A model generated the notes under the pieces. It ran no database searches. It had not been told where the DNA came from and saw only the letters and a list, made by a program, of their open reading frames with translations. Source: Asterias rubens (Eukaryota). Taken from it: DNA of 64,000 bases. Below, in pieces: positions 1-64,000 of the stretch. A program made the translations under genes and the position numbers. Each line of letters opens with the position of its first letter. Position 1 is the stretch's first letter. The stretch covers positions 4,278,001-4,342,000 of the forward strand of contig NC_047081.1 in NCBI RefSeq assembly GCF_902459465.1. The letters run 5' to 3'.

Positions 1-166
1 CATACAATTTTGAAATCAAGATTGCTGTGGGTGCTGTAAATGGAAACAGCAACTGTCTGTGCTAAAAAAGAACTGTCTGCTCCAAATTGTTTCCATTAAT
101 TACTTCTGGTGCATGTAAAGGCCTATACCCCGCAAGCAAAGCCAAGCAAAACTTCAAAGCCAAAAG

Positions 167-337
167 TTATGACGGCGAAATGTGCGGAAACAAGGTAGGG
201 TTTTCCCCGTTATTTTATCCCGACTCCGATGACCGATTGAGCCTAAATTTTCACAGGTTTGTTATTTTTTATATCAGTTGTGGTACACAAAGTGTGGGCC
301 TTTGGACAATACTGTTTACCGAAAGTGTCCAATGGCT
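167..337. mobile_element. Kolobok-like MITE family B, right-hand fragment
   Basis: Matches the right half of 14940-15301 and ends CCGAAAGTGTCCAATGGCT|TTAA. Confidence 0.75.
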
Positions 338-620
338 TTAATCGATATGACAAAAAAACATTTTGCACAGTTTTTACTAAAACATACACATAGATACTCA
401 ACCAAAGAAATATTATTGAATAGGAAAGAGAAGATTCATCTCATTGTCTTACTCTTACTTAGACTTACACAGTTACACCGACAGATGTTCATCAGAATTA
501 GACCCAGTGACTGGGGCGCTAGATTGCTTTTTTTAGTCACTGGGTCTGTATCAGAATAGCTAAAATAAATATTTAATTTCAAACACCATTTGTTTTCTTT
601 AGAGATCTCACCAGAGGTCC

Positions 621-767
621 GGATAACTTTCCGTATGGCGCCACCACTTTGTCACTCATTTTTACAAAAAGGGATATATCAATCAGGTAAACTTGAATAA
701 TAGTAAAATAGAAAAATATTATTCTATTACGAATGAAAAAGTGGTGGCGCCATACGGAAACTTTTCC
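621..767. mobile_element. GG...CC-ended MITE (Merlin-like family), copy 1
   Basis: Ends are GGATAACTTTCCGTATGGCGCCACCACTTT and AAAGTGGTGGCGCCATACGGAAACTTTTCC. No TSD is visible at this copy. Confidence 0.8.
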
Positions 768-897
768 CTTGTCAGATCCAGTCATGATGATGAGTTCCTT
801 GATCATCTGATCCATCATGCCTGTCATGGACGCAGCCTTTCAGATTTGAAAGTCATATCACGGTCTCAGCATAGAACATGGAGGTAGAAAAAGATAG

Positions 898-1029
898 GGA
901 TAACTTTCCGTATGGCGCCACCACTTTTTCACTCATTTTTTCAAAAAGGGATATGTCAATCAGGTAAATTAGATACTATATTATTTTATTTCGAATGAAA
1001 AAGTGGTGGCGCCATACGGAAACTTTTCC
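898..1029. mobile_element. 132-bp MITE with 8-bp TSD AAAGATAG (Merlin-like)
   Basis: Imperfect TIRs of about 34 bp. AAAGATAG lies at both 890-897 and 1030-1037. GG..CC termini with an 8-bp TSD fit Merlin; the superfamily call is inference. Confidence 0.85.
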
Positions 1030-1666
1030 AAAGATAGAGCTACATGTAGGCGCTCATCTAAATATTTCTACCTCCAGAAGGTTTTTTTCCATGCAGTTTC
1101 TACGACGTGCGCACGCAACACCTATACCTTTGTGTGGGTTCAACAGCGCCCTCTTTTGATATTTTGCAATTCGCAATAAACATTGATCTGACCATGCTGA
1201 CCAATATTAATTAATATGAAACAAACTGTCAAGTGTCATATCACTCAGCCAATTTGCCTAACTTTTTCGAAATTGCGGAGTAACTATAGAAAATACAGGG
1301 CCACACTCGGCTTGCATGATGAGTAATAAAAGAAGATGTATTTGGTTGGTGAATGATTATAATCATCATGATCATCATGACATGACCACTTGTTTTTTTG
1401 ATTGATTGACGTCGTCGAGTAGACGATACCTCCATCCATCATCATGATCCATCCAAGCAAATGTTGATCATGTTCACATCAATGATCAATTCACACTTTC
1501 AATAAACACCAATCTTTTCACAACAAACACTAGGTATGTGACTTCCCGTCGCGAACCCAGTGTGTGTATCGGCCTAGCGATGCGCACCGGCTATTGAGTC
1601 AGTCAGGCAGCGATGCGTTCAGACTATCGCGCGTAGCATCTGTACACTGGGGCTGTTAGGAACCAG

Positions 1667-1775
1667 ACCTACCTGATGACGTAGTTGAAAAGCTACTCTT
1701 CATCCTCCATCTTGAATTTTGTTTGTGCGATACTGTGAAGCGGCGAAGATTTTCATCAAAACTTTTGGCGCGAAA
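1667..1775 (-). promoter_or_regulatory. Candidate first exon/promoter of a further minus-strand gene leaving the window on the left
   Basis: Minus strand shows TTTCGCGCCAAA (E2F double site, 1775-1764), CAAGATGG (ATG at 1710) and a strong donor CAG|GTAGGT at 1673/1672, within a CpG-rich patch. No downstream exon was identified. Confidence 0.3.
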
Positions 1776-3073
1776 TCTCTTCATTATAATTCCTAAGATG
1801 AGTGAGCTTTTGTTTTAAACATCAAATATCTATGTAGTACATACATTACTCTATATTTGTGCCAAATCTGGGCCTAATCTAATGAATCGCAGTGGTTCTT
1901 TTGGGCTCCGCCAAAGTTGGTACAAGAAAGTTAAAAATGACCCGAGTCGATTTTCAGTGCATTTCGCCGTACAATTGTCCTTCAAAATATACGTTAATTT
2001 TTCATTTTTTTTCGCAAAAAGTACACTCAAAGTGAAAATTATGAAGTTATATATCAGATTTGAGTTGTTTTTATCGAAATGATGCATTAATAAAGTGGAT
2101 GGATTTGGATGTAAAAGGCTTGTATTTTGGGGTCTTCGGTGGCATTTTTGGTCACGTGACCCATTTCCTGCACTGTGATTGGCTTAATGCTGTGTGTGAC
2201 GTGTACAACAAAGGGAAAACATAAGATCGTTTCGATTTTGGGGGTTTTTATAATTTCCCAGACACAAAGTTCGTTTTCTTTTTCTTTTAATATATTTGTT
2301 ATGTTATTTCTTTGTTGTGGGAATTATTTTCTTCTGTTTTTCCATTTTCATTTGATCTTTTTTTCTTTATCTTAGTCTTCTATTTTGTTTCTTTTACTTT
2401 CTTTAGGGGGCATATTTGTAGGGAAAATAATTAATTAATTAATTGATTATTAATTGATTGAATTATTTCTTGGATTGTTTGTGTACTGGACACCATTCAA
2501 ATCAAAAGTTTTTTCAAAGGTCCTTTACTTACAAATCTTGACTCGCGGGGAGCGCTTTTCTATTACAAAATGTTCGTTTTCTTAATTAGTCTCATTAATT
2601 TAATTAATTAAATATAATAAGTGTCAATAACATTATTTGACAAAACTGAATGGTTATTAGTTAGACCCTTATCAAGAGCTTCATTTTAAGTACCAACATG
2701 ATGGCGTCCAATGCTGTAGTGAAGGATCCCAATGACAGTATATGTATGCTCAATAATAATTAATTAATTAATAAATTAAGTAATTGCATGATTTGCTTGT
2801 AAACTCCTCGTCATTCAAAAGTGTTGTGATGGTCTGTCTTCTAAAACAGTAATTATTTCAATATACTCAGTATTAAGAAAGTTATGACAATTTGTTCACA
2901 AAATGCTTCAGTTTGGGTCACACAATTTCTTTTGTTTTTCTTTAAACAATGACGTCCATCATTAATTAATATTTAAATATCTTTAAAAAATCATAACTTC
3001 ATTAATATTCACTCTACAGAGATGATTTTTTTACCATATGAAAGTATTTTTTAAGCTCTTTCAAATGCATTCC

Positions 3074-3351
3074 GGAAAAGTTTCCGTATGGCGCCACCAC
3101 TTTTTCATTTGATATGAAATAATATAGTATCCAATTTGGATAACTTTCCGTATGGCGCCACCACTTTTTCACTCATTTTTACAAAAAGGGATATATCAAT
3201 CAGGTAAATTAGATACTATATTATTTTATTTCGAATGAAAAAGTGGTGGCGCCATACGGAAACTTTTCCTCTAATTGTAATTTACCTCAATGAGATATCC
3301 ATTTTTGTAAAAATGAGTGATAAAGTGGTGGCGCCGTACGGAAAGTTATCC
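3074..3351. mobile_element. Reverse copy of the same MITE with a forward copy nested inside (3138-3269)
   Basis: Host halves 3074-3137 and 3270-3351 rejoin to the reverse-complement consensus. The inner copy is flanked by TCCAATTT / TCTAATTG (6/8 match). Confidence 0.8.
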
Positions 3352-6300
3352 AAAGCCTGTATTATGCTGTTAACACGGTTAATGCATAGTTTTAATACTC
3401 ACATAAAAGCATAGAAATCCGTTGTTTACCGCAAAAATAACATGTAGACAGTGGTTACTGTTCTTCAAATAGCCGCTGACTAGCACTGTTCTACACACAG
3501 ACTTCAAATGCCAGAAAAGATATGACGAGTTAGCAAAAGTCGCCGATGATGTCATTTTTCATACGAGACTGGTACTCGGTATATGTGGATTCCCTTACAG
3601 TCGTAAGCACACCAGCGTAATTAGACTGCTCCCTTGCATCATATGCATTGCACGATCACGAAAAAGAGTCTGGATAAAAAAAATGCTTACTTTTGTATTA
3701 CGAAATATCAGTGTTTGTTCTGCCATTGTGCAAGTTCTTTTACCGAGAATTGCTAAATAACTTAAATTTGTCATCAATATCGGGTTAACAAGCATCTTGC
3801 ACACAATGCTTGTCACCTTTATGATATTTTACAGTATATATGTAAGTTTTTCTTGTTTGTGGCACCATGGAGGAAGGAAACTCTCTCCTCAATCCTCCAA
3901 AAGAGCCAAACCTCAATAGCACAATCCCCTCCCCGTTTAAAAGCATTCATGCAGTTGGTCTAATCATTGAGGTAGAACCATAGAGCTATGTAGAACCTCC
4001 ATATTATGGTCTAATATTTAACTCAACGACCACTTGGATCGAATTTGAAGCAGACTTTGGTCCGCTCCACTATATTATAACAAGTTTTGTAATAAATCAC
4101 AATTACAAACATGTAAAAAAACACAGACACACAGATCATGAGCTACTTGTATTTTAATATTCTGAAATTGATTTGCCTTACAATTATTGTTTCAAAGTGA
4201 GAGGGAAAAAATTGTTTTAATGCATAATACATAATGGCACTTGACTTTTAAAACAATGGATCATGATTAATTTTGAAAAGGGGAGGAAAGAAACAAAATT
4301 AGAAAACCTTTTAAGTCGTTTCATCATACTATGTCTGTTTTTCAATACTCTATCAAAACGTGCCAAATGATGAGCCATTGTTCAAAAAGTGTGCCAACAC
4401 CAAAGCAGCAACTTACTGTTTAACTGAATTTTCAAATCCCCCAAAATGCTCTCCCCTTTTATTTGATTCAATCAAAATTGTAAAATGTGTGGAGTACTGA
4501 AATGACACTCGCAACAAAAAGTTCAACAATCATTTTGCATTTAGCAAAGTTAATTTTGAAAATATACAAGTGTTTCCAAATTGACCACAAACACGAAGAA
4601 TACTGTTAAATGCGCGTGATTTATCTCAATTATGACCAGATACTAAAAAACGAATACAAGAAGTAGATTTGTTGTTTTTGAAAATTAAAATGCTGAGATT
4701 CATGCAATGGCCAACAAGGAAACTTTTTCGGTAGAGCTTTAACCAAATGCAGCTTTTTGTCCAAATCAAGCATCCATGCTGAAGATTTGTTCCCAGTTCA
4801 TTTTGTTTTAATTGCATGTTCCTTTTTTTGTTTGTTAGAAAAAGTGCATAATGCACATTAATATATTTTATCAATTATCTTTCCTCAAATGTGCACTACA
4901 CTGTCACTGTGTTGTTTAAGTAGGCGTTTAAACTGCAGGGAAACAGTGAGGGCCCAGATTAACGTACAAGCCAAGGCGTATATGCCAAACTTAAGGAAAT
5001 AGAAATGTACATTAAAAAAATGAACTCATTAAAAAAAATGAAGACAGTACCATCCCTTGAAGTACCCGCAACTTTTCATATTTGACAATCATAAATACTT
5101 CATAAAACACCTCAAACCTCAGTTTAGTTTCACTGATTTGATTTGACTTTTGCCTGCTCATTCTTTGACCACAGTTAAGCAATAAACTAGTCATAAGTGA
5201 AAATCAAAAATGAAATATATCACAGTAAACTGCTTAAACACCATTGTGCCGTTATCCCACTGTAAGCTATAACAGTGTGGGCTTTGCGTGTACTCTTACG
5301 TATCCTCATTATTCTGTAATGAATTTAAACTTGGAACTCATCTTTAACTTCATCTTTAACAAGTTTTGAAATAATTTCAGTTGGATATGAGCATATTGAC
5401 CAAACAGTTAAGCTTTCACTAGCATCGATTTAAAGTTCACCCAAATAATTAAGATTTCCTTATTTTGTTTTTACAAGTCTTACTGTACACATACTATTTT
5501 TTCAAACATTGGTAAATACAGACAAATCAATAAATAATATTTCATTTTAAATGTTTTACTCAAAAACACTTTGCTTAAAATTACAAATCACGATTGTTTT
5601 TATTAACGCCGTCAAGCTAGTTGTTGAAGTCACACATTTGAGGCACAAAATAAAACTCATACCTCATAAAAACAGATTAAAAGATAATCTAGAGTACTTT
5701 TTTTCAATAAGACTTATAAAAAAGCCAATAGCTTCGCTTCCATACAGAACAAACGATTTGAAAACCCACAGAATAAAAACTCAAACTTGGCTAAGATATG
5801 GTCTTAATATAATTATTGACACTGTACAACTGCAATATACAGTATTTCAACACATTAATTTTTTAAATATAAATCAACTGAAGTAGAGATTGTTGAAAAT
5901 CGTAACAAACCTATGAACTTTCAACTTTTCATGTATCCATTTGTACCTACATGTACTTCTTCTCCATGAAATTTTATAATTTACAAGAGCATATTAGCTG
6001 ATCAGTTTTACCAAGCCTCCAAGAAGATGCAGCTTTACGTTATACATATTGTTGCATGTGAGCCAATACCTTAACAAACAACAATCATAACAAATGTTTT
6101 TTTGACCTATGGGTAACACAGCATTGAAACTACCATAAATGCAACTGATTGAGTAGCCTGAACATCTGACGTCACACTTGCGCCAGAGACCTGCCTCCAA
6201 ACCAATGGTACTTTAACCTTTGACCTTCATTCATTTCACATAGAGATATGCAGTCAAATTCTATTGCGGACGTGACAGCAGTGTACTGTTTTGGCATAAA

Positions 6301-7722
6301 GCTTATGTCACTGCACGTATCCAATGGTATCATTGTATCCTATATAATCACTGGATCTGAGAGCATGGACCTGTCTTTATCCTTGCAGATAAAGACAGGA
6401 GCCCAGTCTACTGATAGAGTAGTCTCTAATAAAGTTTTGCTCTACTGCTAGGCATCATTCAACTTTTTTTCTTTTTTTTCAAACTGCAAGCCATGTCAAT
6501 TTGGGCTATGACAGTTGCAGCCGACTGGCTGTGACAACAACGTTGATGAGTAGGACTTTTTGGCATCCAGCAGTGGCCACTGCCATAGCCACTCAATCAG
6601 ACAGGGCCTTTGGCTCACCAACAATTTGCAGGGAACCAGCCACAAACAGCATACACAACAAGGCTGGTAACCCATTTCTGCCGAGTAAAATTTTGTTACT
6701 TAAACTCAAGCAAAACCCAGTGTCCTGATTAAATTTGACCCTGGGTCAAGGGTTTATAGGCCTGGATGGATCTTGGTTCAATTGATTATGGAATGCTCAC
6801 TGTTAATACATGTATAACTATTTGCAAGTACTGATCCCTTGTTCAATGTAGAGCGCACTTCCACACAACTATCCTGACTACCATTTTGCGAATAAAAATA
6901 GACAACACAGAACTGACTCCAATAATTTGTGCAATTGGTCAGTAGTGAAATAAAGGAAAAGATAATCCAGTATTTATGTACTAACTTGCTGTACACATTC
7001 AATGCTTGATGTGCCCTTTCAGAAATCAATGGCCAATAGTGAGAGAAGCTGATTTGCTCCGTCTGTCTACAGGAAAGGTAAAAGTTGAAAAGGACTGCCA
7101 TTTCTATATCACTTGTTCATAAAACATTTTCACACACAATACAATCACTCACAGTTGTAGGTGATGATTCAGTTACCGCCTCCTCCATTCATACATTTTA
7201 AGGGACTCTCATTCTTACTCTGGTATATGTAGTACTAAATGTTGATGGCAAATTTGAAAATGAAAAAGGTGTTCCTTCAAAAAAAAAATATTTAAAACAG
7301 TTATTTATGAAAACAACAAAATAAAAAGGCTTTGATATTTGTCATGATGGTGCGTATATATCGCAGAAACTAAAATCAAGCATGATATTTTATTGAGTAC
7401 AAGAGCTGACCTACTCAATAGACTTTTAAGGCCAGTTAATAAAATAAAATAAAATATTTCCAATGGCCAAAACCCTCAGAAATCAGACTTAAGTAGGAAG
7501 AATAACATGCCCGTAAATTAAACACAGGTTTAATAACTCAACAATTGATATTATGTAGTAAGAAAACCAAGTTAAAAAGGTATGGTTTTTCTGTAGTACC
7601 ATAAGATTACATAACCTGCAACTATAGACAAACACTGACACAAATTCATCTCTCAACCATCTCTACTTCAGTGATATCCAATATTCCCATAATATTTTGT
7701 GTGTGACTTTTTTTAGATAAGC

Positions 7723-10700
7723 CTAAATCTTGGGCAACTTTGGCGCGCTGACGAGGGGATTGCTCTGCTCGAGTATCTTGCGTCCCTCTGTTTTATAGTC
7801 GTAGCCGCAGTGGTGGGCTTCAGCATAGCGGTGGGTGGCGCAGAAGTTATGACCGCACCTGAAAGTAAGACAGAATAAAAAATAAACAACGGTTCTATAA
7901 GCATTTTCGGCGACACTTTTCCAAAATCATTGAGATTTGATAGATAAAGTAGAGGGCTAGTTGTACAGTTATTGATGTCACATTGACCACGTCAAGGCTA
8001 TAATTTAGAATAAACTTCTAAAAGACTGCCGAGCTGGTAGCTTAAAATGTACACTGAACCAATCTGTATACAAGACCTTTGCCCACGGCAGGATTCGAAC
8101 CAGGGTCCAAAGAGTGTCAAGGCAGGGCAAGATACCACCTGGCCAATCTGGGCTCAAAATCACTGAAGCACTATGATTACTAGGTTACAATCCACAAAAC
8201 TTACTCGCTAAGTACAAAAGTTAGATATATCGGGAATAAACAAAACACATTTTATTGATGTTCAAAACATATTTCAGAAGTAAATGGCAGCAAAATTAAC
8301 TGTTTTATTTGAATTCACTGCAGCATCCCTTTAACTGCAAATCAATCGTAGTTGCTTAGTAAAGTGTGATGTCACAATACAAATCACCATGTCGATACTG
8401 ACAACTCATCTTACAATGAATTGTAGTGCTTTGTGAAATCGAGCCCCTATCCCTATGCAATGATTACCAGTGGTATTAATTACCTGCATTGATAACTGGT
8501 TGCTAGTCCAGTTTTCTTGTTGCATAAAGAGCACCTTTTACTTGTCTTTTTCTTTGTTGTTCCTAGTGAAGTTGGTTTGCTACTGCTGACTGGTGGAAGG
8601 CGGTGACTTGGAGATACTACAGTGAGAGTGAGTAACAATAATTTACATACAAAGTAATAAATTAATATTTTCTCAATTATGACTATTTCTTTTTCTTCAC
8701 TCTCATATCTTCCAATTGAATATATCTGAACATAGCTCAGGGTATATTCTTACAAGTTCTGTTTCTTTTGTTTTTGTTTCTAAGAACCTTGTAATGTTAG
8801 TTAGCCAGTGCTTGTTAGCTTGCCACTTTCCCACAGTAGCAAGTGAATGAAGCACGATACAACCTTCCATTGCGTGGACACCTTTGTATCATTAACAAAT
8901 ATCCTTATACGGGAAGCTTTGAAATGCTTTTAATATTTTCCCGGGTACCTTTCCGCAATTGCCCCTGCACCATACTTTTCATGAAAAAAAAAATTGTCCC
9001 TTCAAAAGAATCTAAAACTAGTCAGTAAATCTTGCAGCTGGGTTTGAATCTCTTTTGATTGTACTGATGGTTCTGGTAAGAGGAACTGCTATTAAGCTCT
9101 TGATGTTTCATGTGACAAGGTTCATCTTCAGAGAAAGATGAGCAGAAACATCAGGAGATAACAAGCTCTCCTAAGTAGTCGACACTCAAAAGAGATTTTT
9201 ACATAGTTATCCCCACAAGACTTACTGGTTATAGTTTACGTATTGTTCAAAGTTTAAAGCATCACTTTTATTTGTAGTTTACTTTCAATACTTACAAAGT
9301 CGTCCATCACGAGTGCCAGATAATCTTCCTCGTATACTATGTGCAGACTGCAGAAAGAAAGAAAGACAACTGTTAAGTTTTTAATGGGAACTAAATGCTT
9401 TTTTTTTCTTTTATAGCGTTGCTCACTTTGACTAAAAGTACCTATCAGAAATGTTTTATCAGGATTACTTTTTAGCAACATACATAATTGTGCAATGTTT
9501 GAAGTGGAGGGGGAGTGCTAATGTTTTAACCATAGCAATGAAACTGATCATCAGCCATAAACTGCTTTTCTTTAAATTGCAAATAAAATTATACGAGTCA
9601 TTACTGCAGAAAGGGCATACACAAGATAGAAGTGTGACCCAAAAAATACATGTTACTGACATATACTGACATTTTCTTCAATCTACTCAGGCTGAATTTT
9701 TGAACTATGGTATGTAGAAATGTTGTTTGCAAATGTTCCAAATGGTCATGGCTTTCATGAAACGAATCATGTACTTACAATTAAATTTGTTCTCCTCTCA
9801 GGAGTTTGTATCCTGTCTCCATTACTGGTATTCTTTAGTGCCGTGGATGTGGTACTATTCAGGGCCTGACTAAGCGCCATGGCCCCTGACGTTCCAGCCC
9901 TCACCCTCCCGCTACTCTTTCCAGTGTGTAAGTCTCTTGGGGCACCACAAACAATGTCATTAATTTTGCCGTCCCTGTTAGCTTGGTTAACGAGTTCTGT
10001 AACCAGGCGGGCTTCGGCCTTCACACCACTCCGTTCTCTCCCTCGTGCATCGGCTGATGACGTTAGCACCTGTTGAACTTTGGAAGATGTATTCGGACGC
10101 ATTTCATGCATTACAGTTGCAGTCGAGGACGGCAACATGTTTCCTAGATTTGTATATGACCGGTGTAGACGAGCGCTTGTAAGCGATTCTAAAGTACGAC
10201 AAGAAGAAGGCGGTACAGGGCTGTGACATTTGTCTGATGTGCGCAGACGGCGTTCAGCCCGGCTCGCAGATCCCGCAGCACAGTCTACAGCCTCTGTTGT
10301 CGAATCTAAGTTAGTCTTTACTTCCACAGGACGTGTTCCTGGTTTAAGAGCACCAACTGGAGGAAGGGGATTGTTCTTGTTCAGGAGAGGTGGTGATTTC
10401 TTCTTGGTAGTGGGTAGACGCCTTCGGACCGCTGTACTTTTGGGACGTACTGTTGAGGGTGGATGAGGTGTTTTATGTTTCTGCAATAGCAATTAAAAAC
10501 AATGTTATCATTTATTTATTAGGGCATCGTAATTGCTGTAGTAGAGGCAATGGGAAGTTGGTGAGAGTGACTTAAAAGTACAGAAGCAGAAAGCCAAGTG
10601 TTTGTTCTTATTTAAATGCCATTGTGTAGTCTGACTTAGAAAAAGGTTGATTTTTGTTTTCATCACAGTATACAACTCCTCTTTCCAATCCCACTGAAAA

Positions 10701-13700
10701 AATACAGCCCACAATCACTAACATTTTGGATGGGCTTTCCCCTTTGTTTTTAAATTACAGGCCTCTTTACGCAACAGATTCAAGTACCAACAAACAAAAT
10801 TGAATGAAATTCTGGGGAACTTAGACTACTCATACACCACTACAAGTTAATTTCATACTTGCTCAAGTATTCAAGGGAACTTTTTATTGAAAGCCATGGG
10901 TTAGCAGTTCAAGTGAGAAACTAAATCTTTTCCAGTGGTTTCCCTGCCAAGGAAATGAATAGACCCTTCCAGGAAAGCATGTAAAGCGCACTAAGATTTT
11001 GGTTGGCAAAATGAGGTAACATCATGCTGTTTTTTGATGCGCTACTGTTCGTCTCCTAATGTACATCGCTATGGAGTTTGTCAACCAATAGGTTCTGTAC
11101 GCATGCACGAATGTAAAGCATATTTCATGGGAAGGGTCTATTCATCTCGTGTGAAAAGCCATTTTGAGAGATTTACCGACCTTTTTCCCAATGGACAGAG
11201 TCTCCATCTTGACACGGAGGAGTTTCATCTTGCTCATTGTGACGTCATTCTCCACTGATTGTTCCTCAGAGGGTAGCCTTCCTTCATCTTCTTCCTCCTC
11301 ATACATGTTGTTGTACATTGACGCACCACTGCAACAAACCCATGAGACACAAGACAAGAGTTAGGCTTACTCTACAATATTTCCAGCAAAAAATAAAGCA
11401 TAGATAATAAATATAATAACAAGTCTTCACTACTGAAGCTCCTGGCACTTCGACATATATAGTACCTCTTGCAAGGTACATGTATGTTGCACCATTGGAT
11501 TATGTTTGAATTGAGACCTATTCTTAAAACATGTAATGGTTACCAAAGTGCTTTGGTGCAACATGCTGCCTATCAAACCAGGGGCCGATTTCACAAAGCA
11601 ATAAAATTCATCGCAAATCAACAGTAACACCATAGTGATTTGTATTGTGACATCATGTTTTACTTTGCAACTACGATTGATTTGCAGTAACGATCAACAT
11701 TAGATCTTTGTGAAATCGGCCCCAGGAACCTGCTTACATATATAAATAGATGCAATGACTACCACTTTCACAAAAACTTTTTATGCTATTTTGTTGATTT
11801 CTAGTAAAAAACATTTATATACAGAATTGGTGGTTCAATGATTCAAAAATGGTAAAAAACTAGTTTTAAATGAAGTTCACGATTGATGGTAGGGGTACCA
11901 TGTTATTGTTTATATTGGAGAAGATGAAACTTTTTTTCTGGCTCATCTTGGGGCAAAGATCCGGGCAGGAAGCAATAGTCTCCAGCCTGTAAGTGGTTCA
12001 ACACTTATATGTAATCTTAACCTTTGGGATTTTAACTTGCTGTGTTTATATTACTAATCCTGTACTTATATAGTCTACAAATTAAATAATTCACCCACTC
12101 TTTATGAGTCTATTATGGTAATCCTTACAAATACTAGCAAAGGGAATGTTTAAGAACAAACAGATGTATTTTTACACATGTTGAGTGGAAACCAAATGTC
12201 ACAAATGACGCACATAGGCTTTAAAAGCACACTTTCAAGTGAAAGCATGTTATTTGTAAAGATAGAAAGCTGTAAACAAAGGCTTAGATTTTTAAATGGC
12301 TTTAGATGGCTTTTGTGCTTAATCCCCATTGTTACCTATTATAAAATACTCACCATACCAGAAATAACATCTACAGGTAATATGTATTTACAGTATCTGA
12401 CCAGTTAATGCAGTTTGTATGTGATGGGATGGATATTGTTTCCATATTATAAAGCAGGGCTCAAATATTATACAGGACCAAACGCCCGAGGCCAGTAGTG
12501 TCGGACTAGTAAAATCATAAGTGGACAAGTCCATCAGTCGTGTGTTTTTCAATACCTCACTGTGTATAATAATTCCTTGAACAAACAAAATTATGTTCAA
12601 ATGTTGACTTTTGAGTGAGTCTGATGAATTATACCTTTCAACTCTATTGGAAAATGAAGTATACTTAATAACCATTGCTTCTTGTTCTAGAAAGAACAGT
12701 GTCAGGAAGTTTTTTTCTCCTTTTAATTTTGGTATAGTAAAAAGAATTCTGCTCAAGTACCCACAAAAACCAACAAGCCCTTTTGTCTTGACGATCCCCC
12801 ACACCGATTGTTTACAAAAAATAATTTCTCGGAATTCACAATGGTCCGTACTTTGTGAATTGTGAACCTCCATACCCAAAACCTTTATCAGATTCAAACT
12901 TGTTGGTGAATAATTATGTCGTTTTCTAGCAAAGGTTTGTCAAAAAATTAGCTCCCCAGTGCTCTTAACTAAGAAAATTTGTGTGTTTTTTTGTCTTAAA
13001 CTTGTAATATGCCTACAATAACTACATGCTATAATAATTATTCTTTGTTGCTATTTTATTAAGCAATGTACAGTATACTGTACCCTATCATGTGTACTGT
13101 ATACAACACATGTGTTCTATTTCTAGATGTCAATACCTGTGACCACAACACAATCACAACAAGTTCTCAGATTGCTAAGTAACCACACAAAAGTTTCACA
13201 CAGAGATCAAGCTGAGATAATCTCCAACACCAATCATGAAAGATCAAAGAAAAATCAATATTGGTTCCAGCACTGTGCTCCCCCACCACCAACTAAGGAC
13301 ACAACTGACCACACAATGGAAATGGACTCCACTGACCAGCCACAAGTATACAAACTACAATAAAAGGGACAAGCAAGAGGTCAGGGTTGGACTTGGTTGT
13401 AAATAAACAACTGTTAACAGTGAGTTTTATTGTTGGCCTTGCTTTTAGAAAATGTAGGTATTATCTATCATTTTCAAAGTTGTTACTCCACTGGTGTATG
13501 GAGCTCCTTGATTGGCGATCAAGGACATACTCAAATATCAGGGCTAGAATTGTGGGAGAATATCCACTAGACTGCAGGGTTTGTAGCTCAAAACGTTTAC
13601 TGGACCAGAGAGATTATTAGGCCTACAACATACAAGACCAGAATCAAAATAAGAAGAACACTGATCTACACAGTTTCACATTGAAGCTGCTTTTAGAACA

Positions 13701-16700
13701 AGGCCTAAAAGTAGATGTCTTTTTCTTATGTGCATTCAATAGATATTTGTACTAAAAAGGGCCAACTAGTCAAATTAAAAAACACAAGACCATCGAACTT
13801 GTACGGTCGTAAGTTTACTGGCCCAACGCTAAGATCACTGGCCTCGAGCCTGCAGTTCAGTGTTTATTTCGAGCATTGAGTATGGGATAAAACTGATGAA
13901 GATGAACAAAATAAAAATTTAAGTTCAGTATTTTGTATTCATGTTTCAGGACTCGAGTATTTCAGAACCATTTCCACATGGGAGCAGTAGGATACAAAAT
14001 CTCAGGATTGAGAATCCAAAACATTAATCAAAGCAGAATAAGCCTTTATAAACAGACTCTGTTTTGGTCTTAAAACTTGTGGACGATAACTTGTTTTGGC
14101 GTTTACATTAAACATATCAATTTGGTTAAAGCCAATTACCCTTCTTTCATGGTCTAATCCAAGTACACATATAGGCCTAAATAAAAACTGCTCTTAAACC
14201 AGCCACCAAAAAAAGTAACTACTGAAAGTACATGTATATCTGTTTTCTATAACACCACCCTTTTCAGATTTGTTTTTCTACTGCAGACTTAAAAAACAAT
14301 CACATTGATCTATTTCTCATCATATTTCTCAAGCAGGTAGAACACACTCAGGCCTGATACATGGAGACAACGAAGGCTATTTCCTCCATGACCCCCTGGT
14401 CACTGCCTTGTGCCCTTTCTACAGTAGAAACTCACAATTTCCATATAGGGTGCCCTTTACCTACAAGGAGAAAATGCCTTGGTGCCCTTGCCCTTTCAAA
14501 ATGAAGCATATATGTATATAGGCAGCACACTGTTTAAACCCCCAAATAAATTCAATACCCTGTTTTTTTTACTAGAAAACTACATAACATCTCATTTAAT
14601 ATGGTTAACCTTGTCAATATTCCCTGAAAGCTGAACTCAATTTGCTTTTGTTTTCGTACCTCAAAGACTCTGATAACGGTGTTAGAGTGCCATCTCCCCG
14701 GTCTACGACTCTGAAGAAGTTTAGCTGGTCTCCCTCTCTAAACACTAATAATGTCACCTGCCGGTTACCGGGGAGTTTCTCCCAAATTTCATCTCGGTTT
14801 GCCTCCATGTATTCGGCCATCTCACGTATGGCTGGGTCCTCCATAGGAACTTTAAAGAGAAAACATGTTAGAAAATTTTAAAGATTTATTCAATAATTTC
14901 AATAAATCTACAATATAACTTGCATTGACATTAATTTAAAGCCATTAAACACTTTCGGCACAGAAAAAGAAAAAAAAAAAAAAGTTCACAGATTTACAAA
15001 TAACTTACAGGGTTTACAGAAGGTAATGGTGAAAGATCTCTCTTGAAATATTATTCCATGAAATGCTTTACTTTTCGAAAAAACATTAAAACAATTATCA
15101 ATTCTTGTTGTCGAGAATTACGGATTTATTTTAAACACATGTCATGACAAGACGAAACGTACGGAAACAAGGGTGGGATTTCCCCGCTATTTTCTCCCGA
15201 TTGAGCCTAAATTTTCACAGGTTTGTTATTTGATATATCAGTTGTAATACACAAAGTGTGGGCCTTTGGACAATACTGTTGACCGAAAGTGTCCAATGGC
15301 TTTAACATTAGTATGAAAATCAATCAATACTAAAAACTTATATCTGGAAAGCAAGTTTTTTTTAAATGTCTTTCTAAATTGAAATATTTTGGTACAGTCT
15401 CCACTTAACAAACAAATGTGCAGCATATTATTTGCTGATGTAAAACCAGTCAGTCATAAGCAAATTGTGCAATCCCACACTTGAAATTTAATCCTACTTG
15501 GTAAGAATAAATTCAGGAGAGTAGAAGTAAAAACCGTTTGACTGAATTTCCCAAGGGAGGACCAACTGCTTTTACACACTAGTTGTCTCCTAAAGCACTT
15601 TGGGAAGATTTTCAGATAGAACTAAATAAAGATTAACAAGAGAGAACAAGCTGTAAGAAGTCTACACCCTGGCCAAAATGGTTTCCAGATTTTAATGGTT
15701 TCCCCACAGATTCTTAAGTTTCACTCCCTCAGGCAGCCAAAATTCACCCAAAGGATCATTTAGGGAGTTGGACCAGTAAGCCAAGCCAGCTCAACAGATA
15801 CAACTCTAGAGGATAATCCTTAAGTATAAACGACAGGGCAACAGAAGAACTGTCACACTTAAAAGGAGAGTAACTTAAGTCTCACATTCAACAAGAAGTT
15901 AACCACACACAATGACACAAAAGCATTCACCACAGTTAGACACAGATTTGTCTGCAGGAATTATCATGGAGAAGACAAAAAAAGTTTCAGAGGACATTCC
16001 TAATCTCTAGGTAGTTTCAGTGAAAGTTTGCTGTAGGGTGTTTCTTAGAATGTACAGTTCCTTGGCATGAAGGACTAGATTGTCTCTAAGTCGGAGAATA
16101 GTTTGGCCTACAGTCTAATGAATACATGAATTTGAATTGTATCTTCGTTTTGGAGGGAGAGGGGTGCTGCTACAGGTGTTTGTAATCCCTTACTGAGTCA
16201 CTTCAGGTACCATATATGGTAAATTTAGCTCGGTCACAATTATTATCCATGTACACGAAATAAGGTACAATAAATCAAATTATTAATTCAATGGATGACT
16301 TACTCCTTCTAGTGTTGATAGGCCCACCCCTCATGGCAAGTACCAATTTGAGAGAACTGCTCGGCGGAATTCTAACAAAAAAAGTGAAGAGAAAGAAACA
16401 AATGGTAGTTAAATTTAAACATAGGCACACATTTTGATGAGATGTTTAACTCAGAATAGCTAACTAAAAGCAAGCATGACAAACAAAAGTATGGGCTGGT
16501 ACAGGTAATAAAGAACTTCTTATTACATAGGAAATAATCCATCACTATAAAAACACACATGGCACTGATAGAGTGTACGTGTAAGATGTTCCACAAAACT
16601 ATTTTGGTTTTTTGATTAACTCAAACCATGACAGCTTTTAAAAAAATTGGTCAGATTTTGCACTAAGTGACTTTTTCAAACCAACAATGCCAAATATGAG

Positions 16701-19700
16701 CATCTGATCCATCATAATCATGTGTATTAAGTTTGGTGTGTAGAAACCCATCTTCTTCTACAATGTTTTTCCATGGTTTTTCCAAGTTTGAAGAGACAAT
16801 CAGAGAGACAATTTTTGAGAGACAATCAGACAAGGTGCCAAATCATTACTTAAATCGCTAAAGACTCACTGAGCAAAACCTTGATTTGTTTCAGCTTAAA
16901 TGACTTATTTTGTGAATGAGAAGAGTTCAACTTTAGGGTTGCTACAACAGTGAGTCATGTGGTAGGTAAGCTTGGGCGATATCACGATATTATCGAATAT
17001 CGCAATATTAATTTGGAAACGATTTCGATATCGCATGGATTTGGTTTTAATCGAAATATCGATATATCGCAATATATCGCGATATCGATTAAATATCGCG
17101 ATGTATTTGCTAGCTGAGACATCTTGCACCCCATAGGTTTGGAGTAAAACCAGAAGAATAGGTCATTAGAACACCTCTCTTATGCTATGACTGTCTCTTC
17201 TACATCTCACTTGGAGTTTGTCAAATTTAATTAATCGCGATTATATCGAATATCGCGATATATTGTCGGCGATATATCGTGAATAAAATAAATCGATATC
17301 GCCCAAGCTTAGTGGTAGAAGAGCAAGAAGATGCAACAAAGGAAAGGTGAAGGTACCATTCAAGGTAAAATGTATAAAAACATGCAGTTAAAACTCTAAA
17401 ATGTTAACATGTTTTCGCCATCAAAATGGACCACCCACAGAACCGCAAGGGCAAGTATGAAAGGTAATGGTCAGATCCTAATTGTATACAAGTAATGCAG
17501 AGTGCTGTATATTTTAGTTTAAGCTATGTATACACACACACTTGTAGTTTAGTATACACAGTGTACTAATGGAGCTCAACAAAATCTTTGAACAATCTCT
17601 GTTGTGTATTGGCAAATAATAATAAACACACGCACAAATGTACAATATTGACAAATAGTAAATGATCAACTGAACAATACTAGTGGAGCAAGGCTCAAGT
17701 ACTTTTGATACAAAGATAACACCCCATAAGGTACCATAGTGCTGATTTAGGAAAGCATATTGTACGAATGGTATTGCAAATATCACAGAGTTGATTTACA
17801 AGGAAAATTGACCTTTCTCTTCTCTAAGGCTAAAGTGACTTGATCTCTGGGCCATAGAGTTGCTCTTATTTGAGTTACGTGTAGTTGCGTCAAAGTGCCA
17901 AAACTCACAGAAAAGGGTGCCTGCCATGGACCAATTATCACGGTATGCACCTACTTTAACAAGCTATTTTGGCTATAAAACCTCTCAAAGTAAATTATTT
18001 TTTTCACTCATAAGTTTCAACTTGTAAATAGATTCTACGTGTAGGTTTTGGCCAGGCAATGCCTTAACTTAACATTGCGTGAAAAATGACAGCTAATTCA
18101 TTGAATTTAACAAGGGAGGCAATCACAGCCCTTGAATTTCATTCATTTTGTAAAGGACAGTTCAATTGAAAAATCTGAAGGTCTTTAGGAAATAGGTCAA
18201 AAAAACAAACAACAAAACCTCATCCTCTTCTTTTTGAAAAAAAACATGGACGATCAACTGGTACATTTTTGTTCCTGGCCTAACTAAGCAACAAACAACA
18301 ATAGAACCATACCCATAGTCATGTAAGCAATAGTCATCCTCCAGCTCCACAGATCGCCATATAAGATGCTGCTGACTTATGGGAATTCCTGCATGAGTGA
18401 AAACAGGATAACAAACAATTTACAAAATGAACACATTTCAATTCACAGAAACATTTCTCGCTGGATGCAGTTCATGACATTTGTTGAATGCAAGAAAATT
18501 GGAATGCTGATTGGTGTGTTCCTTTAACGCGAGTTCAATTCAATTCAATTCAATATTATATTTAACTACATAGCCATGATATTTAGCCTTTGAAAACGTT
18601 TATAGACTTTGCATGTTATAAAAACAGTTTAACTGATTTGCAAGGGGCCAAAATCTCAAAAACAGAAAAAATACAAACATGGCTGTTATAATATTTCTAA
18701 TAAACTAAAATTTTTATCGGGTTAGCACTGTTAGGTGAAGTGTTGCAACCAGTTCTTAACTCTTTCAAAAAACTGTTATGGTGAATTAATTAATCTATAG
18801 ACCACTTATTTGTCCGTAACTCTACCCACTCTTGCAGTGCCTACCTCTTTAATTAAGAAACATTTAGTCATATGTAACTTGTTTCAACGTTATGTTGCAG
18901 CTCAGCAATGTTTCTTCAACATAATTAAACACAGTGGACACTGTTGGTAATTCTCAAAGACCAGTCTTCTCAATTGCTGTATCTCAACATATGCATAAAA
19001 TAATAAATCTGTGAAAATTTGCGCTCAATCGGTAATTGAAGTTGCGAGATAATAATGAAAGAAAAAACACCCTAAAACAGGTAGTTGTGTGCATTTAGAT
19101 GCTCGATTTCGAGACCTCAAATTCTAAATCTGAGGTCTCGAAATCAGATACGTGGAAAATAACTTCTTTCTTGAAAACTACGTCACTTAAGAGCAGAGGG
19201 AACCGTTTCTCACAATGTTTTATACTATCAACCTCTCACCCTTATATGTTACCAAGTAAGTTTTTATGCTAATAATTATTTTGAGTATTTACCAATAGTG
19301 TCCATTAAAATTACCATTAAAACGATAATCAAAATGTCACATAACATTAGTTCATCATTGCAAATGCAATACCTATCTGGTGAGATAAATACCGTGGCCT
19401 CCGCAAACGACCACAAAGTTACAACTAACTACCACCTTAATGGTACGTACAATTCAAAGAAATCGTTCAATAATGAATTTGTCATTATCAGTCGTACAAG
19501 ATCTCAGTGGGACTCTAGTCAACCAACAATGATAAATTTTGAAAAGCACCCACCCAGTAACTGGGTCTACAGATGAACATGTTCTGGTCTTATGCTAACA
19601 CTAGCTTCAATGTCCCTTGTACTACGGTACACACCTAAAAATCTCCCAACATAACCGTGCAATCCGAGGCCTTTTTGCCGAGTTACATGCAATTGCAAAA

Positions 19701-20516
19701 ACATCCTCAACGTTTGTTTTGTCAAAACATACTCAACGAATCACAAACCCAAGCCTACTTTAGAACTAGGTCCACTATAAACCAGGAAGGCTTCTGGCGC
19801 ACACTGTGTTGTCTTTTTAGTGCACCATGCAATGCACGAACAATGCCTGTGCGCCAGTTGGAAAAGTGGCAAGGTATTTTACAACACCCCTTTCACAGAA
19901 TGGTTGGTTCATTTTTTCAAAGTTTTTTTTGCATGCGACTCGGCAGAGCCTCCCAACTGGCTGCCCAAGAGGGCCTCACAAAAAAGCGTTGTGAATGTAA
20001 AATGTCAATCAATGTGTTTGGAAAGTTCTAGGTTTCATACAATGGAAACAATGTTCATCAATCAATGGCCATTTTGAAAATGACAAAATAGCATTTTTAG
20101 CATGTTTAGTTAAACGCACAGCTACGTAGTCGTAGGTCCAACATGTGGGATGTGTGACATCTCCGTCTGATCATAGAGTAAGGACAGACTTGGTCTGATT
20201 AAGCATGTTAAGGCTCACACTCAACAAAACGGGGAGTCTTTAATTAACTTAATTAAGTTTCTATCTTGAAAGAAGCAAGGAAGTTGTGACACTGACAGTG
20301 TGTGTTCTCAGATCGACTCCACTCGTTCATCATAAACCGTCATATCTGATATCATAATATGACATGTATGACCGTACCTTCCAATCTTTGAATCTTCGCT
20401 TTCACCGAGATGACGGTTTCGAACGGAGACACTCGAAGCTCGAAAACAGTACCCGTCAGAGTCTCAATAAAGAGTTCCATGATGTCAGCGTATTCGGGGT
20501 ACTCAAAATACTCCAT
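7723..20516 (-). CDS. ZFAND4: AN1-type zinc finger protein 4 (ubiquitin-like domain + AN1 zinc finger), 9 coding exons, 547 aa
   Basis: Exons in transcript order: 20516-20378, 18388-18313, 16371-16304, 14849-14660, 11328-11181, 10480-9779, 9347-9296, 8616-8484, 7858-7723. All junctions are GT-AG with matching phases; total 1644 nt. Translation gives MELFIETLTGTVFELRVSPFETVISVKAKIQRLEGIPISQQHLIW...LKLVLAMRGGPINTRR, then QVTLLVFREGDQLNFFRVVDRGDGTLTPLS, and a C-terminal AN1 finger CSLCNKKTGLATSYQCRCGHNFCATHRYAEAHHC...PKLPKI*. These match vertebrate ZFAND4 as I recall it. An additional small exon cannot be excluded. Confidence 0.95.
11582..11722. mobile_element. PIF/Harbinger-like MITE, TSD CAG
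   Basis: TIRs GGGCCGATTTCACAAAG / CTTTGTGAAATCGGCCC with CAG on both flanks. Related ends occur at 40588-40747, about 44243-44403 and 33181-33419. Confidence 0.8.
14940..15301. mobile_element. Kolobok-like MITE family B, full copy (ZFAND4 intron)
   Basis: TTAA|AGCCATTAAACACTTTCGG ... CCGAAAGTGTCCAATGGCT|TTAA. TTAA flanks with RR..YY termini fit Kolobok rather than piggyBac, whose termini are CCY. Confidence 0.85.
16967..17311. mobile_element. hAT-like MITE with 8-bp TSD
   Basis: TIRs TAAGCTTGGGCGATATC / GATATCGCCCAAGCTTA, flanks GTGGTAGG / GTGGTAGA, and many internal ATATCG/CGATAT subterminal repeats. Confidence 0.85.
18929..19304. mobile_element. Kolobok-like MITE family A copy
   Basis: TTAA|ACACAGTGGACACTGTTGG ... 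CCAATAGTGTCCA|TTAA, with internal hairpin TTTCGAGACCTCA-N-TGAGGTCTCGAAA. Seven related copies occur in the window. Confidence 0.85.
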
Positions 20517-21092
20517 CCCGGTAGATGCCGTTAACTGTCACTGAACATGCGACTAACTGTTGATGGCGACACACCAAACGTCGACATTTTCAATCTGATT
20601 TTGTTTCTGCCGCAGTAACCAGTGCCCGTGGGTGTACTGTCTACATTGAAGAAATTTCCAATGAGTGCCAACTGACTTTGCATGCACTGAACTGATGTCG
20701 TCAAAATTCCCAGTCGATTTAGTACGAGCAAATGTATTTTTCCACGCCTCTTCCACGTCTTCGTTCTGCTCCCATAATTGTTACATCAACTCTGCCGTAT
20801 TTTGTTAAGAAGTAAGGGGCAGCCCATCGTTTTCAACCGCCTTTAAGTCGCCCCATTTTCCACAAATTATCCTTACAGAATCAGGGATCAACCACACGAC
20901 ACCCATAAACTGCAGGGCCACCATTAAAATCCTTTGCATGCATTAAAAATAGCTGCGGAATGTTTTCCTCATAATATATCGCTGGTTCCGTTTCAACTTT
21001 CCTTTGGTAGTGCGCTGGTTGGGCGTTTTGCATGCGATGAAGCACTACCAGCTAAACAATATGAGACGAATGTCAAAGGTACCCGGATGAAC

Positions 21093-21124
21093 ATCTCCAT
21101 TAGCAACCAAGTCACGTGACGTAG
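21093..21124. promoter_or_regulatory. Candidate ZFAND4 proximal promoter: X-box-like (RFX) site next to a perfect GTCACGTGAC E-box
   Basis: ATCTCCATTAGCAAC at 21093-21107 and GTCACGTGAC at 21111-21120, about 580 nt upstream of the ZFAND4 ATG in a CpG-richer segment. Motif match only. Confidence 0.4.
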
Positions 21125-21135
21125 TTAAAGTAGCG

Positions 21136-21291
21136 CATAGACCTTATCGCAAATACCAATGCGCAAGCGCAGACTGTTGAATGAGGTGCATTGTGGGATA
21201 GATATAGATCAAATTTTGATACCAGCAAGACCACAATGCACCTAATTCCAAGCTTTACGCGCGCGCCCCGGTATTTGCGATAAGGTCTATG
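21136..21291. mobile_element. 156-bp MITE in the ZFAND4/NHA-A divergent promoter region
   Basis: Perfect 22-bp TIRs CATAGACCTTATCGCAAATACC / GGTATTTGCGATAAGGTCTATG, plus an inner 13-bp inverted pair at 21184-21196 and 21231-21243. Confidence 0.85.
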
Positions 21292-22491
21292 TGGGATGGG
21301 GCGCGCGCGCGTTATTTTTATACGCAGAGAGGGAGGCTAGGCTTCATTTCACAAGGTCAACAAACTTCTCAATGCGGCTAGGCTGTAGGCTTTAAGGCGA
21401 TGTAAAAAAAAAAACTAAGTGACCATAATATTAGCTTTTGAAATGTTTAGTTTCATTATGGAGACTAATTCCATGGTTTCATCTAAAAACAAATGCGAAA
21501 TGTGCAGACCATTTTAACTTTGTTTACAATAAGTGTTCTGGCAGGCAGTTTACTGCACTACATGGGACGCCATCATGGAGGAAGTTATGAAGTATGTCCT
21601 ATAATTTTATAGAGGAAAGTTGACATTTTGTGTCTTAATTCTTATTCTTATTCTTATTCTTTATTCGAATACAAGCAGACAGTATGTCAAATAGATAATA
21701 TAAGTACATGTACAAAAGTAAATACAAAGCAAGAAAAACAGTAGGGCACCGGAAATTATAAAACAACCCTAATGTGATGGCCAGGATCAACAAAAGTATA
21801 ATTAAACACTGTAGCTCGAAATAAATCCAAGAGTTATAGTAAAAGCTTTCGTCATATCAAAACTTGATAGGAATTACAATGGAACTAGACAGTACATCTC
21901 CGCAACCATGGGGAGGTAAAGTCTACCTCCATGCTATGCGCATGCTCCATGATGAGATGGCGCTAGCTCCAACAAACTACCTAGGAGTTATAGCGCCCTC
22001 TTTTTAAAGGTGAGACGGCTCGAAATAAGACTATCCAAACATATAGTATGGTATCCTGTATCCTGTACATGTTATAGTAACTGTGTAATTAATAGCACAA
22101 GTTGGCTCCACGCGCGCTTAGGCAATGTTATGATTGAACTCGTATCGTACGATCCGACAGTATTTTCGTCCATGGTTTCCCGCAATTTATTGGCGTATGC
22201 ATGAGATAAAGAGCCTGAGGTAAATTACGATGTGGTTGTTATTGAGGAGGAATTGTGCACATTTAAATTGTATGTGTTGACATTTGTTTGGTGAATTTAA
22301 ACGTTTATAAAAATAAAGTCAATCAACAAAGATCATTAATTTCAATTAATCAACAGAAACATTCGCACTTCTCATGACAGAACAGAAGCCAGTGCAGTGG
22401 GCATTGTGTGTCACTGTGTGTTTCTTGTTGGGGGGGGGGGGGGTCAGTAAAGACTCAGACTAATTTAATTTTATGTGATGATTGATACATA

Positions 22492-22699
22492 GGCCCTTTT
22501 CAAAACCACGGCTTCGGCTCCAGATTCCGCTCAGCCTAGCTTGGCCTCGCGTTTGTTTTGCTTTGCGTACGTGCACACACACACACAGCCTCACATTTGA
22601 ACTCACACAACACACAGCCTCACATTTGAACTCACACAACACACAGGGCTCGAGAGGAGAGAACGGAGTCTGAAGACAAATCCGATTCAAAAAAAGGCC
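22492..22699. mobile_element. Tourist/Harbinger-like MITE, TSD ATA, with an internal 29-bp tandem duplication
   Basis: ATA|GGCCCTTTTCAAAACC ... AAAAAGGCC|ATA. Same family at 29723-29843 (TSD TAT) and 42984-43096 (TSD ATA). The unit CACACAGCCTCACATTTGAACTCACACAA occurs twice. Confidence 0.75.
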
Positions 22700-23244
22700 A
22701 TAGTGAGTATCTCATCTGGTTGGAAAATATCCGTCTGTATTTGCCCCTTTTTCACCACTGGCACTACTAATTTGAAATTTACTCTGCAAATAGATATATT
22801 CCACTTTTGTTGATGGGTAAAAATCGGTGAAAAAGAACCATGCAGGATTGCATTTATAGATAGAGCACTAGAGGATATGAAAATATTCCCTATTATTCTT
22901 ATGGTTATGTCAAGGTCAAGAAAAACTTTAAAAGAACTTCTAATTCTATTGTAATATCGCTACCGTGATCAGCGCGCCGTCCCTCGTTAACGACCCCTGG
23001 CCCTGGGGAGTTGAGGGTGGGAAACACTAAAAAATCAATGCTGAATAAGCTTGGAACAAGGTTGTATCTAATGCTTTTGGTTACCCTTCAAATGATTCAT
23101 TGTAGTTCCGGCAAGGTAACTTTGTTATGTATTTTATTTAAAAGAGTTGTTTTAAAAGTCTTATAAATCATTTTATCTGGAAACATACGAACATAAATGA
23201 AGAATATAAAAGATGAAATAATTGTATCAACAGCTATTATCAAG

Positions 23245-26200
23245 ATGTCATCACCGGTTAAGAGGAATCTCGGACACAAGGGGAATGTCTCTCCAGACCG
23301 AGGGATTCCCGACCAAGGGACTGAGTATGCGGATCCTCACCAAGAGGTCATATATGCCACACCGGGTCTACCTAATGTCTACGATTCCCCTGAAAAAGGC
23401 AATGTTTATGCCACTCCAAGCCAGAGCCCCGTCCACAGTAGCAAGCCAGGCTCCCCTGCCATGGAGTGGGATGGTTACCAGACGCAGGTTTCTCGGGGGA
23501 CCGAGGGAAGTGATCGGTGGGACCGCACCCCACCTGAGATCCCGCAGTTTGATCTGGACTCTGAAGATCGGGATCCCGACTCAGATGATGATGGTAGAGA
23601 TGAGGCGATTAGTGGAAGTCACTGTTCCGCCTCGTGCCTGGTGTTCTGTCGGCCGTGCATGACTGAGCATAACCCTTTACCCAATAACCCATCGGTGTGC
23701 ACCCGGTTGAAACATTCACTGATGTGCCCACCCCATGGGAGAGTATCACGGGATGTGACGTTGGTTCTGTTTGTGTTGATGTCATGGGGTGTGGTGTGGG
23801 GTATGACAGGGGATGCGGCTCTGCCAGGGGGGAACTTCTTTGCATTGTATGTGTTGGTGATATGCTGCATGGTTGGAGGCATTTTGATCAAGCTTGTTCG
23901 ATTGCCAGCTCTATTAGGTATGTGTGAATGGTAGTAAGTATGTACTGAACCCTCGACTTTATAACACTTAATTGAGAGAACAAAACAAAATTGATTAAAA
24001 AGAAAAGAAACTTCAAATGGTAGTTACACTTGAATGGCTTCTGATTGGCATTCAAACAAAGAGATTTACTCTAACATTACGGCTGCATAGCTCAGTTGTT
24101 AGAGTGCTGGCACATTTAATCAGAAGTCGCAGGTTAAAAATCTGGGTGTAATGTCCGTGAATGGGTGAATCTTGGAACACTAGGTGGCAGCAGACTTACC
24201 AGACAAGATTCCATTGTTCTTTAGTTCTGATAATGTGCACATTAATAATGAATACTCTTGCTACCACCCTGTTCTTATAACTCCCCAATTGCAAATCATC
24301 AACAATAACATCCGTTGCCAAGTCAAAAGCATTTAAGATGTTAAATTTGCATTCAAGGATAAGGAATGTTAATTTTGGTTTTTACCCATACACCGATTTG
24401 TGTTAGCACTGTATACTCGATACTTTCCCAAGTCCTGTGAAAAAATATCACAGGCATATTACTCTTGAATTGCAAGGGTTTTGGGTTCGAATCCCATTCG
24501 AATAATATATAGTCAATAGCAGTTTATTTCCTTCCACTCAGGTATGCTCATTGTTGGCTTCATGCTCCGAAACATCCCCTACATCAATGTTGCAACACAC
24601 ATCGATAAGAACTGGTCTTCAGCTCTCCGCAGTGTCGCCCTGGTAGTGATCCTCCTAAGGGCGGGGCTTGGGCTAGACGCCAAAGCCTTGAAGAGTCTCA
24701 GCATGGTGTGCTTGAGGCTGTGCTGCACACCATGTTTAGTTGAGGCTTGTACTGTGGGCGTTGTGTCTCATTTTCTACTGGGCTTCCCATGGGCCTGGGG
24801 ATTTATGTTGGGGTGAGATTTAAGCCCGGTTCATACTTCCTGCGAATGCGAATGCGATACGAATGTTGACGTCACAAACTCACAACGAATTATTCGCAGC
24901 CGTTCAACTTTGTTCAACTCACTTGCGAATATCGCTGCAAAAGGAGGGTTGTGACGTCAAATTCACGTCAAATTCGCTTCGCATTCGCATTCGCAGGAAG
25001 TATGAACCGGGCTTTACTTTGTTGGCATATCACTACGAATTTAATGTAGAATTGTCCGTAACAGTACTTTTTATTGGACACTAATCCTTCAATTACATTA
25101 ATGGTCTCTTCGTAACAGTTTGAATCGCCCACTCTACTCAGAAAGACTTGCTCTCGTCTTCGTCGGTCTCTTGGTAAAACCAAGATGTGTCAGGTGTCAA
25201 TGGGCAAAACTGCGTCTGTTAGTCTCATGTGTTGATGATTTGGTGACATCCCAAACTTATCCAGCGGACCATTAAGGCAGTTTTAACTTAATAGTTCTTA
25301 TAAAATAGTGCTTTTTACACACACAAAAAAGGCATCATGTTATTTTTATGACTGGTATGCAGAGCTGTGTTTGAAATCTGAGACCCGTTGTATAGCACAT
25401 TGTAAGGGTTTACAATGTGGTGCAATATATAGTCAACCATACTGGAAACACAGTGGCAAACCCCTTTTATTTATTAGCTGACAGGGTTGGACTTTTAAGA
25501 GCATTACACATTCCGAAGGACAATGTGTCTTGCTCATGGATTCAAGTGCCTTGAATTGGAACCATACACATTTGGAAAACACCAGAACTTGATTCCAATG
25601 CCCTAGTAGACCGCCCAACCACGACACATTACAAAAAGTCACCTTTGCATTTTCCTGTATTTCAGTTTTGTTCTTGGAGCAGTCACTCCAGCTGTGATCG
25701 TCCCGTCCTTGCTGTCACTTCAGAACAGAGGGTATGGTGTCACAAAGGGTATCCCCACCCTGGTGATCGCTGCAGCTTCCTGTGATGATGTACTGGCCAT
25801 CAGTGCCTTCGGGGTTATCCTTGGTGCAGCTTTTGCAACAGGTAACAAATGACAATAATATTGCGTTCCCCATAGACACCAAGAGAGAAGAAATTATTAT
25901 ATATTTGCAGCTGCAGATATCTGCCATTGCCACGTCAAATTTGCTGTTCTTAATAGATCCAGGCCTAGGGTCTGTCAATTTGAGTGTCAAGTTGCATACA
26001 CCATGTATGCAAGTGTTATTTAATGGTTTGTGTCCAACCTGAAATGTGTATTGCACAGTAACACATTGTGGATCTGATTACCTGAATGGCGAACCAAGAT
26101 TGATCTTGGTTGATGACATCGGGTGAGTTAGGGTCAATGTGCCAAGTGTCTCTCCAACGAAGAAACGTCGGTTTGAGAGCGCATGTACAAGCACTGTTTC

Positions 26201-29200
26201 ACATTTCAAACAGTGTATCGACTCATATTCAGTAACAGAGAGGGTACACTTTTTGGCTCTAAGGAGAATTTAGCATCCAAAACCTCAAGAGCATAATTTA
26301 AACAGGTTTAGATAATCAACTGCCTGACCTTGCTCAAACACTGCTTTAATGGTGACCTGATACCTTGGGATCAGCAGTGTAGCATACTCCTGAGAGCGAG
26401 CAGAGTAAACTGTTGGAAACGTCCAGATCTGAGTGGCGCTTTTCAGAGCCAAAACTCAAAAGGATTTTATTTAAAAATATGTATAAATGGTTGTAGCTGC
26501 AAGTTGACTTGTCTTACACCCCTTTCAGACAGGCGCGCTAGAGTCGCGCCGAACCAAATAGATAAGGAGCGACTCTAGGTCGACCCAAATAAATTATGGT
26601 TTCAGAAGGGCAAACTTAACATAACATTTACATTGGCTCGGCTCATGCGCTCCAGAGTCATTCTGAACGACTACAACAGTAGATTTTTCAACTTCTAGCA
26701 AGTCCAGTCGTTCCTAACTGTTTCAGACGTCAAACTTTTTATGTACTTCAGAATTTGGTTTGGCACGACTCTTGAGCACCTGTCTGAAACATGTGTTACT
26801 TACTATCTATGCATGCCCTATGTGATTAATCCTTTCTTCCACTCCACCAGGTGACCTTGTCTACAACATATTTCGTGGGCCATTGGAGCTTGTAATTGGT
26901 GTTGCTTTTGGCTGTATATCTGGTGTTGTGTTATGGTACTTACCAGACAGGTTTCAGGTAACCACCCTTAGTGTAGGTTATGAATTCTTAGTATTTAGTC
27001 TGACGATGATGTGGTGGCTTGAAAGTGAGAACTTCAATATTTCAAGTTTGAAATTCTTGGGGACACTAGGCTTCAGCAGACTTGCCATGTAAATCCATGG
27101 GAATATTCTCAGACTTTGTTCTGAATGGAAAAATTACTTTCTTTATCTGTGTCTCAAAGTCTCCAATTGCTGTCCATTTTGAAAACACTTGTATGCCTCA
27201 GCACGTACTATGTCTTGAAACTTAATGCTTTGTAAGATATAACACAAAATCTGTGAAACTTTGAGCCGAACACAAAAAAAAAGAAGTTTGTTTTGCATAA
27301 ATTGGGTGCCACCTTGTCAAGTTTGATTCTTTGTCATAGAGTTTCTTAACCAGAAACTGCTGTATATTTTCCTTTCAAAAAATGTGTTGAGCAGTTGTTC
27401 TGCTCGCAGAAACTCTGTGCCCCTTTTCAGATCCAAATATTTTGCTTGGGCTCCAGCTTTAGGCTGTCCTGCCTCTTTGGAATCCCTTTAAAAATTGCAC
27501 ATTCTTTTAAATAACTGACCAACATTGGAAACCTAACCTTGAACTCAGAGCTGTGTATTTAGGTAGTTGCGACATGGAGGGACTAGATTTCTTAAGTCAC
27601 TAGGTTGCTGGATGCCATTTTTGGTCAAAATGCAACACAGCCCAATGGGGAGCCTGGTCTGGCACCCAATGTGCAAACATGCGTTCTTCAGACCAAAAAT
27701 TGATTCTAATCGCAAGTTAACTCTCTCGATAAACAGCTTTGCCAGAATCCAAGCCAAGGCTGTGGTTTTGAAAAAGGCCTGAGAAATTTTGCTCCGAGTC
27801 ATGCAATTTAATGAAAATAGTAAATGTTTACAAAGCAGTGTACCAATTCATTGTCATATTACGTACAATACATTGGTTTTGGCTGGTTCCATATTAATTT
27901 ACTCTGTTTAAATTAAACTTACATCTCTTTAGACGTCCTTTGTGATGAGACAAACTCTTTTGCTCGTTGGTGGCGGACTGTTTGCAGTCTTTGGGAGCTC
28001 AGCGTTGAAGTTTTCCGGAGCTGGAGCTCTTGGCTGTCTCACTATGGCATTTGTTGCTGGACATGGATGGAAAAAGCAAAGGGTATATTGTTTCGTCTCT
28101 GTTTTTTTGTTACCGGAATATAAAGAAGTGCAAGTGATCTGTTATATACAGGACTACTCCCTATAAGACTGTAAGCGAAAAATTAATGGTAAGCAGATTA
28201 TTTTGCGCTTATGTATAAGGGTGCGCTTATTTGTAAGGGTATTTCACAGAATAGGATTGTTTGGTGTGTTTGTTCATTTCAGGTCACTAAAACATTCCTA
28301 ACTCCCAGAAACTTTCCTGTAGTTGAGTAATGGTGACCGCAAGCACAATATACAGCAGTCAGTAGTTGTTTGAAATTGGGAAGAAAATGTTGCTCATTAA
28401 TTTGCCATCTAAGTAAAAATTAGCAGAGAACCGGCAGATAAAATTATAATAAGCATGATTATTGTGAAATGTAGTTACATGTAAGTGTAATAATGTTGAT
28501 TGAACTTGGTTTTTCTAGGAGCCAGTAGAGAAGTACATCGGATGGTTATGGCTGCTCTTTGAACCACTTCTGTTTGGATTAATTGGTGCAGAGGTGGACA
28601 TTAATTCCATTCAACCTGCGACTATTGGTGAGAAAAATGTCGCTGTTAAATCAAAGGTTTATCAAGTTTCAGAGTAAACTTTCAAATTTGTTAGGATCCA
28701 TTATAAAACAAAAGTCATATTTGTTGAATTGTAGGGAAAAGCAACCACTGTGATTGTGTAGGTGAAGTGTAAATGGGCCTTTCTTGCTAAGAAATTCTAC
28801 ACTTGCAACCATCGTTCTTTACTCTCACAGCTTTGTGCCCAATTCCTAATAAAGCTGTGGAAATAAAAAAGGGTAATCCTTTGTGGACAAGCATTTTTCA
28901 AATTTCATTGTATCAAGCGAAATACACAAATGTCAATATCTATTTTTGTCAACACTAATCAGCTATCAGAGTAGGTAATGACATGCTCAATGCTACTTGG
29001 TTTGATCGAACAATGGGAGACGTTTGCAATGCTAGGTGGCAGCAGACTTAACAGGTAAGGTAAATTCCCATTGTATCCATAGTTCTGAAAAAGCATGCAC
29101 ATTTCTAAGAGAAACAGATGTACCATAAGTCTGCTGCCACCTAGTGTCCCCATACTTTGTTTCCCATTCTTTGGCGAAGCGATAATGGACATTAGAAAAG

Positions 29201-31416
29201 AACCAGTACAACCATTAAGGGGATATATACACTTATGGCTTCACCTTGAAGAGTGGTTTGATTTTACCATGACAGGTCTTGGAATTGCTACACTATTCAT
29301 TGGTTTGTTCTTCAGGCTAATAGCCACCTTCCTAGCCGTCTGCAGAGCCAAGATGAACTTGAAAGAAAAGATATTCATCTCCCTCGCTTGGCTGCCTAAA
29401 GCAACTGTACAGGTGAGTTGGTTCAAACAAAACTTGTTGTAGGTGACAGAAAAGTTAGTGGTAAGTCTGATTCCGTTGGTGTTCATTTCAGGGTCTGCCC
29501 AAATCAATGCACTATGGTGATTGAATGCCTATTTGTATGGACTCTGATGAAAATAGTTATGCATGGCCTCATGCTTAGCCCAAAATAGGACTCGTCCTCT
29601 GTGCTGTACTAAATACACTGTAGTATAAAACAAAACTGAAAGGCGCCAAGGGCTAGCCTCGTGCTAAGAAATTGGTTACTTTAGGGAGGGGGGATATTTC
29701 CATCAAAAACAAGGCAAGTTATGAGCCTTTTCAAAACCAAGGTATGGGCTCCCTCTGCTTCGGCTTGGGTTCAATCATCCGTGCAGATGTTGCACAGTGC
29801 TTTATCATAAAACAGAGCCGGAGTCAAGATTTGGAAAAGGCCCTATGAGGTGGATTTTAAATGATTTAGTTTTTTTTACATTCCATAAAGAATATGTTCA
29901 AAGACAGTGGACACTATTGGTTATTGTCAAAGACCAGTCTTCTCACTTTGTGTATCTCAACATATGCATAAAATAACCAACCTGTGAAAATTTGAGCTTA
30001 ATTGGTCGTCGAAGTTGTGAGATAATAATGAAAGAAAAAACACCCTTGTTACACGAAGTTGTGTGCAATTAGATGGTTGATTTCGAAACCTCAAATTCTA
30101 AATCTGAGGTCTCGAAATCAAATCCGTGGAAAATTACTTCTTTCCCGAAAACTATGGCACTTCAGACGGAGCCGTTTCCCACAATGTTTTATACCATCAA
30201 TCTCTCCCCACTACTCGTTACCAAGTAAGGTTTTATGCTAATAATTATTTTGAGTAATTACCAATAGTGTCCACTGCCTTTAACAGCTACTCAATGGATT
30301 TGGTTCAGTACAAAAGTTTGTAGAAATCCTATTACAGTGAGTCGTTTCTGTTTTGTTGTGTTGACAGGCAGCGATTGGGCCAGTGGCTTTAGACACAGCT
30401 ATCAAGCATCAAGCTGGAGAAGAATTTGTACTGCTTGGAACACAAGTAAGTAACATTTACCCAATTCACCAAATATTCTCAGTTGTGCCATTTGCGAGCC
30501 AATGTCGCTGTGATGTTCTAAGTGTGCAGTTAGGCAGGGTTCACACGCGCACTTTGTACGTGTAACTGTTAAATTTGATATAAAAATTTGAGAGTGTGGC
30601 AGGCCGTGGCTGCATGCAACATTGGTGTTAGGGTTCAGTACAAAAGTTTGTTACCCAATGAAGATGTTTTTTGTCAGCTCTAGATGCCACCATTGCTCAG
30701 GTGGTACCGGGCGTGTGTGTTGTGCAAATTCTCAAAATTGGAGTTGTGCTATTTTGACTGATAATGTGTACACTATATGCTAGTACTCACTCGGTATATA
30801 ATATTTTCAAAATCTCGTAGTGCATGGTACAACCCACAGTGTTTAAATCAACTTAATCAACTTATTATGGGGAAGTCACCGGTAAGCTGAAGTGCATTGG
30901 AAACAGCTGTTAAGTCAAGTCAGAATTAAAAGACCTAAACTTTTTACATGCATAGCCTAGGGTAGCCTTTGACCCTTCACATTAAACAGGCACGCACATT
31001 TTTTGCAGAATTCCTTTTTGCTTGAATATTAGTGCTGTAGAAACTGTACAAAGTAAAAAGAGCTTGAGCACTGCCTCTTCTCTTTGGAATCGACAATGTT
31101 ACACATCTGATTATACATAACTTTGAATCACTCTTCTTACTCTGCTTGTTTTTAGCTTTTGACTGTTGCAGTACTGTCCATCCTTATCACTGCGCCTTTG
31201 GGGGCCATTGCCATAGCGATGACTGGTCCACGCCTCCTCAGTAAGACCGCAAACGAAAAACCTGTCAACAACAACAAGCGCAGAATCGAGATCCATCATA
31301 TAGGGTCACCCATAAGTGATGAGGTTGTGGAACTCTCCCCAGTGCACCCTGGACCGGAGCATTCCATTCTGCTGAGGAGGGGTGTTGAGGCTGGCATTAC
31401 TGATGATACGCTGTAA
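23245..31416 (+). CDS. SLC9B2-like: SLC9B/NHA-family Na+(Li+)/H+ antiporter, paralog A (canonical DD motif), 9 coding exons, 653 aa
   Basis: Exons 23245-23917, 24542-24812, 25666-25841, 26851-26957, 27933-28082, 28519-28627, 29276-29412, 30368-30445, 31156-31416. GT-AG, phases consistent, 1962 nt. Family motifs: CPPHG, LPALLGMLIVGF, GFVLGAVTPAVIVP, GIPTLVIAAASCDDVLAIS (DD at 25784-25789), FEPLLFGLIGAEV, WLPKATVQAAIG, SILITAPLGA. Orthology to vertebrate SLC9B1 versus SLC9B2 is not resolvable here. Confidence 0.95.
24823..25013. mobile_element. Tourist/Harbinger-like MITE, TSD TTA
   Basis: TIRs of about 35 bp beginning AGCCCGGTTCATACTTCCTGCGAATGCGAATGCGA, with TTA at 24820-22 and 25014-16. Confidence 0.9.
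26517..26795. mobile_element. Tourist/Harbinger-like MITE, TSD TTA
   Basis: Imperfect TIRs of about 40 bp (CACCCCTTTCAGACAGG.. / ..CCTGTCTGAAACATGTG) with TTA on both flanks. Confidence 0.75.
29012..29163. mobile_element. MITE with CTAGGTGGCAGCAGACTTA inverted repeats (CTCF-core-like)
   Basis: Perfect 19-bp inverted pair at 29032-29050 and 29126-29144. A second, more decayed copy starts near 24161 (motif at 24177-24199). Outer boundaries are approximate. Confidence 0.7.
29723..29843. mobile_element. Tourist-like MITE (GGCCC family), TSD TAT
   Basis: TAT|GAGCCTTTTCAAAACC ... GATTTGGAAAAGGCCC|TAT. Confidence 0.7.
29902..30279. mobile_element. Kolobok-like MITE family A copy
   Basis: AGACAGTGGACACTATTGG ... 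CCAATAGTGTCCACTGCCT|TTAA, with the same interior as the other copies. Confidence 0.9.
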
Positions 31417-32257
31417 CCAGAAAAAGAGAGTGTGTGGTTTAGTATAAAATGCAAACAATGTGTACAGTTGAAGATACCTTTCCAGGCTGATAGTGTCCAT
31501 ATTCTACCACATTATTTTTAATATTATATAAAAGTATAGATCTATATTGAGGTTGGGTTATGAAAAGTACTTAAAACCAGTTGGTCATGTGATGTTCCCG
31601 TGGCGTTTCGGCTGCCTCGCTCCGCACTTGCATTGTGCCTTCGAAAAAAATTCCTATTTTTTTTTTTCAACGGGCAGTTGCATGCCTGTGAATTTCAACA
31701 TGTCGTTTGTGCACAACTTGTGCTCTTGTGTTCAATGTCAAAACAAAATAACACTCAGAGTCGTAGATGCAGGCTTCCATTAACTTAATTAGCGTCCTTA
31801 CTGGGATCAAACAAAGACCTAATAGTCTCCAGGGAACTTACTTACACTTAATTCTAACCTACACAATTTGTCACTGTTTCAAATTCTACCGAGGGAGCAT
31901 CTCAAAAATCAGGCCTGTATTAGAAACATTACATGGTTCCCGAAAGGCAGATGGTTGATAGCAATCGATGAACCGCCAGCCAGAACGTTCGGCTGGACAG
32001 CAACATTTGTTCGAAAGTTGGGAACAATCCTACCCGCGCATTAGCATTTTAGACATTCCAATGAAACGTTCCGACGGTCCAACTGACCAATGGATGTACA
32101 CGCACTTCATCCGTTCCTACGATTCGAGATGCTCCTGTAATAATAGCATTGTCTTTCCATGTATTCTAAACTACCTCACTTTTGAACCCTTTCATTACCA
32201 ATATTGAGTGTATGCTACAACTTGTTCATTTCTGTTTATCTGTGACTGCTACTGATG

Positions 32258-32580
32258 ACTGTGACTAACGAGTGGTCTAGTGCACCGGACTCGTATTATG
32301 GTGATATGATTAGCAGAGCTTGGGTCGTGTCCTGGTCTTGACACTTGAGCAAGCCTTTTGACCACTATTGCTTTGCTCTTCAGATGGAACAAAAGCTGTA
32401 GGTCCTGTGTGTTGTGTAAAGCACAGAAAAGAACCAAGCACACTTATCGTTAAGAGAAAGGGTTTGCCCGGTCATTTTTTTTTCTGGCAGTTTGGCTGCG
32501 AAATGCCCGAATCACCTTGCAAAACCTTACAAAAAATGGGTCTTTATATAAGTTCTAAACTGGCGCTTTTAAGTGTTCAT
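32258..32580 (+). mobile_element. tRNA-derived SINE (family D)
   Basis: A-box-like GAGTGGTCTAGTGC head and a shared body (GACACTTG..CTTGAGCAAG..AAGAACCCAGTGCAC). Further copies at about 44652-44930, 51506-51790, 42160-42270 (minus) and 61955-62200 (minus). Ends are approximate. Confidence 0.7.
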
Positions 32581-33180
32581 TAAAATCATGTTTGCCAACT
32601 TGGCTACTGGAGCTGCATACTCCTAAGGAGTTGAGATATTTCCAGGGATGCCAGGACGTGATAAACATGAGTAGTAGTGTACAATGTATTAATAATCGGT
32701 TTAAATGTTTCATTTAAAAAAAAGGTACGTCGTCACATTTGGTAACAAAGAACCAATATAAATGGGTTTTTTTGGTGAATGAAAGGGTTGGAAAGTTTCA
32801 CAGCACCGAGATTTCCGACCCATGTATTCTTTATTTTTGAATAAATTCTGTGACTTCCACGTAATATCATATTTGCCATGTATACATATTCAATGTACTA
32901 TGTAAATGTAGCTTGTACAATGTACATTCATTGTAAATGATACAAAGGTACTCAATTCATAACCCTATTTTTAGGATGAATGTTATTTTCCATGTTCTTC
33001 CAAGTGCACCAATTGTTTGGAAGGTACTTTTTAAATAATGTTATGCTATTTTGTTAACGTTTAAATAATACAATTGTTGTATCAGGTAAAAACTAAGAGC
33101 TCTGTGCCAAAACTAAGCACTCCCTGCCAAAACAAAAACCTGCTCATCAAAATATGAGATGAAAAGAAGGAATTAGCTTA

Positions 33181-33419
33181 CAATTTCATGGCTCTGCTTA
33201 CCCCCGAATTCTGCGCTTACGATCATGATTCCCCGCTCACGTGCAAGCGCCGAATTTCTGCGCTAGCCTTGTAAGCGTAGAATGCCTAGTAATGTGGAGT
33301 ACGCACGCGCAGAAGCGCAAATTGCCACTAATCCGTGAAATACGCTTGCTGTAAGCACAGAATTCCCTGCTTCCATAAGCGCCGAATCTGTGCTTACGGT
33401 AAGCAGAGCCATGAAATTG
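33181..33419. mobile_element. MITE with 21-bp inverted repeats CAATTTCATGGCTCTGCTTAC
   Basis: Perfect inverted pair at 33181-33201 and 33399-33419, with internal GCTTAC/GTAAGC repeats. The outer left end appears to be lost. Confidence 0.75.
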
Positions 33420-35672
33420 GGCCCTGGTTCTTGCTAAACATGTGTGTCTAAAATTCTTAACCCAAATTGTCAGTGGATTTGTCTGCACAATACTACAAAG
33501 CTCTGAGGATACAGTGCTGTTTAACTAAGACGTTGAGATGAAACATTGATAAAAATGTCTTCATTTTTAATGTCTTATGGATTAATGTTTCACAAGTGAA
33601 GTATTCATTTGTATATAAATTTTAAAGAGAAATATTTTTCAGATTTAAATAACTACCTTTCTTTCAAGTGTATATAAATAGTATGTAAATGAAACCTTGC
33701 TTTAAATACAACAGGTACTCAATTAATTATCAATATTGATTTGAAAATGAATTTTTAAGACTCGTTGATTAGACTTTTATTACTTAGATTTTATTTTCCT
33801 TTCAAGCTTTTGGGGAAAGTTAAACTAATTGTGTCAATCAAGGCATTTAATGCATCGGGTACTCCATAATAACATTGTGGTAATCATTGTTTCAGCCAAC
33901 TGAAATAAAATCATTTGTCATTTTTATGTCGCTGTACATTTGTTTTGCTTGGACGATTCAGAGCTTTATTTATTAATAATACCTTATTATAATACATGTG
34001 TGTGTTTTAGCCTCCCATACTGCTATATTTTTTGCTTAAATCATTTGTACATTCACTAATACAATGCAACAATTTTAACTTAATGTTTAATTATTAAAAT
34101 GTGCCATCAGTTGAAGGCTAGAGTTTGTTTTAGTTTAACATTAATTAATTCATCAATGGTATATTATTATCTTCAGATATGATTTTTGGAGCATCACAAA
34201 AAGCTGCCATACTTAGTGATGTTGCAGTATCCCTACCTTCATTTGTATGGTCACAGCAGCATACAATGTATACCCGGTAATAAGTTTGATTAAAAAGAGC
34301 TTAATTGCCCTGTGTGTTAAGCCATTATGGGCGCATGTGTTTGTGTACAAAAACCTATGCAAAAGCTGGCAAATCTGTACTTCTGCCAGTTATTCATTTC
34401 TCTGTGATATAGAATCAATACATTGGAACGAACGTAGTGCATATTTTGCAGGCATTGTGGTGTTTAGGCTTAACCACTGAGACACTGGACAGACTGATCT
34501 GTATGTTTCATGTTTTGTTTATTATCACTGATCTGACATCTTGGATTGGAGTTAGAAACTAAGCAACGAGGGCGGTATATAACAACTCTACATGCATAAA
34601 ACAAACCCTTGTATTCATAATATTATGTATATAAATTTCAACATAAGTTTTAAAAACTGACTTAGCCATGAGCATATTTACATCCAGGAATCCGTAATAA
34701 TGAATTTTTGTTGGCATTATTTAGTAGCCTGTTGTACGAAAGCAATACAAAATAAGGCAATAATTATGTCTGCAAACTTCAAATGAATTTATGTACGGCT
34801 TCATTCCCCGAAATTGTGTACAAACCACTAGTTTACACACACTCCCTATAAATGAAATGTGATCAATAAAATGTCATTGTTTCTTATTGAGTCATGTGGT
34901 GTTAGATTTCATCATGTCATTGATGAAAAGAAACATCTGCTTAGCCTCATGAGAGGTTGATATAATACAATTGCAAATAAAAAACATTGAATATATTTTA
35001 ACTTTTGAATGCATAAAAGTGTCTTTTTTTCCCCTCAGACTGTCTGAAGAGAACTAATTGTTTGTTTGTTTGTTTGTTTGTTCGAATGATCTTCCCATTA
35101 ATGGAACTCGGCAAACTCCCACAAAGGAATATAAACAGCAAGCTGGCAACAGCCAATCTCTCTCATACAAGCATTGGTTTAACGTCTATTATTATGAACT
35201 GCACAAATCAAGAAATTTTGATTCAGTAACTAAACAACAATATTTATTCAATTCATTGTGAAATCAGGGGTTAGCTGGGGGATTCAAACCTACAACCTTG
35301 TGATTGCAAGTCATGCAGTCTAATCACTTGACTGTCTCAATGTGATGTTTGATGAATTGTTTGTTGTGTGACCTTTACAGAAATATGATGAGGGTCAAAT
35401 TTTGTCGGCCAAATAGTGTGCACAAAGTGTGTACAAATGTAGAGATAAATAATGACCCCGGGTAGGCCTATGTACTTGCCAAGGGAAAATCAGCACATCA
35501 AAGTTTTAGTTTTGTTTCTATAAAAAAAAAAAAAAAATCACGTATTTGTGTCTGATAAAAAACTTGGGAACCAGTTTACAAAATGTCCCATCAATCACAC
35601 CACAAAGTTTGATTACAATCCCAACAAAAACCAAACACCACAACTTGCTTCAAAAAAGTGATTAGATATCTA

Positions 35673-35816
35673 CCAAAAGAGGGCGCTATTCAAAAAACAC
35701 GGCCTTGCGATTGTTGTATTGTGATTTTTCACCCACGGTTCATGCATATAATGTTGTTGGACTGCTGTCTGCTGCATGCACGATCAATCAGTCGAAGCCT
35801 ACCGGGTAAGGTAAGA
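35673..35816 (+). promoter_or_regulatory. Candidate non-coding first exon/promoter of paralog B
   Basis: CCAAAAGAGGGCGC at 35673, initiator-like TCAGT near 35788, and donor-like GTAAGG/GTAAGA at 35806 and 35811, about 0.8 kb before the acceptor at 36617. Confidence 0.3.
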
Positions 35817-36657
35817 TTTGACTTTTCCTCGCTATTCAGTGTGTTATTGTTCTTGGGTGAATGGTAGAGACGAAACTGTGGCACTTCCACTCTTGAAAAT
35901 GTTCTTCTGATTTTTTAAGAAAACAAACAAATTGGCAGGTGGTGAGGGGATTCGACGCATTGCAATTGCATTGTACATGTTAAATTGTTGTGTGTTGTGT
36001 GTTGACACTAATGTAGTAGATTTTAGTGCGATGCATAGCATGTAGGGGGTGGGAGGGAAGTCAAAACAAGACAACCATGAATGATCCACTGTAACCACAT
36101 CTGGTCGCACGATCATGAGAAATTAGGAATTCCAAAAACATGCCAGAGCAATATCCAATGCTTTTTAACTTTTAACAGTTGTCTCCCATGTTTTTTTGAT
36201 CGGCTTTTGTGTGGTGTAAAACTAAACTAAAACTCAAAAGGCAAAAGAAAATTTCCCTTTTTTTGTACATGATACATGTAGGCCTACAGCAGGGTCAATG
36301 ATTTTGTGCATTGTATTGTTTTGACCATAGTATTGTATTGTTTTTAAAACACAAATCCTCCAGTCTCAAACATTTTCAATCAAACTTTCCAAGCAATATG
36401 TGTCATCAACTGCCATAATTGATGATTTAATGTGCATGCGTGCAAGGCTATGCGTAGCACCTACACGTTTGCACATTTGCGTTGTTAATGCATCAAATAT
36501 GGTGGTTGGTGACGCATTGCAATTCATCTATAACATCAAATGTTTGTGGTCCTATTGAAAAAAGAAACAGCTCTTGACAATTTTTTTTCTTCTTTTCATT
36601 TTTGTAGCTATCTCAGGAAGGATATTGAAAGGGAATGCGAAACAGACCACAGTAATC

Positions 36658-39600
36658 ATGGGAGGCAACATTGTGTCCAAATCCTACAAGACGGCAAAAC
36701 GATCCGACCTTGAAGTCACCAATGTTGAAGATTACTCCGACCTCCGGAACGAGAAGAGCTCCTTTGACCAAACTCAGAATGCAACTGGCATCATCTCACC
36801 AGACACCAGCATTCCCTTGGAGGAGAATAGAGCAGATGATACCATGAGTGACAGTGAAGAGAATGCGCCCTGGCATGGCCTGCCGATGGGAATAAACGAA
36901 CATGGCAGTTTCACCGTCATCAACATTGACAATAATTCCTATCCAAATCACATTCCGGTTAAACCCACGCAGGAAAAAGACAATAAATGCTGTGTTGGAC
37001 TCCGTGAACGGTGTAAAATGGGGTGGAGGCCGTGCCTCACCAAATACAATCCCTTGTCTGAGTATCCGTCCAGACGAGCGAGTGTGAAATACGCCTGCAT
37101 GTGCCCGCCCCACGGAGTTCTTGCTAGGGTGGTTCTTATTATGGTGATTTTACTGCTGTTGTGGGCGATACTTTGGTCCATCACAGGGGCGGAGTCGTTG
37201 CCAGGAGGGAACCTTTTTGCCCTTTATATTCTTGTGGTGGTTGCTGCTATCGGCGGGATGATCGTTGAGTTCTTTCATCTACCAGCTTTGTTAGGTAAAC
37301 AAATAAATGTTTTTACTCCCTCTTCTTGAAAGAGTTTGTTTTACAAAGTTTTCAACAATTACTTGGAATGCATTCAAACAAACCCAGCCATGCAACCTTT
37401 TAGCTGATTTCCTTGTTCTTTAGGTCTCTCAGCTGTGTCAGTACAAAATGTTAAACACATTTCAAATTCTTGCTGTGCCTGGAACTTTCCTCTTTTCTGA
37501 CAAGTTGCAGTGTATGGCTGTAAACCAGACTTTTACAGTCTGTAAATTATTAAAGGCAAGGCGGTTTTATCTCAGTAAAGGGCATCATTTCTGCTGGAAA
37601 TTCTACTAGGGCACAAAGGCAATAACCTATTTCACTGTCACCGCCGGGGGACTTCCCACCATAGCCTCATGTTTTAAGTTTAAGAAATAATTCTGAATGA
37701 AGGCTTTTACCTGATAAAAAAGGTTCATTAGAATGTTACGGTGGACACTATTGGTAATTATTCAAAATAATTATTAGCATAAAACCTTACTTGGTGACGA
37801 GTAATGGGGAGCGGTTGATAGTATAAACCATTGTGAGAAACAGCTCCCTCTGAATTGAGGTAGTTTTCGAGAAAGAAGTAATTTTCCACGAATTTGATTT
37901 CAAGACCTCAGAATTAGAATTTGAGTTTCCGAAATCAAGCATCTGAAAACTGACACAACTTTGTGTGACAAGGGTGTTTTTCTTTCATTATCATCTCGCA
38001 ACTTTGATGACCGATTGAGCTCAAATTTTCACAGGTTTGTTATTTTACGCATGTATGTTGAGATACACCAAGTGAGAAGACTGGTCTTTGGCAGTTACCA
38101 ATAGTGTCGAGTGTCTATAACATGACAGGTGTAAAAAAGGTCACTTTAAAGTTAAACCTGCCCCATAATTTTTGGTTTAATGAAGATTGTAAAAAGGTGA
38201 AAAGCAAGATACAGGTAGGGAGTTTTACAGCAGTACAATATGTTTACATTAGGGAAAGGCTCCCATGAGGGAAAGGCTCCCAGAATATCTCATGTGGAAC
38301 AACCAGTGAAGCGATTCGGATGAGATGTGGTATACACTGCCAGCAAAATGTTGTATAGATGGTATGGTACAACCAATGGGAGACCTTGTGCTTTCATACC
38401 AGGCAAATTTTTAACCCTCAGAAAAAAAAGGAATTTTGTTGCTAAATAGTCTGAAAGTCTATCAAAGCTTTAAATGTACAAATAGGTCAGGCCTTGCACA
38501 TTCCCCATTTTTCCCAGGGTCCAAGTAAAAAGCCTGACATACCATGAAGGTACCTGTAGAGGAGGTTTGCTTATCAGGCTTTGTCCTTGAAAGGGCATGG
38601 GCACCAAGGCATTTTTTCTCCTTGGTACCCTATGAGGAAAATGGAAATGTCTACTGTGAGCATTTCAAGGGCACCAAGGCAAGTATCAGCCCTGGCTTGT
38701 AATGAACAGGGGGTTTGATATTATTATTTGGTATTGTCAAATTAAAGCCATTGGAAACTTTCTGAACAGAACAAAAATTCCAAGTTCACAGATTTACAAA
38801 TAACTTACAGGGTTTACAGAAGGTATTGGTGAAAGACTTCCCTTGAAATAGTATTCCATTATATACTATTATTACTTTTTGAGAAAATATTAAAAACAAA
38901 TATCAATTCTCGATATTGAGAATCACAGATTTATTTAAACACATGTCATGACACGGCGAATCTTGCGGAAACAAGAGTGTAATTTTCCGTTATTTTCTCA
39001 TGACTCTGATGACCGATTGAGCCTAAATTTTCACAGGTTTGTTATTTTGTATATAAGTTTGATACACGAAGTGTGGGCCTTTGGACAATACTATTTACCG
39101 ATTGCTTTAAAGTTCTTTTCTCCTTCCCTTATTTTTTATTTAGGTATGCTCATAGTTGGCTTCATGCTCAAGAATGTTTCTCGTATACAAATTGCTGATG
39201 ACATTGATCCTGGCTGGGCCTCAGCACTACGCAATATTGCCTTAGCTGTTATCTTGATCAAGGCAGGTCTCGGAATAGACGCTGGAGCTCTTCGTAAACT
39301 CAGTCTAGTGTGTGCTCGTCTGGCACTGGTGCCATGTATAATGGAAGCAGTGACAGTCGCTGTGGCTGCGCATCTATTGCTGGGTTTTGGCTGGGATTGG
39401 GCATTTATGCTTGGGTAAGCATTAGCGCTTTTATCTGGTTGGAACTCATGTTAAAAGTTTACTTGAAAGAAGACTATCATAGGTTTTCTAAGACCCCCTT
39501 CCTACTGGACCCCGATTTGATCTCCCAATTTCGAAAGGATGATCAAAGGGCAATCAACAAAAAACAGGTTTTGTGGGAACGCGAGGGCCATCAAGATCTG

Positions 39601-42600
39601 ACCGTGCAATTTTTGTCCTCTTCGGGAGTAGGATTAAAGCGGGATCTGATCGCCCTTGTGGATTAATGGGCGATCAAAAGTCGTGTGGGAACGCAAAGGG
39701 CGATCAGACCCCGCAATTTGCAAGCAAACCAGTGTTCTTTTGAACCCACTTCTGTTCCCAAAAAGGGGGATCAATGCGCGATCATACTCAAGTGGGAACG
39801 CGACTGCGACTTCACGCCTGCAACTAATCTTGTTGCGGGATCCAGATCTCGCAATCGTGGATCCAGTGGGAACGCGGTCTAACGTGTCTGTACAACTTTT
39901 AAGTTTAAAAACTATGACGATGAAAGTACCCAGCCCTTAATCTTGATTCCTTCCATAAACAAAGTCCAAAATGGACATACGAACTGTTGGCTCAAATTTC
40001 CGTGGTATATAATCTCTGATCCCATATAAAGCATGATTAGTTTACTGTAGGCAACAGATTCAAACAAAATATTCTTGGCTTTCATCGATTGGTGGATGGT
40101 TAAGGTTACGGAAAATAAATGTTTTTTGTTATAAAACTTAATTTAATTAAAACTTTTTTGTCTCTCTTCCAGGTTTGTCATAGCGGCTGTTTCTCCAGCC
40201 GTCGTTGTGCCATCTGTCCTGGAGTTACAAGAGAAAGGATATGGGATCAGTAAGGGTATCCCAACATTGATTGTAGCCTCGGCAAGCTGTGAGAATGTGT
40301 TTGCAATAGCAGCGTTTGGAATTCCACTTGGTATTGCGTTCTCTGGTGGTAAGTTGACATTGAGATATGGGAGTGTATGTTTGCTTGGTTGGCTCTGTGG
40401 TGACAATGGATGGACAATTATTGAATGACTATAGAAACAAGTATTTGGTTTGCAGTAACACCATGTGTGTATCTACTTGCTAGGTAGAGTTTGTTCTTTA
40501 AAGAACTGGCTTTCTATATTCTACTACCGCAGAGTAGATTTATCGGAGTGTGCGGGAGACATCTCAGTTCTGAAAAGAACTATCCGGCCGTCGATTTCAC
40601 AAAGAGTTAGGACTCGTCTTATCTTGAGTTAGGAAGAGTAACTCGTCCTAACTTGGGATTAATCTTAAGGTCTGCATGCTACAGTGCAGGGTTGGGACTC
40701 GTCCTAAGTTTAATCTTAAGTTAGGACGAGTTTTGTGAAATCAACGGCTGCTTTTTAACTACTACCTGGGCGGAAGGTATAGAAAAATGGCTGGGACTAC
40801 TTTAGCCTATAGGATCGTTATTAACTGCGCTACCGCGGAGTGAGGTCTCTCATTGGTCTCAACGTTTCGACGAGCTTGCTCTAGTCATGGTCAGGAGATT
40901 GTAGAAACAGTTACTATGTCTCATGGTAAGCTTTTACGTTGTTGGAAAAGAGATGGTGTACACCCAAACACAATTCTGAATGAATGTGTATGTCACAATG
41001 GTACCTGGGTTTGCTCATCTGCTATACAAACCAGAACCGTTTCACACAGCAACTGTCTCTATAGTCTGAGGAATTCAAATTTAGGCGGTACATTGTGATT
41101 AAGCAAGTCATTGTACCAAACCTAACAAATCAAATTTAAGTCTCAAATGGCTTCTTAAAACTACACAATACATGTATTGTATTTGCAAATTTGTGAGTGT
41201 TTGTGACTAGATGTTACTACTATTGGTTTTACCTGTAGGTTATATAGACATTGACAATGAAGGACAAGACAACAGCACAAATATACCCATGGATAGCAGC
41301 AATGATGGTAAGATCTTTTTAAAGACAGTAGACACTATTGGTAATTGTCAAAGACCAGTCTTCTCACTTAATGTATCTCAACATATATGCACAAAATAAC
41401 AAACCTGTGAAAATTTGAGCTCAATCGGTCATCGAAGTTGCGAGATAATAATGAAAGAAAAAACACCCTTGTCACATGAAGTTGTGTGCTTTCTTATGCT
41501 TGATTTCGAGACCTCAAATTCTAAACTTGAGAACTCGAAATCAAACCATCTAAACGCACACAACTTCGTGTGACAAGGGTTATTTTTCTTTCATTATTAT
41601 CTCGCAAGTTCGATGACCGATTGAGCTCAAATTTTCACAGGTTTGTTATTTTATGCATATGTTGAGATACACCAACTGTGAAGGCTAGTCTTTGACAATT
41701 ACCAATAGTGGCCAGTGTCTTTAAGATACAGCAACTGTGAAGGCTAGTCTTTGACAATTGCCAATAGTGTCCACTGCCTTTAAAGAAACTCTAACATAGG
41801 GCTAGATATCTCAGTCAGTTGGTAGAGCACTGGTGCAGTATCCGGTGGTCATTGGTTCAGTCCTCGCTTTAGTCATACTATTTTTGTCCGACATCTATTA
41901 TTCTCAGAAATGTGAGCATACCAAGATTGATGTACAATAGCAAGAGTTGGCCCCTCCTAAGAAATATGCTAATTATTCATGCATGCTTACAGACACCATT
42001 GGTTGGCAAACGCCATCCACAAATGCATGCGATCAGGCCTGATGCTCAGGGGCAACGGCACCAAGGCATTTTCTCCTTGCTAAAGGGCACTTCAATGAAG
42101 TTGTAAATTTCTATTGTAACAAATCAAGGGGCATGAAGGCAATGAACTGGGGCACTGGAGGAAATTATGATGCAGTGTCTTGCTCAAGGACACAAGCGCC
42201 TTTACTGGGACCTGAACCCACACTTTCACAACACTACAACTTGAGCTTGGTGCACTTGACTGCTTTCCCGAAATACTACCACTAATGGAGTTCTGTATTG
42301 GAATTTCAAAAAGCTTCAAACCATGAACCTTACTGTATGTATTATGGGCTTTTGTTTTCATGGATTAGTTAATTGCAAACTTTTAGGTAATAATTCCAAA
42401 GGTACGTAGGATGTTAATATGAACTTCAGTGACACAAACTCTTGCAACTTTAATTTGTTCTCAGATACGGGTATGTTGGTGTTTAACATCTTCCGTGCAC
42501 CCATAGAGCTACTGCTGGGTGTGGTCTTTGGGTGTGTTGGGGGCGTGTTCCTCTGGTATTTTCCAGACAAAGACCAGGTATTTACTAACTTGTATTGAGT

Positions 42601-45600
42601 GGTGTGTATAGGGCTCTACATCCATGAGAAGTGTGTAAACTCAATTAGACATTCTCCATAAAGTCATACTTGCTGGAAGTGACAACTTTATAGGTGTATT
42701 TATATATGTAGGCATATGAACCAAGAATAGCTAAAACTTGAAAATGCTAGGTGTTTCTTCACCCTAAGGCGAGAAATACACATTGTTCAAAGTGTGTTAA
42801 AGATACATGTGTAGTTAATTGTTTCAACTGTGTTTGTTAAAGCTCAATTTGTATTTACAGTTATTTTTCATTTCTCAGTACATCATTTCACACAAGAGCT
42901 TTTGTAAGACCAAAAAGAAGACCACATAAATATTCCTAAAACCTTATTTAAATAAACTTTATCTAATCTTGCAAGAACTCATACGCCCTTTTTGAAACCT
43001 TGGCTTCAGGCTCCGTCCTCTTGTCTGAAGCCCAGAGCGCGTATTCAATCTAGCCTGAGTTGAATCTAAAGCGAAGCCATGGTTTCGAAAAGGGCCATAG
43101 TTTTGTTCAGCACTATTTACTTGTTTGCTTTCAATTTGTCTTTCATGATTAAGTATCACGTTTGCACAATTTCACTATACTTTTAATGACAGAAATCCTT
43201 GATGTGGAAGCGTACTTTACTGGTCTGTGGTGGAGGTTTGTTATTATTGTTCGGTGGTGCCAAGGCGGACTTCACAGGGGCTGGTGCTCTAGGCTGCCTC
43301 ATTCTAGCTTTTGTAGCTGCCCAGGGCTGGGGTAGAGGAAAGGTAAACCTAACTGTATTTAAAGAGAGGGATACATTCGATAATCACTCTTAAAAGTTTT
43401 GGCAATAAACATTTACTTGGCTATAGAAGTGCAGCAGCTTTATGCAGTATAATTGCTCAAATGTTAACATTTTTATGAAGGTTTTTTTTTTTTAATGTTG
43501 TACTTTTTACACTAAATTATTGCCTTTTAATGTGAGATTGTTGATATGTTAAGATGTATTTGACCCTTTCAGCTACTGGTCGTTTTGTTTGTATATATAC
43601 CAATTATAAAGCATTTTGAGTGTCATATCACTATGGAGTTTTGGAAAAGGTTTACATATTTATTCAAACAACATTTTACCTGAGAAGGGGCTCCTGTTTG
43701 TCAAATTTGTGCAGCATTTAAGGGTACAAATGTGAGCCATCAAACTTTAAATTTGGATTCTACACCCACTGATTATCAGTTGCAGAGATGAGACCAAAGG
43801 TTGACTCGAGTCCAGTTAGCTTTAAATCTGGCTTGAAAAATTACTAAAGTTGGTAACCATTTTTCACCTGATCAATAAGCAAATTAGGTCTCCGATTTTA
43901 ACAGAGTTGTGTCTAATGTTTTTTTTTTTACCACTGATACCAGTGATCATATAATGTTAAAACAATCTACCACAAAGTTGCAACCAAACACTCTTCTTAC
44001 TTCACAACAGAAACTCATCTTTAAGGTCAGATAAAAATGTCCTCAAAAAACCAACTCTTACATCTGTCAAACTATTCTGAAATATGAAAGACTTTACATC
44101 CCATCTTAATTGTTTCTTCTGTCAGGAACCTGTTAAAAAGGTTGTTGGATTAATCTGGAAGTTGTTTGAACCAATCCTATTTGGTCTCATAGGAGCGGCA
44201 GTATCAGTTGAATATCTGGATGACACTGTGGGTAAGTAACAAGCTGTCCATTTCACCAAACTTATCCTAACCTGGGATTAATCTTAGGACTTAAAGACAG
44301 GTTCAGTTCCGTATCAAAATTCGTAGGCCGCATTTAACCAAAGTTAGCGAGTTACTCGTCCTAACTCGAGTTAGGATTAATCCTGGCGTTTCGTGAAATC
44401 GGCTGAAGGTTTCTCAAAGAAATATCTGAGCCGCAAAAGGAAACTATTCTACATGTATTAGATTGTGTCAGTAATGGTGGCTATGGCTAGGGCTTCTGCA
44501 CAATCTGTTTTCAGAGTGATCATTAAAACATCTTTTGTTACATTTACAAATATTACCATACCCATGTTACAATTGTCATCAAATGATATCCATAAAATCT
44601 TTTACTCCTTGTATCACATAACCTTTCATACGGGTTTGTGGGGTTCATGGTATGTCATGGCCAAGCCAATAAGAGCACCAAACTCAAGCTCTGGTGTTTG
44701 TGGTCAGCAGAGTGTGGGTGCCAGTCCTAGTTGTGACAGTTGAACCAGTAGCCATTATTGCTGTATCCTTGGGATGGGACGTTAAGTTGTTGGTCCAGTG
44801 TGTTGTGTAATGCACGAAAAGGAGCCCAGTGCACTTAATGTAAAGAGAAGGGGTTCACTCTGGTGTTCCTGGTTCGAACATGGGTCACGGTGGCTTATGC
44901 AGAAAGTTGGGTGTTGTGCACACAACCTATGATTTTACCATTGGCATTGGGTATTCAGGTTGGCTAGTGGTTTCTTCCCTGCCTTTCAACTGTGTGGACC
45001 CTGGTTCGAATCCCAAAGGCGGATTTCAGTCCAAATCAGTTTGGGTTTTCCTTCAACATCTAAACCTGAGATGTCCTCAGCATCTTCTTCCCACTGGTAT
45101 CTTCAGGCCTGTGGTTTACAGTGCGAGGTACTTTAGAGGATTCCTTGATTTCTTTATCAGATTAAAAACAAAATACTAATAACAAGCAGTTGCTATTTAG
45201 GGTTTACATTAAGTGCAGACAAAAACTGACAACGGTGGCCTTGATTTCATGAAGATACATCTCCTGATCTCCTGAACTGATTACTTATTCAATTATTTTC
45301 TCAGGTCTTGGCATAGCTATAATGGCAATAGGCCTTGCTGTACGGACTGCAGTCACAATGCTGGTCGTCTGTAAAGCAGGACTCAATCTCAAGGAAAAGG
45401 TGTTTGCTGCCCTCTCTTGGTTCCCAAAGGCCACTGTGCAGGTAAATCACAAGTAATTAGGTGTTCGGCTTTTAGCCGAAAACCTATTGTTATTGTTAAG
45501 TTTTTGTTTTGTTTTTGTTTTTTTCTCCGTCTTCTTCTTCTGCCTGAACGTTCTCCGCCAATTTTGAGAAAAACTGAAACTTGTATGAACTTGAAACTTC

Positions 45601-48600
45601 TCATGAACATCAACCTCGGTGAGTAGACGGCACCGCAACTTTTTTGGAATGGTGACGTCATTGATGACGTCATTACGTTAAATAAACGTGAAATAAACCT
45701 TAAATAATTAGAAAAATCATATCTTCAAAACCAAAAGAGCTACGTTCAAGATTCTTTTTTTACATAAAACCTCTTATAAAGATCTACAAATGCGGTGCAC
45801 AACGTGACCCCATTTGACCTTTACTTCCGGTCGAAACCGGAAGTTAAAGTAACAAATCATGTTATTTTGGGCTCTAGAGCCTAAGTGAATAAAAATATGA
45901 AAAAATGTCCAATGCATAAAATTTTTTTAAACTCAAGAGCATTCTAAAAATATAATGTGTGACGTCATAGCTACGTCACAACGAAAATGGTACACGAGGT
46001 CGAAAAAAAAATTATTTTGCTATCTCAAAAAATACAGCATGTACGGACTTGAAACTTACCACGTACTTAGACCAAAGCGTGTATATGACAAAGAACAAAA
46101 TTTGGAATGATGACGTCATCGATGACGTCATTATATTAAATTGAAGTTTTTTATTAAAATACTCATATCTCCAGAATCAGATATGCTACATACGTGATCT
46201 TTACACCATATGAAAGGTCATGAAGTATTAAACAAATCTTACACAGGGTGTGACCCCATTTGACCTTTACTTCCGGTCGAAACCGGAAGTAGTAGTTTGT
46301 TTTATAAAAAATCGTATCTGAATAATATTATTTTGTGTATTAATATAATAACTTAATTTTAAGGCCCTTCGACGATTCTACAAATGTTTACAATGTGTGA
46401 CCTCATTTGACCTTCATTTCCGGTCGAACCCGGAAGTATAAGTTTGTACATACAAAATTGTGTATCTTATTAATGAAACGTGGTACATTAATAATCATTA
46501 CATCAATTTTGAGCTCTCTGGCAATTCTATATGTTTTGCACAAAGTGTGACCCCATTTGACCTTTAAATCCTGTCAAACCGGAAGCTGAAGTTTAATATG
46601 ACAAACCTTCATTTCTCCGTCTTCTTCTGCCTGAACGTTCTCCGCCAATTTTGAGAAAAACTGAAACTTGTATGAACTTGAAACTTCTCATGAACATCAA
46701 CCTCGGTGAGTAGACGGCACCGCAACTTTTTTGGAATGGTGACGTCATTACGTTAAATAAACGTTAAATAAACCTTAAATAATTTGAAAAATCATATCTT
46801 CAAAACCAAAAGAGCTACGTTCAAGATTCTTTTTGTACATGAAACCTCTTATAAAGATCTACAAATGCGGTGCACAACGTGATAAAACGCTTAGAAAAAA
46901 GGTTATTTAATAGCTATTCACTTTGTTTTCACAATAACACACAACATAGCTCACTATCTCCCCAGTCAACTAAACTTAAAAAGTGATGGCTCGTTAATTC
47001 AGGCCAGAAATCCGAACACCTCGAATTTGTTATCAAACAAATTCTTATGTCTAGTTGTATCTATACATGTTACAAAGTTTACTGGTAACTATTCACAAAC
47101 ATCAGAGGGCATTTCTAGCCTTGAGTTTCATCTTTGAAGTGACAAGGCAATGTTCTTGCAAGGGTCACTTTTCGTAAATCCAACCTGTCAAAGCCAATGT
47201 TGTTGTTGACCATAACGTAGTAAGGTATAAAGCTAAATTGTATTCAAACTTTGAATCCCTTGTTGCCGAGCATAAGGGCCCCTCCCAAATCCTTCTTGCA
47301 CCATAGAGGAATCTACCTTACTTGTAAAGGCAAGCATCCCAGCCTTGCTTTCTCCTGTAGATGACCAGCGCATTGAAACATTGAGTTGTCATACCACTGT
47401 TCTTTCCAGAAACCTACATACAACTCAAGGGAGATTCATAATGGTTCTCACACAACCCTTAGATATTGTTAGGTCTGGGAGAGACATCTAAATATTTACT
47501 GTCATATTTCACCATGTGAAAGAAAGTTTATTTGGACAGTTTTTTGTTTGTAACTTATATGTTTACAGGCTGCCATTGGCCCTCTGGCATGGGAGGTGGC
47601 AATAAACAAGAACGCTGGATATGTAGCAGAGCAGAATGGGATCAAGGTAATTTTATCAAATTTGTATCATTATTGCTTCAGGGATAAACAATAGTTGTCA
47701 GGTTGGCGTAGTTGGTATCTTTCGTTGCCTTCCACCTCTGGAACACTGGTTCAAATCCCACCGGGGGCACTATGTGGATTGGGGTTTCAGTCCCTACTTG
47801 ACGGTGTGGCTTTTCCCTGGAAATAAGTCTCTCGGGTTTTCCTCCCCTGTCTAAAACTAAACCAATATTTCTTCATCATGGCTCTAATTAGAAAATTGAG
47901 AATTATTTATCCAGATCCAGAATTAAAAATTAAACATGCTGTAATTATAAAAAGTTCCATTAATTTCTTCTCCAGCAACAAGGAAACCAAAAAGCTCCTT
48001 GAAATCCGTAACTCCAGAGTTACTTGTATACTTAAAATACCATCATTTCAACATGCCTCCTAAGATCTGGACCCAAATTTCAGCATTTTGTGTCATCATC
48101 CACTCTAACCCCTTGAAAAAGAACCCAGTGCACCTAGGTTAAGAGAACGAGATTGCCCCAGAGTTTCTGGCATGTTGGCTACAGCTTGCACCAGAAGCTT
48201 TTTAACTCTTACAAGGTGCTATTCAAAGGGTCTCATAATTCAACATAGCTCTGTATACCTGTTACAAAAGGGTTTGTTATTCAGGCCTGGAATTTCATCT
48301 TTAAAAGGACAAGGCCATTTTCATTTTGCAAAGGGCACTTCCATTGGAAAATCTAAAAGTCTATGGGAAACATTTGAAGGGGCATCAAGGCCAGGACCAG
48401 GGGCAATGAAGGCCACTGGATCAATGGCCTGAGTGTAACTCCAGGCCTGGTAGTTTGTATCTTATTCTGAATGTTATTTCCATTCCTTCCTTATGTAGAT
48501 CCTCACCCTAGCAGTCCTCTCCATCATTCTCACTGCACCCATCGGTGCAATCATGATTGCTCTTGGAGGGCCGAGGCTCCTTCAGAAATCCCAAGAAGGC

Positions 48601-48735
48601 AACACAGACAAACTTCCCATACCTGAAGTGACTGTAGTTTCTCCTGAGGGTGTAGAGGAGGAGGAGGAGGAAAGGATTCAGGAAGAGGTACCAAAGGAGG
48701 CTAAAGGACAGGGAGAATCATCATCAATGCTGTAG
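36658..48735 (+). CDS. SLC9B2-like: SLC9B/NHA-family transporter, paralog B (EN in place of DD; one extra exon), 10 coding exons, 657 aa
   Basis: Exons 36658-37294, 39144-39414, 40173-40348, 41239-41307, 42465-42577, 43193-43342, 44126-44231, 45305-45441, 47569-47646, 48499-48735. GT-AG, phases consistent, 1974 nt, no frameshift or internal stop. Intron positions match paralog A, with shared exon sizes of 271, 176, 150, 137 and 78 nt. Motifs: CPPHG, GFVIAAVSPAVVVP, GIPTLIVASASCENVFAIA, WFPKATVQAAIG. The start ATG is inferred, because the frame is open back to the acceptor at 36617. Confidence 0.93.
37738..38116. mobile_element. Kolobok-like MITE family A copy (reverse orientation)
   Basis: Reverse complement of the 29902-30279 interior, with degenerate ends. 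Confidence 0.8.
38746..39106. mobile_element. Kolobok-like MITE family B copy, ending 37 nt before the paralog B exon at 39144
   Basis: TTAA|AGCCATTGGAAACTTTC ... GCT|TTAA. The interior aligns with 14940-15301 and the right TIR is partly deleted. Confidence 0.8.
39491..39880. mobile_element. Decayed Harbinger-like MITE with GTGGGAACG internal repeats
   Basis: The left end AGACCCCCTTCCTACTGGACCCCGATT aligns with the reverse complement of the right end AATCGTGGATCCAGTGGGAACGCGGTCT. Confidence 0.65.
40490..40900 (-). mobile_element. Penelope-like retroelement terminal remnant with a decayed minimal hammerhead ribozyme, interrupted by a Harbinger-like MITE (40588-40747)
   Basis: Minus strand 40898-40857 reads TCTC-CTGACCA-T-GACTAG-AGCAAG-CTCGTC-GAAACGTT-GAGA. 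The MITE has CGTCGATTTCACAAAG / TTTTGTGAAATCAACGG ends. The left boundary is approximate. Confidence 0.55.
41239..41307 (+). CDS. Paralog-B-specific 69-nt symmetric (phase 1-1) exon encoding GYIDIDNEGQDNSTNIPMDSSND
   Basis: Acceptor ttttacctgtAG, donor G|GTAAGA, open in the required frame, and length divisible by 3. I saw no counterpart in the equivalent intron of paralog A (25842-26850). Confidence 0.7.
41323..41779. mobile_element. Fully palindromic chimeric family A MITE (41323-41720) plus a duplicated terminus (41725-41779)
   Basis: Left arm, then the internal hairpin, then the reverse complement of a left arm; TTAA at 41319, 41721 and 41780. Confidence 0.85.
42984..43096. mobile_element. 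Tourist-like MITE (GGCCC family), TSD ATA
   Basis: ATA|CGCCCTTTTTGAAACC ... GGTTTCGAAAAGGGCC|ATA. Confidence 0.75.
45457..47054 (+). mobile_element. Non-autonomous Helentron/Helitron2-like element (HINE/DINE-1 architecture), about 1.6 kb, in a paralog B intron
   Basis: The 5' end has AGGTGTTCGGCT-TTT-AGCCGAAAACCT (a stem-loop) followed by ATTGTTATTGTT. The interior is periodic at about 150 bp. The 3' end has subterminal CCGAACACCT (47012-21, reverse complement of the 5' motif), hairpin GAATTTGTT-ATCA-AACAAATTC (47023-44), then CTAG|T. Confidence 0.75.
47699..47860 (+). mobile_element. tRNA-derived SINE (family C)
   Basis: A-box-like TGGCGTAGTTGG, B-box GGTTCAAATCC and body GGGTTTTCCTCCC. 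Related copies at about 44955-45070 and 61690-61930 (minus). Confidence 0.65.
48282..48449. repeat. Dispersed CAGGCCTG-ended repeat family (hAT-like MITE?)
   Basis: Related copies lie at about 14350-14500 (reverse), 38575-38700, 42034-42160 and 49624-49780, sharing blocks such as GGCACCAAGGCATTTTCTCCTTG and AAAGGGCAC. No clear TSD. Confidence 0.6.
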
Positions 48736-50318
48736 AGGTAGGAGGGTTAGGACTTATATTGATGTATAGACGATGTGACCTATGTTTACATTCAAACCGC
48801 CCTCTGTTGACAAAACACTATATACGTCGTGTTTCGCCAGGCAAAGAGTTGCGTAGTCATAGTAAGATTGTATACACTTTCTAGCTGGCTGCCAAAACAC
48901 AAAGGTTTTGCCCGGCGGTATGCGCGCAAATCATGTTATGGTTTTTCGTGTGATTCTTTGACAGGTGTAAGCGACAGTTGATGGTGTTGGGCAAATTATG
49001 AAAGAGTGTATCTTGGCAAAGGCCTCCGACAACTTAGAAAGACATACTCCTCTATGGATGTAACGAGGGAAGAGCTATAACCTCGTCCTCCTTGTAGCTA
49101 GATAACAATGGTGGTTTGGACCAAGGAGGGTACTCTGGAGGCACCACAACCTCCAAGATTACCCTTTTCATACTGAAGGAAACTATTAAAGGAGGCTTGA
49201 GGAGGAACCTGAACTAATCCTTAATCATGTTGTAGCTGGATATGAGTTTTTAGAGAGATGTATAAGTATCCCATTTTTAGTGCTGTGGCGGTTCAAAAAG
49301 AAGCCACAATACACTGAAATGTCTCACTACAATAATACACACTTTTTCAGAAGCTGCCATTAAACATGTGTGCAAGTACGGTCAGGTTTCACAAGTGATT
49401 GAATTGATTGATGTTATCACTGTCGCCCACACAGATGATAAAGAACAGTTTGTTGTAAACATTGTCTGGGGTGGTTGACTTCAAGACGGAGAGTCATCAA
49501 GGAAAGGGGAAGGTTATCTTGGAGGAGGCAGGGACCTGGTTGATGTGGATGTGTTTGGGTGGTTAAACCTTCTCACCCATGCAGAGGAAGAGGATGATAG
49601 CCACAAATATGATTTGAATAATTGCAGGCCTGGAGTTTCATCTTTGAGAGGGCAACGCCATTTTCATTTGCAAAGGGCACTTTGTTTGGACAATCTTAAT
49701 GTCAATGGGTAACTTTTGAAGCGGCACTGACACTGAGATTAAGGGTAACAGGCTATTGCCTCCTTGTAATTGCAGGCCTGGAGTTGAGAAATTTAAGGAT
49801 AGGTGGAGATCAAAGATCAGAAATAGAGGTGGTTGGCTCAGAATGAAAGGTTGAAAACAGCAATAAGTGAATCTGATGTTCCTGCTAATTAGAAACGTAG
49901 GGAGTTAATAAAAGCAATAATTTTGGTAAAAATTTGAAATATATTGCAATTAGTGAGAAGTGTATATTTCTTTCGGGTTTTTTCTGTTCCTAAATTAGAT
50001 GTCTTTTTTAAGCGTTTTGGTTTTATGTGTTGTGTAATTTACATATGAACCATGCATCAAATTTAAGTGTTGTTAAAAAATATTTTGTAATTTATATTCA
50101 TCATGTCGAACATTATGCACAACTTGCCAGTGTACTAATTGTGTAACTTAAAAATAGTTTGTATACAACAATTGCATGGCAATTTACAGGGTATGCCAAA
50201 TGATGTTCGGTAATTATTTTTTGTAAAACGTTTGTCGTAGTTCAGGTGTGCTTGTGAATTTGCCAATCTAAATGTAGATGTTGTAGCTTTATTTTTATAT
50301 AGAAATACTTGATTTTAA

Positions 50319-50888
50319 AGTCACCTGGAAGTGGTATTTTTTCAAAATAAAGCTTTTGTTACTAGTATATGTGTTTTGATGAGTGGAATGTGACAAAACA
50401 GTTAACTAAGGTTTTAAAAAATCAGTTCTTATGTTATTTACAAATTTAAGAGTAGACCCCGACCCGAGAGGGCGCTGTTCGTGATGTCAATCGAGGCAAA
50501 CTTTGCCTGTAATGCGTAGAATAAACACAATTGCAAAGTACATGTACGGACCAAGTCGTGAGTTTGTACGTTTCAAAAAAAAAAATTTTTGTTTTTTTCC
50601 GGCAATGCCGACCAGGTGTATTGCTGCTGAATGCAGAAAAACACTTTTTGAAACGTACCAACTCACGACTTGGACGTACATGTACTTTGCACGTGTGTTT
50701 ACTATACGCATTGCAGGCAAAGTCTGCCTCGATTGACGTCACAAAAGGGGTAGGCGGAGTCAGCCCCCCAAACAACTTTATATATTTTTTAACCATATAA
50801 ATCGTGACAAACAATTACTAAAAAAAAATGTTTTATTGTTCGTAAGCTCTTATGTTTGAAAGAAAAAAAATTATATTTCCAGGTGACT
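50319..50888. mobile_element. Kolobok-like MITE family C with an internal inverted repeat of about 100 bp
   Basis: TTAA|AGTCACCTGGAA ... TTCCAGGTGACT|TTAA. Internal arms at about 50479-50580 and 50645-50742 are near reverse complements. Confidence 0.85.
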
Positions 50889-50892
50889 TTAA

Positions 50893-51238
50893 AGGCAGTG
50901 GACACTTTTGGTAATTACTCAAAATAATTGTTACCATAAAATCTTACTTGGTAACAAGCAATGGAGAGCTGTTGATAGTACAAAACATTATGAGAAACGG
51001 CTCCCTCTGAAGTGACATAGTTTTTGAGAAGAAGTAATTCTCCACGAGTTTGATTTCGAGACCTCAAAATAAGATTTTGAGGCCGAAAGCGCACAACTAC
51101 GAGGACAAGGGTGTTTTTTCTTCCATTACTATCGTGCAACTTTGGCGACCAATTGAGTTATTTTGTGCACATGTTGAGATACGCCAAGTGAGAAGACTGG
51201 TCTTTGACAATTACCAATAGTTTTAGTGTCCAGTGTCT
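50893..51238. mobile_element. Kolobok-like MITE family A (reverse), sharing one TTAA with family C
   Basis: TTAA(50889-50892)|AGGCAGTGGACAC ... CCAGTGTCT|TTAA. Confidence 0.85.
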
Positions 51239-54200
51239 TTAATTACAAAATGTTTTGGGGGACCTTTTTGTAGAGAATCAATTGCCAATCTGTAAATTTC
51301 TGTTATTAATTGTAGAATGTTCTGTACATACTTGGAACTTTTTTAATTCCTAGGCTAGGTTTTTTTGGTTGCATTTTTCACTTTGTTTTGTATATCAAAT
51401 GTTCTTCCATGATGACTGAAGTCATGTTACCTCCAAGTTTCTGTCCACGTTTTACAAGATGTTCGTTTGATTAATTTAAGTGGGAATGGTGTTTGTTGAT
51501 CATATGGCGTGTTGTGGCCAATGATTCAGGCACACTGAACTCAAGCTCAGGTGTTTCTGATCAGCAGAGTGTGGGTTTGAGTCCCGGTCTTGACACTTAT
51601 CCTAAAGCAAGACACTTACCTTTATTAGTCTTTTGGATGGGACATATAGCCAGCTAGGTTCCATGCGTTGGATGTTGCATTGTATTACACTTATTGCTAA
51701 GAGAAGATGTTTGCGCCAGTAATTATGACAGTGGTTGCTGAGTGCGCTGCAGCGCCTGTGAAACTGTTAGAAGGTGCTACATTTTTTCAAATTTCAAAAA
51801 CCTGTCTTGAAAATGTTTCTTTGTTTAATTGCCTCGAACTTCGAGAGGCAACTTTTACATGCAACTATTAGGTGCAACTAACTGCAGCGCATGCTACAGG
51901 ACCACTTTGGTAGCACATGAGTAATTTTGCAAACAATGTCTTACAGTCTCCCAGAAAAAGATGTGAACATTCAAATGTGAATGGATTCTCTTCTTGCCTG
52001 GAACTGTTGCCTCTACGTTGCCTTGTGATAAGTCCCTAAGACTCTCGTATTACTTACTCAGTTTCTCATATCATGAAGTTAGAGTTTAAAACCCTCTAGC
52101 TTTTGTTAACAATGTATTCCTACGAATTTGATGAGTTTATAGTGAAAATATTTCTCAGCTGAAATGATAAATGTTTTTAAAAATGGCCCTACATTTTCAA
52201 GGTGGAGGCACAATCAACTCATAACAATTAATTAAAGTATGTTGTTCAGTGGAGGGTGTTATGCTGTTGTTGGTGGAGAAATGACCTTAAAAATTGTATT
52301 TGAACAACAAGTAGGAATTGTGAAATAATTTGCTGGTACTGTGATGGCTATGGTCCGCCATATGAACACTGGTCCGTTGTGTTATTACACTCGCATATAC
52401 AATGTATAGACTGGTTCCACTAAGCAGAATGTTTACGTAATTATTTGCGATATGTCCCTGCAAGTGAAGGACAGCCCTGAACTCTTTACAGCAAGTTTTG
52501 GTTATCATAAAAAGGAACAAAATATCAGGTTTATACAGTACATTGCACATTTTAGGCATACAATTTGACTCACAAAATGGTGAGCTGGTTAGAGAGTAGC
52601 TGCGTGTGACATTGGTGCAAGGGGTCAATACTAGAAAACTCAGTTGGACAGGTAGTGCATTCTGCTCTACCAGCAAGGCTCCTAGTGGGAAATACTCATG
52701 CCTACAATCATTATGGACTGTAAGGGGGTAATCCTGTTTCAGTAGAAGGCAAAGATCAGACCTGTAAGTGGCCATCTCGCCTTGTGGTGTAAATGCAATT
52801 TCTCACCAAAAAAGGGAAGAAAAGGGAGTAAGTAGTGATGTTGGCTTTCCCAATCAATTCAAAAGACTTTTCATTAATAATGTTATTTTAAAATATGTAA
52901 CCCGCTCTGTGAAAATGAGTCAGATGTAGGCAATTTCAGGATTTGAGTTATATGCATGGCTGCGAAGAACACGTCTCGGCTTTGGGGTGTATTGCGTTGC
53001 TGATTTACTCCCGTTTGAAATTAGCCACTACACCATTTTTTTATGAAAAACAAATTACAAGTAAAATGATATTTTAAACTACCATTGTGTGCAAAAGGAT
53101 ACAAATTAGACATAAGTATGATCACAACATTGTTTGTTCATAGCTTTATTGCCTAAAATAAGTGTTCTAAAGGTTAACCATGCAACTAAAGATCTTATTC
53201 CACCTGTAACTGTCCATAACTTAATATTATTGCATTGGACGACATGCGACTCATTTTCACAGAGTGGGTCACATATTGTTGTTCAATATTCATTTATTCA
53301 TTCATTTAGGTTTATTATTTGATGAATCAAAATTACATTATGTACTGTTGTTAAACCAAACTTCAATTTAAATTAATTGTAGGTTATGCCTATGAGTGTT
53401 ATTTATTTCATTATTGTGAAATTTTAAAATAAGTTGTACTTTCATCTCAAATTCTTAGCCATAAACACTGAAATCTGACATAAAGCTAATTGTTGTTTGT
53501 TTGTTGTTTGTTTAACTTTGAAAAGTATTATTTAAAGCAGGATTTTGGTTTCTTTGCTCTAAAGTCTTTTTGTCTGCTAAACAGAAAAAGGAGTGAAATA
53601 AACTATTTGTACACACAAATAGAAACGGTGGTCAAGACAATGGTCATCAAATGAAATTGGCTGAATGGCGGTGCCCTCCAAATATCCCGTTGTGTCATTT
53701 ATTTTCACTTTAAGCCATGACCACATTGGTATTTCACTCAAACTGCCTCCAGCGATTATAAGAAGCCTATAGAAAATTGTCTGAGTTTTTCTCTAAAGAT
53801 TATTGTATGGAGAAAAGTTGTATTAAAATTGAGACTGCCTATATCGGCCTGACCCTTCTCTTTTGGAATACACCCAGCACATGCCTGAAAAATAAATTTT
53901 TAATATCTAGATGCATCTTTTTCAATCCTTTCACCCAAACAGATGATATTGTGAAAGCGATTTTGCCCCTACCCTGCACACTAACAAAATAGGTCTGGTT
54001 ACCTCGATGAGTAAACTGAAAGTCAATGCCAAAAGGTGCATAAGAGTAGCTGGTGCAGACTCAATTCACTGTTGGGAGATTGCTACGACCACCAATGATC
54101 GCACATGTTTTAAACTTTTGTATTCATGTACTTCAAGATGGTAAACTCATTAGTCAAAGCCCATTGTTATTGTGGTGCAACCACACAGTGCCGTTTCCAA

Positions 54201-57200
54201 TCATTCGCTAAGGCTCCTGTTTGATGTTGAAACACCATTCGAAAAACACACTGCTCCAAAATTGATGAAGGCGCCAAAGCTGGATTAAGAAACCAAGCTT
54301 GGATCTGGAAAAGGCCCTCTTATACAAGTTAGGCCCCTTTCATGACAAAACAGCCCAACTCAAAAACTTTTGTTTTTTTTGTAAGATTATTTTTTTCCCA
54401 TTTCTAACGCATGTATGGATGTGAACAACATGTCCATTCTCAGCCTCTTTCTACACTTTGTTCCATTTTTTATGGCGAAACAGCTTCTCTCTGCACTTGC
54501 TTTTCACAAAATGTCATTTTGAATTGTGCCATGAAAATATGATTTGAAAAATCATTTCGAAATATCATGTGTTACCATCATGGAAGGTCGTGTAGTTCTT
54601 CCATTGGATTCATTCTAGAGCAAGGCCTATCAATGCAATCAGAACTGGCCCCATTCACTCTGAGTCTAGACACCATGCTAAAATCCTATGCTGCAGCATC
54701 CAATAATTGGTTGTCTTTTGCAAAGATAAAAGAAAAGACTGCAATAATGAAATAATCATATAATGCAGTTCAAATAAAACTCTGTGTACTGTCATATTAT
54801 CATCATGTTATCGTCAAATCACACAAGATAGACCTTTATTAGCTGTCATTTTTATTTGGGATTAGCTAGTTCAAACATTCTTTTTATAGTAGGAGGCAAC
54901 AAAGACCTGATAAATGTTTCGCAACCATTCTACCCCCCCCCCCCCCAAACTGTCATGATGAAATAATTTTGCATACAATATAATTCATGGTTCTGTTCAG
55001 TTGTTGTGTAATTTACTGACCTGATCTGATGGGCATGCACCACATTGAGAGAGACCAGGAAACAATGTTAATTGGAAATCCTTTCAAATAGTTTACATTT
55101 ATGTCATTATTAGAACCACCCCCCCCCCCCCCCACTTACAACATGTCATATTATAGTATTCTAAGGGAATTCCATATAATGAGGTTGCAAGACAGCAAGA
55201 CATCCAGTTTGAGTTTTAATAATAATTTTAAAGGAAGTTTTAAAGATGGTTACCATCCTAAAAGCATATGGACGACATTGCTAATTGCATTTTTTGTGAC
55301 CAAATAGTTGCATGGATTTGCGAAGCTGTGAAAGTTTAAGCTCAATCAGTGCAGTCAACCTACAAACACGTTGCTGACCTGGTAAATCAAAGACTTCCAT
55401 TGTTCTCCCATTGTTAATTTTTAGAGATATCATCAATAGATGCTTCAAAGTCATTTGTTTTAAAGAACTTAGTCCCAGGACAAATTTGACAGACGATGCT
55501 GTTTCAAAAAAAAAACCTACCCAAAATGTTGCATTTTATTATGCCATGAAAAAATGCACAAAATAATTCATGCAAAATATTTGTACATGATGTCCAAGAC
55601 CCAGACTATAATTAATTTTAGTATTTAACTGCCACATGTCATTGGTAGATTTGTTCATGCATTACATCTAATGAAATCCAACAGCTTGAATCTACAAAAT
55701 ATAGCCAAGTCCATCAAAAAACAGAGCTGGCATCTTTAAAAGAATTCTAAGAGTGTCTCTGTGGACATGGAGCAATTATGTGCTCAATTACAGGAAATCT
55801 CAACATAAACCTGGAGATTTGCCCAGGAGCCTATCAGGGTCTGTAGAACCATGTAGAACACTGGCGCCAATCAGCTACACACTTAACCAGGTCCTACATG
55901 GTGGTGGAGCTTGTTTACTTTATCATCAACATGAACACATAACTTTCCAGAGGTCTCTTTTGAATAATAACAATAATAGTTGGTTTTTATATAGTGCCCT
56001 TTAAAAACTATTTCAGCTCCCTTGGAGTATACAACCTGTGCTGTGAATTGTAGCGCCACTACTAATCAATCACAAGAACCTTCTCTAGCAGATACCCATT
56101 TACCCCTGGGTGGAGAGAAGCTTACAAAACTTCTTGACCCTCATTGCCCATCCCAAAACAACTCACCTCTGCACTTATGATGGTTACATGAAAAAGTTCA
56201 GCATGATGATCCGTTTGTTAGAACACCCACCCACAGTCTAAATGATGAAACGTAAAGTATTCAAAGCGTAAACAAAAATAAACATTTGTTGGTGGGATAG
56301 TTGCTGAGATCCCTGCAACAATTTGTTACGGTGGGTGGTTGGCCGAGTGATTGAGTAGGCCTACATGTCAACTACAAATTGTCCCCTAGCAGTGAAATAA
56401 TTGCTTTATCTACCAGCCTGCTTTTAAATATTTAGGGGTAGTGCAACGGAACTTTTTGTGGGTTTATGTAATAAACCAATTGTTTCATGTATGTAATTGT
56501 TTCATCCTGTTTCATACAAATTGGACAGCATAGGCATTGAATTATTTGAGAGAAAAATAGTTATACCACTTGAAACTGGTACAGAAGCACAGAGGTTATG
56601 CGACATAACTTATTTATTTCGCACAAACAGTACCAGTTGATCGTCCCCTCCCTCATCCTTTTTTGAGTGCTAGCTTTTCTTAAAATAATATTGGAAAATA
56701 TTGGTAGTTGACAAGTCTGAAACTGGCTTCATACAAAAAGGAAATGCCAGTCAAGGAATTGGCATAAAACATACACTCTCCATAAGAAAATGTCACATTG
56801 GATCAGGCTAGCCAACTGCAGGGGATAATTTTAAAACTGTACATGCATGGATTGTTTAATGAAATAATGTTCATTTGAATCAAAAGACCTTCAGGAAATG
56901 AACAGCAAACCCAAAGCAAACTATGAACCCTGGGTTTATTTGTACTGCAAGACCTTCAAAAATTCCTAAACCTAATCAACTATTGGTTTTCTCGAACTAA
57001 TTAAATAACACCACTAAGTTGTGACCAATGTGTCTAGGGTTTAGTTTGTTCAGTCCAAGCGCCTTTATTGGGATTATTGATTGTTCCAAAACCCAGATAT
57101 CAAAGTTGGAAGGAAAGGCTCATTTACCCTATTTACACAACACTCTGACAAGAAGATTTGAAGATTTGAGAGATGAATTGGCAAACAGTTGGAAACCGTA

Positions 57201-57230
57201 GACAAACAAATATCAATATTTGGAAGAAGT

Positions 57231-57560
57231 GGTTGTTCTGAGAGGAACCAGAATTGAGCAGAAGAAGTATTTATGAGAAGAACTAGAATTAAGATACAAG
57301 CAGTAGCTCAGAGTTGAACTGGAACTAAGTCCTGAGAAGAACGGAAATTAAGATGAAAAGAAGAGAGAAGAACCAAAGTAAGAAGTAGTCTTTCTGAGAA
57401 GAACAGAACTGGATTTGAGATAGAAGTTTTGAGAAGAACCAATTAGGTAGGAAGGGTTCCGAGAAGAACCGAAATTGAGATAGAAGTGAGGGGTCTGAAA
57501 AGAACCGAAATTGAGATAGAAATTATAGTTCAGGGAAGAGCCGTTATTGAGATGGAAGTG
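57231..57560. repeat. Degenerate purine-rich minisatellite, unit of about 30-35 bp built on TGAGAAGAACC(G)AAATTGAGATAGAAG
   Basis: GAGAAGAAC or close variants recur about 9 times at roughly 30-40 bp spacing. Confidence 0.65.
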
Positions 57561-58083
57561 GTAATTTTTCCTTCCTTTTTGTTATGTTGGTATTTTTTAT
57601 TAGAAACCATGTTCCTGTTAATAAGGAGTTTTCCCAAACCATTGATAACCCGATTTTGAGGACTGTGGTCAACAAACTTTTGAGGGTCTGTATTTCGCCT
57701 CCTCTTTTTGAACAGATTTTGAATTTATTGGGTATTTGCCCCTTCAGGTCTTCTCTGATGTATTTGTATAACAGGCTGTGTGCCATAGAAGTTATTTTAT
57801 TAAGAATACTAGGTTTATGTGAGTTGGATAATCCCAAGGTTGGTACTTAGTAGGGTTTATTTTCTAGTTTATGTGTATTTGGATAAATACTTGTGTGTTT
57901 ATTGGGTGTCATTGCGCCCTAAAATAGAGAGCGGCTTGATTAAAGGACTGGTGTACTGTACATCTCCCTGGGTCAAGCTGCAACTATCAACTCAAAACTA
58001 TCAACTCAAAGTTTTATTTGTTTTAGAAAAGAGTGTGTAACCAGTGGTGTAGCTAGAAAGCTACCAACACAAACCATTTGTAA

Positions 58084-58262
58084 AGGCCCGGTCACACAGG
58101 CCCCGATAACGAGAACGAAAACGATAATGCTAAAAATGCACGCCCTCGATTGGTTGAATGAGCGTGGGCGTATTCTGCGTGGAGCAATTCAACCAATCGC
58201 GAGCGTGCATTTTTATCGCTCTCGTTTTCGTTCTCGTGATCGAGGCCTGTGTGACCGGGCCT
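58084..58262. mobile_element. Tourist/Harbinger-like near-palindromic MITE, TSD TAA
   Basis: TAA|AGGCCCGGTCACACAGGCC ... GGCCTGTGTGACCGGGCCT|TAA. Confidence 0.9.
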
Positions 58263-59291
58263 TAAGAAGTGCAGGACATAGACCTACATTCTGTTAAGTA
58301 CATCAATTGACAAACCGAACAACACATGCATTTTTGCATTTTCCAAATGGACAGTCTTAATAATTAAGATCGAAAGATGTTTAATTTTTTAGTCCCAGTT
58401 TTCTTTTGTCTTTGATCTCTCATGTGAGGGGTTATACCACTACGAAGAACTTTCACCGGACTTAAAATTAAAAAAGGTCTTCTGAATGACAACTTTTATC
58501 AATATTATTATATGTTTTGGTATTAAAAAAACACACCAATATAACATACGCTAAATAACAAGAAAAGTATTTAGCTCTACTTTTCACATTTTCAAAGGTT
58601 ACTTTTTTCCTGTCTCCCACCCCCCCTCCAGAATATTAGTACATGTATTCAAAAATCAAATCAATACTCAAACCATGCATTTATGATCTATTGGAGTGTT
58701 ACGTTGTCATGGTTTTTCTAGAGAAGATAACATCATATATTTATAACAGGGCAGAAGTCAAGAGTGTATTTGCAGTGGTCCATGTATGCTTTATTAAATG
58801 TTTACACAGTGTTTATCTGCAGTGTAAAACACCTTTACAATTTGGAAACAATCGCAAAATCGGTGTATATACTGGTTGAATGGATGATCACTTTTGCTTA
58901 GCTGGTCCAGCACAGTATTAAATAGGGCATTCAGGTTGCGGGGGGGGCTTAGGGCTTAGTAGTTTTTACCCTGTCTCTTTCACCTCTAAGACCCAGGTTA
59001 AAATTCCGCTTACCACTGTCTTAGTCACATATTCTAACTACTCCTCGGACATGTATCTTCACTTCTGAGAAACAACTCCAAAGATCCCCGTATACGCCCG
59101 CTGCCACCACCCCTCATCTAGATTGTTATTTTACTAATCCCATTCTACTTTCTCCTAAGACCGGCGTAACTCTATACTCAAACAAACTGCGCACATAGTT
59201 GTTGACTGGATCCTATAGACATTGACATACCATCATCTCAAGCGTGGGTTCATTAATTGAATAGAATCCAGAGTCCAGAATCGGGCTTTAA

Positions 59292-59616
59292 AGACACTAG
59301 ACACTATTGGTTATTACTCAAAATAATTGGAAGCATAAAGACTTACTTGAAAAGCAATAGAGAGCTGCTGATAGTATAAAACATTGTGAGACGGTTCCCT
59401 CTGAAGTAACTTAGTTTTAGTAAAAGAGGCTATTTTCAACAAATTTGGTTTTAAGACCTCATAATTAGATTTTGAGGTCTCGAAAGCACACAACTTTATA
59501 CTATCTCGCAACTTCGATGACCAATTCAGCTCAAATTTTCACAGGTTCGTTATTGTATGCATATGTTGAGATACTCAAGACTGGTCTTTGACAATAACCA
59601 ATAGTGTCCAGTGTAT
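59292..59616. mobile_element. Kolobok-like MITE family A (reverse), 39 nt past the TRIM stop codon
   Basis: TTAA|AGACACTAGACACTATTGG ... CCAATAGTGTCCAGTGTAT|TTAA. Confidence 0.85.
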
Positions 59617-59655
59617 TTAACAATTGTGATTCATTATAATCCTATTTTATGACCG

Positions 59656-61434
59656 TTACTCATTGCAGTAGATTTGAACTGATTCATCAGTAGCCACAAC
59701 CAGATCACCAGCTGGTGTGATTGTAATACCATAGGGATAGGCACACCCCTTAACGATGCATCCAATGTACACTCCATCATATCTGTAATGTTGAATCTCA
59801 CTCGGTAATGGGTCTTTATCCCATATACATGTACCAACAAAGATGCTACCATCCTTGTCACAACACAACCCACAAGGCAACATGTTATGATTGATATCTA
59901 CTGAAAATACAATGTGACTATTGTAGTCCATTGATTCTAACTTCTTGTCTTGCCTCTTGGTGTAGATGAGTTGCTGTTTGTGGATAGTCAAGTATTTACC
60001 AATCCCTGAAGCGGGCAGTGTTGTGATGATGGATCCATTTTGTCTGAGTAGAGAGATCTGTCCCTGGCTATCATATCCGACAGCTATGACATTATTGTCA
60101 TCTACTGCTATACATGATGGCTGGATGGCTGGCTGTCCACCCAGAGTGAACTGATGGAGACACTTATACTTTCGATTGAAGATCTTAACTGCAGTGTCAT
60201 CTACAACAATGAGCTCATCATTCTTGTTCACAGTCACTTTCCTTGGATTAATGAGACCTTCAATTGGCATCTCTTTTGGGGTGACCTTGGATTGAGATGC
60301 AGATACTTTGATCAAGGTTCTGTCCTTTAAATCAAAGACAACAACCTCACCATTGCAGTAAGAAGCAACCTCCAATGCACAGATGTTTTTCATCTGTTTA
60401 TATCTGTTCTTATAACTTGTTATTTCTTTTTTCATTTTCCATGTCTCCTGTGTCAGGTTTGTCTGAAGTTTGCACGGTGTTGCTGAAGCAGAAGTTGCTC
60501 CTTCTAGTTTCTGGTCTTCTTTTATTCTCAATCTCCCAAGTGATTTCTGATCATCTTCAAAGTCAATGTAAGCCAGGTCATGATGCACTCGTTTGGGTTG
60601 TACATCTGTGTAGTCTTTGAGATCTTGTAAACGTTTCTCTATCAGGTGTAGATTTTCACAAAAGTTAAATTTTATACACATGTTGTGATTAACTATAACG
60701 TTCATATTCTGCGCTTTTTTCATATCATTGTTATTTGCGGTTCGTGCTGTTTCCATTTCTTTGGCTTTGTCTTCATAAGTCCTGTCTAATTCTACCATCA
60801 ATTTGTTCTCTTCATCTTTGATCCTTGCAGTCTCCTCAGCAATCTTCTCAACTGCCTTCTTGGAGATCTTTGCTTTGGTAGCCTTAAAGCAATCCTCTAA
60901 CAGCTCCCGAGACCTACCTATGTCTACTATAGCAGTCTTGAAACTATTGTGATGCTGTCCCACTGCTGCTAATATTTCATCCGCTTTCTTCTTGCAGTTG
61001 TCTAAAACCTCATTCAGCTCAGTGGTATGATGTTTTCTGTGGTCCTTTGCAATGCACAATGTACATATCAACTGTTTGCATGGGTCACAATACATGATAA
61101 CATCCTTGTCCGTATGCTTGCTACATTTAGAAACGGACCCCTGACTTGGTGGTTGAACCTCTTGTTCTGTTTCGTTCAACATAGAAGTCATTTTCAAGTC
61201 AGTTGGTAGATCAGCAACTCCTCCAATAAGTAAAGTTTCTCCACGACACACTGGGCATTATTAGTTTTGGACGATGTGGGTATTGTCTGCAAAATGTTGA
61301 AGGCATTCCAGACAAAATGAATGAGAACACTCCAGCATCTTGGGCTCCTTGAAGCGGTCCTTGCAGATTGGACATTCAAGATGTCTATGGCTGATCATTT
61401 GTAAGACTGACTCAGCTGTGATTCTTTCAGCTAT
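59656..61434 (-). pseudogene. TRIM-NHL-like gene (C3HC4 RING, B-box2, coiled coil, NHL-like propeller), single coding exon, RING interrupted by TAA-TAA; pseudogene, null allele or RING-less variant
   Basis: ORFs 61461-61261 and 61251-59656 are in the same frame, separated by TAA TAA TGC CCA. The RING reads CPIC...CSHSFCLEC LQHFADNTHIVQN**CPVC, with all 8 ligands present. The B-box CSKHTDKDVIMYCDPCKQLICTLCIAKDHRKH is intact. NHL-like repeats include PRKVTVNKNDELIVVD, PSCIAVDDNNVIAVG, PCGLCCDKDGSIFVG and PYGITITPAGDLVVAT. A splice acceptor (tttaatttccAG) precedes 61469. The probable ancestral start is ATA at 61434 (AAG ATA GCT). Confidence 0.85.
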
Positions 61435-62465
61435 CTTGTTTGATTTGTGATTGAGCTTCAATTGTTTACCTGGAAATTAAATGAAAAAACAATATATGAA
61501 CTTTCCAAGCGATCTAGGGCATCAGACTCAAGTTCAGAGTGTGGGTTCAAACCAGATTCTTGAGTGGCGCACTAATTTGCTGAAAAAACATAATCATATT
61601 TAATATAATAATAATAATTGGGGGGGCTAATCATCCTTACTCGCAGCTGAGAGCTGAATTGCGAAGGACGCAGCTACAATGTGTCCGAGAAGCTGGCATG
61701 CAAGGGTTGCTCTGGCTGCCAGCCACATCAACCCATCCACAGAGGACAGCCAAATATCAAAAGAGTTTGATTTTTTCCCGAGGGAGGAAAACCAGATAGT
61801 CTGGGAAACCCTAGTGACACAGCAGAGAACCAACGCACAACTCAACTCACATATGGCCCCGGCCGGGAGTCGAACAAGGGGTCACCTGGGTGAGAGGCGA
61901 GCGCCTTATGCACAAGCCAACCATGCCACCCATTCACAACCATTCATTCATTCCTTAAACCATCTCAGCTCCCTTGGGAGTATACAACCTGTGCAACAAA
62001 TATGCCCTACTTGGCTAAATCAATCACAAGATACTTCTCTGCCCTATCAGGTACCCATTTACCCCGGGTGAGAAGCAATTATAGTAAAGTGTCTTGCTAT
62101 GGGACACAAGTGTCTTGACGGGGATTCAAACCCACACTCTGCTGAATAGAAACACCAGAGCTTGAGTTCGTCACTCTTCCCGCTCAGCCCTGACACCCTA
62201 CAATCGAAAATTGCTCCTTTTAACCCAGTTGTCTAAACTGGATTCTATGAGTGCGTGATGTGGCAGTTGGATAAATGGTAGTTTAATTTAGTTTTACCTT
62301 GTTTGAACATCTACCTAAATACATATGGAAAAGGGAAACCTGTTCTGAATTGCTAGCTTTGTAGATGCATTATTCAATGGATAGGGCTTTTTCAGGCAGT
62401 GGGATGTTTCGTAATCTGGAAATTTGAATAAAAGTAAATGAGTAGTGTAGGGTTTCTTCTAAATA

Positions 62466-62811
62466 TATTTATTAGCATAAAACCTTTCTTGGTGACAAGT
62501 AATGGGGAGAGGTTGATGGTTTAAAACATTGTGAGAAACAGCTCCCTCTGAAGTGCCATAGTTTTCGAGACAGAAGTAATTTTCCACGAATTTGATTTCG
62601 AGACCTCAGATTTAGAACTTGAGGTCTCGAAATCAACCATCTAAACACACACAACTCGTGTGAAAAGGGTGTTTTTTCCTTTCATTATTATCTCGCAAGT
62701 TCGGCGACCGATTGAGCTCAAATTTTCACAGGTTTGTTATTTTATGCTTATGTTGAGATACACCAACTGTGAAGGCTAGTCTTTAACAATTACCAATAGT
62801 GTCCACTGCCT
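62466..62811. mobile_element. Kolobok-like MITE family A (reverse, one end missing)
   Basis: Family interior, ending CCAATAGTGTCCACTGCCT|TTAA. Confidence 0.8.
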
Positions 62812-63659
62812 TTAAAAAGCACTCTTTTTAAAGTCAATATCCTGTCACTGAAAAAGTTTGCATTAAGGGCATATCTTCTACCCCCCTGCATTGAAAACTC
62901 ATAAATTATTGCTCTTTCTGTCAATCACCTCAAAGGCACGTCAAATAATTCTAATGTGTTTTTGTAGGCTGGTGGGCAGCTTCTTTTAAACTGTTGTGGA
63001 CTGCTGCGTGAAGAAAAAGTAGTCTGAAGGACCTGCGGTATGAAAACTTGTATTATCATATGAACGATAACATTTGGCTAGGTTATTAGCTGTTTGTTGT
63101 TCCTTAAGTTCATTTAGTAAAGAGTGCTTGTCCTATCTGTCCTAAATGTGTCTCTAAAACAAATATATTATTCCTCAAAATATCTCAACAGATCCTACTC
63201 TGGTTTCCTTTGACACTATATGTAGGCCTACCACGGTAAATATTCAACTTACTTGAGTTGTGAGAAAGAAACGCAATGGCTTGAACACATCGAATCAAAC
63301 GTTGAATGTTGCGAGAGGATATTCAGTCAACAATCTGTTGTACTATGGTCGAATGACACACCTTAGCTACAATGTATACTACTAGTTCACTGTATGGATG
63401 TGTAGAATGTATAAAATCTATTTTGAGATGTTGGTGTTGGTTGAATGACTTACTGTTCTATGCATGAGTAACTTTGTGCACGGCTGATTTTGATAAAAAT
63501 AACCAAATTGTGCACGGCTGTTTTTTATTCGTTTCGACAATTTATGTAAAGGTATATAAGGTCAGGTACATGTTTATTGGTGGTTCTGTGTGTAACAGGA
63601 ATGGAACTGACTTGATATGGGTTTGTTTGTGTGTTTTTTCAAAAGCATTGGAGCATATA

Positions 63660-63785
63660 AATGCTGTGGTATGACACTGCTCTAGAATCACAAAGGTCAG
63701 GGGTTCGAGTCCCACCCAAGTCATATGCATGTGATTTTTTTTTCACAGAATTCGGGTAAGTACTGAGTATACAGTGCTAACACAC
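63660..63785 (+). mobile_element. tRNA-derived SINE (third family)
   Basis: B-box GGTTCGAGTCCC followed by a non-tRNA tail. Similar fragments at about 24460-24510 and 35260-35340 (minus). Confidence 0.55.
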
Positions 63786-64000
63786 ACAATTAATTTTAAA
63801 ATAATTTTAAAAATAATTTTTTTATTGCTGTGGTTGGTTAAGCAAATTAGCTTGATAATGATATGTGGAATTCCCTCCTTTAGTGAACCCTTCGACTCGT
63901 CAACCATTTAGAGGATCTTTGGATCTTTTATCCTGCACCCTGATCCTCTGTAATGTCAGCTCCTCATCTTGCCTTCACATAAGATCCTAAGTCAGTCTCA

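Follow-up and report, generated by a model that had tools for sequence, protein, structure and literature searches.

The second of two tandem sodium/hydrogen exchanger-like genes in a 64,000-nucleotide stretch of the Asterias rubens genome (the window) carries Glu-Asn in place of the Asp-Asp pair of its ion site, and it is intact, transcribed and under strong purifying selection. We put the probability at roughly 0.55 that this gene, paralog B, encodes a functional, selected SLC9B/NHA transporter of an old lineage with D-N or E-N motifs, which would work as a single-carboxylate exchanger. The adjacent aspartates have been regarded as the unvarying core of NHA/CPA2 proteins, with the second as the supposed common carrier of Na+ and H+. 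An intact, transcribed, strongly selected and echinoderm-wide lineage departing from this pair is thus a natural test of how many acidic residues an NHA transporter needs.

The translations of paralogs A and B match, without a difference, RefSeq proteins annotated as "sodium/hydrogen exchanger 9B2-like", 653 residues long for A and 657 for B. The coding region of B lies on the plus strand at 36658..48735 in ten exons (36658-37294, 39144-39414, 40173-40348, 41239-41307, 42465-42577, 43193-43342, 44126-44231, 45305-45441, 47569-47646 and 48499-48735), and every intron is GT-AG. The spliced coding sequence of 1974 nt contains no stop or frameshift and translates exactly to P0171 (657 residues), as expected of the intact tandem SLC9B/NHA paralog of A that was originally predicted. 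Coding exon 3 (176 nt, 40173..40348, plus strand), bounded by an AG acceptor and a GT donor, spans the last part of TM5, the loop that leads to TM6, and TM6 itself, where the E-N site lies. It reads in frame ...IVASASCENVFAIAAFG... and includes SASCENVFAIA. The codons GAG AAT at 40291..40296 (plus strand) encode Glu343-Asn344. Aligned by phmmer to NHA2 of human and bison (7b4l, 7p1i), without gaps, these residues fall on D278-D279 of human NHA2 (CPA-motif positions 6 and 7). The claim from which this work started, that this exon encodes EN at the DD position, is therefore correct both in frame and in alignment.

Paralog A (23245..31416, plus strand) has nine exons (23245-23917, 24542-24812, 25666-25841, 26851-26957, 27933-28082, 28519-28627, 29276-29412, 30368-30445 and 31156-31416) and encodes a canonical DD-type NHA of 653 residues, with a translation equal to P0152. 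Its exon 25666-25841 reads in frame ...AAASCDDVLAISAFG..., and codon reading places the canonical motif, Asp355-Asp356, at GAT GAT (25784..25789, plus strand). The two genes are tandem neighbours on the same strand and follow the same exon plan, exon 3 being 176 nt in both; the proteins are 48.8% identical and under a similar level of purifying selection. A differs from B in its D-D motif, in a Thr at the S245 position, in lacking the insert exon, and in reading LIGAEV and GPVALD where B reads LIGAAV and GPLAWE. These last differences had been noted before and reappeared on re-reading, as did the observation that the motifs (GAT GAT vs. GAG AAT) differ at two adjacent bases. A clusters with DD genes from every echinoderm class (99/96), and the order of A followed by B is also kept in Acanthaster.

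The E343-N344 pair departs from the DD motif of SLC9B/NHA proteins, and B agrees with that family in the other sequence, fold and tree characters tested. Against PF00999 (Na_H_Exchanger), P0171 scores 73 bits over residues 194-593, with a cutoff of 26.2. The match to NHA2/SLC9B2 (7b4l, 7p1i-k) and NHA1/SLC9B1 extends over residues 72-528 at 47% identity (phmmer E = 1.8e-128). In the AlphaFold model of B, pLDDT is above 90 in the core and ~95 on the E-N helix, with helix breaks at 308-310 and 545-550. Foldseek gives TM scores of 0.90-0.92 to 7b4l and 7p1j, with an rmsd of 2.5-3.2 Å to mammalian NHA2, consistent with an NHA2-type fold in which unwound TM5 and TM12 cross in the core.

The named ion-site residues of NHA2 (E215, S245, R432, W457, K460 and T462 in human numbering), which B and mammalian NHA2 share along with PF00999, are unchanged across the B clade. 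B is unchanged at both helix breaks, in V244 and S245 of TM5 and in W457, K460 and T462 of TM12, and E280, R521, K549 and T551, the B equivalents of E215, R432, K460 and T462, are kept in 11/11 B-clade proteins. Roles for the E215-R432 pair and for the TM12-break residues Lys460 and Thr462 have been described (PMC8850199). The original prediction had picked out the corresponding IMEAV (E215), GLAVRT (R432) and PKATVQ (K460/T462) as retained in B, and all three are present. Fixed, clade-wide differences of B from both A and NHA2 are limited to G234A, D279N and M370L. B is unlike mammalian NHA2 in having E-N for D278-D279, a 23-residue, starfish-only loop insert after TM6, and a long (~110 residues), low-confidence N-terminal tail. 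It has also lost the Arg176-Glu406 salt bridge that joins TM3 and TM10 in bison NHA2, the equivalents in starfish B being K and A. An Arg176Ala mutant of NHA2 does not complement (PMC8850199), and the loss of this bridge weakens our preferred explanation.

Transcript contigs from three RNA-labelled runs contain exon-exon junctions of B. In one (X1 record 1), exon 2 is joined to exon 3 with 0 differences across exon 3. In another, from a second organism (X3 record 15), the same two exons are spliced and exon 3 has four differences, 4/4 at third codon positions and none inside GAGAAT. Spliced contigs of two organisms thus carry GAGAAT, not GAT GAT. Among the differences listed for close relatives, 10/12 in X3 and 14/17 in X7 are synonymous. 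For the Acanthaster-Patiria pair, dN/dS is ~0.10 (0.07-0.11) for B, vs. 0.09-0.12 for A, far from the value near 1 of a pseudogene. The E and N codons have themselves turned over synonymously, being GAG AAT in Asterias and GAA AAC in Acanthaster and Patiria. These results bear out the transcription and constraint that the original prediction presupposed. We found no support for regarding the E-N codons as an error of assembly or sequencing, or B as a decaying pseudogene, and consider the idea close to impossible: the frame of ten exons is intact and matches the RefSeq protein, the spliced contigs are independent, three further genomes and a metagenome carry the same residues, and dN/dS is low. 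B has none of the marks of a pseudogene, such as a broken frame, loss of introns or transcription, or a dN/dS near 1.

How old is the altered motif? An echinoderm B clade was recovered (SH-aLRT 98), and with the motif columns removed its support is moderate (UFBoot 82 / SH-aLRT 97), which tempers our preferred explanation. The clade lies within the animal "exchanger 9B2" proteins, where it forms a group with the DD clade of echinoderms and a clade from cnidarians. Every B-clade member sampled has Asn at the second position. E-N occurs in three starfish, in the brittle star Amphiura and in a metagenome fragment that looks like a second ophiuroid, while the B orthologs of urchins, sea cucumbers and crinoids have D-N. 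Fixation of EN across echinoderms, a possibility raised earlier, is thus seen in all sampled starfish and brittle stars and does not extend to the other classes. The D-N orthologs (S. purpuratus P0186, Apostichopus P0184 and Antedon P0033) share with Asterias B the clade, the second-position Asn, A234, L370 and every other site residue, and differ from it in keeping the first-position Asp and lacking the starfish insert. With the motif columns removed, the internal order of the clade matches the class tree: crinoids with D-N, Asterozoa with E-N (89/80) and Echinozoa with D-N (97/97).

The tree and the orthologs, which together define an echinoderm-wide clade, rule out a recent oddity of starfish. 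Because D-N is found in urchins, sea cucumbers and crinoids, the Asn is ancestral to the echinoderm-wide paralog and the Asp-to-Glu change asterozoan. Judged from these orthologs, Asn is not a starfish novelty, and only Asp-to-Glu is specific to starfish and brittle stars, a point absent from the original prediction. The B lineage parted from A, the canonical DD-type gene, earlier than today's echinoderm classes parted from one another, some half a billion years ago. The second ion-site aspartate became asparagine on the B lineage and stayed so in the members sampled; the first was kept in crinoids, urchins and sea cucumbers and replaced by glutamate on the stem of starfish and brittle stars.

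Among the 396 NHA sequences gathered, the motif pair is DD in 330, DN in 31, DA in 12, EN in 9, ND in 8, DV in 3 and ED in 1, and 394/396 have at least one carboxylate. Independent D-N, E-N, D-A and D-V proteins are found in octocorals, a sea anemone, an acorn worm, gastropods, springtails and a trematode. Loss of the second Asp has arisen independently in several other invertebrate NHA lineages, which likewise had not been noted before. It is accompanied by A274S/T (CPA-motif position 5) in 4/9 independent lineages; an independent-pairs sign test of this co-substitution was not significant (~3/7 pairs the same way, 0 opposite, p ~0.25). The homologs returned for the springtail D-N protein did not include a D. 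melanogaster entry. In the literature searched, no EN-type NHA is described, in agreement with the original prediction, and we found no work on antiporters with a D-N motif; the SLC9B papers on echinoderms or sea urchin that we found nowhere discuss the motif.

Published data on the aspartate pair point in two directions. The NHA2 structure paper describes both aspartates as strictly conserved, and the one mutant tested, a double Cys mutant, was dead (PMC8850199). The second Asp of CPA antiporters (position 7) is taken to carry both ion and proton; changing the first Asp of EcNhaA to Glu inactivates it, as do single changes at either Asp of bacterial NhaA (PMC6181914). Human NHA1 with D258N or D259N singly keeps ~75-90% of Na+ transport and the double Asp mutant loses ~60% of activity, in one cell-based dye assay of a protein other than B (PMC13672361). 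Of these, D259N, which introduces D-N into a member of the SLC9B family, is the nearest experimental proxy for a natural D-N or E-N protein. It is unlike B in being artificial and in a mammalian background, and first-position Glu is absent from the mutants tested. The original prediction held that B has lost classical Na+/H+ antiport; that inference is not supported, and the NHA1 single mutants weaken it.

A second comparison is with CPA1 exchangers, for which electroneutral exchange with one carboxylate is established (PMC6181914). NHE1, NHE9, PaNhaP and MjNhaP1, all N-D, resemble B in having one carboxylate and one Asn at adjacent TM positions. The order is reversed: B has its carboxylate at position 6, CPA1 proteins have theirs at position 7. 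In CPA1, Glu at position 5 is also paired with the Arg of position 8; B has Ser at position 5, Glu-Asn at positions 6 and 7, and the NHA-type E215-R432 pair; identity between them is 15-18%.

We infer that B is still an elevator-type cation/proton exchanger, in which Glu343 would be the single titratable carboxylate and Asn344 a neutral ligand, the site being a mirror image of CPA1 N-D. Exchange would be electroneutral, with pKa, affinity or selectivity shifted relative to A. This is favoured by the largely active NHA1 D258N and D259N, by the one carboxylate of CPA1, and by the near-universal retention of a carboxylate among NHAs, and weakened by the carrier role assigned to the Asp at position 7 and by the inactivity of the EcNhaA Asp-to-Glu mutant.

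Since the Asp at position 7 is gone from the B clade and has never reverted there, B might instead have changed its substrate or coupling, moving Cl- with H+, or NH4+ or K+ in place of Na+, or acting as an uncoupled leak; loss of the canonical carboxylate would then have given the site a new use. According to reviews, Drosophila Nha1 expressed in oocytes behaved like an H+/Cl- cotransporter and Tribolium NHA1 like a K+/H+ antiporter, suggesting that NHA paralogs differ in modality, and an E214-R431 swap altered the cation specificity of NHA2 (PMC8850199), which makes the ion site look tunable. We nevertheless find a changed mode doubtful: no positive charge has been gained near the site of B, E215, R432 and K460 are unchanged, the Drosophila result is described as preliminary, and human NHA1 D259N still transports Na+.

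It is less likely again that B is dead as a transporter and is retained for a structural or regulatory role beside another protein, such as A in a heterodimer. NHA proteins are obligate dimers whose function requires dimerisation (PMC8850199), the two genes are adjacent here and in Acanthaster, and the single-site inactivation of bacterial NhaA would fit such a role. A dead subunit would hardly be expected to keep a whole ion site, however, and the remaining ion-site residues, the invariant Asn and the position 6 carboxylate have been kept in five echinoderm classes, with a dN/dS equal to that of the active paralog A.

Returning to the single-carboxylate exchanger, a broader proposal, which we offer tentatively as a possibility short of even odds, is that B and the independent D-N, E-N, D-A and D-V NHAs form a mechanistically distinct CPA2 class with one first-position carboxylate, which would depart from the DD type in its stoichiometry, its pH set-point or its substrate. 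If true, it would overturn the indispensability of the second Asp in the superfamily. If B is an ordinary exchanger, the rule of a "strictly conserved DD" needs softening; if it is not, it represents a new transport mode. The natural variants are in effect constructs vetted by evolution for whether one carboxylate can run the cycle, as the 2026 mutagenesis of human NHA1 suggests it can. They also bear on how the position and length of the carboxylate relate to pKa, ion selectivity and electrogenicity, and on the role of duplicated NHAs in marine invertebrates.

The loop insert after TM6 is encoded by exon 4 of B (41239..41307, plus strand) and is acidic and Asn-rich. A six-frame self-comparison had raised the suspicion that this exon is a repeat-derived artefact, which we rejected on finding it in the RefSeq model, in three starfish and in transcripts. 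It is confined to starfish, with a length of 69 nt in Asterias, 93 nt in Acanthaster and 96 nt in Patiria; neither the brittle star nor any other relative compared has it. In X3 record 15, the 182 nt left over equal exon 4 plus exon 5. The insert is modelled as coil with a pLDDT of ~57. A high-copy repeat begins ~12 nt downstream of the exon 4 donor.

Six-frame self-comparison of the window revealed two colinear exon sets on the + strand, which were identified by matching window translations to proteins from homology searches. Gene A (23245-31416, +) has nine coding exons whose translation is exactly P0152, a protein of 653 aa. Gene B (36658-48735, +) has ten coding exons, separated entirely by GT-AG introns, and its translation is exactly P0171 (657 aa), in keeping with the original prediction that B is free of frameshifts and stops. 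Both Asterias rubens proteins are named 'sodium/hydrogen exchanger 9B2-like', match PF00999 and are 48.8% identical to each other. RefSeq already lists B, though only generically named. B is a variant within the known NHA family rather than a system of a new type, and is valuable because it offers a natural experiment on the DD motif; the literature searched contained no mention of a D-N or E-N NHA, or of echinoderm SLC9B motifs.

The B exon at 40173-40348 (+) is flanked by AG (acceptor) and GT (donor) splice sites and translates in one frame into 58 residues ending in ...IVASASCENVFAIAAFGIPLGIAFSG, with GAG AAT at 40291-40296 (+) encoding Glu343-Asn344 of P0171. Its counterpart in A, the upstream paralog, lies at 25666-25841 and reads ...AAASCDDVLAISAFG..., with GAT GAT at 25784-25789 (+). 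Using phmmer against PDB sequences, the B exon aligned without gaps to human and bison NHA2 over residues 238-295 (E = 6e-16 and 2e-14), placing E-N exactly on the D-D pair (D278-D279 in human NHA2), and full-length B matched NHA2 at E = 1.8e-128. The original prediction that B has E-N where A has D-D is therefore correct as written.

B exon-exon junctions are present in Logan contigs from three runs labelled as RNA; these labels are guesses, but the spliced contigs nonetheless show processed transcripts, so B is transcribed. In run X1, exon 2 is spliced straight to exon 3 with zero differences within exon 3 (record 1), and the exons at 43193 and 44126 are joined (record 6). A 1920-nt contig from run X3 (record 15), from a different coded organism, spans exons 2, 3 and 6, with the 182 nt separating exon 3 from exon 6 equal to exon 4 plus exon 5. 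Its four differences from B exon 3 all fall at third codon positions, and the contigs covering this exon (X1 and X3) keep GAGAAT, with no GAT GAT among them. Counting best-supported coding differences only, and hence partially, 10/12 in X3 and 14/17 in run X7 are synonymous. At exon 2, alignment of the transcript contigs begins at 39140, slightly ahead of the start in the protein-exact model (39144), which is probably a 4-nt junction ambiguity and not an alternative acceptor.

To measure selection, coding sequences of the Acanthaster planci and Patiria miniata orthologs of A and B were rebuilt by exact threading onto genomic loci. Between these species dN/dS is 0.10 for B (dN 0.105, dS 1.02), far from 1 and at the level of A (0.09-0.12); comparisons with Asterias, where dS is saturated, gave 0.07-0.09 for B. 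The motif codons have turned over synonymously, being GAG AAT in Asterias and GAA AAC in Acanthaster and Patiria. That B is a pseudogene or an assembly error is excluded by the spliced contigs, the low dN/dS, this synonymous turnover and the exact match to P0171.

A profile-free exon scan of 1.8 billion representative proteins returned D-D in 119 of the best 150 matches, along with D-N (18 of the best 150), D-A, D-V, N-D and E-N. In full-length searches, the motif was SASCENVFAIA in the starfish Asterias, Acanthaster and Patiria and SASCENVYAIS in the brittle star Amphiura filiformis; a 95-aa Tara metagenome fragment, 91.5% identical to the Amphiura exon, is also E-N (GAG AAT). Fixation of E-N across echinoderms, raised with the original prediction, therefore holds for the three starfish and the brittle star and fails for the sea urchins Diadema, S. 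purpuratus and L. pictus, the sea cucumbers Apostichopus and Holothuria, and the crinoids Antedon and Anneissia, all of which are D-N.

The echinoderm D-N and E-N genes form one clade (SH-aLRT 98; IQ-TREE, 69 proteins), apart from an echinoderm D-D clade containing A (SH-aLRT 95). In a more careful run of 43 proteins, from which the two motif columns were removed, support for the B clade is moderate (UFBoot 82/SH-aLRT 97) and that for the A clade is 99/96. Within the B clade are the crinoids, Asterozoa (E-N, 89/80) and Echinozoa (D-N, 97/97), a branching order that mirrors the accepted echinoderm class tree, so that the A/B duplication is older than crown echinoderms. By parsimony, the ancestral B-clade motif is D-N, and the asterozoan stem gained Asp-to-Glu, a single transversion (GAY to GAR). 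Acanthaster likewise has A and B in tandem, A first, and in Patiria the two genes lie ~56 kb apart on one scaffold.

On the tree, several other lineages have each lost the second Asp independently. The site is D-N in a sea anemone, in springtails and in a young duplicate of the acorn worm Ptychodera, E-N in octocorals and in a trematode, D-A in a gastropod clade, and N-A in Lingula (P0271), which has no carboxylate at all. Further non-canonical sites occur in beetle (P0367, P0369, P0373, P0377) and mollusc (P0085, P0251, P0254) proteins, where, apart from the gastropod D-A, beetle and mollusc paralogs have a CPA1-like N-D. In 396 NHA-type sequences, a sample biased by its manner of collection, the counts were DD 330, DN 31, DA 12, EN 9, ND 8, DV 3, ED 1, YN 1 and NA 1, so that only two sequences lack a carboxylate in the pair altogether. 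Lineages repeatedly drop one motif carboxylate, and almost never both. One helical turn ahead of the motif lies CPA-motif position 5 (human NHA2 A274; B Ser339, window ~40279-40281). This column holds Ser/Thr in 4/9 independent second-Asp-loss lineages (echinoderm B, octocoral E-N, Ptychodera D-N and the trematode) and in only 1/44 tree sequences retaining the second Asp, an association that is not significant (independent-pairs test, p about 0.25).

The second Asp of CPA antiporters, at motif position 7, is regarded as carrier of both ion and proton; Glu at position 6 inactivates EcNhaA, and CPA1 exchangers are electroneutral with N-D (PMC6181914). The NHA2 D277C-D278C double mutant is also dead, and the Asp pair has been called strictly conserved (PMC8850199). 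The original prediction was that B has lost classical Na+/H+ antiport. This is weakened by human NHA1, in which D258N and D259N each keep ~75-90% of Na+ transport and the double Asn mutant loses ~60%, leading the authors to propose that the two aspartates are partly compensatory (PMC13672361, a 2026 structure paper). The natural history of the motif says the same against a dead site, and echinoderm B is constrained as tightly as its D-D neighbour A; a regulatory pseudo-transporter is improbable. Given the NHA1 single mutants, the rarity of double-carboxylate loss and the constraint on B, we favour, at a probability of roughly 0.55, a working exchanger in which Glu343 would be the sole titratable group and Asn344 a neutral ligand.

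A B protein with a changed substrate or coupling mode is a less likely alternative. Change near the B site is very small. The B clade keeps E215, V244, S245, P246, R432, W457, K460 and T462 (human NHA2 numbering), residues of the ion site and TM5/TM12 break points (PMC8850199), the sole departure being V244L in two sea cucumbers. Only three columns differ fixedly from A and chordate NHA2 (G234A, D279N and M370L), and asterozoan-specific changes in the transmembrane core include D278E and the adjoining L241I. The original reading of LIGAAV in B for LIGAEV in A (B residues ~494-500, window 47569-47646 region) also stands, and puts Ala at the equivalent of bison NHA2 Glu406, whose salt bridge with Arg176 links TM3 and TM10; an Arg-to-Ala mutant of this bridge did not complement (PMC8850199). 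Starfish B has Lys at the Arg176 equivalent (MLKNV, residue ~222). The Glu406 equivalent is lost only in B genes of starfish, Diadema and Apostichopus, three separate losses inside the B clade, whereas all A-clade genes keep it.

Modelled with AlphaFold from an alignment of 60 sequences, B has core pLDDT >90, a continuous helix (332-360) bearing E343 and N344, and TM scores of 0.90-0.92 against NHA2 structures. Exon 4 (41239-41307, +; 69 nt, 23 residues) is modelled as a low-confidence coil loop and is included in B transcript contigs. It encodes an acidic, Asn/Ser-rich insert of 23-32 residues directly after TM6, present in 3/3 starfish (93 nt at 14790-14882 of locus L003 and 96 nt at 14572-14667 of L004) and absent from the brittle star, other echinoderm classes, A and every other relative compared.

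Introns 3 and 4 of B (40282-42250) carry very high-copy interspersed repeats, with word depth summed across contigs reaching 10^5 to 10^7 in 4/4 runs and numerous rearranged joints. At ~41319, 12 nt past the donor site of exon 4, there is a sharp repeat edge; 41665-41783 holds a 59-bp unit repeated twice, and related copies occur at ~18.9-19.6, 29.7-30.3, 37.8-38.1, 51.0-51.2, 59.3-59.6 and 62.4-62.8 kb. In intron 8, a segment of a few hundred bases is duplicated (45375-45881 and 46597-46907; ~93-97% identical at the six-frame level). At 59656-61251 (-), a 531-aa uninterrupted open frame looks like an intronless TRIM-like gene; it matches the B-box zinc finger (E = 7e-8) and, faintly, the NHL repeat.
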